From contig JBLDXI010000060.1 in NCBI GenBank assembly GCA_047495785.1, forward strand, positions 248,001 through 312,000: DNA of 64,000 nucleotides. The letters run 5' to 3'. Of this stretch, positions 1 through 64,000 are shown piece by piece (position 1 is the first letter of the stretch; the number at the start of each line of letters is the position of its first letter). The stretch comes from Lepidodermella squamata. Its lineage: Eukaryota > Animalia > Gastrotricha. The notes beneath the pieces were generated by a model. It saw only the letters and a program-made list of their open reading frames with translations, was not told the origin of the DNA and ran no database searches. The position numbers and the translations under genes are program-made.

Positions 1-1242
1 AATTTTGCGAACAATATTTTTTCGAAATTAATCGTGCATTTTTTTAATTAATTTTTATAAAAACGTTTACCCGAAATACCTGTAACACTTTTTGAAATTA
101 GTCACAAAATAATCAACATGTTTTTAAATTATTTCTAGTTCTCTCATAACAGCAATAAATAACGTTAAAAACGTTAAAAGCAAGCTAATCCTGTTGTTGA
201 CGACATTCGAGTTAATTTTCATATCAAAAATAAATAAAAACAACGATCATTATGACCAGCCCGAGCGCCCAGAAGAATTGAATCGAATTGAAATTGAATT
301 TGAGCTTTTTTGTGAAAAGCATAGCAGCTGGAACGTGTTTTCTGCTACTGAACCCCTATTTGAAAAATGTTGAACCAATTCCAAGTATGCCTCGCTTGGA
401 AGAGCTTATCTTTCAATTTTACATTTCTCACACTAATTAGGTAAACACTGGCATTTTTTCCAAGTTCCAATCAATATCCGTTCCGTTTCTTAACCCGTTT
501 AGACCGGCATCTAGGATTTTAACGCTACGGTCATAATCTTTTCAGGAATTAATGATGGTATCATAAATATGACAAAAAACTTTTGGGTGACCCCACCCCC
601 AACCGTCTCCGAGTTACGCAATGTCCCATTTATGGGACGCTCGGTCATTCTTATAGGCAAATTTAGAAATAACCATATAAATCAGAATTTTGTCATACTA
701 GTGACTCAGGGCGTCAATAAAAGAGTGAGGAATACGAGGGAAACTATCATCATCTCTATCATCATTTTGGGTGAATGAATAAGTCCAGAACGTCCTCAGT
801 GGCCAAATACTGTCAAAAAGATGTCAAATTATGTCAAAAAATGCATTTTAATCGTTTTAAATTCAGGAAAACGCTTCATTTATAATGTATTTGCTGATAT
901 AATCACCTTCGATTGTACCTAAGTGATCCTAATTCTGATTAAAATTCGTTTTCCCATTTTTTACTTTGAACAACGATAACGGTGAAACCATTTTATTTGA
1001 CAAATAATTCGTGCGCTGGTGTCTTGATTAAATCGATCCTTGCATTATTTATTGGCGCACGTTGCAGCTAAAAAACATTTTTTTGAATGGAATATTGATT
1101 GCATTTTGCTGCTAACCTATAAAAACTGCGGAGGCGGATTATCGAACTCTCACCATGGAAGATTTTTGATGAATGTATTTTTATTGTGAACAATTGGTCA
1201 GTGAGTTTTCAATTAAGAATACAACATACAACTTTGGCAAAC

Positions 1243-2154
1243 TCAACCCACATCCTGTGTGTCATTCCTAACAGCCCACTTATACACCGGAGTATTAAAC
1301 ATGATGTTGTTCACATAAGAAGCACAGTACATTTTTGGTGTGTGGTATTTGTTGTACAAGCAGTCGCAGTAGAAACGAGCATTGTCGGAGTAGAGCTCGA
1401 GAAAATCGTTTGAGATAAACGGATCAGCGTGATTTACCATAAACCAACTGTTAAGTGATAGAAAATTTACAATTGATAAATGATACCGAAACTTTAGCGA
1501 ACACTAACTCTTTATAGGCTGCTTTTGGTGGGTATGTCATTTTCAAAGCATCACACGGGCTTAAAGTAGTCGTAGTCGCTTCAGGACCGGCAGGGTGAGA
1601 GAAGATTAGCCCGATTCCGATAGAGCTGAAACCTAGCATGACGAATCCCAACGTGCACACCAAACTCAGGTAAAGAGCGATTTTGTAGGGACCCTTAATG
1701 GCGTTATCTCTGGCGATTTGTTCTGGGCTCCACATGAAAGGCGGTCCTGGTGGAGGGACGTAGTTTTCTGGTTCAACTGCAGTTGGCTTCTTCCAAGCAT
1801 AAACTATTGCTGGGATTGCGCAGCACCAGAGACTGGTGATCAATGAACAAATCGACCAACCTCGTGCGCATGATTTGAGCTGTGAAAGTGACGTAGCTGC
1901 TAGATTGAAGCCATTTCTTCGGGGATAATAGCCATAGCCACCATTAATGATGATCACGCTGAAACGGTATCACATATATTATAAGATCGCAAGGAAAATG
2001 TCATAGTAACACTTTACTTTTGTACTTGCGGAGCGCCCATTGCAGCGCCTGTGTGGCTCCATGGTGGCTGTAAAGCGGGAGTTGAGTAGCTTTGAGTGTA
2101 AATATTTTGCGTTTGCAGGCTCGGCATTCCGTAACCGCCATATCCTTGATACAT
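1243..2154 (-). CDS. CD225/dispanin-like membrane protein with Cys-containing C-terminal extension, copy 1 (exons 2154-2018, 1958-1509, 1447-1243)
   Basis: Hand-spliced through GT-AG introns of 59 and 61 nt: MYQGYGGYGMPSLQ...WSICSLITSLWCCAIPAIVYAWKK...second hydrophobic helix...DWFMVNH...FYCDCLY...YCASY. The CC-containing intramembrane helix resembles CD225. Confidence 0.6.
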
Positions 2155-2656
2155 CGTATCGAATAAGTTTCAAAATTGTTTCGACAGCAGCAAAATTCCG
2201 ACAGGTAAAATACCCTCAGCCCATTCCATCTTGGTGGAGAAACAACTGTTTTCGCACTGTTTTGTTTGAAAACAACTATCGATTTATTACCGCCTATGCG
2301 TGGTAACAAATGCTAAAATCAATTACACATTCGTAGCGAAGCCAATAATTATCGATTGGCCCGATTCTCCTTTCAACCATGGATGACTCCCATTGATGAC
2401 GGAATCTAAGGAGGGGTCCGGGATTCTCATCTGTGATTAGGTTTGCGAATATCCATCCATTTTGAACGCTCGAACCCGGAACCTTCTGATAGAGAAGAAA
2501 GCAATCTGATAGAACAAAGCCTTTGCGTTTGCGTCAAGGTCTTAGGTAAATCTATTCTTGAATTGGAAAACAGGCCGAAGGCAAAATACCAAACTCCAAC
2601 CATCAAAGACGTTCTAGATTAATATAGTTTTTATTGACAGAACTGTGTTGGCAAAT

Positions 2657-3548
2657 TCAACCCAGGCTTAGTGTATCATTCATACGAGCGGCATAATACA
2701 CTTCTGAATTGAACATAACACTGTTCACATAAGAAGCACAGTACATCCTTAGAATGCGATATTTGTCAAAAACGCAGTTGCAGTAGAAGCGGGCGTTGTC
2801 TGAGTAGAGCTCGAGGAAGTCCTTTGAAACATAAGGATCATCGTGATTCACCATCAGCCACCTGATAAACCATAGAAAGTTACAGTTAAAAATTCAAACA
2901 GAAACACTAACTCTTTATAGGCTGCTTTCGGGGGGTATGTCATTAGCAAAGCATCACACGGGCTTAAAGTCGTCGTAGTTCCTTGAGGACCGGCAGGATG
3001 AGAGAGGAAAATACTGAGTCCTGCAGAGGCGAAAGCCAGCATGAAGAATCCCACCGTGCACGCTACACTCAGATAATATGCAGTTTTGTAGGGACTTTTG
3101 ATGGCGGCATCTCTCGCGATTTGTTCCGGAGTCCACATTAACGGCGGTCCAGGCGGCGAGTCGTAGTTTTCTGGCTCAACTGCACTTGGCTTTCTCCAAG
3201 CGTAAACAATAGCAGGGATAGCACAACACCAGAGACCGGTTAATAATGAACAAATAGACCAGCATCGTGCGCAGGCCTTTAGCCTTGGAAGTGGGGTAGC
3301 TGCTAGTTTGAAGTTAGTTCCTTGGTGATGTAAGCCATAACCATAACCGGCATTGACAATTATAACGCTGAAAAAAGCTCGCATTGACATGAAAACATGG
3401 TGATAAAATGTTACTTTTGCGCTTGCGGAGCGCCCATCGCATTAATGTGACTCCATGATGGCTGTATAGCAGGAGTAGCGTACGCTGAGGCGTAAGTATT
3501 GTGGGTTTGCTGGCCTGGCATTGGGCTGCCGCCATATCCTTGATTCAT
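2657..3548 (-). CDS. CD225/dispanin-like membrane protein, copy 2 (3 exons)
   Basis: Same exon phases as copy 1; ATG at 3548 (MNQGYGGSPMPGQ); ORFs 2854-3390 and 2657-2854 align with copy 1. Confidence 0.6.
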
Positions 3549-4083
3549 ATTCGCGAAGCTTTTGATAACTGCGAAATTTGGCTAACCCTTCGCAATTCTT
3601 CAACGCTTGTTCTAGATTTTGAAACATACTACTGTATTCGCAACCCTTTGTTCGAAGTTATATATCGATTTTATATTTTCTACGCATGGTAACAAATGCT
3701 ACTATCAATGAAAAATTAATAGCGATGCACGAAAATATAGATTCTCTTAAAACATCTTTTTCGGTCGTTTTATGGATGACGCCCCTTATTGATGACGAGA
3801 TCTGGGAAGATTTCAGTCTATCATCTTCCAAGACTCGTGCCTGTGATATATGAATGACGGCTGACAACAAGTTTGTCTGAATTTAGCGACAGTGATAGAA
3901 ACAAATACGATAATTTTGAATTGAGTTTCGAGATCGCGATTTCTTCTTCGCTAAGTTCACAAGTAATGTTATCTTTGAATCAGCAGGACTATCTGTAACC
4001 TTGCGACTTTCTTGTGATAAGGCAAGCGAGAGATAAAACTTGATATTGGTGAAGTCGACTTGGTAGCTTATAGATACTGTCTT

Positions 4084-4935
4084 ATGATGGAAGGCGAAGC
4101 CAGAGGAAATGTTCCATCTCAGATGGTTCTACAAACGCGTATGAAATCACCAAGAACAGCTTACAGTTTTCACACCACCTCTTTTTACAGCTAGAGCGAA
4201 GAATTTCCCAATATGCAAGCCGTGTTTCTACCAAAATATCAGAGAGGACATCCCTCCTCGCCACCGATTAGCTGTTCAGCTTGCTTACGCAACATGGATG
4301 GGTAAATTTTCACCATAACAGACCGCAACAGACCGCAACTCCTCGCCATGTTTTCTGTCGACCAGGCTTGATATTCTATTTTCTGCTTACATTGATTGTC
4401 ATCATTTCCGCATGGCTGGTTATTGGACCTAATGATCAGGACTACACAAGCATCGCTGTGACGAGTCTTCTGATCAACATCGTTGAGACTCTGATCTTAG
4501 TCCCGCTTAACTATGTTCTGTGGTTTCGAGCTGTGTATCGCGGCTTCCGACAGAGCGGTGGGAATAACATGAATTTCTGCCTCTACTTTGTTACTTCATT
4601 CGCTTTCATCATCATTCTCGGCTTCGATATAGCTGGATTCGAACACTTCTCACCGTAAGCTATAAAAATATTGTCAATATTTTAAGGATAATTCATTTTG
4701 TAGGGGATTTATGAGTGGGCTCGATCTAATGAAGTCTACACGAATCGACTTTGTCCTCGTGGGAGCTGCTATGGTAACCTCGGCAACTTTTGGCTCAATT
4801 GTTGTGCTAGCTATCATCGTGCTATTCGTTAAAATTTTCCTGACTTTCCTTTCATCTGGTGCTGATTTAAATGCCCAAGCTCGTTCAGCGGGCGAAGATT
4901 TACGGGCTACAATTACAGAATTCGACGATAATTAA
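4084..4935 (+). CDS. SCAMP-family secretory carrier membrane protein, short form without NPF repeats
   Basis: Spliced translation gives KNFPICKPCFYQNIREDIP and LWFRAVYRGFR..NF, matching the SCAMP PCFY and E-peptide (WFRPxYKAFR) motifs; four hydrophobic segments; AATAAA at ~4940. Confidence 0.8.
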
Positions 4936-5096
4936 TATAAATAAAAACAACTTGTTTGTGAGATCAATTTACGTCACTGGGTTAAACACCCTTATCAGCG
5001 TGGGACACTCCGCCATGACTGCTCCAGAGCCCAGGCTGATTAGTATTAAGGTGACTGATAGATGCATTTATTGTATTAATTAAAGGCTTTAACAAG

Positions 5097-5507
5097 ATGG
5101 CGCGACTTTTTCTTGTTGCTGTTCTCGCAATTAGCCTAGGAATAAGCGGTAGGTATTACCATTCCACACCTTCTAATTTGAAAAATTGTTGTTGCATTTC
5201 AGATGGTTTAAAGTGTTGGGTAGGTTTGGATACGTTCACTCAAGCTGATGGCTGTGTTTGGTGCGAAAAAGTGAAGGCGACTTATCAAAGTTTTACCGCA
5301 GTCGAAAAGTCCTGCTACGACGAGCACAATTTCCCGCCAAACGCGACGAATTCTTGTCAGAAAATCGAAGTGAAAGGCATCCGGAATACTATATGCCTCT
5401 GCAATGACGTCGATCTATGTAACCATACAGCAACGCTTCAAACTAGCTTTATTATTGTGATATCAACTTGTTTATTGAAAATCCTCCTTAATATCATAAA
5501 GTGTTAG
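5097..5507 (+). CDS. Ly6/uPAR three-finger (Quiver/Sleepless-like) protein, probably GPI-anchored
   Basis: Signal peptide, 54-nt phase-1 intron, LKCWVG...CVWCEK...KSC...SC...CLCNDVDLCN, then a hydrophobic C-terminus. Confidence 0.85.
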   Translation: MARLFLVAVLAISLGISGRYYHSTPSNLKNCCCISDGLKCWVGLDTFTQADGCVWCEKVKATYQSFTAVEKSCYDEHNFPPNATNSCQKIEVKGIRNTICLCNDVDLCNHTATLQTSFIIVISTCLLKILLNIIKC

Positions 5508-5527
5508 AATAAACGGCTATGTTGTAC

Positions 5528-6100
5528 CTACAAGACTTTGATAACTGGCGGCATTTTGAAAATGAATGGCCGTGACTTGACAAAAATCGTGCGCCAAGCC
5601 GTGCAGAACCCAACCAGTGAAGCGCTGCCAACGCCAAGTACAGGCAAAACAATGAAAAGAAGCCGTTCTTTGCGTTGATAGCGGCTCAGACCAGCTAGGT
5701 AAGTGTCGTTTTGCACGATAACTTTGACGAGGATGAGAATGGACAGGACAAAGACGATTAGGCAAATGAGGAGCCCGCAGCTGCAACCCAGGAAGCTTTT
5801 GTTGACCGGCGAGCCTTGAAGGATGACTTCAAACGGCTTGCGACATCGCTCGCACGTCAGATCGATTTCTTTCTTCGCCGCTTTCTGCGCCTTGATGTAC
5901 TTCTCGAAGCATTTCTGATGCGTGTATTTTAGTGAAAAGTCGGTACACGCGCAGATGCTGCCGTACAGGCTGTCGTTGAGCAAGCCACTCATCGGCCGTT
6001 TCTGGCAGAATCGGCAGATTGGAAGCGTAGCATGTTTGTTGCCCAGCAGAGGCGCCACGTCGCCAGCAGTTGAATCTGTAACGTCGATTGATGGCATCAT
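5528..6100 (-). CDS. MARCH-type RING-CH (RINGv) membrane E3 ubiquitin ligase
   Basis: C4HC3 pattern CRFC...CAC...HQKC...CERC followed by two TM helices; single exon. Confidence 0.85.
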   Translation of the reverse strand: MMPSIDVTDSTAGDVAPLLGNKHATLPICRFCQKRPMSGLLNDSLYGSICACTDFSLKYTHQKCFEKYIKAQKAAKKEIDLTCERCRKPFEVILQGSPVNKSFLGCSCGLLICLIVFVLSILILVKVIVQNDTYLAGLSRYQRKERLLFIVLPVLGVGSASLVGFCTAWRTIFVKSRPFIFKMPPVIKVL

Positions 6101-6437
6101 TCAAGTTGTTTTTCAGGCAAAAGCAATGTCGCGATGAGTCAATAGGTGAAGTTGATGGGTGGATGGTTAAAATAATATCCGGCTAATATCGAGGATGCCA
6201 CTAGGCTAGTGGCGAAGAATTTCCGGGAAGGAAAAGCCGTTATTAGCAATATTGAGAAGCTGCGACTAGATTTTCAGTGCATTATGGCGAAGTTATGAGC
6301 TAAGATGAGCTGAATTTCACATAAGAGCGATAGCCTAATGCGAGTTTGGCACACATTAGCAGAGCGTAGACATTTTCTCACAACGAAAGAGTTACGTTAT
6401 GTTAACAACAGCAAAAACAGAGGCGATTCAAAATAGC

Positions 6438-7071
6438 TTAATAACTTGATGTGGTAGTTTCGTCCCGGGCAATTTTCAAAATTGTGGGAATATTTGCTGC
6501 CACAGGAATGCAGAACAAAATGAAAATTATTGTTGCCGCCATGCTGAGAGCCCAGGCACACTTGTATGGCGCTCTGATTCTAGTCTCCTCGTCGTGCTGC
6601 TGCGGGGTCCAAAACAACACCGGTGTATTCGGAGGCACATAGCCCTCTTCTCCGACTGCATCTCGTCTCCTCCAAGCGAGAATTACGGCGGGGATAGCGA
6701 GAAACAGAATGCCGGTGAACATGGCGCAAATGGACCATCCTCTTGCACACGATCTCAACCTGGCGACTGAAAATGATTCGCAACAATTAGCACTTGCTCT
6801 GTACCTAGAATCTATAACAACGAAACTGGAAAAAACTCATGATAGGCTGTAGAGAGAAAGCGTGTTCATCAAACTTTTGAACTGGGGCCGTATTGCTGTA
6901 ATAAATAGGCTGCGTCGATATTATCGGGATTTGTGATGGCGCTTGCATGTAGCCATGATTGCTATAGTTATTGATTGGTGGGTATGAGCCGTATTGATTT
7001 TGAAAGCCAGGAGGTTGAGCCCATGTCTTCTGACCATCGTTATAGTTCGGGGATGGTGTCTGACTGATCAT
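6438..7071 (-). CDS. CD225/dispanin-like protein, short form without the C-terminal extension (2 exons)
   Basis: Pro/Gln/Tyr-rich N-terminus; probable intron 6836-6767; RSCARGWSICAMFTGILFLAIPAVILAW aligns with copies 1 and 2; stops shortly after TM2 (TTTSSY). Confidence 0.6.
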
Positions 7072-8224
7072 TTTATTGTGCGCGAAAGTGGAACAAATTT
7101 TGTAAAATACAAAATTATCAAATCCAAGGTGGGTTTAAGAAAACCAACCAAGCATAACGCTGTTTTTACGTTGGCGTTGAAATGAATAATTAATAGCAAC
7201 CTAAATAACTTGGCGCACCTAAGCGACTGCAATGAAGAATCGATACAGCGGTGTTGCAGGAGCGGGGGTGCGCCCACTATAATTTGATTGTGATAAGAAC
7301 GATCCTTCTGAACCCTGGAGAGACCAATTGTCGTTGGACGGTTTACTGTCGGTCGGCCTTCGAATGCTTTGGAATTCAAAATTGCCCCGCCATGCGTACC
7401 GACAAGCGATTTGTGTTTATTTGAGATCTAAAGCCTTGATAATGATATCCGCAAGAGAACCCTTGTCCTCCCCACAAGACCCCTGCAACTATAGAGGAAA
7501 TCATGAGGTGCATTTATTTTGATTGATACCACGCCGAGTGTTGGTATTTTGCGCCCCGGCACCTCGTGTGACTCGTGAGATAACGAACGGCATAGCCTAA
7601 TTACTCTTCTCATCGATGTTCAGCATTCTCTCCTGATCACACATTTTCATCGATCTCTGACAAACTGGTTTTGCAGACAGCCGACAGGCGTAAATATGGA
7701 ATCAATCAACTACCCTATAATTTTGCGGATGACCCAAAAGTCCAGCATTTTCCCCCAGAATTACGAATTCTCTTTATTAATCATTAGTTAGGGAGCGCTC
7801 CTACCCTGTGGGAGGCTGTATCAAACGGTGTTTCAGATTTCAGTGTTGCAAATCAAGGTTCGCAGCTCACGAGCTGCCCGTCAACCCCGCCAAAAATGCG
7901 GACAGCGGCAATAGACAAACGATAAAAAGATATTTTTGGTTGAGAAATTTCCGCTGTAGAAGGGATATAAGCTGTCCTCGTTCATGTACAAGATTATTAC
8001 TGTATTCGGTTTTTCGAATCCCCATCTATTTAATACCATCTGGATTTTAGACATAAAGCCTATTTTTGTTTTTCTCATTTCCCCTATTTCATTTCATCAT
8101 TCGATCGATTAAATGATCAATTGAAACACGAGTTGTGTTGTCCAAGAACAAATAGAAGAGAAGAGTCTGGTCGTTATTGCAAAACGATTGCGAATCGGCA
8201 AGCTCGTTGCAGTGTTGTAGAGCC

Positions 8225-9513
8225 ATGTTCAAATTATACTCGATTGTTCTATTTTTGAAAATAGCCAGCGCAGAATACGTGCCCGAGGAGCTAACTTTTA
8301 GGAACGAAATTGTTGAGAGATGCAAACTTGACCAAAATATTCGCCCTGTTTTACACTTCAATGAGACCCTTCTGCTGAACGCTTCTTTCGTCGCCTATCG
8401 ATTCTGCGGGATAGGAACACAAGAGGAATGGTAAGACATTTTCGAAGATTGTATGTGCGAATAACGTGCGATCATAGGCTTTGCGTTGTTGGAGAGGTTT
8501 GGATGGAGTGGAATCATCCGTGTGCTTAATGGGACGGCTCTAATACAAACGTTGAATGGATTGAAATGCGAGGCAGTGAAACCTGGTTCCCTCTCATCAT
8601 GCATTACAACAACTGGGATGATATGGGATACATGGACACGTGAGTCACTATACATTGCTATGATCTATGATGCATAAGGAACAGAATTCCATTTTAATCA
8701 GTGTTGCGCAAGGAGGAGTCGTAAATTACAATAAAAATGGGCACGTCGAGATGGTCAGCATTGCAATGTTTCAATCATTCTGTGAACTTGAGTAAGGCAC
8801 TTTTTTTAAGCTATCCATACCTTTAGTCCTTCATTCAAAATACTAGCGTTATCAAATTCCCATTTGACGAGCAAAATTGTTCGGTAAGACTGGACTCGTT
8901 TTACGGGTTGAATCAAGTCGATATGCGCCTCAGTGCCGACCCATTACGTTTCGATAATTACGGCAGTTTCACGACCAGCATGGACATGTGGTATTTGGTC
9001 GCTAGCTACGCTGAAAGGCACGAAAGTGAGGACGATTATAAAGCGAAATACGCCAACGTCAAATTCGTCTTCACAATGCGTCGCAAACCAGCGAGTTACA
9101 TCGTCATTATTTTCATCCCGAATCTGTGTCTAATCCTGCTTCTACTTTCGTCCGGCTTCATGCCGCCCGAAAACCCGGATCGGCCGACTTACTGCATCAC
9201 AGTGGTGCTGGCCTACACAGTGGCCTACTCGACAGTCAGCTCGTTGATTCCTGGTTCGGCTGCTGTTCCGCATATCATTGTATTCATAACGCATCAGCTG
9301 GTCATAAGTACGCTGTGCTCGATCTACTGTTTAATCGCCTGTGATTTGGCAACGCGCGAGACATTCCATCGCCAGAAAACCATACCACTTTATGGTAAAA
9401 ACAGACATTTCAGCATCTCCGTCATTCGACTGATGGATGCGATATTCTTCGGAGTTTTGACGTCAGTTGACTTTATTTTAGCCGTGCTGTTTGTCTTGGT
9501 CATAACTGGGTGA
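8225..9513 (+). pseudogene. Divergent Cys-loop ligand-gated ion channel subunit (LGIC1) with an in-frame premature stop
   Basis: 4 exons; Cys-loop CELDVIKFPFDEQNC; four TMs. Exon 2 reads CCG TGT GCT TAA TGG (TAA at 8527-8529) where paralog LGIC2 has AGG. Confidence 0.75.
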
Positions 9514-9865
9514 TCGAATTTCAATAAATCCCTCAAAAACACGGGCTTAATTCATAGTCACATTTATTCATGGAGACATTTAACATGTTTGCATGATGAT
9601 TCAGCAAAGCGAGAGCTCGATCAGCTTTCTGCTGACTGACGTGAATGCCAAATTGATTGACCGCATAATAATTTTCGGAATGTCCGTGTCAGTCCTGCAT
9701 TCATTTCGGATTAAGTATCAGCTATCCCCATTTTTATTTACTGATTAATGTATTTTATTGGTTGACAAACTAGCTTGGATGTGTGTTCATGGAATTATTA
9801 ATTAGGAAATCGGTTTGTAATGCCATTTTCGATATAGACGTTTCTCAATGATAAGGCCCTGAATG

Positions 9866-10903
9866 GAAGATTACCACTGTCGGCCTGCGGCCTTTGACAG
9901 TTGACGGGGAACTCCGTGACTTTGTCAAGCACGCGGGCGCGTCTGACTTTAAACAGGCATAACCTACGTATAACCTTTTCGTTCACACCCATGATCCATG
10001 ATGGTTGACTTGACATTAGGGTCCATATCACGCATCTTATCAAGTTACATAGTAGCCGGGGCTTTTATTTGAGATGGGCTTGCAAGTCAATGTATCGTTG
10101 CTCAGGAGGCTTCAATTCAAGATGAGCTACAAATCACGAATTCGCAAGTATTTGAACATTTACGTGTTAGTCATATTTGCTTACTCAGTAAAAATAGAGC
10201 GCATACGTTACGTAAGGGTTTTTACCAAACTTGAGCGGGTCCGTTGCTAGGGAACGTGCTACCACCGCTAGTCGCAGGCCAAAAGTTGCCATGTCACACA
10301 AACCGAAAAACAGTACGAATTGCATGTGCCCGGGAGACTTTTCATAGGAGGATTGAAACAGGTGATAGACGACTGATGACGCCATGTTACAAGAGTTAGC
10401 ATGTTGTGCGCCGAAGTCGTGCGCACAACTGCACGCGGCATGCAGTGGTAACACTGCACATTTTCTACTGGCACACCTTAATCCTGCTGAAAATGGGGTT
10501 TATTTTTTTATCACTCCCTACAGATGCCTTTTGACGACCTGTGCACCGACTGAACGACTCGCGACAACTCGAGTTCCTCGTCACTCTCATTTTTTATTGA
10601 TACTTACTAATCCTCCTTGTACAAACATACACACCTGCGGCAATCTTGAACACGCCTTTTACATCTTCAGTAATAAGAATAAGCAATAATCGATGGTTGT
10701 GAGACAGTTGGATAGTCTGTTTTTTGTACGTACACCACTATCCTCCTTGACGACACGCCTAACAACGGAATACAGCCTGCATCGGGTAACTGTGACTACA
10801 CCGCTATCCTTTTTAGATGCCCCACTATCCTCCTCGACGACCGACAGACCGACAGACCGACAGACCGAACACGACCTACTACAACGGGAGTTCCCCGTCA
10901 TAA
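9866..10903 (-). mobile_element. Non-autonomous Helentron-type element (HINE/DINE-1-like)
   Basis: 14-bp subterminal inverted repeats TGACGGGGAACTCC (9902-9915 and 10887-10900); (GTCG/GTCT)n microsatellite near the 5' end (~10839-10868); 3' stem-loop ACTGTC..GGCC-GCA-GGCC..GACAGT (9876-9901); no TSD. Confidence 0.7.
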
Positions 10904-10996
10904 TTTACGTTTCATGAATTGGAAAACAAATTATTGTTTGGCTCTTGGGTCTATGCAACGTCTTTTGCAATGTGCATGACACTGGCTTTAGCATGT

Positions 10997-11184
10997 TCAA
11001 CCCAGGTTCGGTGTGTTGTTCCTACAAGCGGAATAATACACTTCTGAATTGAACATAATGTTGTTCACATAAGGAGCACAGTACATCCTGAGAATGCGAT
11101 ATTTGTCAAAAACGCAGTTTCAGTAGGAGCGGGTCTGAGTAGAGCTCAAGGAAATCCTTTGAGACATAAGGATCGGCGTGAATC
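10997..11184 (-). pseudogene. Orphan decayed last exon of the dispanin-like family
   Basis: Aligns with 2657-2850 but carries a small deletion (gcggg^tctgag) and has no upstream exons. Confidence 0.75.
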
Positions 11185-11240
11185 GTGAATGAAGCATGAT
11201 TAAAGCAACGGCATGATGTGGTAAACGAACATTATTCGAA

Positions 11241-11779
11241 ATTACGATGAAATTCGAGAAGGTTGATTCAACGTAGTTCGTTTGTAATGGTTATGACAAA
11301 GACAAGGGCCAGGTTCCACGTTGATAACGTCTCATTTCAAAAGTGCATTGTCTGAGTTTTCTAAGCCTTGCATCGCAAGAGAAACCTTCAACTGATAAGT
11401 CACAGGAACTTCGGTAAAGCAGGCATTTTGTGAAGGGAGCTTGAACAGCCCCTAGTTTTTCGATAGTAATCAGAGAGTAGGTACGGTGAGTAGATTGGGA
11501 GTCGTTTTAGATATTACTCAAACTCAATTATATCTGGGGCAGCTCGTCAGTGTTCCATTCATTATAGTAAAGTTTCCGGTGCCATTTCAATGACATTCGA
11601 AAATTTAACCCAGATCCCGTGTATCATTCCTAACGGCCCACTTATCCACCGGAGTATTGAACATGATGTTGTTCACGTATGAAGCACAGTATCTCGTCGG
11701 ATTGTGGTATTTGTTGTAAAGGCAGTCGCAGTAGAAGCGGGCGTTGTCCGAGTAGAGCTCGAGAAAATCGTTCGAGATG
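11241..11779 (+). repeat. 539-bp direct repeat, left copy, abutting the 3' LTR
   Basis: Identical by eye to 20735-21273; contains the 3' end of dispanin-like copy 4. Confidence 0.95.
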
Positions 11780-11972
11780 TGTAATATCCGGCACGGTACG
11801 GATACCACACGGGTTCGATATAAAGAGTAAATAACAGTCAGGCAGAAATGATCCAAAACTCCTCATTTTATTGTTATTGTGTTTCAGTATTTATACTGCG
11901 GCACGCAGGCCGCTTATTGGTTGGTATGCGGACCAATCGCGCTCGACTTGCGTGTCGCGCGTCCGCATAGCA
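11780..11972 (-). repeat. 3' LTR (193 bp)
   Basis: TGCTATG...ATTACA on the minus strand; preceded by a short purine tract GGGGAATG (11973-11980). Confidence 0.95.
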
Positions 11973-12126
11973 CATTCCCCAGGTGAAATAGTGCTTTACT
12001 CCTGGAAAGCGGGAAAAGCGAAAGGAGTGTAACGGCAAGAGAAAAATTCGAAAATGATATTGTGAGAGAATTTACAATAAATACGATCACTGGTAAATAT
12101 ATATACAAACTTCGTGATTTTGATTT

Positions 12127-14253
12127 TCAATAGTAGAAGCGCTTTTTGCGCGGCTGTGGTTTTGGTTCCGCTTCATTGGCTTTGTCGAGCGGAATGGCCG
12201 TTGACGGTGTTTCGTATCCTGGCGGTTGTGGGGCGGTTGGGACTTGAAGTGTCGGCATTATTGTCTGGATTTGGAGCGGATTTGGAGGGCGATTTCTATT
12301 GCAGATGAGGTAAATGATTGCGACGGTGTTCAGTGTCAGTATGAGAGAATTCGCTCCGGTTGGGAGAATCGATAGCAGCGCTGAGTGGGTGTCGTTGGAG
12401 GAGCCGATTTGTCCAACGTAGATACTCATCAGCTGCGTGAAGAGACCTAATTGGGCCGAGCTGGCGCTGATATTTTCGACGAGCCGCAGTGTTGTAGCAT
12501 CATTCCGGTTGAACTCGTCACGCATGGTTGAATCCTTAAGGCTGGCGACGATTTTATCGATATTTTTGCTGTGTTGGGTCGGGTAGTCGCTGGTATTGGG
12601 GTCAAGTAGCTTTAATCGACCCGACTCGGTGACCGTTAGTATCTCTTGGCGCAGATCCTCGTCGCATTCAAAGGCCGATGGGTGTAGTTCGAGGTCGCCA
12701 ATTTTAATGATGTGGTTGCAAGAGAGGTGGAAAATGTGGCCACTTTGCGAATATTTTCGGCTAAAAATTTGTTTTCTGGCGGTGCCATTAACGCGCCAGA
12801 GTGAGACAGTCGCCGGTTTTTGAAGGAGGAACGAGCTGTGGTTGAGTCGCACAACATCGCTGGCTTGTTCGCACCAGTTGAACTCGGCTTTCGAGCTGAT
12901 AACGGGGTCGAGAGCTAAGGCGTGCTCGGAATCAGCGACGAGGCCGGTCTGTTGTAGCCAGTCTGGTGTCGTGGAAATATCGCAGAATTCAAGTGGGCAG
13001 ACGATTTTGTGTGGTGAAATTGTGGTACAGGCGTCGAGACAGCTGGTAGGAAATAAGCGGACGGGCTGGTCTGAGCATTGGATGGCGGACATGCCGATGT
13101 AGACAGATCGCGGGGCCGTTAAACAGCTGCGGTTGCCAAGCAAGCTGATCGGGGACAACGCGATGATGTTGCAGACCGAGTTTCTTATTATCGGAAGTTT
13201 CGCTCGAATTGTAACGTCGATGACATCGGGTTGATCGGCGCCGGTGATGGACATCCAGGCCGAGACAAACAATGGGACACCCTGGGTTAGTAATTTGACC
13301 GTTTCGTTGTGCCTGGGTGAGATTTGTAGCTGGCGGATGATTTTAGTCGCCATGGCCTCGGTCATTTCATAGGTACCGAACGAGCCATCGTTTATGCCTA
13401 CTCGGATGCGTTCGACATGCGCGAACTGGTCACGCATCGCTGCCTGCTTTGTGAAGTGAAAAGCAGTCAGTTTATTGAAGTTGTGCCACTTCTGCCGATC
13501 GCTGGTGTATTCGCTGGTCAAATTTATGAGCACATCTTCCACGGCTTGCAGACGTTGTCCTAGCCGGTGGGTTTGTTTCGCCAGCAGCATTGTGGCGTTG
13601 CCAATTTGTCTGATTTGAGTCTCATCCTCTTTTAAAGCAGCCGTCGCTGCGTAGAGGGCTTTCTTCGTATTTTCGTCAGTGGTTGAGCAACCGTTGTGTG
13701 AGAATAGTTCGTTGATGCCACGTAGAACTATCGAGGAGCAGATCCAGTCTAAGTCACGCCTGGCGCGGTATCGTTTCCCAGTCACTGTCGACGAGGCGGT
13801 CAGCTTCGCGGTCGACGGCTGGCACTGAGTGGCCCACTGCGACAAACAGTCGAACTCTGAGAATCCGAACGGCGGTATCGGCGTACACCATTTTCCGAGA
13901 TAGGCGGCACATGATTTCAATTTGTCCCAAGGCGACGGAGCGAGCGATGTCCCAGTTTCCTCCCAAAAATCGAGTACGTGTTGAACTTCCTCCGGATAAA
14001 ATTGGCGAATAAATTTCGGCTTCTGAAACTCAACTTGCATATTCAAGGCGGTTAAAATCACGTCGTCGAACATGTAGACCAGCTGTTTCTTAGTGCCTTT
14101 GAGCAATGTCTGCGGGAAAATCACGTGGTCAGAAGTGAAAGCGTCCGTGTTAAGTTCGATTTGCCGTTTTGAACGAGTAGCGCTGGCTGAAGAAATTAGC
14201 GAAGCGGCGAGTGTGGCTACGGCAAGCCACAGGCGAAGGCCAGTAAGCGACAT
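12127..14253 (-). CDS. env: Envelope glycoprotein, class I fusion-protein architecture (708 aa)
   Basis: Signal peptide, RSKR and RYRARR furin-type sites, putative fusion peptide, long heptad repeat, Cys-rich domain, N-glycosylation sequons, C-terminal TM and cytoplasmic tail; lies between pol and the 3' LTR. Confidence 0.88.
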   Translation of the reverse strand: MSLTGLRLWLAVATLAASLISSASATRSKRQIELNTDAFTSDHVIFPQTLLKGTKKQLVYMFDDVILTALNMQVEFQKPKFIRQFYPEEVQHVLDFWEETGTSLAPSPWDKLKSCAAYLGKWCTPIPPFGFSEFDCLSQWATQCQPSTAKLTASSTVTGKRYRARRDLDWICSSIVLRGINELFSHNGCSTTDENTKKALYAATAALKEDETQIRQIGNATMLLAKQTHRLGQRLQAVEDVLINLTSEYTSDRQKWHNFNKLTAFHFTKQAAMRDQFAHVERIRVGINDGSFGTYEMTEAMATKIIRQLQISPRHNETVKLLTQGVPLFVSAWMSITGADQPDVIDVTIRAKLPIIRNSVCNIIALSPISLLGNRSCLTAPRSVYIGMSAIQCSDQPVRLFPTSCLDACTTISPHKIVCPLEFCDISTTPDWLQQTGLVADSEHALALDPVISSKAEFNWCEQASDVVRLNHSSFLLQKPATVSLWRVNGTARKQIFSRKYSQSGHIFHLSCNHIIKIGDLELHPSAFECDEDLRQEILTVTESGRLKLLDPNTSDYPTQHSKNIDKIVASLKDSTMRDEFNRNDATTLRLVENISASSAQLGLFTQLMSIYVGQIGSSNDTHSALLSILPTGANSLILTLNTVAIIYLICNRNRPPNPLQIQTIMPTLQVPTAPQPPGYETPSTAIPLDKANEAEPKPQPRKKRFYY

Positions 14254-14334
14254 CGAAATTCGTTAATGAGTAAATATCAAGAAGTATTTACAGTTCGAAT
14301 AAATGGTTGATTAAATTTTTCGCTCAAATAAAAT

Positions 14335-17300
14335 CTATACAGTAGGAGAAGAATCTGTATTGTTTGACGATTGTTTCTTTCTCGAAATTTTGGTGATTTG
14401 TGTTCTTCGAGTGTGTGCCTTGCCGGATTTCGGCGATGTTTGAACGACGGGGTTGGCGAATGTTACACGCGTGCGAAGGTTATACGGCTGATGGACGACC
14501 GTAGCGTCAAGATCTGACTTATTGAGCGAGTAGTTTCTGTCGGAGGTGACGCTAGTTGAGGACTTTTCAGGCGTCGTCACGCTTGATTGATTTTTCTCGG
14601 GTGACGAGGCTGGACGGTGTTGCGGGGCCACCGATTGCGGTTGGACAGGTGGTACAAGGCTAACCAAGTCCATGTCGAACTGGAATGGTGTTGGTCGTCG
14701 GTGGAATCCTGGCGATGCTGTCAAATGGCCAGTGTTTTGCATTCGAAATTTGTGGGCTGGTGTTGACGTTATTATTGGACTGAAATGGTCGATGTTTGAC
14801 GGTGCTGACATGGATGAATGGCGATTATCTTCGTCTGAGGTAGACGGTGCTGGCCCAGTTATTATTGGCGGTGACGGCATTCTGGGCGGTGTTTCAGGCA
14901 ATTCTGACGTGCTTGGGGTACGTCGTCGTGGTACCGGTGGCGTTGTTGGCGTCGTAGTCGCCGACGTCGCGGTTGACGGCGTTGTACTTGCGGTCGTTGT
15001 AGTCGGTGTTGTACTTGTAGAAGTCGCCGTTGTAGTACCCGAACTGGCCGAGGTCGGCCTTTTCGCACTACGGAGTATGTACCCACCCGTCGTGAAATTG
15101 TTGTCACGGGTTGGCTCATGGACAATCTGGCGGCTAAGTGTCTGGCGAAGATCAGGTAACGGCGACGCTGCGGCGGCGGGCGGTCGCGGCGCAGTCGACG
15201 CAGGCGCCGCAGCGCCGGGCGGCGCACTAGACTTGGTAGCGCTTTTCGTCGACGAACGGGCCGACTGCTGCGCTTGTGAATAGCGATCAGCCGTGGGGAA
15301 ATCGCGCAACCAGGCCAACTTGAGGCGGTTGCGATGGGCAAGGATATCACGACCGGACAGGTCAAAGAAGCGAATAGCGTAAGTAACGGGCGAAACTCGA
15401 GCCACGACGGAATACGGGCCCTTGTAGCGAGATGCGAATTTCGGTATCACATCGGGCCGGTTACTTGGCACGTGGAGGTAGACAAGATCGCCGATATCGA
15501 ACGGCTCGCAATTTCCTGAACTGCGATCATAGCGCTCTTTCTCACGAGCACGCGCGAGTTGGAAACGAGTTCGAACGTCGTCGAAAGCGCGACGGAGTTT
15601 GTCATACAAGCCGTAGGCATGAGTTTCACGCAACTCGTTCTGAGTCTTGGGCTGGGACGCAGGCTTCTCGGCGGAGCACTGCCAGTCCATAGCCAACTTG
15701 GGCATGTGACCTAGCATAAGATATGCTGGTGGGTGGCGATGAGTCGAATGGTGAGACGAATTGTAGCCGGAGCAGCAACCCTTGACGAAGCGGCACCAGT
15801 CGAGGTGCTGGCCGGGCACGACGTATTTCGCAATGCAGTTATTCATGACTAAATTCAAGTGTTCGCAATGGCCGTTAGTCTGCTGGTGATAGGCGGAGCT
15901 TTTAATACGACGAATCGCAAACGCATCAGTCACGTCCTCGATGAGCTTGGAGATGAAGTAGCGGGCGTTGTCATTGAGCAAAGCACGCGGGCTACCGAAA
16001 ATGTAGATCCAGTCGAGCAATTTCTCAATCACGGTTTCGGACTTAATATCCGGAATGGGCTCCCACAGCGTGAAGCCACTGAAATGATCGGAAATGATGA
16101 GAATATAGCGCATTCCACGACGAGACGTAGGGTATGGACCGGCTACGTCCCAGGTGAGAAGCTCATTCACGTCATGCGAGAGGATGGGCTCCATCGGAGC
16201 ACGTGGATGTTTTACAGGGTGATCACGAATTTGGCACACCGCGCATGATTTGACGTATTCAGCAGTAATTTCCTCGTAATTGCGGAAATAGAATCGATCT
16301 TTTAAGGTGGATAGGGTGCGTTCAACGCCGAAATGACATTTCTCGTCATGCATAGCGTGAAGCACGGTGACGATGAGATTCTCAGGTACGACGATCTGGT
16401 AACCCGATTCAGAGGCAGGGTAGTAGCGACACAACAAGCCATCAGGCGCTATGAAATACTTGCTACGCTGCTTTTGATTGTGACGAAGGCGGCGTTTCTT
16501 GGAGCGACAACGACGATCGGCGGCTTGCGCCGAAATCAAAACATCGCGAGTCAGGTTAACGCCACACGGCGTGAGGGAGCGGAACGGGTCGCCCTCGTGG
16601 TACGCGTTCTCGTCGACAACAACGTCGTCATCGAAAGTAAGATCGGACGTCATAGCGTTGATGCTGGCCGGGAGTGGCGTAGCTCGATCAGGCATACGCG
16701 ACATCGCATCGGCATTCGCATGAGTTGAACCTCGGCGCGTTATTATATTCAGCGGATATTGTTGTAGGATCATCAGGTAGTTGGACAACCGACCTCCGGT
16801 GTCCTTCCAGGTGTTCAAAGTACGAAGAGCAGCGGCGTCAGTAATGACGTCGGTGGTAATCGAATTCAAACCCGGCGAGATGTAAGGCTTAATCTGCTTC
16901 AGCCCGTACAGGACGGCAAGAACCTCACGTTCACAACTAGAATAATTGCGCTCGGCCTTAGTCAGATTTCGAGAACCGAAAGCGACTGGGCGCCGGGTAC
17001 CGTCGTCCTGGTCTTGTTCGAGAACGTAGCCGAGACCGGACCCCGACGCGTCAGTCGATAAAATAAATTTCTTGTCAAACTGAGGAAAGGCCAAACAAGG
17101 CGGCGAGATCAACGCCTTTTTGAGCTCATTAAAAGCGTTCTCGGCATCCTTATTCCAGTGAAAGTTGTTCTTACGTTGTAGCTCGTATAACGGAGCTGCG
17201 ATCATCGCAAAATTCTTGATAAATCGCCGATAATATCCGGCTAACGAGGTAAAAGCTCGAAGTTCGCTAACCGTCGTAGGGACGGGAAAATTCTGGACCT

Positions 17301-19017
17301 TCGAAACTCGGTCCCGAAAGATAGATAAACCATCCTGGCTAATAGTGTGGCCAAGATAGGTGATGGAGCGACGAAAAAGTTGGCATTTCGAACCCTTAAT
17401 TTTCAAGTTCATTTTACGCATGCGCTCAAGCACGACGCGGAGATCATGAAAATGTTGTTCTTTATTCGGGCTGAAAACTAGAATATCGTCGAAATAAGTG
17501 GCGACGATGCGGCCAAGTAAACCAGTCATGCAGAACGTGAGCAGACGGTTCCAATAGGCCGGGGCGGTTTGAGCACCGAAAGGCATTCTATTCATGGTCC
17601 AGGACCCTTGGGATGATCTGAACCCTAAATATTGCTTTGAATCTTCGGACACTTTCATGTGAAAATAAGCCTGATTTATATCAATAGCTGAGAAAATGCG
17701 TGCTTTCGACAATAAATCAAACTGGCTCCAAATTTGCGGTATTGGGTGTGAGCCGTCATTCACAGTCATGCTATTTAGGCGGCGAAAATCATGGGCTAGG
17801 CGCAGTGAACCATCCTTTTTCCTCAGGGCAAGGAGGCAGCTACTATACGGCGTAGCGGCCGGCTCAGCAATGCCGTGTTTAACCCAGTCTTGTATTTCCT
17901 TCTCAACCATTTCCCTCTCATGATGCGACTGACGCCGAAGCGGCTGAATGAACGGCGGGCCTTCGACCTTGACCTTGAACTCAAGGGCATCGCACAGACC
18001 GATATCCAGCCTATGGCGCGCGAAACAATCCTTGAATTCGCTCAACAAACTACGCATTCTACGGCGTTCATCAGTGGATAGTTCCGACTTTTCCAAGTCG
18101 ACATCGGGCTCCCAGTCATCGCGGGCGTCGGCCGGCGGCGGCGACGGCCGTTTGGATGACTGGCGGTTACGATCAGCGCCTATTATGTCTATGTGGACAC
18201 CCTCGACGAGAAAGGCGGCGACTTTTTGGCCTTTATAGATTTTCACAGGTGATCGCCCGGGGTTGAGTAACTCGACCCAAATACGACCCTCATCATCTAC
18301 CTTGGAAATTGAGCGTGAGACGACAAATTCGCGCTCATGATTTTGCGTGTCGCTAGGCTCGTCATGTAAATTATCACTAACGACGGTTTTTCCCGTAAGA
18401 CCATGACCCGTAATGCGTGCACGGACGCGGATGGGCTTACCCGGCGGAAGAACTACATCATCCAAAGACGCTGCACGCAAATCCGGATGCGTGACTGCGT
18501 TTATGGCGTACGGTGAATACGGCGCGGCGTGTAACGGAATAGAACCCGCGTCATCACGCAGAAAAATAACATTACGAGAATTGCTTATACTGTCGGCGAA
18601 TTTGTACGTAAAATCGTGACCTAACAAGCCGTCGGCATGCAAATTCCGAATGAAATAAAACTGGTGTAAAAATTCGTGTCTACCGAAGCGTATCGGGATA
18701 GTCGCCTTGCCCAAAACTTGCAAGGGCTGGTTATCAGGCCCGTTGGCTTTAGCGGGCTCAAGGCGAATACCAGGGTAAAGAAAGCGGGCATCGATGCAAC
18801 TATGAGTCGCACCGGAATCGAGAAGCATGGCAACATGCCGAAGTGAGCAACTATCATTTTCAGCGACGTCAACTAAATCCATGTGAGCGACGAGGCCGCT
18901 CGGAGCGTGTGAACAAGAAGAAGACGGTAAAGTAGTGACAGATGAAATAATAGCGGGACAGGTGGCATCGGCGGAGGCGTGTCCGGTCCCATCGGACGGC
19001 CTCCTTAATAGTTTAAA
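14335..19017 (-). CDS. pol: Pol polyprotein (protease, dUTPase-like segment, RT, RNase H, integrase, GPY module, long S/T/P tail), entered by -1 frameshift
   Basis: LLDSGAT protease, YFDD RT, STDASG RNase H, HHCC zinc finger, DDE core, KGPY module; the -1 frame is open from the slippery site to the first Met at 18882. Confidence 0.95.
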   Translation of the reverse strand, partial: FKLLRRPSDGTGHASADATCPAIISSVTTLPSSSCSHAPSGLVAHMDLVDVAENDSCSLRHVAMLLDSGATHSCIDARFLYPGIRLEPAKANGPDNQPLQVLGKATIPIRFGRHEFLHQFYFIRNLHADGLLGHDFTYKFADSISNSRNVIFLRDDAGSIPLHAAPYSPYAINAVTHPDLRAASLDDVVLPPGKPIRVRARITGHGLTGKTVVSDNLHDEPSDTQNHEREFVVSRSISKVDDEGRIWVELLNPGRSPVKIYKGQKVAAFLVEGVHIDIIGADRNRQSSKRPSPPPADARDDWEPDVDLEKSELSTDERRRMRSLLSEFKDCFARHRLDIGLCDALEFKVKVEGPPFIQPLRRQSHHEREMVEKEIQDWVKHGIAEPAATPYSSCLLALRKKDGSLRLAHDFRRLNSMTVNDGSHPIPQIWSQFDLLSKARIFSAIDINQAYFHMKVSEDSKQYLGFRSSQGSWTMNRMPFGAQTAPAYWNRLLTFCMTGLLGRIVATYFDDILVFSPNKEQHFHDLRVVLERMRKMNLKIKGSKCQLFRRSITYLGHTISQDGLSIFRDRVSKVQNFPVPTTVSELRAFTSLAGYYRRFIKNFAMIAAPLYELQRKNNFHWNKDAENAFNELKKALISPPCLAFPQFDKKFILSTDASGSGLGYVLEQDQDDGTRRPVAFGSRNLTKAERNYSSCEREVLAVLYGLKQIKPYISPGLNSITTDVITDAAALRTLNTWKDTGGRLSNYLMILQQYPLNIITRRGSTHANADAMSRMPDRATPLPASINAMTSDLTFDDDVVVDENAYHEGDPFRSLTPCGVNLTRDVLISAQAADRRCRSKKRRLRHNQKQRSKYFIAPDGLLCRYYPASESGYQIVVPENLIVTVLHAMHDEKCHFGVERTLSTLKDRFYFRNYEEITAEYVKSCAVCQIRDHPVKHPRAPMEPILSHDVNELLTWDVAGPYPTSRRGMRYILIISDHFSGFTLWEPIPDIKSETVIEKLLDWIYIFGSPRALLNDNARYFISKLIEDVTDAFAIRRIKSSAYHQQTNGHCEHLNLVMNNCIAKYVVPGQHLDWCRFVKGCCSGYNSSHHSTHRHPPAYLMLGHMPKLAMDWQCSAEKPASQPKTQNELRETHAYGLYDKLRRAFDDVRTRFQLARAREKERYDRSSGNCEPFDIGDLVYLHVPSNRPDVIPKFASRYKGPYSVVARVSPVTYAIRFFDLSGRDILAHRNRLKLAWLRDFPTADRYSQAQQSARSSTKSATKSSAPPGAAAPASTAPRPPAAAASPLPDLRQTLSRQIVHEPTRDNNFTTGGYILRSAKRPTSASSGTTTATSTSTTPTTTTASTTPSTATSATTTPTTPPVPRRRTPSTSELPETPPRMPSPPIITGPAPSTSDEDNRHSSMSAPSNIDHFSPIITSTPAHKFRMQNTGHLTASPGFHRRPTPFQFDMDLVSLVPPVQPQSVAPQHRPASSPEKNQSSVTTPEKSSTSVTSDRNYSLNKSDLDATVVHQPYNLRTRVTFANPVVQTSPKSGKAHTRRTQITKISRKKQSSNNTDSSPTV
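18955..19017 (-). promoter_or_regulatory. -1 ribosomal frameshift signal (UUUAAAC plus predicted pseudoknot)
   Basis: T TTA AAC at 19017-19011 in gag phase, 6-nt spacer, stem GGAGGC/GCCTCC plus GTCCG/CGGAC, loop GGGAC complementary to downstream GTCCC. Confidence 0.85.
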
Positions 19018-20465
19018 TGATCGCCACGCTGTTCACGCGCGTCATAAGACAAACGCGGCTGATAATCACGATCGCGCGACGGAGTACGGCGCATGCCGCG
19101 CTGATGATAGGGCGAGTGACTAGAACGGTAGTCATCGCGAGAACGACACTGATCGGCATAATGACCAGGGCGGTGGCATTTATCGCAAACAGGGGTGCGA
19201 GGACGGCGATCGTCCCGCTGTTGTAGCAAATCGCGCATCTTGGAACGGCACTCGGCCTCGACATGGCCGGGCTTCGAGCAATAATAGCAGGACGGGCGCG
19301 AACTACCACGCCGATTATCATTATTAGAAGTGTTGTTATTATTATTACCGTTATCGCGGCTGCGGTAGGCGGACCGGTTGTTGTAACTACCACGGCCCTT
19401 GTCGCTGTAGCTCGGCTTGTTGCGACCAAGCTCCTGAACCTGCGCGGTCAGCGCGTTGACAGCTTGAATCAGCGCCGTTTCGGTCGGCTCAGCCTTAACG
19501 ACGGCGGCAGCAGCAGGCGGCGCCGCAGTGGCGGGCGCAGGCGCAGGCGGTGCCAACGAGGCGGCCGCGCCTGGCGCGTAGTGCGGGGCGAGCGCGACCG
19601 GGGCCGGCGGCACATATAGAGGCGTACCTAACGAAGTCGCCGTCACGTGGGTGACCGGCGGCGGCGCGGCGCCAGGCAGGCCAATGGGAAAACCGGCATG
19701 GTTAAGGCCGAATGACGGCTGAGCATAAGGCTGGGGATACGAGGGAGTGTAAGAGACATGGCCGAACCCGGCTGGAAGCAGGGCCTGGGCGCCGGCAGGG
19801 CCGACGCGGATCGAGGTATCCGCGACCTCGGCGAGGCGCAATAACTCCTCGCACGTTTGAGGTACGCCAAGCATAGCCATACGCTCACGAATAGCAGGCA
19901 AAATGCCGAAATAGACCCGATTAACAAGGTCCTTGCTAGTGTTTTCGGGTTCGCCACGCCCGGAATCAATCCACAAACGGCGAATAACGTCATAATACTG
20001 GCGAACGGTCTCGCCAGGGTATTGAGGGCGAGAATAAAACTGCATTGAGGCTAACACGGTGTCCGGCGCAAGGCCAGACGCGGCGAGAAGCGCCTTCCGC
20101 GCCTCATCAAAAGTAGTAAAACCCGAATAGTCAATAGTCGCCCACACCCGCTCAAGTTTGTTCGACAGAAACAAGGGCAGCATGTGGAGGACATGTTGTA
20201 ACGGGTGTAAGTGATTATCAGTGTCGCAAATGTAAGGCGCGACTTTAGCAAAACGACCCCAGGACGAAACGAACTCGTCGTAGGAATCGCCAGAAATCTG
20301 GCCGACACGCACGAGCGCCAGCTCGATAGGCATGGCGAAGGCGGCGGCCGCAGTAGTAGGCGCCGGCGGCGCGGGACGGCCAGGCGTAGCGCCCGTGACC
20401 ACGCCAAAACCGGGAACACCACCAGACAGAACAGACCCAGCAGGGCCGGAGGAGCCGGATGCCAT
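19005..20465 (-). CDS. gag: Gag with two CCHC zinc knuckles
   Basis: First in-frame ATG after the PBS at 20465 (MASGSSG); capsid-like QYPGETVRQYY; CYYCSKPGHVEAEC and CDKCHRPGHYADQC. Confidence 0.93.
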   Translation of the reverse strand: MASGSSGPAGSVLSGGVPGFGVVTGATPGRPAPPAPTTAAAAFAMPIELALVRVGQISGDSYDEFVSSWGRFAKVAPYICDTDNHLHPLQHVLHMLPLFLSNKLERVWATIDYSGFTTFDEARKALLAASGLAPDTVLASMQFYSRPQYPGETVRQYYDVIRRLWIDSGRGEPENTSKDLVNRVYFGILPAIRERMAMLGVPQTCEELLRLAEVADTSIRVGPAGAQALLPAGFGHVSYTPSYPQPYAQPSFGLNHAGFPIGLPGAAPPPVTHVTATSLGTPLYVPPAPVALAPHYAPGAAASLAPPAPAPATAAPPAAAAVVKAEPTETALIQAVNALTAQVQELGRNKPSYSDKGRGSYNNRSAYRSRDNGNNNNNTSNNDNRRGSSRPSCYYCSKPGHVEAECRSKMRDLLQQRDDRRPRTPVCDKCHRPGHYADQCRSRDDYRSSHSPYHQRGMRRTPSRDRDYQPRLSYDAREQRGDHLNY

Positions 20466-20520
20466 TAGACCGTAAAAACGAGAAAATGAGTGTGATGTGG
20501 CGGTAAAAGCAACAGAAAAA

Positions 20521-20535
20521 CCACTTCTGACACCA
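20521..20535 (-). promoter_or_regulatory. Primer binding site, tRNA-Leu type
   Basis: TGGTGTCAGAAGTGG, 6 nt downstream of the 5' LTR; matches the 3' end of eukaryotic tRNA-Leu(CAA) as I recall it. Confidence 0.8.
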
Positions 20536-20541
20536 AAATAG

Positions 20542-20734
20542 TGTAATATCCGGCACGGTACGGATACCACACGGGTTCGATATAAAGAGTAAATAACAGT
20601 CAGGCAGAAATGATCCAAAACTCCTCATTTTATTGTTATTGTGTTTCAGTATTTATACTGCGGCACGCAGGCCGCTTATTGGTTGGTATGCGGACCAATC
20701 GCGCTCGACTTGCGTGTCGCGCGTCCGCATAGCA
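20542..20734 (-). repeat. 5' LTR (193 bp) with CCAAT, TATAAATA (20657-20650) and AATAAA (20634-20629)
   Basis: Identical to the 3' LTR by eye. Confidence 0.95.
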
Positions 20735-21273
20735 ATTACGATGAAATTCGAGAAGGTTGATTCAACGTAGTTCGTTTGTAATGGTTATGACAAAGACAAG
20801 GGCCAGGTTCCACGTTGATAACGTCTCATTTCAAAAGTGCATTGTCTGAGTTTTCTAAGCCTTGCATCGCAAGAGAAACCTTCAACTGATAAGTCACAGG
20901 AACTTCGGTAAAGCAGGCATTTTGTGAAGGGAGCTTGAACAGCCCCTAGTTTTTCGATAGTAATCAGAGAGTAGGTACGGTGAGTAGATTGGGAGTCGTT
21001 TTAGATATTACTCAAACTCAATTATATCTGGGGCAGCTCGTCAGTGTTCCATTCATTATAGTAAAGTTTCCGGTGCCATTTCAATGACATTCGAAAATTT
21101 AACCCAGATCCCGTGTATCATTCCTAACGGCCCACTTATCCACCGGAGTATTGAACATGATGTTGTTCACGTATGAAGCACAGTATCTCGTCGGATTGTG
21201 GTATTTGTTGTAAAGGCAGTCGCAGTAGAAGCGGGCGTTGTCCGAGTAGAGCTCGAGAAAATCGTTCGAGATG
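20735..21273 (+). repeat. 539-bp direct repeat, right copy, abutting the 5' LTR
   Basis: Identical to 11241-11779 by eye. Confidence 0.95.
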
Positions 21274-21946
21274 AAAGGATTAGTGTGATTCACCATGAAC
21301 CAACTGATAAACAATTGTCAGTTACAGACGAAGACTTAAACATATCCTTGCAAACACTTACTCTTTATAGGCTACTTTTGGTGGGTATGTCATTTTCAAG
21401 GCATCACACGGACTTAGAGTCGTCGTAGTACCTGGATAATCGGCGGGGTGAGAGTTGATCACTACGAGTCCTACAGCGCTGAAACCTAACATGAATAATC
21501 CCAACGTGCACGTCAAACTTAGGTAATATGCGATTTTGTAAGGACCCTTGATAGCGTTATCTCTCGCCATTTGTTCTGGACTCCACAATAACGGCGGCCC
21601 AGGCGGCGAGACGTAGTTTTCTGGTCCCACTACCATTGGCTTCTTCCAAGCACAAACAATTGCAGGGATTGCGCAGCACCAAAGACCGGTGAATAATGAA
21701 CAAATAGACCAGCATCGTGCGCATGATTTGAGCTGTGCAAGTGGCATAGCTGCCAGGGAGAAGCGGGTTCTGCGGTTATTGATGATTATCACGCTGAAAA
21801 GATCTCACGTAACACAACGGCAAAAAATATGTTTTAATAGCACCATACTTTTGTGTGGCGCCCATTGAATTCGCCTGGTTCCAAGATGGCTGTGAAACCT
21901 GAGGAGAATGACCCGGGGTGTTCTGAGTTTGAAAGCCTTGATGCAT
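21099..21946 (-). CDS. CD225/dispanin-like membrane protein, copy 4 (3 exons, intact)
   Basis: MHQGFQTQN... exon 1; exons 2-3 homologous to copy 1 with the same intron positions. Confidence 0.6.
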
Positions 21947-22266
21947 CCTCACCAAACTTTTAAATTCTTTACCTCCCAATGAAAATCAAAATCCTATTAT
22001 TGAGTGTGAAAAACATTCATTCGCAGTACGTGGATTATGTTATCTAATTGCTTGTTAGCTCCTTTTTGCAGTGACAGATACGCGTTTTAATTTAAATAAA
22101 ACTTGCGTGGGCTTCAACGGCTCGCAATTATAGTTTGGTTCAATTTTCCGAAGTCGACGCTTCCTTTTATCGATACCACGCTTATTGGTGGTATTACTAT
22201 GAGTTCTAGAGCCTCCTATGGTTCTCAAAATGATGAACGCATCATTTAACTTCCCTTTCTCAAGTA

Positions 22267-22333
22267 GTCTGAGTAGAGCTCGAGAAAATCCTTTGAAACA
22301 TAAGGATCAGCGTGATTTACCATCAACCACCTG
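22267..22333 (-). pseudogene. Short remnant of a dispanin-like last exon
   Basis: ~67 nt matching 2798-2864, including the splice acceptor. Confidence 0.6.
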
Positions 22334-23298
22334 TGAGCGTGTAGCCATTCTGCGGACCTGGCTGCATCTTCGCCAAGCTTCAATGTTCTTGACCGCACGA
22401 TGAAAATTCAAAGCCTATTCTTGATTGTCCAACAATGTCATTCGAAGTTATTATATTGCCTAAAGTTATATATCGCTTTGTCGCCTGTGTGAAGTAACAA
22501 ATAATTTAATTAAAAAATTTGCGAATCTCTCAACAGCTCGAAGCTTCAGTTTGGGTTTAATTTCCTGCTTTCGAAGCGTTTCTCTCGTTCTGTAGATACC
22601 GCGCAAATCTTTGGTATTGTGAGCTCCATTATTTCGCGGACATTACTCTGTAGAGTGGTTCGCGAAATAATGCTTATAAGGCTTAAGGCTTATCCAAAAA
22701 ACAGTAAACTTTTTCAGCAATGCTCGGCATTTTCGCCTGCAGAGCCTTTATCGAGCTCCATACGGCACGCAAATACCACAAATGAATCACACTGCCATAA
22801 AATGTTGTGAATGACCCAGAAGTCCTCTTTTTTCGCCTTTAACCTTCATCAACCATTAATCAGGGAGTGGTCCTCCGCTGTTATCTATCATTGGGTGGGG
22901 CTGTATCAAACGGTATTTCAGTATTGCAAATTAAGGTTCGCAGCTCGAGAGTTTTCTGTCAACTGTTAACTTTCAAAGACTTTCAAAGTGGCAATACAAA
23001 AGAATGAATTATGACAAAATGTTGTTGGGAGAGAAATTTCCGCTTCAGTAAGGATACAACGATCAAGGTTCCTGTTCGAGGTTATTACTGAATACGATGT
23101 TCTCGAATTCCTTTCGTTTGATAGCATCAGGTTATGGAGAAAGCCTGTTTATTGTTCGTCAATATCCCCAAATGGTGAATTCATTTAATCATCGATTGAA
23201 CTACGACCTGTGTTGATCAGGAATAAATAAAAGAGAACAGTCTGGTGGTTATTGCCATAAGAAAAATCGGATGAAAGGTTTTTCAGTGTTGTAGAGAC

Positions 23299-24595
23299 AT
23301 GTTTAAATTATACTTGATGGCGATATTTCTGAATATAGCCTTCTCAGAATACGTGCCTGAAGAGCTCATTTTCAGGAATGAAATTGTTGAAAGATGCAAG
23401 CTTGACCAAAAGATTCGCCCAGTTGTATACTTCAATGAGACTCTCCTTTTGAACGCTTCCTTCGTCGCCTATCGATTCTGCGGAATAGGAAATCAAGGAG
23501 AATGGTAACTTGTTTTCCAAGATTGCTTCAAGATTCTAAATCTGTGATCATACACCAGGCTTTGCGTTGCTGGAGAGGTTTGGATGGAGTGGGATCATCC
23601 GTGTGCTAGGTGGGATGACTCCAATACAACCGTTGAATGGATTGAAATGCGAGGCAGCGAGACTTGGATCCCACGCATAATGCACTACGACAGTTACGAA
23701 AGCATTGATTACATGGACACGTAAAACCCTTCATTGCTATGATACATAAATTAATTGAATTACTTCAATAATACGCTAGCGCTTCGCAAGGAGCGGTGTT
23801 AAACTTCAACAGAAATGGGCATGTCGAAATGGTCAGCATTGCAATGTTCAACTCATTTTGCGAACTTGAGTAAGGAATCTTTCTTTAAGCCAACCATAGA
23901 CTTAGTCCATAAGTTTGCAACATACTAGTGTTGTCAAATTCCCATTCGACGTACAAAATTGTTCGGTAAGATTGGACTCGTTTTACGGGTTGAATCAAGT
24001 CGACATGCAACTCAGTGCCGACCCATTACGTTTCGATAATTACGGCAGCTTCACGACTAGCATGGACATGTGGTATCTGGTCGCGAGTTACGCTGAAAGG
24101 CACGAAACTGAGGACGATTACAGATCGAAGTATGCCAACGTCAAATTCGTCTTCAAAATGCGTCGCAAACCTGCAAGTTACATCGTCATTATTTTCATCC
24201 CGAATCTGTGTCTAATCCTGCTTCTACTTTCGTCCGGCTTCATGCCGCCCGAAAACCCGGATCGGCCGACTTACTGCATCACAGTGGTGCTGGCCTACAC
24301 AGTGGCATACTCGACAGTCAGCTCGTTGATTCCTAGTTCGGCTGCTGTTCCGCATATCATTGTATTCATAACGCATCAGTTGATCATAAGTACGCTGTGC
24401 TCGATCTATTGTTTAATCGCCTGTGATTTAGCAATGCGCGAGGCATTCAAACGCCAGATAATCGTACCACTTTGTGGTAAAAACAAACATTTCAGTATTT
24501 CCGTCATTCGACTGATTGATGCGATATTCTTCGGAGTTTTGACGTCAATTGACTTTATTTTAGCTGTGTTGTTTATCTTGGTCATAACTCGGTGA
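23299..24595 (+). CDS. Divergent Cys-loop LGIC subunit (LGIC2), intact paralog of LGIC1
   Basis: Signal peptide, 4 exons, CELDVVKFPFDVQNC, M2 PDRPTYCITVVL, short M3-M4 loop. Upstream 22850-23298 is homologous to 7770-8224. Confidence 0.9.
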
Positions 24596-24748
24596 TGGGT
24601 GATCGAATTCCAATAAATCCATCGGAAGATTGAGTCATATTCATGTTTTATTAAAGACAGCGGCTCGCATGCTTATTTAACACAGCGATAGTTCGATTGA
24701 CTGTCCTGGCATTATTTTGCTCAACCAAATAATAGCTTTTTTGAATGA

Positions 24749-25450
24749 ATGGATGAACAACTGGTGAGCGATTTCGCATTTTGGACTCTAACTGTGAAAC
24801 GTTTTGCTGTTACAGGAGTTCTGGCGTTATGTCACCCTCGGCGATCTGCCCCAAGTCGAGAATCTGCTTATGAATGGCAAAGTATCCATCGATGAGTTGA
24901 ACTCAGAGAAGGAAACAGCTGTGAGCTTAGCGATTCGCAACCATCAATCCGCAATTGCTGAGTATCTGCTGCAAAATGGCGCAAACCCTATGGCAGAAAC
25001 AGGGAAATTCGGGAGTTTGCCTATTCATCTCGCTGCTCGAGTGATCCGGTGATCTCAATCTTGTCGAAGTCTTGATTGAAAAATACGGCGTGAATGCTGA
25101 CATCGCGAGATCATGCGACGGATACACTCCACTGATTTTAGCTTGTGAGAATGGCAAAGTCGCCATTGTTAGAGCCCTGGTTGGTAAATTTGGAGCTGAC
25201 GTAGAGAAACCGGCGAGGGATGGATCTAGACCGTTGCATGTCGCCGCTTGGAAGAACCACCTTAGCGTTATTAAAGCCCTTGTTAAAGAGTTCGGGGCCC
25301 AACGGCTGAACCCCGCTACACTTTTCAGCCCAAGAGGGCGTGCTGGATGTGGTAAAACTGCTGCTGGATATGGTAAAATTGGTTTCAAACCACTTAAACG
25401 CTAACAGAAATCTACTCAACGAACGAGGATTAACAGCTCAGCAAATGAGC
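24749..25450 (+). pseudogene. Ankyrin-repeat pseudogene
   Basis: Ankyrin motifs (LPIHLAA, TPLILAC, RPLHVAA, TPLHFSA) lie in different frames; ~4-nt insertion near 25040, deletion plus in-frame TGA near 25300. Confidence 0.8.
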
Positions 25451-25516
25451 GCATGATTTTAGATTCATATGAACGTTTTACTAATATTACAGCTTAAAAA
25501 TAAATTGATATTACAA

Positions 25517-26990
25517 CTAATCTTGGTGTTCGTCTTCAGGTTCTTGCTTTTCCTCTTCCCTGTTGCCGACTTTGTCTATGAAATCAGGGTTTCTCTTGAA
25601 CGAATCGTTAACAACTTCTGTTTTCGCGAATCTCGACAGTACAGATTTCGGCCGTCTCGGGGCTTCCTTAACGATAGGCGCCGAGGCTCGGCTGCTGCGA
25701 CCCGAGGCTGAGTACGACATAGCTGGGTCCTTTTTCCACTCTACACTCGTCGTGAAGCCATGCCGGTCTGAGAGGCAAGCCAGACCAAAGCGCAGACTTG
25801 CAATGTTGGGCCGGACGTGTTCGACACGGAATGCAATATGAGGCGGGTGGAGGCGTAGCTTCCATTCATCTTCAACATCTTCATGCAACTCAGCGATCTC
25901 CCCAACCAAGTCGTAATCACTCAAAGCCTGGCCGTTACAGTGGAAATCCATCATCGACAAGTAGTAGCCGTATCTCGTCTGAACCTTCTGCTTCAGCATC
26001 AACACGCTGTCATCCTTGTCGGCCCGTAAGTGGAACGTAAAACCAAACGCTGCCTTTTTGATGTTGTTCAACAGCCGATGGCGGTCACCACATATATCAG
26101 AATCAGCGTGCCAATCTGAGAAGTAGATGCAGCCTTTGAAGTGGCAATTGATCGCCAGCCGGTAGTCTTCATACAGCTCGATCAACGTGCCGTTTCTTAC
26201 CTTGCTCTCGCCCGTTTCGAGGCGGAATCGCTTCAACTTTTCTGCATCAACTGCGAGGGCTGAACGGATCCTGGCGCGATTGTCGCGACTCATCGGGTCT
26301 TGCGACTTCAAAATCATGGCATCAGCCTGCTCGCCGGTTCTCACCCGTTTCACAGTAACTTTCACCAACTGTTTCGCCTCGAAAATCGCGCTGTCGGTTT
26401 CGAAATCAGCCAGTCGTTTCCCAGCGACTTTCTCTCCGCTGAAACAGATTTCGAGGAGATCCGGCGTGATTTTGAGTTTGTTATCTCGGATGATCCTCTC
26501 TGATAACTGAGTGGCTGTTGCATTGGACTTTGACATTATCACAGCATTTGCTTTGCCGGAATCCAGTTGGTAAGTCACGACTAACGGATCGACAAGGCTT
26601 AGGCTGAACTGGCTCGAAGCGCTTAGGCCGATTTGGCCCACAGTTGCCTCGTCATCGGTCAGTTCCCGGCCGTCGAGGGTCAACTTTTGATTCTGCGGGC
26701 TGTAACCTGTCTGCTGTTCAACCGCAAGTTTCAGGTCGGCTATCCTTGACGAAGATTCGATGTTCAACGTGGCGAAAATGAGTTTGTTCTCATGCGTTGG
26801 GTCTTGCACGGCTAGTTCGATTTCAAAGCGGTTTGGGTCGGGCTGGAGAGAAACATTCAGCTTTTCATAATTTGAAACAAGGCTCATCTACCTCGTGGAG
26901 AACTTCTTCCAGCAAGCCGCTCCTTGACTGGGCCTTACTGCCAGGGCGGAATTTCTTCGGAACCAACCCGTACGGGCTTTTCGAAGGCAT
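25517..26990 (-). CDS. Protein with several ubiquitin-like domains (exons 26990-26892 and 26842-25517)
   Basis: SSRIADLKLAVEQQTGYSPQNQKLTLDGRELTDD and DSVLMLKQKVQTRYG...HCNGQALSD are UBL-like; 49-nt phase-0 intron. Confidence 0.75.
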
Positions 26991-27301
26991 TTCTAGCGTA
27001 ATCTTATAGCTATCAAATTGAGTTTCAAATTAGGCGATGAGCGAGCCTCAAGTACATTATTCTCAAGTGGCTAGCAACGCCTAAAAAGGCCCAATAAAAT
27101 AATCAATTCCTCGTGAATGGACGCGTGACGAGTGTGTTGCCAAATAAGAGCCCACCGATAGGTTCTATTCAGCTAGTTTTTTTCAAAAACTCAATGGCGT
27201 ATCGCGTTTATTGATGCGTAATGTGACTGAGTAAACGTATTTCAGTCCGAAATTTTGAAACAGCAATTATAAAAATAGCTCAAATGCTTTATTTCCATTT
27301 T

Positions 27302-28311
27302 TCACAGAATGAAAGGAATTACAGCCTTACGATCAGCCGGGTACTTGTCCTTGAACTGGCTCTTGTACCATTTATGGGTCTGAACAGCCCGCGGTATCAG
27401 ATTGGTCATAGTTTCGAGGACAAATGACGCCGGCGCCAGCATGAATCCGCTCGTAACCGTGTAACCAGTCCATTCGATGATTTCTGAGAAGTAATTAGGG
27501 CAGGAAATCAGCTCGTACAGACCACCCTCTGGGATGTAGTAGCCTTTAGGATCGCGGCCCTTACGCAGGTTCATCAGCGTATTATCCGCAACGATGTTGT
27601 GGTAAAAGCCAAAAAGGTAAACCATCATTCCTAAAAAAATAAGTCAATATAAATACAAAATAACACAATTTTCAAAATTATTTGGGAAAAAATGGAAAAA
27701 TATCTAAAAATTTTTTGAGATTTTTGGAAAATATTATTAATATTTTATAAATTATTTTCATAATTAATAGTTAATTTTAATTTTATAATTACTAATTTTT
27801 ATTGATTTTAATAAAATTCCAATATTTTACCGATCGTAGCCATTGTTTCCGTGAAATCGCCCTTCGAAGCTTTGGCAACAGCGTATCCATTGATAAAGCC
27901 GTTATTGATGTTGAAAAATACCGCCGAACCTACAACCGTGATAGGCGATGGCTTCATGGCCGGCATGCGAATCGTATAGATTACGGATCGGTTGAAGTAG
28001 TGCGTCACCCACATGGCGATAAGGATCCATTGAACGCACGAGAAATCGCGCCACGTGACCTTACTGAGGCCATTTTCATGCATGAAGTACACCGTGCCGA
28101 GGTAGGCGATCGGCGATGTTATTTCCTGAACAAACCACCCGAATTTGCCGTTGAGGAGAAGGCCCCAGTTTTTGCTGGTGAAACGGCCATAAGGCGCCGG
28201 GACGTAGAGTAAAACTGGGATGAGGATGAAGGGTAGGACCAGCCATAGGGTGATACCGCCCCAGTACAGCGTATCCAACCAATCGATAAGAAATTTTTCA
28301 ACAGCTGCCAT
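27302..28311 (-). CDS. SRD5A: Steroid 5-alpha-reductase (SRD5A1/2-like), one 200-nt AT-rich intron (27830-27631)
   Basis: APYGRF, WFVQE, HYFNRS, YYIPEGGLYELISCPNYFSEIIEW, NLIPRA..HKWY..F..YP..RKAVIPFIL. Confidence 0.93.
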
Positions 28312-29140
28312 TCGTCGATAATAAGAGCAATTTGACAAGAAGTGAATTGACCCACTACGTGAATGACGAAAAAAAATGGATAACTCGAATGAACACGTGA
28401 GCTTACGTGGGTGGGATAAGATAAAAAATAGCCATTTACTAGGCACACGTCAGTAAATTTGTCATTCCTGTGATAAGACACGCCGTGTTTACCACTAAAA
28501 ATAACACGTTTATCATAAAAATAAATTGAGAAAAAAAGGTAAAAATCTTCACGTAACATTCTACACTGGCTTGTCATTTGTCTGTGTTTTTTAAACCGCG
28601 AGAATTTTCCCCGTTCCGCGTTCAAATGCGTCAAATGTGTCAAATAGGGTGTGTAATTACGTGAAATAGAATCGGCCAGTCACCCTTTTGAAAACCGAAA
28701 AATAAAAGCCAATGCAAAACTCACTATACTGTGTTAGGAATTCAAGTTTGAACTCGATTCCCTCTTGATATTTACACATTTCCATTTGTTACGATTTTGT
28801 TGGCAAACAAAGAAGCATAATCTCGAATTCGATTAAGTCACGCACACGTCTAATAAAATTATTTTTTATTGCGTCGAATATTTATTCGAATAAATTTTTA
28901 TTTTTACAGAAATATTCAAATATTGCCCAGTTTTTATTTTTTTTTTGAAAATTATCACAGAAAAATTATCGGTACGCATTTAACTTCGACTGAAGTCTTA
29001 TCCGAAATTCGCCATCTGTACTTATCGAAAAAATGTACTTATCAGACGATAATCTGATGTCGATTTTCGGAAAAATGTGCGTAAAAATGAGAAGAAATAT
29101 CCATCGGCCTCATATTTTATTGTATAAATTACGAAATCGA

Positions 29141-29658
29141 ATGGATTTTACTGCGTATTTAGTTGTTATCTCCTTCATGGTCAGTGGAATTTTTATCACA
29201 GAAATTGGTAAGACTGCGCTGGTTTGGGGATGAATAAATCAAAACGCCGAATTGAAATCGAATAATTATCGTGATCTTCCCGTTTTTCAGGCGCCGTTTA
29301 TTGCATGATGAGCAACAACTTTTCGATTTTCGACGAGCCTCGCTACGCCTTTGTGGCGACTAAATGGGAGTGCAAGGCGTGCTTGAAGGTGGAAGACAAA
29401 ACCGGTTCGATTCTCGGCAGCCTGTCCATCCTGAAACAGTGCATAGCCGACGAGGAACAGGTGCAGGAAGACGGCTGCCAGCGGCGGTATGTCCGCGGCA
29501 ATTTCGGCGGCGAAATCTGTTACTGCTCAGACAGAGACCTGTGCAACGGCGGGTGCATTTCAAACCCAGAACTAACGCCATTTATTTGCGCCTTTTTTCT
29601 ACCTTTGATCACGAAATTTACAGTAAATTTACTACAAATTCTTTCGCATGTTTGCTAA
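29141..29658 (+). CDS. Ly6/three-finger (Quiver-like) protein 2
   Basis: Signal-peptide exon, phase-1 intron, VYC...CKACLK...KQC...GC...CYCSDRDLCN, hydrophobic tail; AATAAA follows. Confidence 0.85.
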
Positions 29659-30044
29659 TTATTTAAATAAAAATTCATCAAAGCCCAGATCGGTTGTTTG
29701 AGAAAATATGTTGTTTTCCGTTTTATCATTGAAAGAGTTTCGGTAGAGAACACTCCGAGGATTGAGAACTCGAAAACCCAATAATTTGTCATTTTTGCCA
29801 CGCGTCAGTGAGTACCGTGAAAACAGTAATAGCAGTAACTGGAAATTTTCACATTGTTAGGAGGTTTATACCTTAGTATTGACCCGCTTGGCACACTCAA
29901 AGCCTTCCAATTAGAAACGAAATGTTATCGGCGGAGATGCTTTGCGGAAACATCGTCGGCGTATGTAAACATTACATGCCGCGACTATGTTTGAATCAGT
30001 CAGTAAAGCAAAACCTCTGCTTCAATTTTTGCACCTATGCTACA

Positions 30045-31350
30045 ATGATGCATTTAGTATTTGGCATACTCATGGTCCAAGGCATGTTGAAACTCATTGC
30101 CGGACAGGCTGTGTACCAACCACCGTCCGATGTGGTCAGCGAAACTCTGATAGCCGAATGCAGCTTGACGAGCCGAGGACGCCCTGTCGTCAACCATTCA
30201 AATCCTGTCCGAGTTGAAATGCTGCTTTACCCTTACAGCTTCCGAGGCATTAGCATCATGGAACAAAGGTAACAGAGAAGGTTTGAAATTGCCTCGATTC
30301 ACGAATTATAAATCAATAGTTTTACGATAATGGCCGAGGTCTACATAAGTTGGTACCATCCATGTGCGCGTTGGTCCAACCGCAGTGGCTTCCGTGGCGT
30401 TGACAGCTTCAAATTGCCGGCGCAAAACAGTTGGTTTCCGGTCATCTACCACAGAAACTCATACTACGAGATCGACTTTATGAATAGGTAACCTCAATAC
30501 CTTTCGATGTAAGGTTATGATTCTACCTTTAATGTTAAGCGTGATGAACAAAGCAAGTGTCCAGTACAACAAAAGCGGCGAGGTTTCGTGGTTCGCAACT
30601 ACAACATTCGTATCACTATGCAATTTGAAGTAAGCAATCCTTTTTTACGAAGATCAGGCCAAGAATAGTCTATCCACCACTAGTTTCCGAAAGTTCCCAT
30701 TCGACTCGCAAGTTTGCCGGTTGATTTTCGAGCCGAACGAATCTATTGGGCGAGTGTCTATTCGGAATGCGCAGATGCGTTTCCCCTACGAAGCCCGGTC
30801 GTTTATCCCATCAAGCGAAGTTTGGACGCTGGTCGAAAACCACACTAACTTCACGTATTCAATCATCGAAGGCGAGCCATACAATTCGGTTTGCTTCTGG
30901 TTCAGCCTGCGTCGCAAACCCGCACCGTACGTCATCAGCATATTCGCCCCTAGTGCATCCCTGTTGTCGATGCTCTTCTTTACTATGTTTATCCCACCCC
31001 ATGACTCGAATCGGGCAGTTTGCGTCATTACCGTAGTGCTAGCAAGCACGGTCGAGCAGGGCAAAGTCGGCAATGTTATACCTGAGTCTGCTGAAGTCGC
31101 TTACGTTGTCGTCTACCTCAACTTTCAAATGTCGATTTCAGTTATATGCGCAATTTACACGTTGATCGCCTGCGAACTGGCTAGACGCGACTGGTTCAAA
31201 AAGCCAGTTTTCGCGTTCAACCTGTTCGGCTCCAAAGTTAGGCATAAAATAATTATGATACGACTGATTGATCATGCATTCTACGCTGTTATTCTGCTCG
31301 TTACCATTGCTTTTCTTACCTGGTTCAACTCTCAAATGTTAGATTTGTAA
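30045..31350 (+). CDS. Divergent Cys-loop LGIC subunit (LGIC3), 4 exons
   Basis: GRPV, WYHPCARW, WFPVIYHRN, CNLNFRKFPFDSQVC, LRRKP, four TMs. Confidence 0.9.
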
Positions 31351-31424
31351 TTCGTGTGCAACGATGCGTTAAGTGCGGAATAAAAGCCTCGTTTTTTTAA
31401 GCAGTTCACTTGTGTTTTTAGGAA

Positions 31425-32825
31425 ATGAACGAATTCTCGCTGCTACTACTGCTATCTGTCGCAGGTTTAGCTTGTTCATCGCAGCGTAAAGCTGACGATT
31501 GGGTGGTTGTTAGGCAGATTCGACTGCCCTGTCCTGGTTTTACGTGCATGGACGGCAGCTGCATCCCAAAGGCCTTCCACTGCGATTCTGAATTCGACTG
31601 CCGAGACAAAACAGACGAGCGTAATTGCGAGAGCCCTGAAACCTCAGGCTACAATAAAACGGTGAGCTCTAACATAGTTGAAAATCCGCCTTAAAGATCA
31701 ATCTTTCCCTTAAAGCTTGATGGAATAAAAGCCTTGTATACAGAGATAGCTGAATCGATTAATGAGAAAGCGACTGATTCAGTTGGTATCAATCGCCTGA
31801 TTGCAAAAATCACCACAACAACCGGGGGAGATTTTGACCCGGATTGGCGCTTGAATGGGCTTGTAAGTCGCTGCGGTTGGCTGAGTGAGAATCCAACTCT
31901 GCTGCATCTGGTTTGCCAATGCTCGAATTGGCAGCCTGAGACCATGTCGCAGATTGCAAAATGGCTCATCGGATACGGCGCGCAGGTCGATGCTCGGGAG
32001 ACAAAATATTTCCATCGCCCTCTGGTGTACGCGTCATTTTACGGAAATATGGCTATCGTTAAGGCTTTACTCGATAATCAGGCGAAAATTGATGCCAAAG
32101 ATCGCGATGGAATGACGCCGCTCATGTATGCTGCTGCGAATGGTCAGTTAGAAATAATTGAATACCTGCTCGTTAAAGAAGCCAATGCCAATGAAAGAGA
32201 TGCCAATGGAACGACGGCTTTGATGGAAGCGGCAGCAAATGGTCATATGAAGGTCGCTCAACATTTGCTGGAGAAAGGAGCTGGTTTGAAGTTCCGAAAC
32301 TCAAGAGGCCAGACTGCTGCAATGTTGGCTGCACTGAATGACGAAATCGCCCTAGCCGAGCTGCTTCAGTCTTTAGATGTAACAAGCTATTTCTGGAATA
32401 ACGGGTTGAAACGGCCGAGATCAGGAACAGAATGTGAACTGGTCATCAATGAGGAACCCGAGGCTGATAGCAGTGAAGAGAACGATCCACCATTAGATGA
32501 AGCAAAAGCTGAGCTTTTTGATAGGTATCGCCAGGTGACTGCTCTAGTCTCAGCAGCCTCAATCGGTGATTTGAACCTGGTGAAAACACTTGCCGGTAGC
32601 GGAGCATTCCTGCAAGCTGTCGACAGAGAGGGTACAAATGCGTTGACTGCTGCTGCCCGATCAGGTGAAGTTGCAACCATGCGATACCTGCTGGAGAGAG
32701 GATACAGCGTGAAGAATGCCAGTGATTGGATGCTGGCTAGACTAATCATTGACGCTAAGAAAAACCCTCCTATTCTTCTGAAACACGTTGCGAGCAAGTG
32801 CCAAACTAACAACAACCCTTCCTGA
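31425..32825 (+). CDS. Signal peptide + LDL-receptor class A module + ankyrin repeats (intron 31662-31715)
   Basis: CPGFTCMDGSCIPKAFHCDSEFDCRDKTDERNC; a 54-nt phase-0 intron joins it in frame to ankyrin ORF 31734-32825. Confidence 0.75.
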
Positions 32826-32886
32826 ATAAAAGTTCAACGATATAATTTTTCTGTCACATTGCACAATAGTAGGCGAATCCCAAACA

Positions 32887-34795
32887 TCACAACATAAGAG
32901 TGAATAGAGCAATATCTGCTGACAAGTTCAAAACAAGCAATACGATGAAAAAAGCCATGTCTAGTAAGCGTATTTTTGAAATTTTGTAATGCCAGATATT
33001 GATGCGATGCGTTTTCGAAAAGGACTTTCTATGGGCGAGCTCACAGGTGACCAAGCAGTAAACCGTCGTGAAAATGCTCTCCACAAGCAGAAAGGACATG
33101 TAAATCAATGCGTAGCAAATTTCCGATGATTTCGGAATCGAAGCACTAACATTGCCCTGGAGAACAGCGTAGGCCAGAACAACAGTGCTGCAAAAAGCAG
33201 GCCTATCTGGAAATTCCGGGGGCAGAATCAGTATCGCAAACATTAGAATCAGTAGCGCGAAGCTCGGAAAGAAGGAATCTAGCAAGTAGATGCTCGAGCG
33301 GCGCTTCAAAACAAACGTGAAAACAGCTTGATGGTATATATAATTCAGTGCGGATTGAACACTCGCGTCCCAAATTGGGTATGAATGATTGACGATTTCT
33401 GCGTGAGAGTCAAGCAGCTGCCACACGTCAGCCGGGCTGATAAAATTGTGATCCCCAGTCGGGACGAGTTGATCGACGCTGATCACGTTTCCAGGCATCA
33501 AGGTTAGCCGCATTTTACTCAAAGGGTCCCATGACTCGATTTTAATGCGGCACTCCTGCACATCAAACGGGAAGTTCTTCAATCTAAACATCAAAATTGA
33601 AGGTTCAAAACCAATCGAGGGATTTCTATTACATCAGATGGCAATCCGACCGCCACGTCATAACAATAGGAGTGAATAGGTTCCCATCGGGTGTTAGATA
33701 GGCCTTAGCAAATGTTTCGATATATCTGTTCGATGGAGGCAATAATATGAAAGCTGAAGGGTTTGCAAGAGTCACGAACATTTCAATCGCTGATCTGTCG
33801 TCTGCTGTATTGACGTGCGACATAGGCGGATACCACATATCGCCTGTAATGAAGGCTAGATCTTTCGGTATTGTATCGTTACTCACCTCCCATTTAGCAC
33901 ATGGGTGCGACCAGCCTATGTCTAACTCGCCCCACATTGAAAATCTAGCGAATTTTGCAAGTTAAATACAGTAGTTTTGCGTTAAGCCGGACGACAATAA
34001 GCCGGACTTGCGTTAATACGGACAAAATCGGCTGGCTCGTGCCGCGGACTAGTGTTTTACATACTAATAGTTGCAATAAGCCGGACGACATTAAGCCGGA
34101 CATGCGTTAAAACGGACAGATTTTTATTGAATTTAACTTCAAAATGTCCGGCTTATAGTAGAATTTTCTGGAAAATACCCGCCGAAAATAAAAAGTACCA
34201 GCTGCGAGCCGAGTGAGCTATGCACCAGCTAGAACTGTCACCGCTGGTTTACTTGTGCTACATTTACTAGCAGTTTTTCATTTGAAAACTGTTTCGAACA
34301 GTTGAGAAATTATCAAAAATTCGCCATGCCTAAGCGCGCGTTATCGCCCACCTTGTCGGCATCCGAAGAGAGTAGCGACCCTGACTATGAGGAGACTATG
34401 AGGCGGATACTTGTAAAAAAATATTGAATAATTGAAGCTTTTTTCTAAACCGGACATGTCCCGCTTACAATTAGCCGGACTTTCATTAAGCCGGACAAAA
34501 TCGTCTGGCGCGGGTCGTGTCCGGCTTAACGCAAAACTACTGTACTAGATTACAAGGAATCATTGATGTGAAATTACACTTGAAGCTGGCTGTCGATAGT
34601 GTGAAATCGGCCTGGCAGTAGACCAATGCTAACAAGGATCGCATCGTCAATTTTGGCTACAGGCCGTGATTTCGACATCATTGTGCAGTTGTCAATCAAT
34701 GCACGTTTGAATTCGTCATCAGCCGGCTTGAAACGATCAAAACATAAAACTGCGCAAATTTGAAAAACGCAGGAAATAAGGATAAAAGTTTTCAT
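32887..34795 (-). CDS. Divergent Cys-loop LGIC subunit (LGIC4); intron 1 carries a MITE
   Basis: Signal peptide, SRPV, WSHPCAKW, WYPPMSHVN, CHLILKNFPFDVQEC, M2 PDRPAFCSTVVL. Confidence 0.88.
33969..34542. mobile_element. Tc1/mariner-pogo (Tigger-like) non-autonomous MITE, 574 bp
   Basis: Perfect 24-bp TIR CAGTAGTTTTGCGTTAAGCCGGAC, TA target duplication on both sides, repeated subterminal TAAGCCGGAC motifs. Confidence 0.92.
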
Positions 34796-35114
34796 TTTAG
34801 TTGAAATTTGGAAAATGCAATGCGCAGTAGCCAGAAATCATCGAGCTCACGAATTGTAGTGTATTGGAACATGGCCTCAAGAGGAATCCTCGGACTTTGT
34901 TTATTCAAAAACATGAAAATGAAATCATCGCGGAATTATCCCCAGTGTACCAGTCTATCAGCGTCTGTGAATTATTTTCGAACAAATGTATGCATCTCTG
35001 TGTCACGTGTCACTTGTCACGTGCTTTCAATGAATGCACTCTAATCGGGCTATCGAATGTCAATACATGGGCAGTCCGAATATACGGCTGATCCCAGTTG
35101 TTCAAAATGGCACA

Positions 35115-36520
35115 TCAAAATGAGGTATGGTTACTAGCATTCTTAGTATCGTCAATGTTCATCAAACTTAGACGACTCTTCTCGCCAGACGTGTAGTCGA
35201 TCATTATGAGAAAATAGGTAAGCAATCCAGCGAGAATCTGCAGGAAAATGTAAAAACTATTCAATTACCAAGAAAAGCAAGCTTACCGCTGCAAAAGTTT
35301 CACTTTTCAACGGGATCATACCCAGGTAACTGAAGCAAACTTGTTCAGTCGTAACTTGCGCCAAAAGCATTGAAAGCTAAAACGGTTAGAATTTAAAAGA
35401 CGGCTACCTTAAATTCTGAATTAATCACTTGAATCTGCATTTCCGATCCTTTGGTTTGAAGCCGTAAGTTGAACAGCTTCTCTCGAACCCGATCAGCGCT
35501 ACGGGCCATGTAAGCAGACGGCGCGATGAACAAATTTAGAAGAATGATCGAGAATATGAACCAAGTACTCTCCAGGCTCTTCAAAAGCGAATCTGCTAAA
35601 CCGCCCCATGCAATCTGGTACAAGTTGACAAGAGTGCCGATGAAGCCGTAACTTGTAGTCGCGAAAATTGCCAGCCGCATGTCTCTGTCAAGATGGCGAA
35701 CCAAGTTGACCAGGTACAAATGCCTATCTCTGACTAGCTCGATAAATTTCAGCTCCGGGTAGTAAGGCGGTTGGTCTTCACCTTCAACAGGGCTGATCTT
35801 CGTCGAAGTTCGTTTCGCGTATTCAGCAATATGGTTTGATAAATGTTTGAACTTGCGCCCCATGCTTACCGAGGCAATTAGAAAGAAGGCTAGTGAGAAG
35901 AGCATTCCCGTTCCGCTGATTAAACTGCAAGAAATGTGCATCGCAATCGACGCATAATTCCACACTGCCGGATCATCGATAAGATAGTCTAGGGGTGTGA
36001 CCATTATGCCGAATGCAGGTCGGTTCACAATTAAAAGGTACGAAATCAGAGCTGTAATTGCCAGCCAGGAAAAAATAAATAATACGGCCGCTGCCATGAA
36101 CAGGCAATGTCGTTGTGCCCATATGGGTTTAAGGTTCACCAGCTTGTTTTGGACAAGCGATTGCTGAATGTCCGTTATATTGACTGCTTTTGTAAATTTA
36201 CCCCTCCAACTGCCGACGAACATGTTCCATCTGATCATAGCCGCCTGTAGCTGGTAGAGCCCGATCGTTACGCAGTAAATCAAACGGAACATCGAAGTGT
36301 TTGACGTGTTGGACCATGCCAGAAACGAGAATACTCGAAAGCCATTCACCCAAGCGATGATCACTAGGACTACGGCGTATACCTTGTAAGCCATCGAACT
36401 TTTGCCGTCATATTCGTTGACAGGCCAGTTTGGCAACAAGCCAAATATCTTAAGCGGGACGTACAACGGTCTAAAAGCTAAGAAATCTTCCGAATATAGT
36501 GCTTTAGCTGTTCTATGCAT
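35115..36520 (-). CDS. Gustatory receptor-like (GRL, 7TM ion channel) 1
   Basis: Long first exon then two phase-0 3' introns as in insect GRs; ...CFSYLGMIPLKSETFAA|ILAGLLTYFLIMIDY corresponds to the TM7 TYhhhhhQF motif. Confidence 0.85.
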
Positions 36521-37163
36521 GACGATTCATTGCCAAGAATTGAAAAATTTCAACATCTGCACCCCAACACATTGGATGCTTTGCGTGATTGTTGATGAAT
36601 TATTAACCGAGTCGACACAATGTCAACATGTTTTCGTGATCCCGCGAATCTCTTCAAGTGGTTCTCGTTTTTTATCGTTCATTTGATCAGAAATTCGAAT
36701 CAATAATTCAGTATAGCAATACTAATAGTTGGCAACCAAATAAATTGCTCGCGTTTAGCTTGCGAACAATTATTCGCTAGAGATGTAGTCATTCATAATC
36801 GACAGCAGGCCAAATGCACAAGAAAAGAACCGAATCCTGAATTCATTCATGCATTATTCATTTTTCATTGTAACAAGCATTCTGTTATCATGTCCCTGCG
36901 GCCTGCAAAATCAGGTGGATTACTATGCGTGGTCCATATTCTATGGAGCCAAAATGAAATGTTAAAAAAAACGAATCGCCTAGCAGTCAACCAAATCTGA
37001 AATTATCCGCCGAAGACTCCCCATCGACAAATACGTAAGTAGGCAAGAGTAAAGCTTCATACACAATATATAACACTTTAAAATTTGCCGAGCTTTCATT
37101 TAATACTGAATAGCAAGAAAGCATGAACTCAGCTTTTCCGTTTTCAAACGACTTAGTTTTTAA

Positions 37164-38632
37164 TCACATTGAATCGAATGTGAACTTGTTGCCCAAAGCC
37201 ATTTCTTCAGAGCTGGAAGTAGCTTCTAGTCGTTTCATAACTGCGGCACCACAATCGTTGATGACTCGCGATGCTAAGCCGATGAGGCGTTCAACATTTG
37301 AGACATCCCGCATGACTTCCGCCATGGTAGGGCCGTGCAATTTGCAGTTTGTCATGGCAAAAGTAATGTCCACACGTTTTCGCGCTGATCTTACTACAGG
37401 TGACTCATCGAAATTGCCGGAGCCTACAACAAAACTGTTACATATACAAAAAATTTATAGGAAAATTACTACTGTGGAGAAACAGGCGGCAAGAGAATAG
37501 AGCTATTTCGACGAGGCTTGGGTTCCATTTGCTCATTGCTTCTGATACTCCGTTCTCAGCAGCTTTGGCCGGCTGAAAAAAGTGACCAACTGTTGAATGA
37601 GCTTACCCCCTGAAAATAATCTACTCAATTTACCACAACTTCTGGGTGATTGGCAAGTAGAACGGGTAGGATGCTGGAATTAGCTAAAAGGCTGCCAGTA
37701 ATGTTCGGCAGTGATGTGTAAGATAGTACAACGTTTTTCCAATTCCGAACTCTCAGGCACTGAACGTCAGATTCGGTCAGCCTGAAATTCTCTTAAATTT
37801 CCAAACTTTTGAACTGGTTTTGATAACATTCTTGAAAGCATACTCTGCATATGTTCGCCATATATTTGGCCGAGCCGTAGGAAACCAGCAATGTTGGCGA
37901 AAATCAGCTTTTTGATGAACTCAGAGTCGGCATACAAGTTTTCTGCACCATACGTGCTTCTCATTGGCAGCTATAGCAAATGCTATAATTTAGAACGTTT
38001 TCAATGCTAGAGATTAGCGCTTAATATACGTGATTGAGACCGTGAAGCTGCAGATGAACGTCTATCGCTCGTTTTACCGTATCTTCTGCAATCAGGCCAG
38101 CTGATGACGATGGATCTATACTTATCGTCAGTTTCGTCACGTTTTCGTTTCCAGGCTGCCTTAGGAATTTACCTGGAGAAAGAAATTCGGGAAAATGGGA
38201 AGAGAAAAAGTCGATATAGTGTACGCTTTCTATCTCCTAATAAACCGAATTTCTTCCGTAACCCTAGCAATCTCCACTAAAATGTCCACTTATTAATCCC
38301 CTGCTTTCGATTCGATTGAAACTTGACTCTGTTGGCTAGGACTAAGGTTTGAACTTACTTTTCATGCCAGCCTGAATGCATCTTTCAAATCGGCACTTCT
38401 TGCACATGCTACGCCGCATGTCCCTGCTGCTTGGGCATTCGCCCGCTCTTGCGTAAGTGTGGTTGCATTCCAGTGATTGCCAGTGCTCGACACTGCGTCT
38501 GAAAAACTTTTCACAAGCGGCACAAGCTCGCGGCTGGTAACTTGGACGCTTCACAACTTCAAGGCCGCAAACCTTGCAACCGGGTCGTAGTGGTTTTACT
38601 TTCTTGTGAAAAAACGATGGTGATGCATCCAT
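37164..38632 (-). CDS. Divergent nuclear hormone receptor 1 (multi-exon)
   Basis: C4 zinc fingers CKVC...CAACEKFFRR...CKKCRFERCIQAGM; downstream exons align with the ligand-binding region of NHR2. Confidence 0.8.
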
Positions 38633-39089
38633 CGCGTTATCAGCCGCAAAAAATGAATGCCACGTGTAACTCTACAAGGTAAACGTGAAATTGCAAACTG
38701 CAACGTTCGGTGACAAATCATCAGAATTGTTGGGGTAGGAAACTTGCATTATTGGGGCGAAAGATTATGGAAGACAACGGCAAATAGGTACATGCATATT
38801 GATACAATCCCGGAGGCATATCTCGCTGTCTATCTCTCAAATAGAGCGGTCATCACATAATTAATTGTCACAGCTGGAGCTGACAGAAGTTATAGCATCT
38901 CGTAGACACGATTTGGTTGATCACAATGATGTCAATTAAAATAAATTCATAGCTTTGAATCGTCCATTACATAGATACGACAGGTCATTTATACGTTTTC
39001 ACTATCTCGAAATCTAAATCTAAATCTATCTCGAATTGTAGAAAGACTAGGCACTGCTACACACTATTAAGCAACCAGCCCTTTTGATT

Positions 39090-41966
39090 TTATAGAAAAA
39101 ACAGCCATGAAGCAGAATCGTGAGAGAATCGCTTCTCAGATCTCTCATGTGCAGTCTGTGAATAGAAGGTGTCGTATTCGTGGCACACCGCACATGATTT
39201 GACGTATTCAGCAGTAATTTCCTCGTAATTGCGGAAATAGAATCGATCTTTTAAGGTGGATAGGGTGCGTTCAACGCCGAAATGACATTTCTCGTCATGC
39301 ATAGCGTGAAGCACGGTGACGATGAGATTCTCAGGTACGACGATCTGGTAACCCGATTCAGAGGCAGGGTAGTAGCGACACAACAAGCCATCAGGCGCTA
39401 TGAAATACTTGCTACGCTGCTTTTGATTGTGACGAAGGCGGCGTTTCTTGGAGCGACAACGACGATCGGCGGCTTGCGCCGAAACCAAAACATCGCGAGT
39501 CAAGTTAACGCCACAGGGCGTGAGGGAGCGGAACGGGTCGCCCTCGTTGTACGCGTTCTCGTCGACAACAACGTCGTCATCGAAAGTAAGATCGGATGTC
39601 ATAGCGTTGATGGAAGCCGGGAGCGGCGTAGCTCGATCAGGCATACGCGACATCGCATCGGCATTCGCATGAGTTGAACCTCGGCGCGTTATTATATTCA
39701 GCGGATATTGTTGTAGGATCATTAGGTAGTTGGACAACCGACCTCCGGAGTCCTTCCAGGTGTTCAAAGTACGAAGAGCAGCGGCGTCAGTAATGACGTC
39801 GGTGGTAATCGAATTCAAACCCGGCGAGATGTAAGGCTTAATCTGCTTTAGCCCGTAAAGGACGGCAAGAACCTCACGTTCACAACTAGAATAATTGCGC
39901 TCGGCCTTAGTCAGATTTCGAGAACCGAAAGCGACTGGGCGCCGGGTACCGTCGTCCTGGTCTTGTTCGAGAACGTAGCCGAGACCGGACCCCGACGCAT
40001 CAGTTGATAAAATAAATTTCTTGTCAAACTGAGGAAAGGTCAAACAAGGCGGCGAGATCAACGCCTTTTTGAGCTCATTAAAAGCGTTCTCGGCATCCTT
40101 ATTCCAGTGAAAGTTGTTCTTACGTTGTAGCTCGTATAACGGAGCTGCGATCATCGCAAAATTCTTGATAAATCGCCGATAATATCCGGCTAACGAGGTA
40201 AAAGCTCGAAGTTCGCTAACCGTCGTAGGGACGGGAAAATTCTGGACCTTCGAAACTCGGTCCCGAAAGATAGATAAACCGTCCTGGCTAATAGTGTGGC
40301 CAAGATAGGTGATGGAGCGACGAAAAAGTTGGCATTTCGAACCCTTAATTTTCAAGTTCATTTTACGCATGCGCTCAAGCACGACGCGGAGATCATGAAA
40401 ATGTTGTTCTTTATTCGGGCTGAAAACTAGAATATCGTCGAAATAAGTGGCGACGATGCGGCCCAGTAAACCAGTCATGCAGAACGTGAGCAGACGGTTC
40501 CAATAGGCCGGGGCGGTTTGAGCACCGAAAGGCATTCTATTCATGGTCCAGGACCCTTGGGATGATCTGAACCCTAAATATTGCTTTGAATCTTCGGACA
40601 CTTTCATGTGAAAATAAGCCTGATTGATATCAATAGCTGAGAAAATGCGTGCTTTCGACAATAAATCAAACTGGCTCCAAATTTGCGGTATTGGGTGTGA
40701 GCCGTCATTCACAGTCATGCTATTTAGGCGGCGAAAATCATGGGCTAGGCGCAGTGAACCATCCTTTTTCCTCAGGGCAAGGAGGCAGCTACTATACGGC
40801 GTAGCGGCCGGCTCAGCAATGCCGTGTTTAACCCAGTCTTGTATTTCCTTCTCAACCATTTCCCTCTCATGATGTGACTGACGCCGAAGCGGCTGAATGA
40901 ACGGCGGGCCTTCGACCTTGACCTTGAACTCAAGGGCATCGCACAGGCCGATATCCAGCCTATGGCGCGCGAAACAATCCTTGAATTCGCACAACAAACT
41001 ACGCATTCTACGGCGTTCATCAGTGGATAGTTCCGACTTTTCCAAATCGACATCGGGCTCCCAGTCATCGCGGGCGTCGGCCGGCGGCGGCGACGGTCGT
41101 TTGGATGACTGGCGGTTACGATCAGCGCCTATTATGTCGATGTGGACACCCTCGACGAGAAAGGCGGCGACTTTCTGGCCTTTATAGATTTTCACAGGTG
41201 ATCGCCCGGGGTTGAGTAACTCGACCCAAATACGACCCTCATCATCTACCTTGGAAAGTGAGCGTGAGACGACGAAGTCGCGCTCATGATTTTGCGTGTC
41301 GCTAGGCTCGTCATGTAAGTTATCACTAACGACGGTTTTTCCCGTAAGACCATGACCCGTAATGCGTGCACGGACGCGGATGGGCTTACCCGGCGGAAGA
41401 ACTACATCATCCAAAGACGCCGCACGCAAATCCGGATGCGTGACTGCGTTTATGGCGTACGGTGAATACGGCGCGGCGTGTAACGGAATAGAACCCGCGT
41501 CATCACGCAGAAAAATAACATTACGAGAATTGCTTATACTGTCGGCGAACTTGTATGTAAAATCGTGACCTAACAAGCCGTCGGCATGCAAATTCCGAAT
41601 GAAATAAAACTGGTGTAAAAATTCGTGTCTACCGAAGCGTATCGGGATAGTCGCCTTGCCCAAAACTTGCAAGGGCTGGCTATCAGGCCCGTTGGCTTTA
41701 GCGGGCTCAAGGCGAATACCAGGGTAAAGAAAGCGGGCATCGATGCAACTATGAGTCGCACCGGAATCGAGAAGCATGGCAACATGCCGAAGTGAGCAAC
41801 TATCATTTTCAGCGACGTCAACTAAATCCATGTGAGCGACGAGGCCGCTCGGAGCGTGTGAACAAGAAGAAGACGGTAAAGTAGTGACAGATGAAATAAT
41901 AGCGGGACAGGTGGCATCGGCGGAGGCGTGTCCGGTCCCATCGGACGGCCTCCTTAATAGTTTAAA
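39090..41966 (-). CDS. pol: Truncated Pol (PR-RT-RH-HHCC) reading into flanking DNA
   Basis: Open 913-aa ORF, slippery site at 41966-41960; the residues after CAVC come from host sequence. Confidence 0.85.
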   Translation of the reverse strand, partial: FKLLRRPSDGTGHASADATCPAIISSVTTLPSSSCSHAPSGLVAHMDLVDVAENDSCSLRHVAMLLDSGATHSCIDARFLYPGIRLEPAKANGPDSQPLQVLGKATIPIRFGRHEFLHQFYFIRNLHADGLLGHDFTYKFADSISNSRNVIFLRDDAGSIPLHAAPYSPYAINAVTHPDLRAASLDDVVLPPGKPIRVRARITGHGLTGKTVVSDNLHDEPSDTQNHERDFVVSRSLSKVDDEGRIWVELLNPGRSPVKIYKGQKVAAFLVEGVHIDIIGADRNRQSSKRPSPPPADARDDWEPDVDLEKSELSTDERRRMRSLLCEFKDCFARHRLDIGLCDALEFKVKVEGPPFIQPLRRQSHHEREMVEKEIQDWVKHGIAEPAATPYSSCLLALRKKDGSLRLAHDFRRLNSMTVNDGSHPIPQIWSQFDLLSKARIFSAIDINQAYFHMKVSEDSKQYLGFRSSQGSWTMNRMPFGAQTAPAYWNRLLTFCMTGLLGRIVATYFDDILVFSPNKEQHFHDLRVVLERMRKMNLKIKGSKCQLFRRSITYLGHTISQDGLSIFRDRVSKVQNFPVPTTVSELRAFTSLAGYYRRFIKNFAMIAAPLYELQRKNNFHWNKDAENAFNELKKALISPPCLTFPQFDKKFILSTDASGSGLGYVLEQDQDDGTRRPVAFGSRNLTKAERNYSSCEREVLAVLYGLKQIKPYISPGLNSITTDVITDAAALRTLNTWKDSGGRLSNYLMILQQYPLNIITRRGSTHANADAMSRMPDRATPLPASINAMTSDLTFDDDVVVDENAYNEGDPFRSLTPCGVNLTRDVLVSAQAADRRCRSKKRRLRHNQKQRSKYFIAPDGLLCRYYPASESGYQIVVPENLIVTVLHAMHDEKCHFGVERTLSTLKDRFYFRNYEEITAEYVKSCAVCHEYDTFYSQTAHERSEKRFSHDSASWLFFL

Positions 41967-43683
41967 TGATCGCCACGCTGTTCACGCGCGTCATAAGACA
42001 AACGCGGCTGATAATCACGATCGCGCGACGGAGTACGGCGCATGCCGCGCTGATGATAGGGCGAGTGACTAGAACGGTAGTCATCGCGAGAACGACACTG
42101 ATCGGCGTAATGACCAGGGCGGTGGCATTTATCGCAAACAGGGGTGCGAGGACGGCGATCGTCCCGCTGTTGTAGCAAATCGCGCATCTTGGAACGGCAC
42201 TCGGCCTCGACATGGCCGGGCTTCGAGCAATAATAGCAGGACGGGCGCGAACTACCACGCCGTTTATCATTATTAGAAGTGTTGTTATTATTATTATCGT
42301 TCTCGCGGCTGCGGTAGGCGGACCGGTTGTTGTAATGACCACGGCCCTTGTCGCCGTAGCTCGGCTTGTTGCGACCAAGCTCCTGAACCTGCGCGGTCAG
42401 CGCGTTGACAGCTTGAATCAGCGCCGTTTCGGTCGGCTCAGCCTTAACGACGGCGGCAGCAGCAGGCGGCGCCGCAGCGGCGGGCGCAGGCGCAGGCGGT
42501 GCCAACGAGGTGGCCGCGCCTGGCGCGTAGTGCGGGGCGAGCGCGACCGGGGCCGGCGGCACATATAGAGGCGTACCTAACGAAGTCGCCGTCACGTGAG
42601 TGACCGGCGGCGGCGCGGCGCCAGGTAGGCCAATGGGAAAACCGGCATGGTTAAGGCCGAATGACGGCTGGGCATAAGGCTGGGGATACGAGGGAGTGTA
42701 AGAGACATGGCCGAATCCGGCTGGAAGCAGGGCCTGGGCGCCGGCAGGGCCGACGCGGATCGAGGTATCCGCGACCTCGGCGATGCGCAATAACTCCTCG
42801 CACGTTTGAGGTACGCCAAGCATAGCCATACGCTCACGAATAGCAGGCAAAATGCCGAAATAGACCCGATTAACAAGGTCCTTGCTAGTGTTTTCGGGTT
42901 CGCCACGCCCGGAATCAATCCACAAACGGCGAATAACGTCATAATACTGGCGAACGGTCTCGCCAGGGTATTGAGGGCGAGAATAAAACTGCATCGAGGC
43001 TAACACGGTGTCCGGCGCAAGGCCAGACGCGGCGAGAAGCGCCTTCCGCGCCTCATCAAAAGTAGTAAAACCAGAATAGTCAATAGTCGCCCACACCCGC
43101 TCAAGTTTGTTCGACAGAAACAAGGGCAGCATGTGGAGGACATGTTGTAGTGGGTGTAATCGATTTTCAGTGTCGCAAATGTAAGGCGCGACTTTAGCAA
43201 AACGACCCCAGGACGAAACGAACTCGTCGTAGGAATCGCCAGAAATCTGGCCGACACGCACGAGCGCCAGCTCGATAGGCATGGCGAAGGCGGCGGCCGC
43301 AGTAGTAGGCGCCGGCGGCGCGGGACGGCCAGGCGTAGCGCTCGTGGCCACGCCAAAACCGGGAACACCACCAGACAGAGCAGACCCAGCAGGGCCGGAG
43401 GAGCCGGATGCCATTAGACCGTAAATAACGAGAAAATGAGTGTGATGTTGCGGTAAAAGCAACGAAAAACCACTTCTGACACCAAAATTGTGTAATATCC
43501 GGCACGGTACGGATACCACACGGGTTCGATATAAAGAGTAAATAACAGTCGGGCAGAAATGATCCAAAACTCCTCATTTTATTGTTATTGTGTTTCAGTA
43601 TTTATACTGCGGCACGCAGGCCGCTTATTGGTTGGTATGCGGACCAATCGCGCTCGACTTGCGTGTCGCGCGTCCGCATAGCA
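39181..43683 (-). mobile_element. 3'-truncated second copy of the gypsy element (5' LTR 43491-43683, PBS 43470-43484, gag, pol as far as the integrase zinc finger)
   Basis: Near-identical to 16232-20734; homology ends at 39181; no integrase core, env or 3' LTR. Confidence 0.95.
41954..43414 (-). CDS. gag: Gag, intact, copy 2
   Basis: Same length as copy 1 with few substitutions. Confidence 0.9.
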   Translation of the reverse strand: MASGSSGPAGSALSGGVPGFGVATSATPGRPAPPAPTTAAAAFAMPIELALVRVGQISGDSYDEFVSSWGRFAKVAPYICDTENRLHPLQHVLHMLPLFLSNKLERVWATIDYSGFTTFDEARKALLAASGLAPDTVLASMQFYSRPQYPGETVRQYYDVIRRLWIDSGRGEPENTSKDLVNRVYFGILPAIRERMAMLGVPQTCEELLRIAEVADTSIRVGPAGAQALLPAGFGHVSYTPSYPQPYAQPSFGLNHAGFPIGLPGAAPPPVTHVTATSLGTPLYVPPAPVALAPHYAPGAATSLAPPAPAPAAAAPPAAAAVVKAEPTETALIQAVNALTAQVQELGRNKPSYGDKGRGHYNNRSAYRSRENDNNNNNTSNNDKRRGSSRPSCYYCSKPGHVEAECRSKMRDLLQQRDDRRPRTPVCDKCHRPGHYADQCRSRDDYRSSHSPYHQRGMRRTPSRDRDYQPRLSYDAREQRGDHLNY

Positions 43684-44114
43684 CAGATGGATTGATCATG
43701 AATATGAAGTTTTACATTGAATGTCAACTATATGCTGCGAATAGTATGATTTTTCACGGACTAACATCTGACAACACGACGACTAATTCGGTACATGTCC
43801 AGGCTCTACTATATTAATGCGCTTGATAAGGCAGAGAATCGATTTCTGTCCGTTTGCTCTATAAATATGTGAGTACTCGATTTAGAATAACCGTGAGAAA
43901 ACAAGACATCTACTTTGGGCTTTAGCGTGTGTTTCATGCTAGGGTTCCGCACGATAATTCAGATAGAAATTCAGACCAGGGCGAGGGCTGTAAAATTTTA
44001 ATGGTATATTATCGTACCCCAATTTCGCATGGCCAAGGTTGAAAAACACAGGGGTGACCCTTTGGTCCTAAAATTTTACCTCACTTGCTGCCCCATCAGT
44101 CATTCGCTTTTGAC

Positions 44115-44306
44115 ATATCGTAAGCGTCGTTGAATAACTCGGATTGCGATGTTTACGTCAGTTTGGTGGTGAGCGGTGACAGATAAAAAGTCTTTTGTTT
44201 TCCCTCTTCATTCAGCCGTTTAAAGCCGTTTTTTACTTGGCACCCGACACCTTGAATCTGAAGTAAACAAGGCTAAATCCGAGTTATTCAACGACGCTAA
44301 CGATAT
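44115..44306. mobile_element. Small MITE with ~31-bp terminal inverted repeats
   Basis: ATATCGTAAGCGTCGTTGAATAACTCGGATT versus AATCCGAGTTATTCAACGACGCTAACGATAT (1 mismatch); a decayed relative at ~44500-44655. Confidence 0.75.
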
Positions 44307-44854
44307 ACGTATTTATGGCCTTACACTGCGGCGATGATAGACAGCAACACTAATGATTTATAGTAATTCGTCTTTATAAATGAGAATGGAATGATACGGC
44401 AAATTAGTTCAACTTTGAGCGATGTGTTAAAGCTGTTGAAAGCAAAAACTAGAAGTCTGCGTTTTCCGCCTGCTTCCTGCCGCAATGGCAATGATGTGCA
44501 TCATCGTTGATTATTGAATAACTCGGATTCAAGCATTTTAACAGCAGGTTTACGTGAATAACTAGGAGAAAACAACTTCCTTATTATTTGACACCCTTCA
44601 CTTTTACCGTCGTGAGCACGAAGTTAATTCGAATACTAAATCCAACGGCGCTTCTTACTCTATCAAGTTGCATCATGCGCTTTTCCATCCATCAAAATCG
44701 ATTAGGCTGCTAAGTGCGGAATATAGTGACACCTTGTAAGTAACCTGCATTTCTAAAATCTTCAGTTGTTATTCCCACTCTTCACTTTTATAAAGTAGTT
44801 TGCAATACATAAGCTGAATGATCTAGCATTTATCATTGTTTCAATTTGCAAAAG

Positions 44855-46359
44855 ATGAGATCCTTGCCCCCTCCGCAATGTAAGGTTTGCAGCTGCCCCG
44901 TTGTGGCACGCCCTTGTTATCAGCCGCGAACTTGTACCGCTTGTCAGAAATTTTTCCGCCGAAACTGTGAGAAATGGCAGCGATTGAAATGCATTCATAA
45001 CTGCGATGATTCGCCCATGTCGAAACCTCGAAATTGGTACAAATTCGGATGTCCGAAATGTCGATTCGAAGCATGCATTCGCGCAGGTCTTAAAAGTAAG
45101 TCTATTCAGTGAAAGACTTCTGGAATTTTTTCTGTAATAATTAGGCAGGTACTATACGTCGCGTGGTTCGCTTGAAACTGAGAACAATTCTTCGGATTCC
45201 GCCTCCAAAGAACGAAGCAACGAGTGTACGCTAATAGAAAACCCGAAGGTTTACAATGGCTTGGACGTTGAGAACATCATACGAGTGGCAATAACGGCAC
45301 AAACTCATCTTCACCAGCTTGAATTCGTAAGTCACCTGATTTTCTTGTTCCTGTGTATCGATGACACTTAAATTTTCAAGCTTCCCTTGAAGAGTAAAAT
45401 CAATATTGAAGATTTGCGCAATCCTCACATTTACTCACGAATCTTGCTACAAAACTTCAGTGAACTATTACGCGTTGGCTTAGAATTCTCAACTTTCTTG
45501 AAGGGTTTGAATTTCCTGAACGTGAAAAAACACGATTAATTGAATTGAACCGCTTATTAGATTCATTTCAGATTCCTGAAAGAGACGTCGCAGCAATGAT
45601 GCGTAGTAGCTGGACGCGAATAACTGTGGTCTACTCAGCTTTGCCGTCAACTACAGGCAGCATATTAATTGGACCAAATAATCTGGCGGGTGTTTTGACC
45701 TTGGATCCTGAAATGCGGGTTCGTTTTAAAGAAAGCATGTTCAGCTCTATTCGAAATATACTTTTTCCAGTGTGTGGTAGAGGCTGAGGAAGAGGTTTCG
45801 TCTGAAATTAGTAAATGGGACCCTACACTGCCGGAAATCGCAGTTTTCAATCTCCGACTGTTCTTGAATAGTAAGTATAAGTATGTTTGTCATAAGCAGC
45901 TTCTCTGCAGGGTGCGAAGTACAGGGGTGCTGGGGGCTTGAGTGTCGCCACACCCCAGCTTCGAGCTATCGACAGGGAGGCCGAAAAAACCACAAGGGGG
46001 CCATTTGGTTTATTCGGCTGGGCTCCAGAAAACACAACAGCTGCAGAAATTTACTACAGAAATGTTGTGGAATAAAATTGGGTTCTCTTAATTATGTTTA
46101 ATATACAGATGAGATGGCATGCAGCTCTCAGTCTCGTCACCTCAAGCAACGAGTTGATACAGCCTTTTCGTTGATTTGTTCGAGGCGATTCAAAGAGAAT
46201 TCTGATCAAGCTGCGGTGCATGTGGAAGCAATCGAGCGACTTCTCGCCACAGAGTCAGAACTATTAGTCCAGAGCGGATCGGCCGTTTCGGAAAAGCGCC
46301 GGTTGGGTAACACTTCTGAACAAGATCGCGCCGTCGTCAAACTTACGTTCAACACTTGA
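44855..46359 (+). CDS. Divergent nuclear hormone receptor 2 (multi-exon)
   Basis: CKVC...CTACQKFFRR...CPKCRFEACIRAGL; spliced GLNFLNIPERDVAAMMRSSW resembles the LBD signature FxxLxxxDQxxLLxxxW. Confidence 0.8.
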
Positions 46360-46957
46360 ATTTTAGCTGATAGCTGAACTGAAAACTGAACGATTTTCGC
46401 TTCGAAATTTAAATAAATGTCAGTAGGTATTTTTAATAAAACACATGTTGCCTGTTGAATATGGCCTGATTTCGGCAGGCCATGAAAGGAAGTATGAGTT
46501 AACAGACGTAAATGGCAAGTGGGCTCTGCATGAAGTGGGCTCTGCATGAAGCCCGACACCAATCAGCGATAACCGAAAGATTATCCAAATTACATTGCTA
46601 TAATGAATAGAATGAAAAGCCGTCTTATTCTATAGTATATACATGCGATTAGAGACTACGAATTTAGAATTTCTTATTAAAGCAGTCTGTGGTCTGCCCT
46701 TGACGATGGCTGATGTAAGTTGAGTTCCGATGGAAGCCATAGGCAACCAGAAGGCGCGAAGTAACCAGCACCATCATAGGCTCTTTAGGAAACTGCTCGA
46801 AATGCTGCGCTATGTGCACCGATGCGCTGGGTGCGAAAGAGTCAATAGATAGCTTTGAATGGTTCTCCATTGACCGTGGGGGCTCTTTTATAAAGCACAG
46901 CCATATGTCACTTCATTTCTTTGTATGCCATTTTCCCGGACTTTTCTGCAATGAAAC

Positions 46958-47269
46958 ATGGCAACGTGGTCTCCTGAATATGAAAGTTGGCGGAATTTTA
47001 GAAACGCTTTTTCAAATTTCAACGATTACATCGCCTGGTTCAACTATACCGTCGGAGCTGGGCCGCATCCAAACATAACGCCGTATCACCAGCTTGTCTA
47101 CGAATACTACCATCAGTATTACCAGTATTACACGACTCATTATCCGCGTTTTGGCTATTACGGATATCCGAACTATTTCTTCCCGTGGCATAACGGCACG
47201 ATGGATTTTCACGGCGAGTTCGCTAGGTTCAATGCATGGCGGAATAAACAGTCTGACGATGGCAATTAG
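46958..47269 (+). CDS. Orphan Tyr/Phe/Trp/His-rich 103-aa protein
   Basis: ATG ORF with biased codon use, TATAAA at ~46889, AATAAA at ~47308; no recognisable family. Confidence 0.55.
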   Translation: MATWSPEYESWRNFRNAFSNFNDYIAWFNYTVGAGPHPNITPYHQLVYEYYHQYYQYYTTHYPRFGYYGYPNYFFPWHNGTMDFHGEFARFNAWRNKQSDDGN

Positions 47270-47455
47270 GTGTGTAATATATAGGCAAATAAGACAACCT
47301 TGACTAAATAAACATCGCTTTGTTTGATGAGCTGCCTAATTTTTGCAATGGTTTCTAGCGATCGACTAGGGTCGGAAGTTTACACAAGTAGTTTTTCCTC
47401 AGCTTTTCGAAAAAATAGCTCTCATTTATAAAATTTCATTTTGGAAATCAAAAAT

Positions 47456-48448
47456 ATGATTAGGTTAATCTCTGCAGCCTGTGTGATTTCTGCAGCCATT
47501 GGTGAGGAGAAACTTTCAAACTGAGAATATTTTCCAAATTCATTTTTTATAGCTGCTACTTCATCACCTCAAGCATGTGATGGTGTTGAATGCGCTGGTA
47601 AGCGGAATAAATACGATCACACATACTGCGTCATTCGCATGTTTGACCCGACCGATACGAAAAAGCTGCACTACCTTGTCCAGCAGGACATTGACACAAA
47701 ATTGCCTGAGTGGTCGATGTATTTCCAGAAGAAATCAAGTGCACCGAAAAACAGCACGAGGAGCCGTGACTTCCGTGAACATGAATGTAAGACGAGCTTG
47801 AAAGGCTTCCAAAAGGGCACGTCTTACTATGACAACGTGCCTCGTCACCCGATTGAGACAGGAAAATACGGACCTCTGGCTGCTTTCCACAAGGGCCATC
47901 TCACCCCGGCTGATGCTTTCAGCGAGAATCAAGCTCTCATGGACAACACTTTCTACTACATCAACGCCGCCCCGCAAATCGCCGATATGAACCGAGCCTG
48001 GTTCAATGTTGAAGATAAGGCCAAAGATTTCATCAATGAAAGGTCTACTAGCACGGGCGGTTTCATCATCACCGGTGTTTATCACTCGGATAGCGATTAC
48101 GTCCCAGATTATTTCTGGAAAATTGTCTGCACCAAGATTGACAGCGGTGTCGCTGCTGGTTTCTTCTACCATAGCAATGTTATTCCTGATGGAGGTAAAG
48201 ACGATTATTGCCCTGCCATCAATCGCTACATCGACGACATGGTTATTCCACGTGACATGGACAAATTCACTAAAATGTTTCCTCTGGCGAGTCTGGACGA
48301 GATCTGGGATAAGTGGAGCATGTATGGTGCCAGTTATTACCCGGGCGCCGACCACCAAGCTTTGATTCAGTCATGCAGGGCCGCGAAAAAGCTCCCTACT
48401 GCCTCTAAAGATTTCCCAGCTCCAACAAAGAAGCTCTGCAGTAATTAA
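47456..48448 (+). CDS. Secreted DNA/RNA non-specific (His-Me finger) endonuclease
   Basis: Signal-peptide exon plus phase-1 intron; FHKGHLTPADAF...TFYYINAAPQ...MNRAWFNVE; VPDYFWKIVC. Confidence 0.88.
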
Positions 48449-48751
48449 AACTACGAATTTCAGGCAAACCTGGGTAACGGCAAATCATTTCTTCTCTTAT
48501 GCTTGGGGATTCTTCAATAAATCTATGGGGCAATGTCACAGTACTTTTATGTGTATTATCGATCTTTCTAATACTAACGCATGCGTATTTCTGCGACAGT
48601 GAAAAAACACATTGTACCGAGCATGCTTTACTACGTGCCGGCTTATACAAACACGCTTGTAGTATCAAGTATACAGGTGAGTTTTTTACGCATACTGAAT
48701 AGGCGCATTCAGGCGTGGGTACTCACATTTCTGTTTTGTCGGCCACAAAGG

Positions 48752-49928
48752 ATGCTTGAATTTGTGGCCCTAATATTGGTTGCCAGCTCTTTTTCGCCAA
48801 TATATTGCGCCAATCTTAGCCAATGGATGTCACAGCTGCCTCAAAAAATGCGAGATTTACCAATAACCCAGTTAGCCATTCCAGGTGCGAGAAATTGTCA
48901 TGAGACTACTTATTCTTGACTTGCTTCTTTCAGGATCTCATGACACCTTCGCGTACAACATGTCTCTGGAGTTGGATCTTGCTCCAGATGTTGATGATGA
49001 CGAGAAAAACCTTGAGTTCTTGTTGAACATCACCCATCAGACATTTCTTGAGCGAATCAGAGCCTGGTCTACATGCCAAGAAATTTCTTTCGAGGAACAG
49101 CTGAATCTAGGGGTGAGGTATTTCGACTTACGAGTCGCTAAATTGGATGCCAATTCGTTTCGATTCGTCCACGATCTCTTTGGGCCTGAGGTTTTCGGTC
49201 AATTCAAAGTGCTAAACTCCTTTCTCAATAAATACCCCGGTGAAGCGGTGCTGTTGGACTTCCAACACTTTTATGCAATGTCGAGTCGAGATCATGAAAG
49301 TCTTGTCAATCAAACAATTGATATATTCGGTGACAAACTGGTGTCTGCAAGTCAATGGCAATATAACACGAGCTTATTGAGCTTATCGTCACTCAATAAC
49401 ACAAAACAGCGAGTTGTTGTGGTTTACGCTGATGAAACCGGTGTTAAATATTCGCAAAATGTGTTCTGGTCCCGCTGGAGATTTCTTCAGAGCCCTTGGC
49501 CCAATACGCGAAATGTGACTTACATGGTCGACTATCTGCAGAAGGGCATGATGTCGCGATCAGCCGCGAACGGCTTTTTCGTCTTCCAGGGCGTCCTGAC
49601 CCCGTCAGCCGACGATTTTGATCCGGCTGCGTTCATGAGCAGCAGTCTCAAAGACAGCCTTGCATTGAAAGCCACTCGTGCGATGATAGATTGGGCAAAG
49701 TCGCAAAAACTTCGCGCAACCGGTGGAAAAATCAACGTCTTCATGGCAGATTTCGTCAATTATTACAACTTCACTAGTGAAATTGTAGCCTTGAATTATG
49801 ACGGTGTAATCCCTACCTCTCCGAATTCGGACCGAGTGGTCAAATCGGGAGCGCTTACATTCCAGCAAAATTCGAGTCTTATTCTGAGCTTTAGCTTAAT
49901 TTTGTCGCTATTCTCATTGATCGTGTAG
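48752..49928 (+). CDS. PI-PLC X-domain protein (PLCXD-like) with signal peptide and hydrophobic C-terminus
   Basis: WMSQLP...LAIPG|SHD, EQLNLGVRYFDLRV, FVHDLFG, EAVLLDFQH, NVFMADFV; one short intron. Confidence 0.9.
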
Positions 49929-49981
49929 CGCAAGCTTTAAAAAATTCTAATAATAATCTAATGGTTTTTAATGAAGTTCAT

Positions 49982-51278
49982 TCAAGCCATCATTCTGTCC
50001 ATGTAAAAAATAATTACTACGATACCAGAGAAGAACGCTACAAAACCAGCACAAATGTCGACGTAACGAATGATCCTAAGCCTGAACATGCCAACTTCAA
50101 AGACGCGCTTCATCGTTTTCGATCGAGCCGCTGAGCAAGCGGCCAAAGTGTATACAGTTATCAATACACATATTATCATCAAATACACGACAATGTTAAT
50201 GAGGTAAACTTCCTCAGCCGTTCGTGGAATAAGCGAAAAGACCAGAGTGAGCGTTACAGCCATAGCAAGATTGACGGTGACGCAAAACGAGGGCCTATCA
50301 GGGTGACGAGGGTCCATCAGTAGACCTGAGACTTGAAGCAGGAAAAGCGCTATTGTTGGTAGAAAAACATTGCCAATGTAGTATTCATATTTTCGTTTTA
50401 GGGTCAGCGTTAGAGAAACGTGGTCTGATCCACCTGCGTTGAAAACAGTCCCATTGTAAATCGGCTGTTCCCAAATGTCATCGGCGCGTAGGGTAGGATA
50501 CGCTGTCACAATTGTGACCTGATCGAGGTTGATAGCAACTTCATTATTGGTATTCTCGTTTTCAAACTCAAAATTGCACCACGCCGTGTCGAATGGGAAT
50601 TTCGTGTATTTGAAGCCGAAGCACATTGACGTGAAGGGTCGGACGCAGTATATAAGAAATTTAGGTCCGGGAACGCGAAAAGGGCGAATTTTTATCAGAA
50701 TCTCCCTGGGAAAATACGTTTTTTCACAAAGATTATCAATAGCACGATGATAAAAATTACTCTCGAAGCGGCCTTGATTCTCCGATGGCATTGATATGTT
50801 GCATATCCGGCCACCAAACCCCCTCTTTCGGAATTTCGAATTGAACGCGGTCAAGCAGGGCTTGGGAGTAGTTGCTGTAGCCAGGAAACAACTCTGACCT
50901 TATATCTCGGCCACATGGAATGTCCCAGAAGACTCTCAAAGTCATTGTTACAGTCATGCTGCAATGAACGTCATGATAATGCTTGAGTTTATGTAATACG
51001 CGGGTAACATGCCTCATTGAAGAATCACTGACGTCCGTTATTTGAAGGATCCTCGATACCAAATAGCTCTGTATGGGTATTGAAAAGTTTTTGTATTGCA
51101 AGTGATTCGCTGCAGGCAAGTTGCTGGACTTGGCTATGGGACACAGCTCGAAGAATCGATCGCGCATCGCGTTGAGTTTTATCGGATCTGAAAGCAGCGC
51201 CTCGAGATCGCCATCTTTGCTAGCAAGGCTTTTTCCTTTGATTAGAGCCAATAGAATCAGAAGGCTTGAGAGTCTCAT
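49982..51278 (-). CDS. Divergent Cys-loop LGIC subunit (LGIC5), 3 exons, GC-AG first intron
   Basis: WDIPC, WWPDMQHIN, CFGFKYTKFPFDTAWC, LKRK, M2 PDRPSFCVTVNL. Confidence 0.88.
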
Positions 51279-51843
51279 GCCGAAGATGACTGAATCGCTG
51301 CCTTACTTAGATTCGAGTGTTCCATCGGCAAATCCATCTCGCAGTAATTTCTACGGATGTACAAAAGTATTGAAGTGTGATAGCATGCAAATTTATTGAT
51401 TACAGCGCAAGAAATCATACCCCGTGGACCCAGACCTCATAAATTATTAACATTTGTCACTGGCAAATCAAGCGTTCCAGGCTCGATAGGAATGCCCAGA
51501 AGGCTCTGCAAGCTGAGTCACAAAGCTATGTTAACCTAATTATGTTATTATATTAATAATTAAGACCTACAGGCTCCATGCGAAAAGCTGTGTTTGAATC
51601 GTTAAGGTCTCTTCGAATGACGAGATTCTTCCCGCTAATGAATGCCGTCAGATAAATATAATAGTTATAGGAGCTATAGAAATTAAATACCCGGCACGCA
51701 TTGATTATTTTGGAAAACTAAGAAGGTGCATCCATTTGAGTGTGTTTTATTATTCATTAAACTATTCAAATGGGCTTATTATTTTTTAACAACAACAACA
51801 CCAAAGTGATTGCAGGTTAGTGCAAGTTTGAAACAAAAACCTT

Positions 51844-53147
51844 TCATGATGACGTCATTTTGCTGAGATATACTATAATGATGATTGCGCCGAACATAAA
51901 TGCGAATATCGCAGCACCCAAATCAATTATTCTGATAACTCTCACACCAGACTTGATCAACTTTACGAGGACCAAGCGCTTCATAGGTTCCATTTTAGCA
52001 ACGAAGCCAGATGCAAGCGTGTAAATCGTGATTACAACACAAATGACCATCAGATAGATAATGATACTAATTAGATAAACTTCCTCAGCTGTGCGAGGAA
52101 TCAGTGTGAATACTAAAGTCAGCACAACGGCCATGGCGAGATTAACAGTTACACAAAAAGTAGGCCGATCAGGATGTTTCGGATCCATCACCAAACCAGC
52201 GACTTGAAGTAAGAACAAAGTCAAAGTGGGTAAGAAGACGTTGCCGACGTAATATTGATACTTTCTCATCAGCGTGAGCTTCAAAGTTGCATGATCCGAG
52301 CCACCTGCATCGAAAACGGAGCCGTTGTAGCTAACAAAACTCCATATGTCATCGGCCCGAAGTGGAGGGTAGGCGGTTATAACAGTTAGTTCGCCAATGT
52401 TGATCACAACTTCATTATTCGTGTTCTCATTTTCAAACTCGTAATTACACCAAGCTGAATCGAATGGGAATTTCGTGAATTTGAAGCCGAAACACATTGA
52501 GGTGAAGGGTCGGACACAATAGATTAGGAATTTCGGCTTAGGGCCACGAAAAGGCCTGATTTTCACTAGAATCTCTCTGCAATAGAGCATGTTTGACGTA
52601 TGCTAACTGAAATCTAACGTTGGCTTACTCTCTAAGTGGCCTCGAGTCCCCAATGGCATTTATGTGCTGCATATCTGGCCACCATACTTCCTCTTTGGGT
52701 ACCTCGAATTGAATGCGGTCCAGCAGCGACTGCGACAAATTTGTGTAGCCTGGAAGCAGATCAGATCGAATGTCGCGGCCACATGGAACGTCCCAAAACA
52801 TTCTGAATGTCATGGCTACTGTCATACTGAAATTGAAGGTCATTAAGTCTGTATCGAGGTAAAACAATCAGTACAAACCTCATAGTTGAGTCGCTGACAT
52901 CAGTTATTTGGAGGATTCTCGAGATGAGATAGCTTTGAATCGGATTGGAGTAGTTATTAGTCTGCAAATGGTTAGCGGCTGGTAAATTGCTGGCCTTGGC
53001 TATTGGGCAAAGCTCGAAAAACCGATCTCGCATCTGGTTCAATTTGATTGGGTCACTCAGCAGTTTTTCCACGTCGCTGTCATTCTGCGCAAGAGTCGAA
53101 GCCAACATCAGAGCAAATTCAACTAATATTGCGATTGTATGCCCCAT
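51844..53147 (-). CDS. Divergent Cys-loop LGIC subunit (LGIC6), 3 exons
   Basis: Tandem paralog of LGIC5 with the same intron positions. Confidence 0.9.
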
Positions 53148-54290
53148 TTTTGTTAGAGCAAATTTGTAAGAAATGTTTTTCTTTACAATGGCTTATTATC
53201 CGCGATAGATACTGCTAGGCGTGACGGTAATAATATCAATTGACGATGTGTTAAACATTTAGATGTGCTTGATTTGTTAAGTACCATTGCAGCCTTTCAT
53301 CGTTTATTTGGCTCATCAATTTTTAATGTAATCGATGTGATATCTTGCGGCGTAGCGCTTCGATTGCCTATGTGAGTCAACAAATTTAACATAGAAGCTG
53401 GCATTGAAGCATCAGGAAGCCCTGATGCGCAAAATCATAAGAAATTGTTTGACCCTTTTTGATAAGGTCGCTTGAGCGGATTGCGACTTTATAGTCGGGG
53501 AGAGCTATATTCGGAAAAAGTGACTTGATCCTACAACGTCCAAGCAGGGTGATCCAACAATGAATGGTAGCGACCTGTATTTCGAAAAGTGCGTGATCTG
53601 GGAATTTTAGCTCGGGCTACTTCAAGAAAATAAAAAAGTGCGTTTTGAATTCAAAGGTGCAACGAAGCCACCCTGTAGCATGTAGCCCGCAATATTTTTA
53701 CAAAATAACACATGCGGGTCTTCCGATAGAATAAAATACACTGATTGCTGATTACTTAAGTTAACTACTCCACTTATCTATCACTGTAGAATGAAAGGGC
53801 TCAAGCTACTAGCAAACTATGAATTACCTTGAAGCACAGTTCACATCAGGTATAATTGTTTCTGAGTGGGCTTAATTTTATGTGCGGTGAATTATGAAAT
53901 GAAGGCAATTGCATGCTCCATGCTCCATTAGAAGTATCCTTGTTAGAAAACCAAAATAAATTAACATTGAATAATGACAGAATATTTTATAGCATGATTG
54001 CAAAGAATTTTTCAATCAGGATATAGTTACTGCACTTGTTCTGCCATATTAATCGTAGAACTGCCATTCAAACGTATCGGATCCCCAGGGGAACTGGAAG
54101 TGCGTCGTATATAGGATATTGAGATTGCAGATAACGCACAGGATTTGATCCAAAAATAACTTCACCTTCAGACTTCAGATGGCTGCAGGGCTGAGCTCGA
54201 AATCGGCAGGAGCATCGTTAAACTTATAATCTCTGGTTGAACTCAAAAGTAAAAGGAAATATTTTTAGCTGTTTTGAGTGTTATTTTTGT

Positions 54291-55595
54291 TTAATTCTCT
54301 TCAATCATTTTAAGCCCGTAGTAAATTACAACTGCGATACCAATTACAAGTGAAATAAAGCCTGCACAAAAATCGGCAAGTCGAATGCATTCTAAGCCGC
54401 CCGTCACTTTTTCACACAGCAATCGTTTACCCGCCGAACTTTTGCTAAGTGAACAGCTGATCAGCGTGTAAATAGTGATTAGGACACAAATCACCATGAA
54501 ACTGATGACAATGTTGATTAGGTATACTTCCTCCGAAGTTCTAGGAATCAGCGAGAAAATGAGACTCAGTAATACAGCAATAGCCAAATTCACAGTGACG
54601 CAGAATGCTGGCCTGTCCGGATGGCGAGGTTCCATGAACAAGCCAGATATTTGGAGAAGGTATAAAGTTATCGTTGGCACAAATACATTACCCACATAGT
54701 AATGATACTTTCGCTTCAGTTTTAGTGTAAGAGTGACATGAGGCGCTCCACTGGCTAAGACAATTGTTCCATTGTAGCTCACAAATGCCCATATATCGTC
54801 GTTGCGCAGCGGTGTGTAACTGCCTGCAATGTCAACGGTATCGATGGCTATTGAGATTTCATTCGCGACGTTCTCATTTTCGAACTCGAAGTTACACGAG
54901 ACAGTGTCGAAGGGAAATTTCGTATATTTAAAGCCGAAGCACATGGAAGTGAATGATCGCACGCTGTAGATCAAGAACTTTGGCCCCGGGTATCGAAAAG
55001 GCCGCACTTTGATCAACGGCTCGCTGCTAACGGTAAGAGAAATGAAAGTTGCAATTAATTGAATTCAGATACCCCCTTAACGGTCTCGATTCCCCAATTG
55101 CATTGATGTGCTGCATATCGGGCCACCAAACTGTGTTGGCTGGTATTTCGAACTGAAAACGGTCCAGTTGCTTGGTCGGATATTCGGTGAAATCAGGCAA
55201 CAGATTTGGCCTGATATCGCGACCACAAGGAATGTCCCACAGCATTCGAAATGTCATCGTAACAGTGATACTTCTCAGAAGAAATGGTGAGAGATGCCGA
55301 ATTGATACAAAAGTTACCTCATAGACAAATCACTGACTTCGATGATCTGCAATATTTTGGATATCAGATAGCTTTGGATAGGCGATGAAAAGTTCTTGGT
55401 TTGAAGGTGATTAGCTGCAGGAAGGTTGTTTGCCCTCGCGATAGGGCATAACACAAAAAACTTGGTTTGTAACTCTTCGAGCTCAAATGAAGCATTATGT
55501 GCATTCGATTCAGCTAAGCTCTCGATGATGTAGATGGATGTTAACAAAGCTGATTTGACTGCGAAAGAAATGATGAGCATTGAGAAATAGGGCAT
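54291..55595 (-). CDS. Divergent Cys-loop LGIC subunit (LGIC7), 3 exons
   Basis: Tandem paralog of LGIC5 and LGIC6. Confidence 0.9.
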
Positions 55596-55965
55596 GCATT
55601 TGCCGCAAGAAATTGTCGCTATTTAAAAGCCGGGGAAAATTATTGCCCCGGACAAACTTAATATTTGTCTATGACAATAGCAAAGATTCTTTTCCGTTTG
55701 CTCAGTTTGCTAAATCTGGATTTTCATCAATCATTTGTTTATTCAGCGAACCCACGATATTCTATGATAGCAAATAATAAACCCGATTCTAATCAGTTTA
55801 AAAGTTCAATTAGTAATAAAGATAAACCAAACAGCGTATCAAGAATCAGGATTAATTTAATTGGCAACTCATAATAGAATAAGGCTCTATTGACAAAATT
55901 AAGAACGGTGATTTTTCAAAATTTAGTCAGAGTTCCATCTTAGATGGGTGTGACTTTGCTTCAGA

Positions 55966-57396
55966 TCAAGCGGCTGAAGAATTCGTAATGTTGTCAATGA
56001 GATCGTAACTCGCCATGTTTTGACGCCCTTTTTCAGCCGATGTGTAATCTATCATTATGAGGAAGTACGTCAATAGACCGGCAAATAACTGCAATCACAT
56101 TTGTAGAGAAAACTCTAAAGAAAATTCAATATAAAAACTTACAGCTGCAAAAACCTCTTTCTTCAACGCCATCATGCCCAAATACGTGTAGCACGCCGGT
56201 TCGGTCGTCACTTGGCTCATAAGCATTGTAAGCTAGCATTTCGGAGGTAGAAATTTCAAACGACAAGTAGGCCGGAAAAACTGACTAACCTGAATTTGCA
56301 TGGCCGTTTCTGCAGACTTGAATCGCAGATTGTACAATTTCTCGCGTACTCGATCGGCGTGTTGACTGATGTACGCCGATGGGACGATAAAAATAACGAG
56401 GAAAACGACAGAAAATATCAGCCAAGCGCTTTCTAGAACCTTCAAAAAGCTGTCGCCGAGTCCACTCCAAGCTGTCTGGTAGAAATTCACCAGTGTTCCA
56501 ACGAAACTATAGCTTAAGGTGGCGAAAATGGCCAATCGCATGTCGTTATCTAACCGCCGGATGGATTTAATAAGAATCAAGTGCCTGTCTCGAACTAATT
56601 CGACAAATTTGATCTCAGAATGAAGGACTGGTTCGTCGGTGTTTGATGAGCATGATGAAGATGGGCGAATCTTATTTTGCGAATCTTTCGCATATTTCGA
56701 TATTTCATCCGCTAGATGGTGCAGTTTTCTAGCAACATTCAGTGATGCCATGATGAAAAACGCCAACGAGAACAAAAAACCTCCGTCGCTAACGATGCTT
56801 AATGGTAGGAATACCGCTATGGAGACGTAGCTCCAGACGCATTCATCTGAAACCAAATAGTTCATCGGGGCAACCATTAGGCCGTAGCTGGCTTTATTGT
56901 TCACGAGGAGAATGCAGACGAGCAGAGCGTTACAGATCCATGAGAAAGTGCATATGAGTGTTAGAACGAGAAACATCTTCTTACGATTCGGCCAAATTTC
57001 CATCGAGGTGTGACTCATATCTCGGTAAGCCAGTGATCGATGGACGCCTTTGAACGTGAAAGCGTGGAGGAATTTGCGCCGCCAACTCCCAATGAACAGC
57101 GTCCATCTTGCCATAGCATTGCAGAATTGGTAAAAAGCAACGGTTATGCAGAATATCAGCCGCAACATAGAGCTGTTTGATGCATTTTCCCAGTAGAATA
57201 CGCATAGGGTTTTCAGGCAGTTTAACCATGAAATAACTAGAAGAGCGATGCAATAAGCTTTGTAACCCCCCGAGCTACGTCCATCGCTCTCGTTGATTGG
57301 CCAGTTTGGCAGCAGGCCGAGGATCTTCAGGGCAATATAAAGGGGCAAAAATGCTTCGTAGTCCTCATCGCCGCGTTTTGACATAAACTTGGGCAT
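55966..57396 (-). CDS. Gustatory receptor-like 2
   Basis: Paralog of GRL1; last exon LFAGLLTYFLIMIDYTSAEK. Confidence 0.85.
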
Positions 57397-57684
57397 GGTT
57401 TAGTCATTCACCTGCAGTTTGGTTTTGATCACTATATATATTGTAGTCGGCCGCCCGTATTCCGAGGATGAATCAGCAATCCCCATCTGCCATGTTAATT
57501 TTAAATACCTCTCCTATCAACAGAGGTGGTTTATAGCTAAAAATCAATCGTTTTATTGGTATTGCAGTCCGTGATACATTTGAAAAATTGACGAATCCAC
57601 GAAGCATGTGCTATTGATCCATATTTACCGGGCTGAACGAATGGCTGATTTTGAGTTACTTTACTTTACGTTTCGATTTTAAAT

Positions 57685-59171
57685 TTAATATGAAGAACGG
57701 TTGCTTGTATTTCCGGCTTCGATGCCAACGTGGCCTTTCTCTCCTGATGTGTAATCGATCATAATCAGAAAATACGTTAGCAACCCAGCAAATATCTAGA
57801 AGAAGTGGATGAAAAGCGTTGTTTGGGCTATTATAAATTAAACATACAGCAGCAAAAGTTTCACTCTTGAGGGGAATCATGCCCAAAAAAGTGAAGCAGA
57901 CTTGCTCCGACGTAACTTGGGTCAACAGCATCGACAACTGTAAATGTATCTGGGGTGTACATGTTTAATTGTAAAATTTGAATTTTCACTTGGATTTGCA
58001 TTTCTGTTCCTTTGCTATGCAGTCGAAGGTTGAAAAGCTTCTCTCGAACTCGTTCGGCACTACGTGCGATGTAGGATGATGGTCCTATAAAGACTACCAA
58101 CAGGACAATCGAGAAGATGAGCCAAGCACTCTCAAGACTCTTCAGGAATGAGTCTGCTAAGCCTCCCAAGGCCGTTTGATACAGATTCACCAAGGTTCCC
58201 ATGAATCCGTAGCTGGCAGTCGCGAAAATTGTCAGCCCCATGTCACGATCGAGTCGTCGTACCATTTTCACGAGATGCAGATGCCTGTCTCGTACCAACT
58301 CGATAAATTCAAGCTCAGAATAAGGTTTTTGCGACTCTGCGTTTTCGGCAGGGCCAACTTGGCTCGAAGTATTCCTCGAATATTCAGCAATTAGAGTGGA
58401 TAGGTTTCGGAATTTAAGCCCGATGCTCAAAGATGCAACGAGGAAAAATGCAAGGGAAAAGATTAGACCAGAGTCGCTGATCAAACTGTGACAGATAAAG
58501 AAAATTATCGAAGCAAAATTCCAAATTTGTTCATCCTCGATCAGGTAGTTCAGCGGAGTGACAATGACACCAAAGGCGGGTCGGTTCTCAATAAGAAGGA
58601 AGGTAACTAGGGCGAAGTTAAAAAACCATGTTGCAGTAAACGCGATGACGACTGCTATGTTGAAAAGGCGTCGTTTCTTCAAAACAGCTGTCATATCGAT
58701 GGTTTTATCTTCTGACAGAGATTCGCAAGAATTGCCCAACTCCAACACATGAACAAATTTGCCCTTCCAGCTGCCCGTGAACATGTTCCATCGAACCATA
58801 GCCCCTATGAGTTGATAGTAACCTATTGTTACGAAGCAATAGAGCAAGCGGAATAAAGATGCGTTGCTTGCATTCGACCAAGCGAAGAATGAAAAAGCTT
58901 TGATCGCATTAATCCAAGCCAATGCAGTCATCGCTATCGCGTATGCCTTGTAGGCCTTGGAACTTTGACCATCGCTATCACTGGTAGGCCAATTCGGCAA
59001 CAGGCCGAGGGCCTTCAACGGGATATACAGTGGTCTGAAAGCAGTGAACTCATCCATGTGAGGTAGGTCAGATTTAGGAATCATGGTGCTTTCAGTGAAT
59101 GCTACTGACGCTGAATCGCCCCCGAGCGTCTGTTCTGATAGCATGGCGGAGTATTGCCGACGTGAAAGCAT
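57685..59171 (-). CDS. Gustatory receptor-like 3
   Basis: Paralog; last exon IFAGLLTYFLIMIDYTSGEK; the start codon may be a downstream Met. Confidence 0.85.
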
Positions 59172-59896
59172 AACGATTTATTTCCGCTTCGATTCTAAAT
59201 ACAGCAACAAGTTATTCATGCCACTTTACACGCATTGAAATCCTCCCCAACGGCCAGAAAAGCCTGGCGGTTTTTGTCAGAAATGTAATCAATTAGAACC
59301 CGACCAGCAAACCAGCTGTGGGATCTCGATATATTGGTAACTAATACACGTAACATTTTCGTACTGCGGATGATTTTTTCGGACCAGACGACAAGTCTTG
59401 CGATTTGTTTTGCAAAAAGGCGATATTATACCCATCGAGCTGTTAATCGGGCTTTGTGCTGTTGTAGCTGAATTCTGCAAGTGAGTAGCCCTTGCTGCAG
59501 TACTCCCTCGATATAAGCGCCTTGGGCGCAGGATCATCCGCGCAGAGCGCACCCTTTCCAGCTTCGCAACACAAAAGACTTACAGTAAAATAATTTCCTC
59601 TGATACATTAGAAAAAAGTTGGTAAGAGCGAAACTTAGCCCAACCATTTCCTAGGCTAGATTTTCCAAGAAAAATAAGTCTATCTTCTTGACGCAAAAGT
59701 CTGTGCATTCCACCAATCACTTCTGGTTTCTCGTATTCATCTTCTAATATGATTAATGAAAGATGATTTATTTTTTTTATGAGTAAAGATGGCTAGAACT
59801 CTTAAAAAGCTTCGAGTTAGGACTAAAGGTTGTAATCATCTTCATATCGCGCCACCTGTCTCTTCAAATTACCACATTATCATGTGCAATACAAGA

Positions 59897-60190
59897 CTAA
59901 ATGCTTTCGCGCCCTTTTGACTTGGGTTTGCAGACCACTTTGCCGTCAACGCGGGTCCAGACGTGTATTCCCGATCCAGCAGGGCCCTTGCATATCCCGC
60001 CGATTCGAGGCTCGCGGGCTTCTTCCTCCGGGAGAGCTTCCACGCGCCCGCTTGACCTTTGCGAAGCAAAATCTGATAGAACGATCGCGACTACAGCGGC
60101 CTGTGAAACAAAATACGTCAATGGTAGGCAAGATACATTAATGCTATGAAAGCTTACCAAAACAGCAAGAGAAAGAGCTAGCTTTGCCAT
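59897..60190 (-). CDS. Small secreted prepropeptide (intron 60157-60101)
   Basis: Spliced MAKLALSLAVL|AAVVAIVLSDFA signal, acidic spacer ...EEEAREPR, two-Cys basic peptide, KGR near the end. Confidence 0.65.
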   Translation of the reverse strand: MAKLALSLAVLVSFHSINVSCLPLTYFVSQAAVVAIVLSDFASQRSSGRVEALPEEEAREPRIGGICKGPAGSGIHVWTRVDGKVVCKPKSKGRESI

Positions 60191-61273
60191 TTGATGTTGG
60201 AAGGTTATAAAGAAATTATCTAATTGTAATGGGTAGTTGAAAATTTACGAATGAATAGACCTTGCATCTGTTTTCTCGAAATTGTGTTTTCCTATCATCC
60301 GCCAGCTGTGCATACACCCGAACCCCGCATTGGTGTTCCCCAAAGCACCGAAACGTGTCAGAATGAAATTGTACGAAGGTCGACATAAAATAAGAAAGTA
60401 ATTTTTACCGTGAAAAATTCAAACTGGACAAACGGCCTGTGGCCTATGCATTGCATCCGATGTTGTGGTTGTAAACACAGGAACGGCAGCTAAACGTCAG
60501 AGAAGCCAGTCCGCTAGAAATGCCTGCAAACTTTAAGCGAGCTCAACATGTGAGCGTTCGATCGGACAGGAGCAAAAGCATCCCGAAAGCGTCTCCGTAA
60601 ATTGCCACAAAACGGGTAATTCTACATCTTTCGCTGCCTGACTCGCAAAACAACTAGCCATGGCTAAACGTATGGCGCCAGATGAATTCGAAGTTGGAAT
60701 GCATTTTCTTTAAGAAGCTATTCCGGAGTTTCGTCATCGATCATCGATCAACCACCCTTATTATCTCTTACCTCTGCTCTTAGGGAGGTAATTGCAACCA
60801 GATCCTAATCTTGCATCATGCTGTCTTGTTTGATTTTGAAAGTTTGGCTAATTATTACAAACTTTCGGCTTTGCTATAGCACCGTATTTGACTGTTCCGG
60901 TAGTATGGTGCGAGTGCTTTTGTTCCACTATTCGAGAAACAACATTTATCCGTTTTGTCTTTACCTAATGAAATAAGGACTGGCTTTAAAAATAGCTCTC
61001 ATCGCATTTTTTCTTTTTTATGTTTACATCGGGCCGGTTTGCAGCAGATTGAGGATTTCTAGCGCAATGTGACGAGGCTCAAAGGTCGGGTAATTCTTAT
61101 TACCGCGCTTCGAAATTTTGGCATTATTATTAAATTAGTTGCAGTTGATCAAATCGAATAAAAACTATGCGAACACAAAGCGGAAAAGCTACATGATATA
61201 TTCATCACTGTTTCCAGAAACCGTCGGTTAGGTCGTGTGCAATTCGGAGATATAATATCGTGAAGTTTTCAAT

Positions 61274-62682
61274 TTAATATGAAGAGCGGTTGCTGATATT
61301 TCCGTCTGCTGTGTCAAGCATGCCCATTCGGCTTTTCTCTCCTGACGTGTAGTCGATCATGATCAGAAAATACGTCAGCAGACCAGCACATATCTAAAAG
61401 AAATGTTTATGGATTTCGATTGGAGCTACAATGGCAACATACAGCAGCGAAAGTTTCGCTCTTCAAAGGGATCATGTCCAAATATGTGAAGCAAACTTGT
61501 TCCGACGTAACTTGGCTCAACAGCATCGACAGCTGCAAATTATATTGATTGAAAATTGGCATAAGTACTCATAACGTAAGCATTCACCTGTATATGCATC
61601 TTTGATCCTTCGCTACGCAATCGAAGGGTGAAAAGCTTCTCTCGAACTCTATCGGCACTGCGGGCGATGTAGGCTGACGGAGCCATGAAAGCTACCAGCA
61701 AAGCTATTGAGAATATGAACCAAATACTTTCAATAGTCTTTAGGAATGAGTCTCCCAGTCCACTCAAGGCCGTTTGGTACAAGTTTACCAAGGTCCCAAT
61801 GAAGCCGTAGCTAATGGTCGCGAAAATTGCTGGCCTCATGTCACGATCGAGTCGTCGGACCATTTTCACGAGATACAGATGACGTTCTCGTACGAGCTCG
61901 ATGAATTTAAGCTCGGGATAATACTCAGATTTCTTATCGCCATTTTCGACAGGGCTGATTGCGCATGAAACGTGCTTTGAATATTCGGCAACTTGAGTCG
62001 ACAAGTCTCGGAATTTCCGTCCGATGCTCACAGAGGCAACAAGGAAAAATGCCAGTGAAAACATAAAACCAGTGTCGCTTATCAGGCTGTAACTGATATA
62101 GAAAATTATTGATGCGAAATTCCAGATTTTCTCATCTTCGATCAGGTAGTTCAGCGGAGTTACCATTATACCGAAGGCGGCTCGATTCTCAATGAGAAGG
62201 AAGGAAACTAGGGCAATGTTAAAAACCCATGAAAAGGCGAACGAAATGAAAACTGCTATGTTGAACCGGCGCCGCTTTTTGAGAATTGGTGTCATATCGA
62301 GGATTTCGTCCTTGTATAGACATTCGCGCACATCTTTAACCTCCATGGAATGAACAAACTTGCCCTTACAGCTGCCCGAGAACAAATTCCATCGAACCAT
62401 TGCAGCCATGAGTTGGTAGAAACCTATTGTTATGCAATAAAGCAAGCGGGATAGTGATGTGTTGCTCGCATTTGACCAGGCAAGGAATGAAAACACTCTC
62501 ACTCCATTGATCCAAGCTATAGTAGTCATCGAAATCGCGTATGCTTTATAAGCTTTGGAGCTTGGACCATCGTAATCACTGGTGGGCCAATTCGGCAACA
62601 GACCGAGGGCCTTCAACGGTATATACAACGGCTTGAAAGCTATGAAGTCATCAATGTAAGGTGGGTCAGATTTAGGAATCAT
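61274..62682 (-). CDS. Gustatory receptor-like 4
   Basis: Close paralog of GRL3; last exon ICAGLLTYFLIMIDYTSGEK. Confidence 0.85.
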
Positions 62683-63009
62683 GGTGCTATCGGTGAATGC
62701 AACTGGCGTTCATCGCCTGTCGACCAGCTATCAGAATATGACGCATTTCCCACGCGAAAAAATAATGGATGGGTTTATTTTCAGTTCACATCTAAATGCA
62801 GTAAACAATTATTTATGCCAGTTCGCAGATTGATTGCTTGCGTTGAAATCCTCCCCTGTGGCCAGCAAAGCCTGGCGGCTTTTTTCGCCATAAATATAAT
62901 CAATCATAACCAAAAAATAGGTTAGCAGACCAGCCAGTAGCTGTAGAATACGGCTATATGTATATATGTATTACTAGCTCTTACTCATGAACAGAGAAAA
63001 CTAATGGTG

Positions 63010-63790
63010 ACAACTTGTCCTATGAGCATCGAAGGTCGGTAATTGCAAAATCAATAATTATATATAGGAATGAATTGTGAAGATAAATTATACCTGGATT
63101 TGTACTGTTGTTCCTTTCGATTGAAGTCTAAGATTATTGAACAATTTTTCTCGCACACGATCGGCATCGTGGCAGATGTAAGCCGATGGGGCGATGAATG
63201 CCATTAACACCCACATCGAAAAACCAGGCAGGTTGTTGTTTGATCAATTGAAAAACTGTTAGAGGAACCACCCCATGCCGCTTGGTACAAGTTAGCGACA
63301 GTTCCAATGTAGCCGAAGCTTATACTTGCAAGAGTTGCAAGAATTGAGAAAAACATGGTTCGATCTAATCTATTACGCGGCTTTTCACGAGATAGAGGTG
63401 CCGATCTCGTATGAGCTCTCGAAACTTGATTTCGGGATAATATTGTTGATTCTCGCAGCTCCAAGACATAGGTCGTATCTTGTATGCAGACAACTTTGAA
63501 TTTTTTTGTGATTTCATCAGATAAATGGCGAAATTTTCTGCCCAAAGTGTAAGAAGCCATGATAAAAAACGCGATTGATTGAAAACATTAACCCGCCGTC
63601 ACATACGACGCTTAACAACAAGAAAATGGTTAACGAGGCGAAAGTCCACAAGTGTTCGTCCTCAACCTTTTTGCCTCTCACGATCATTAGATACGTAACC
63701 ATACATAAGGGCGATTCACAAACTCGTGTTTTCCACATGAATGATGCAAAAGATTTTTTGCAGGCTCACTTGAATCATGAACGATGAACG
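63010..63790 (-). pseudogene. Gustatory receptor-like pseudogene
   Basis: GRL-like segments (VEDEHLWTFAS, GYIGTVANLYQAAWGG, ADRVREKL) split over several frames; N-terminus and last exon not found. Confidence 0.8.
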
Positions 63791-63870
63791 AACCCCGCTC
63801 ACAAATTATTTTTCATAATTCATGATTCAAGAAGCTGTTTAGCCATTTTTTATATGCGCTATTTTAATCT

Positions 63871-63954
63871 AAAAAAGGAGTGCGCCCGCAGGGCGCAGAA
63901 CCCACGACACTGGGCATGATAGTTCGTGTTAAACCCACTGTGCCACCAGTGAGC
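63871..63954 (-). other. tRNA-like / hairpin-terminated element (SINE head or rolling-circle element end)
   Basis: A-box-like TGGCACAGTGG, degenerate B-box GGTTCTGCGCC, 7-bp GC hairpin TGCGCCC/GGGCGCA followed by T6. Confidence 0.3.
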
Positions 63955-64000
63955 TTTTGTTGATTTCAGCGTTAGCGTCATTATCACAGTGGTCCGAGGT

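Follow-up and report, generated by a model that had tools for sequence, protein, structure and literature searches.

A perfect 539-bp direct duplication of host sequence flanking a Ty3/gypsy-type LTR element in Lepidodermella squamata: possibly a single mis-spaced integration

The target-site duplication of Ty3/gypsy elements is usually 4-6 bp long, which raises the question of how an LTR element in the gastrotrich Lepidodermella squamata came to be flanked on both sides by the same 539 bp of host DNA. The element lies in a stretch of 64,000 nucleotides, here called the window (assembly GCA_047495785.1, contig JBLDXI010000060.1, positions 248,001 to 312,000 of the forward strand), in which the repeats and the element are arranged as follows.

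11241-11779: left copy of the 539-bp host duplication, identical to 20735-21273
11780-20734, minus strand: full-length LTR element, 8955 bp, delimited by its LTR pair and ORFs
11780-11972, minus strand: 3' LTR (element orientation), 193 bp, TG..CA, 100% identical to 20542-20734
20542-20734, minus strand: 5' LTR (element orientation), 193 bp, 100% identical to 11780-11972
20735-21273: right copy of the 539-bp host duplication, continuous with the remainder of host gene 4

The first-pass annotation had claimed that 11241-11779 equals 20735-21273 without mismatch and that both copies meet the LTR termini exactly, and our analyses bear out both points. Exact extension gives 540 identical bases (11240-11779 and 20734-21273), i.e. 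539 bp and one ambiguous base; the host repeat is counted as 539 bp because its first base, an A, doubles as the last base of the LTR. Both copies adjoin complete TG..CA termini of the two LTRs, and all four repeat units are identical in their pairs, with zero differences across 732 bp of paired sequence. Outside both pairs similarity falls at once to background and, on self-comparison, the 539-bp pair and the LTR pair are the only 100% repeats within the window, which excludes a chance origin; one extra match at the LTR edge (11779/20541) is a single G, present by chance. No 4-6 bp repeat occurs at the LTR junctions or around the composite of block, element and block. Its place is taken by the 539-bp repeat, and a long direct host duplication that replaces the short one at both element ends is a hallmark of aberrant retroviral-type integration. 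The left flank ends, and the right flank starts, with the same block, an order that corresponds to a target-site duplication of normal polarity stretched to 539 bp. The two joining sites share no motif above the level of chance (268/2000 shuffles). An ordinary insertion into a tandem duplication that already existed is ruled out, since a short repeat would then remain at the LTR junctions, where there is none. Longer LTRs that take in the block are likewise ruled out by the order block-LTR ... LTR-block, in which no composite unit is directly repeated.

Three open reading frames occupy the interior of the element.

19005-20465, minus strand: gag, an open frame of 486 aa counted from its first ATG; two CCHC zinc knuckles (Pfam zf-CCHC)
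14335-18882, minus strand: pol, 1515 aa, open, with protease motif, RT, RNase H and integrase (Pfam, DSG motif, PDB match)
12127-14253, minus strand: ORF3, 708 aa, open, envelope-like (translation, distant relatives, fold matches)

The element is an apparently intact retroelement of the Ty3/gypsy type, with identical TG..CA LTRs, the pol order PR-RT-RNaseH-IN and a gag with CCHC knuckles. Pfam matches in pol are to RVT_1, RT_RNaseH, Integrase_H2C2 and, weakly and below the Pfam threshold, rve; a Pfam protease match is absent and the protease is recognized by a DSG motif in the pol translation. The integrase region comprises H2C2, core and an SH3-like C terminus, and its best PDB match is the Ty3 Gag-Pol, with which the D, D and E residues align. 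A stretch starting with TGG, from 6 nt inside the 5' LTR boundary, is a candidate primer-binding region, and a short purine run adjoining the 3' LTR is a candidate polypurine tract.

ORF3 follows pol as the third ORF and has the features of a type I membrane glycoprotein, its translation containing a signal peptide, basic cleavage-type motifs, N-X-S/T glycosylation sites and a C-terminal hydrophobic membrane anchor. It has no sequence match in Pfam, in PDB sequences or by word search, and five distant relatives were found among 1.84 billion representatives. A fold predicted from the single sequence was useless (pLDDT 35), and the model used for structural searches is of low confidence (mean pLDDT 47.5, core 65-83). 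The top Foldseek matches of this model are to RSV, hMPV and PIV5 F proteins and to baculovirus F or chuvirus-type glycoproteins, with probability ~1 and TM scores of only 0.15-0.34. ORF3 is taken as an envelope-like membrane glycoprotein with a probable F-type fusion-protein fold.

The duplicated block takes in the 3' flank of a host gene together with most of its last exon; the neighborhood of this gene is organized as follows.

21099-21747, minus strand: host gene 4, one of a local tandem family, encoding a small membrane protein (ORFs, splice signals, paralogues)
21747-21362, minus strand: exon of host gene 4 (ORFs and splice signals, as for the next two parts)
21361-21304, minus strand: intron of host gene 4, 58 nt, GTAAGT..CAG
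21303-21099, minus strand: last exon of host gene 4
10986-11184, minus strand: remnant of the last exon of a paralogue, copy 3, immediately to the left of the duplication (self-comparison)

The left copy of the duplication contains the last exon of host gene 4 without its first 30 nt, together with 364 bp past the stop, such that the LTR junction at 11779/11780 falls 30 nt inside a copy of that exon. The gene itself is intact, because the right-hand copy is continuous with the rest of the exon, the intron and the upstream exon. An earlier description of the junction as lying in the last exon of an intact 'dispanin copy 4' is thus correct as to the exon and the state of the gene, but the dispanin name is unsupported, having behind it only a sub-threshold CD225 match of one paralogue in Pfam (E 0.044, 14 bits against a cut-off of 27); the exons of host gene 4 have no Pfam match and a word search with them was blank. 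The element and host gene 4 both lie on the minus strand, which corrects an earlier description. The genes here are arrayed in tandem and include older duplications; the paralogues are only 71-85% identical, a level that rules out unequal exchange between paralogous genes as the source of the block.

The most economical reading of the structure is that of a single aberrant event. We propose, with a probability of about one half, a recent one-off event in which a single cDNA from an active Ty3/gypsy-type element carrying env was integrated. Both of its LTR ends are joined to host DNA precisely at the terminal CA/TG, as integrase does, at points 539 bp rather than 4-6 bp apart and with the normal polarity of a staggered cut. 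The two strand transfers would have been uncoupled in space or time, through either two half-site reactions of one cDNA or one end made by integrase and the other joined by the host. The 539-nt stretch between the joints would then be copied on both sides, by fill-in, strand-displacement synthesis or replication, to give the product host-A / element / host-A. Because one joint fell within the final exon of host gene 4 and its partner 364 bp past the stop, one complete gene copy would be left, and its retention may account for the survival of the insertion.

The zero differences within the paired sequence fit one young event and require no added assumptions. The open gag, pol and env-like ORF, with an integrase in which D, D and E align with those of Ty3, would also count for integration. 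The perfection of both ends would count against it by analogy with experimental precedents, which usually have a damaged second end; whereas aberrant integration typically pairs one canonical with one host-repaired end, both ends here are complete and canonical. The fit is weaker for it, though not lost, since the aberrant end is described as 'often, but not always, truncated' (PMC5041404). The duplication is a single case from a single assembly; when 11 host ORFs were looked up by exact match, neither an empty site nor a second assembly of the locus came to light.

A further copy of the family is present in the same window, the two lying within 22 kb of each other.

39181-43683, minus strand: another member of the family, 98.6% identical to the full-length element over 4.5 kb

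In this copy a single LTR (43491-43683) and an open gag remain, pol is cut short once, and both the envelope-like gene and the other LTR are missing. Its LTR differs from that of the full-length element at 1/193 positions, its internal region by 1.4%. The pol differences between the copies are mostly synonymous (26 versus 8), as in an active lineage. Its flanks contain no repeat and no likeness to the host gene family; a comparison of flanking repeats across copies, which had been suggested as a check, is uninformative within the window, where the only other copy is truncated. A search for mosaicism, also suggested, was run in part: over 4.5 kb, i.e. half the element, the 62 differences are spread over all fifteen 300-bp bins with no block pattern, a weak test as it uses one comparator.

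That mis-spacing might be a habit of the family, with the ends routinely placed by its integrase at a distance of hundreds of bp, exons being duplicated and genes spared, had been raised in the first-pass annotation as an extension of uncoupled strand transfer ~540 bp apart. The core of that proposal agrees with a single event, two complete ends and normal polarity, but the extension is unsupported, since the only other copy in the window lacks one end and has no flanking repeat. Neither copy is canonical (the first has a long duplication, the second lacks an end) and the integrase core is divergent, falling below the Pfam threshold; against this, all three domains customary for an integrase are present with their catalytic residues, the protein aligns with that of Ty3, truncated element copies are commonplace, and n = 1. 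We consider a family habit highly improbable. Rearrangement by the host after an ordinary insertion, by template switching or by tandem duplication plus loss, is very unlikely. Although the array has a history of duplication, a breakpoint would have to land exactly on an LTR terminus, the paralogues are too diverged to be the source of a 100% copy, the sites share no motif above chance, and the expected by-products (a solo LTR, a second element, a short duplication) are absent; neither solo LTRs nor a second element from duplication plus loss were found in the window.

Two rival readings invoke a pair of ordinary, same-orientation insertions 539 bp apart. If these were in different haplotypes or pooled individuals, an assembler switching between them inside the element would yield a chimera not distinguishable by sequence from the structure observed. 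An identical 9-kb element in both haplotypes would allow the switch, and the presence of two family copies within a short distance indicates that local insertion density may be high. It is in this form that the suggestion of an assembly artefact retains force; simple mis-assembly of one ordinary insertion fails, as that alone cannot give both junctions. The chimera requires, however, two independent insertions within 539 bp, and a 539-bp flank and 193-bp LTR that are identical despite coming from different haplotypes, when the only other LTR in the window, and the internal region of its copy, already differ; moreover, the sequence contains no gaps or Ns. Overall we regard it as unlikely. Homologous exchange inside the element between two such allelic insertions would place the block on both sides in a real chromosome, an outcome equal to the structure observed, and exchange between LTR elements is well known. 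This reading shares the prerequisites of the chimera and adds a crossover, and the differences from the second copy show no block-wise mosaic over the half of the element compared with that single comparator; it appears distinctly unlikely.

Were the structure real, it would represent a natural germline insertion of integrase type with joints 539 bp apart, both perfect. Literature searches found no direct precedent for natural insertion of an LTR retrotransposon with a long duplication, and the records of such mis-spaced insertions to date come mostly from experimental retroviral systems. Accidents of this kind would then be heritable and could duplicate an exon and the 3' end of a gene, turning a hit on an exon into a harmless insertion, and would provide one route from mobile elements to small segmental duplications. 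Pipelines that require a 4-6 bp duplication for annotation of LTR elements would mislabel such copies. Were a family habit true, insertions would duplicate their targets, including exons, with the genes hit staying functional, and the integration geometry would be distinct rather than accidental. If the locus is instead chimeric between haplotypes, it serves as a caution regarding assemblies around young, polymorphic 9-kb repeats.

In yeast, Ty3 inserts at Pol III start sites and duplicates 5 bp there. It provides the best sequence match to the integrase region (solved intasome 7q5b) and shares with it H2C2, a DDE core and an SH3-like C-terminal domain, but Pol III genes are ruled out as Ty3-like targets here, the window having no tRNA gene and no match to any Rfam RNA family. 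With env-carrying metazoan Ty3/gypsy elements ('errantiviruses' in the wide sense, PMC13524379) the element shares the order gag-pol-env, the PR-RT-RH-IN arrangement, an envelope-like ORF with F-type fold matches and near-identical copies that suggest recent activity. It differs in that ORF3 has no sequence match to named families and a low-confidence fold, and in its 539-bp flanking duplication; terms for target-site duplications occur 0 times in the main text of that report. Non-classical human-specific HERV-K insertions are likewise proviruses of natural germline origin without the usual short duplication at their flanks, but they are reported with deletions of host sequence (PMC3625200), in contrast to the long duplication here. 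In aberrant retroviral integrations, one end is placed by integrase and, in place of the short repeat, hundreds to thousands of bp of host DNA are duplicated; with ASLV and HIV vectors, a second joint on one side of the first gives a duplication and on the other side a deletion (PMC5041404). The present locus has in common with these cases a long host duplication in place of a short one and at least one end at the canonical CA. The vector integrations, however, are experimental and somatic, with a second end that is usually truncated or rearranged, whereas here the insertion is in the germline, both ends are perfect, the element is an invertebrate one of the Ty3/gypsy type and nothing points to an impaired integrase.

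The LTR retroelement at 11780-20734 (minus strand) is abutted at both ends by a 539-bp direct repeat of host DNA, and this feature is real in the sequence. Exact extension equates 11240-11779 with 20734-21273 and 11779-11972 with 20541-20734, the bases shared at the repeat/LTR borders having been assigned by reading the junction sequence.

Element, flanking repeats and second family member
11241-11779 and 20735-21273: host repeat, left and right copies, 539 bp, identical
11780-11972 and 20542-20734: LTR pair, 193 bp, identical, TG..CA
19005-20465, minus strand: gag, start at the first ATG, two CCHC knuckles
14335-18882, minus strand: pol, 1515 aa, with DSG protease motif, RT, RNase H, integrase H2C2, weak integrase core and SH3-like C-terminus
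12127-14253, minus strand: ORF3 (envelope-like gene), 708 aa, with signal peptide, basic cleavage-type motifs, glycosylation sites and C-terminal anchor
39181-43683, orientation as the element and 22 kb away: copy 2 (truncated family member), 98.6% identity over 4.5 kb, 62 mismatches

These two repeat pairs are the sole perfect repeats of the 64-kb window, which contains no N, and directly beyond them identity falls to background. Both junctions lie exactly at the LTR termini, and no 4-6 bp repeat was found where the LTRs meet the host DNA, nor flanking the block-element-block composite; extension and junction reading thus bear out the first-pass annotation, which had described a perfect 539-bp repeat in place of such a short duplication. 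The 732 bp of paired sequence (blocks plus LTRs) contain no difference, which limits divergence to less than ~0.4% at 95%. An identical 7-mer occurs close to both junctions (11246-11252 and 21270-21276), but the likeness of the two 60-bp sites was not above that of shuffles (268/2000), and we therefore take it as chance.

The target is a minus-strand gene (host gene 4) of a local tandem family, the reading frames of which connect across its exons.

Host gene 4 and its relatives
1231-1922: paralogue
2648-3548: paralogue
10986-11184: relic of the family
22264-22333: fragment of the family
21747-21362, minus strand: upstream exon (sequence reading)
21361-21304, minus strand: intron, 58 nt, GTAAGT..CAG, consensus donor
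21303-21099, minus strand: last exon (sequence reading)

The block boundary (21273|21274) falls inside the last exon, 30 nt from its start; the left block therefore holds a headless copy of that exon beside the element's 3' LTR, and on the right the block supplies the remainder of a gene that is intact. The earlier proposal that the gene survives an LTR junction within its last exon through a duplicated 3' end agrees with this exon/intron reading; the name dispanin given to it finds no support, since with exons searched separately a single paralogue matched CD225, at E 0.044. Exact look-ups of host ORFs for an empty site gave nothing. Tandem gene families make up a patchwork around the insertion, and genes in the window include intronless 7tm_7 gustatory-receptor-like genes, Cys-loop channel pieces, ankyrin, PI-PLC-X and endonuclease; we regard the host as an invertebrate animal and not as human. 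Tandem arrays of the receptor-like genes and channel fragments (35173-36520, 50105-55461 and 56233-62911) have mutual identities of 65-75%, and an old 1.9-kb direct duplication containing channel pieces (7700-9534 and 22781-24623, 79% identity) flanks the insertion locus. An intron of 58 nt and receptor genes that lack introns suggest that this invertebrate genome is a compact one.

Every long ORF of the element is on the minus strand, and gag, pol and ORF3 are all open, with zero breaks counted. The best structure match of the integrase region is Ty3 Gag-Pol (7q5b, E 1.5e-13), and the D, D and E residues align. In composition the element is foreign to the locus, its G+C (12000-20000, and 40000-44000 in copy 2) being 50-56% versus ~40-45% for surrounding host DNA. 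ORF3 had no match in Pfam, PDB sequences or a word search, and a full HMMER scan of 1.84 billion representative proteins returned five relatives, all unnamed. Its model, for which seven sequences were aligned, is of poor quality as a whole (pLDDT 47.5) with a fair core; the best fold matches (pneumo- and paramyxovirus F, baculovirus F and chuvirus-type glycoproteins) have high probabilities, though TM is low. The modelled core thus resembles F-type viral fusion glycoproteins despite so few detectable relatives.

Copy 2 has a single LTR; its gag is open, its pol is cut short once, and neither a second LTR nor the envelope-like gene is present. Its pol differs from that of the element by 26 synonymous against 8 other changes, as would be expected of lineages diverging while active. 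No flank repeat was found around it; its one-ended form could itself reflect aberrant integration, or later deletion. Just to its right lies an imperfect inverted repeat (44115-44530, arms of ~200 bp, 70% identity), possibly a small foldback or MITE-like element.

The flanks are arranged as after a normal staggered integration, except that the stagger measures 539 bp; joints of opposite polarity would instead have given a deletion. Given their exact position at the LTR termini, both junctions look integrase-made, or at least formed on processed ends. A single aberrant integration, in which the two ends would have become uncoupled and joined 539 bp apart, not in concert, with the stretch between the joints subsequently filled in, accounts in one step for both junctions and for the identity of LTRs and blocks. 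We assign it a probability of about 0.5, the anatomy being observed and the uncoupling and fill-in inferred. To this extent the earlier suggestion of uncoupled strand transfer stands; its extension to a family habit of long duplications found no support and is very improbable.

We reject mis-assembly of a single ordinary insertion, from which the two junctions could not both arise. The sequence would also result if two haplotypes each carried an ordinary insertion, at sites 539 bp apart, and were combined either through a haplotype switch in the assembly, which we consider unlikely, or through a real crossover, which is rather less likely still; neither is negligible because two family copies lie within 22 kb, but both require a second insertion in the same orientation within 539 bp, and flanks and LTRs identical across haplotypes. 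Mosaicism of the element, raised in the first-pass annotation, was not apparent: over the half of the element that can be compared with copy 2, the one comparator, differences fall in every 300-bp bin with no block pattern. Host-side rearrangements that copied the block across the element are improbable, as a breakpoint would need to hit an LTR end precisely, and none of the by-products to be expected was found in the window.

Most probably, an element of a known kind integrated aberrantly here in a single, one-off event. A recent catalogue describes env-carrying Ty3/gypsy elements with an F-type envelope across metazoans (PMC13524379), and the gene content and modelled ORF3 fold matches suggest that the element fits this kind. 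The long duplication is of the same type as those of retroviral precedents, in which ends not inserted in concert produce long duplications and the second end is often, but not always, damaged (PMC5041404).
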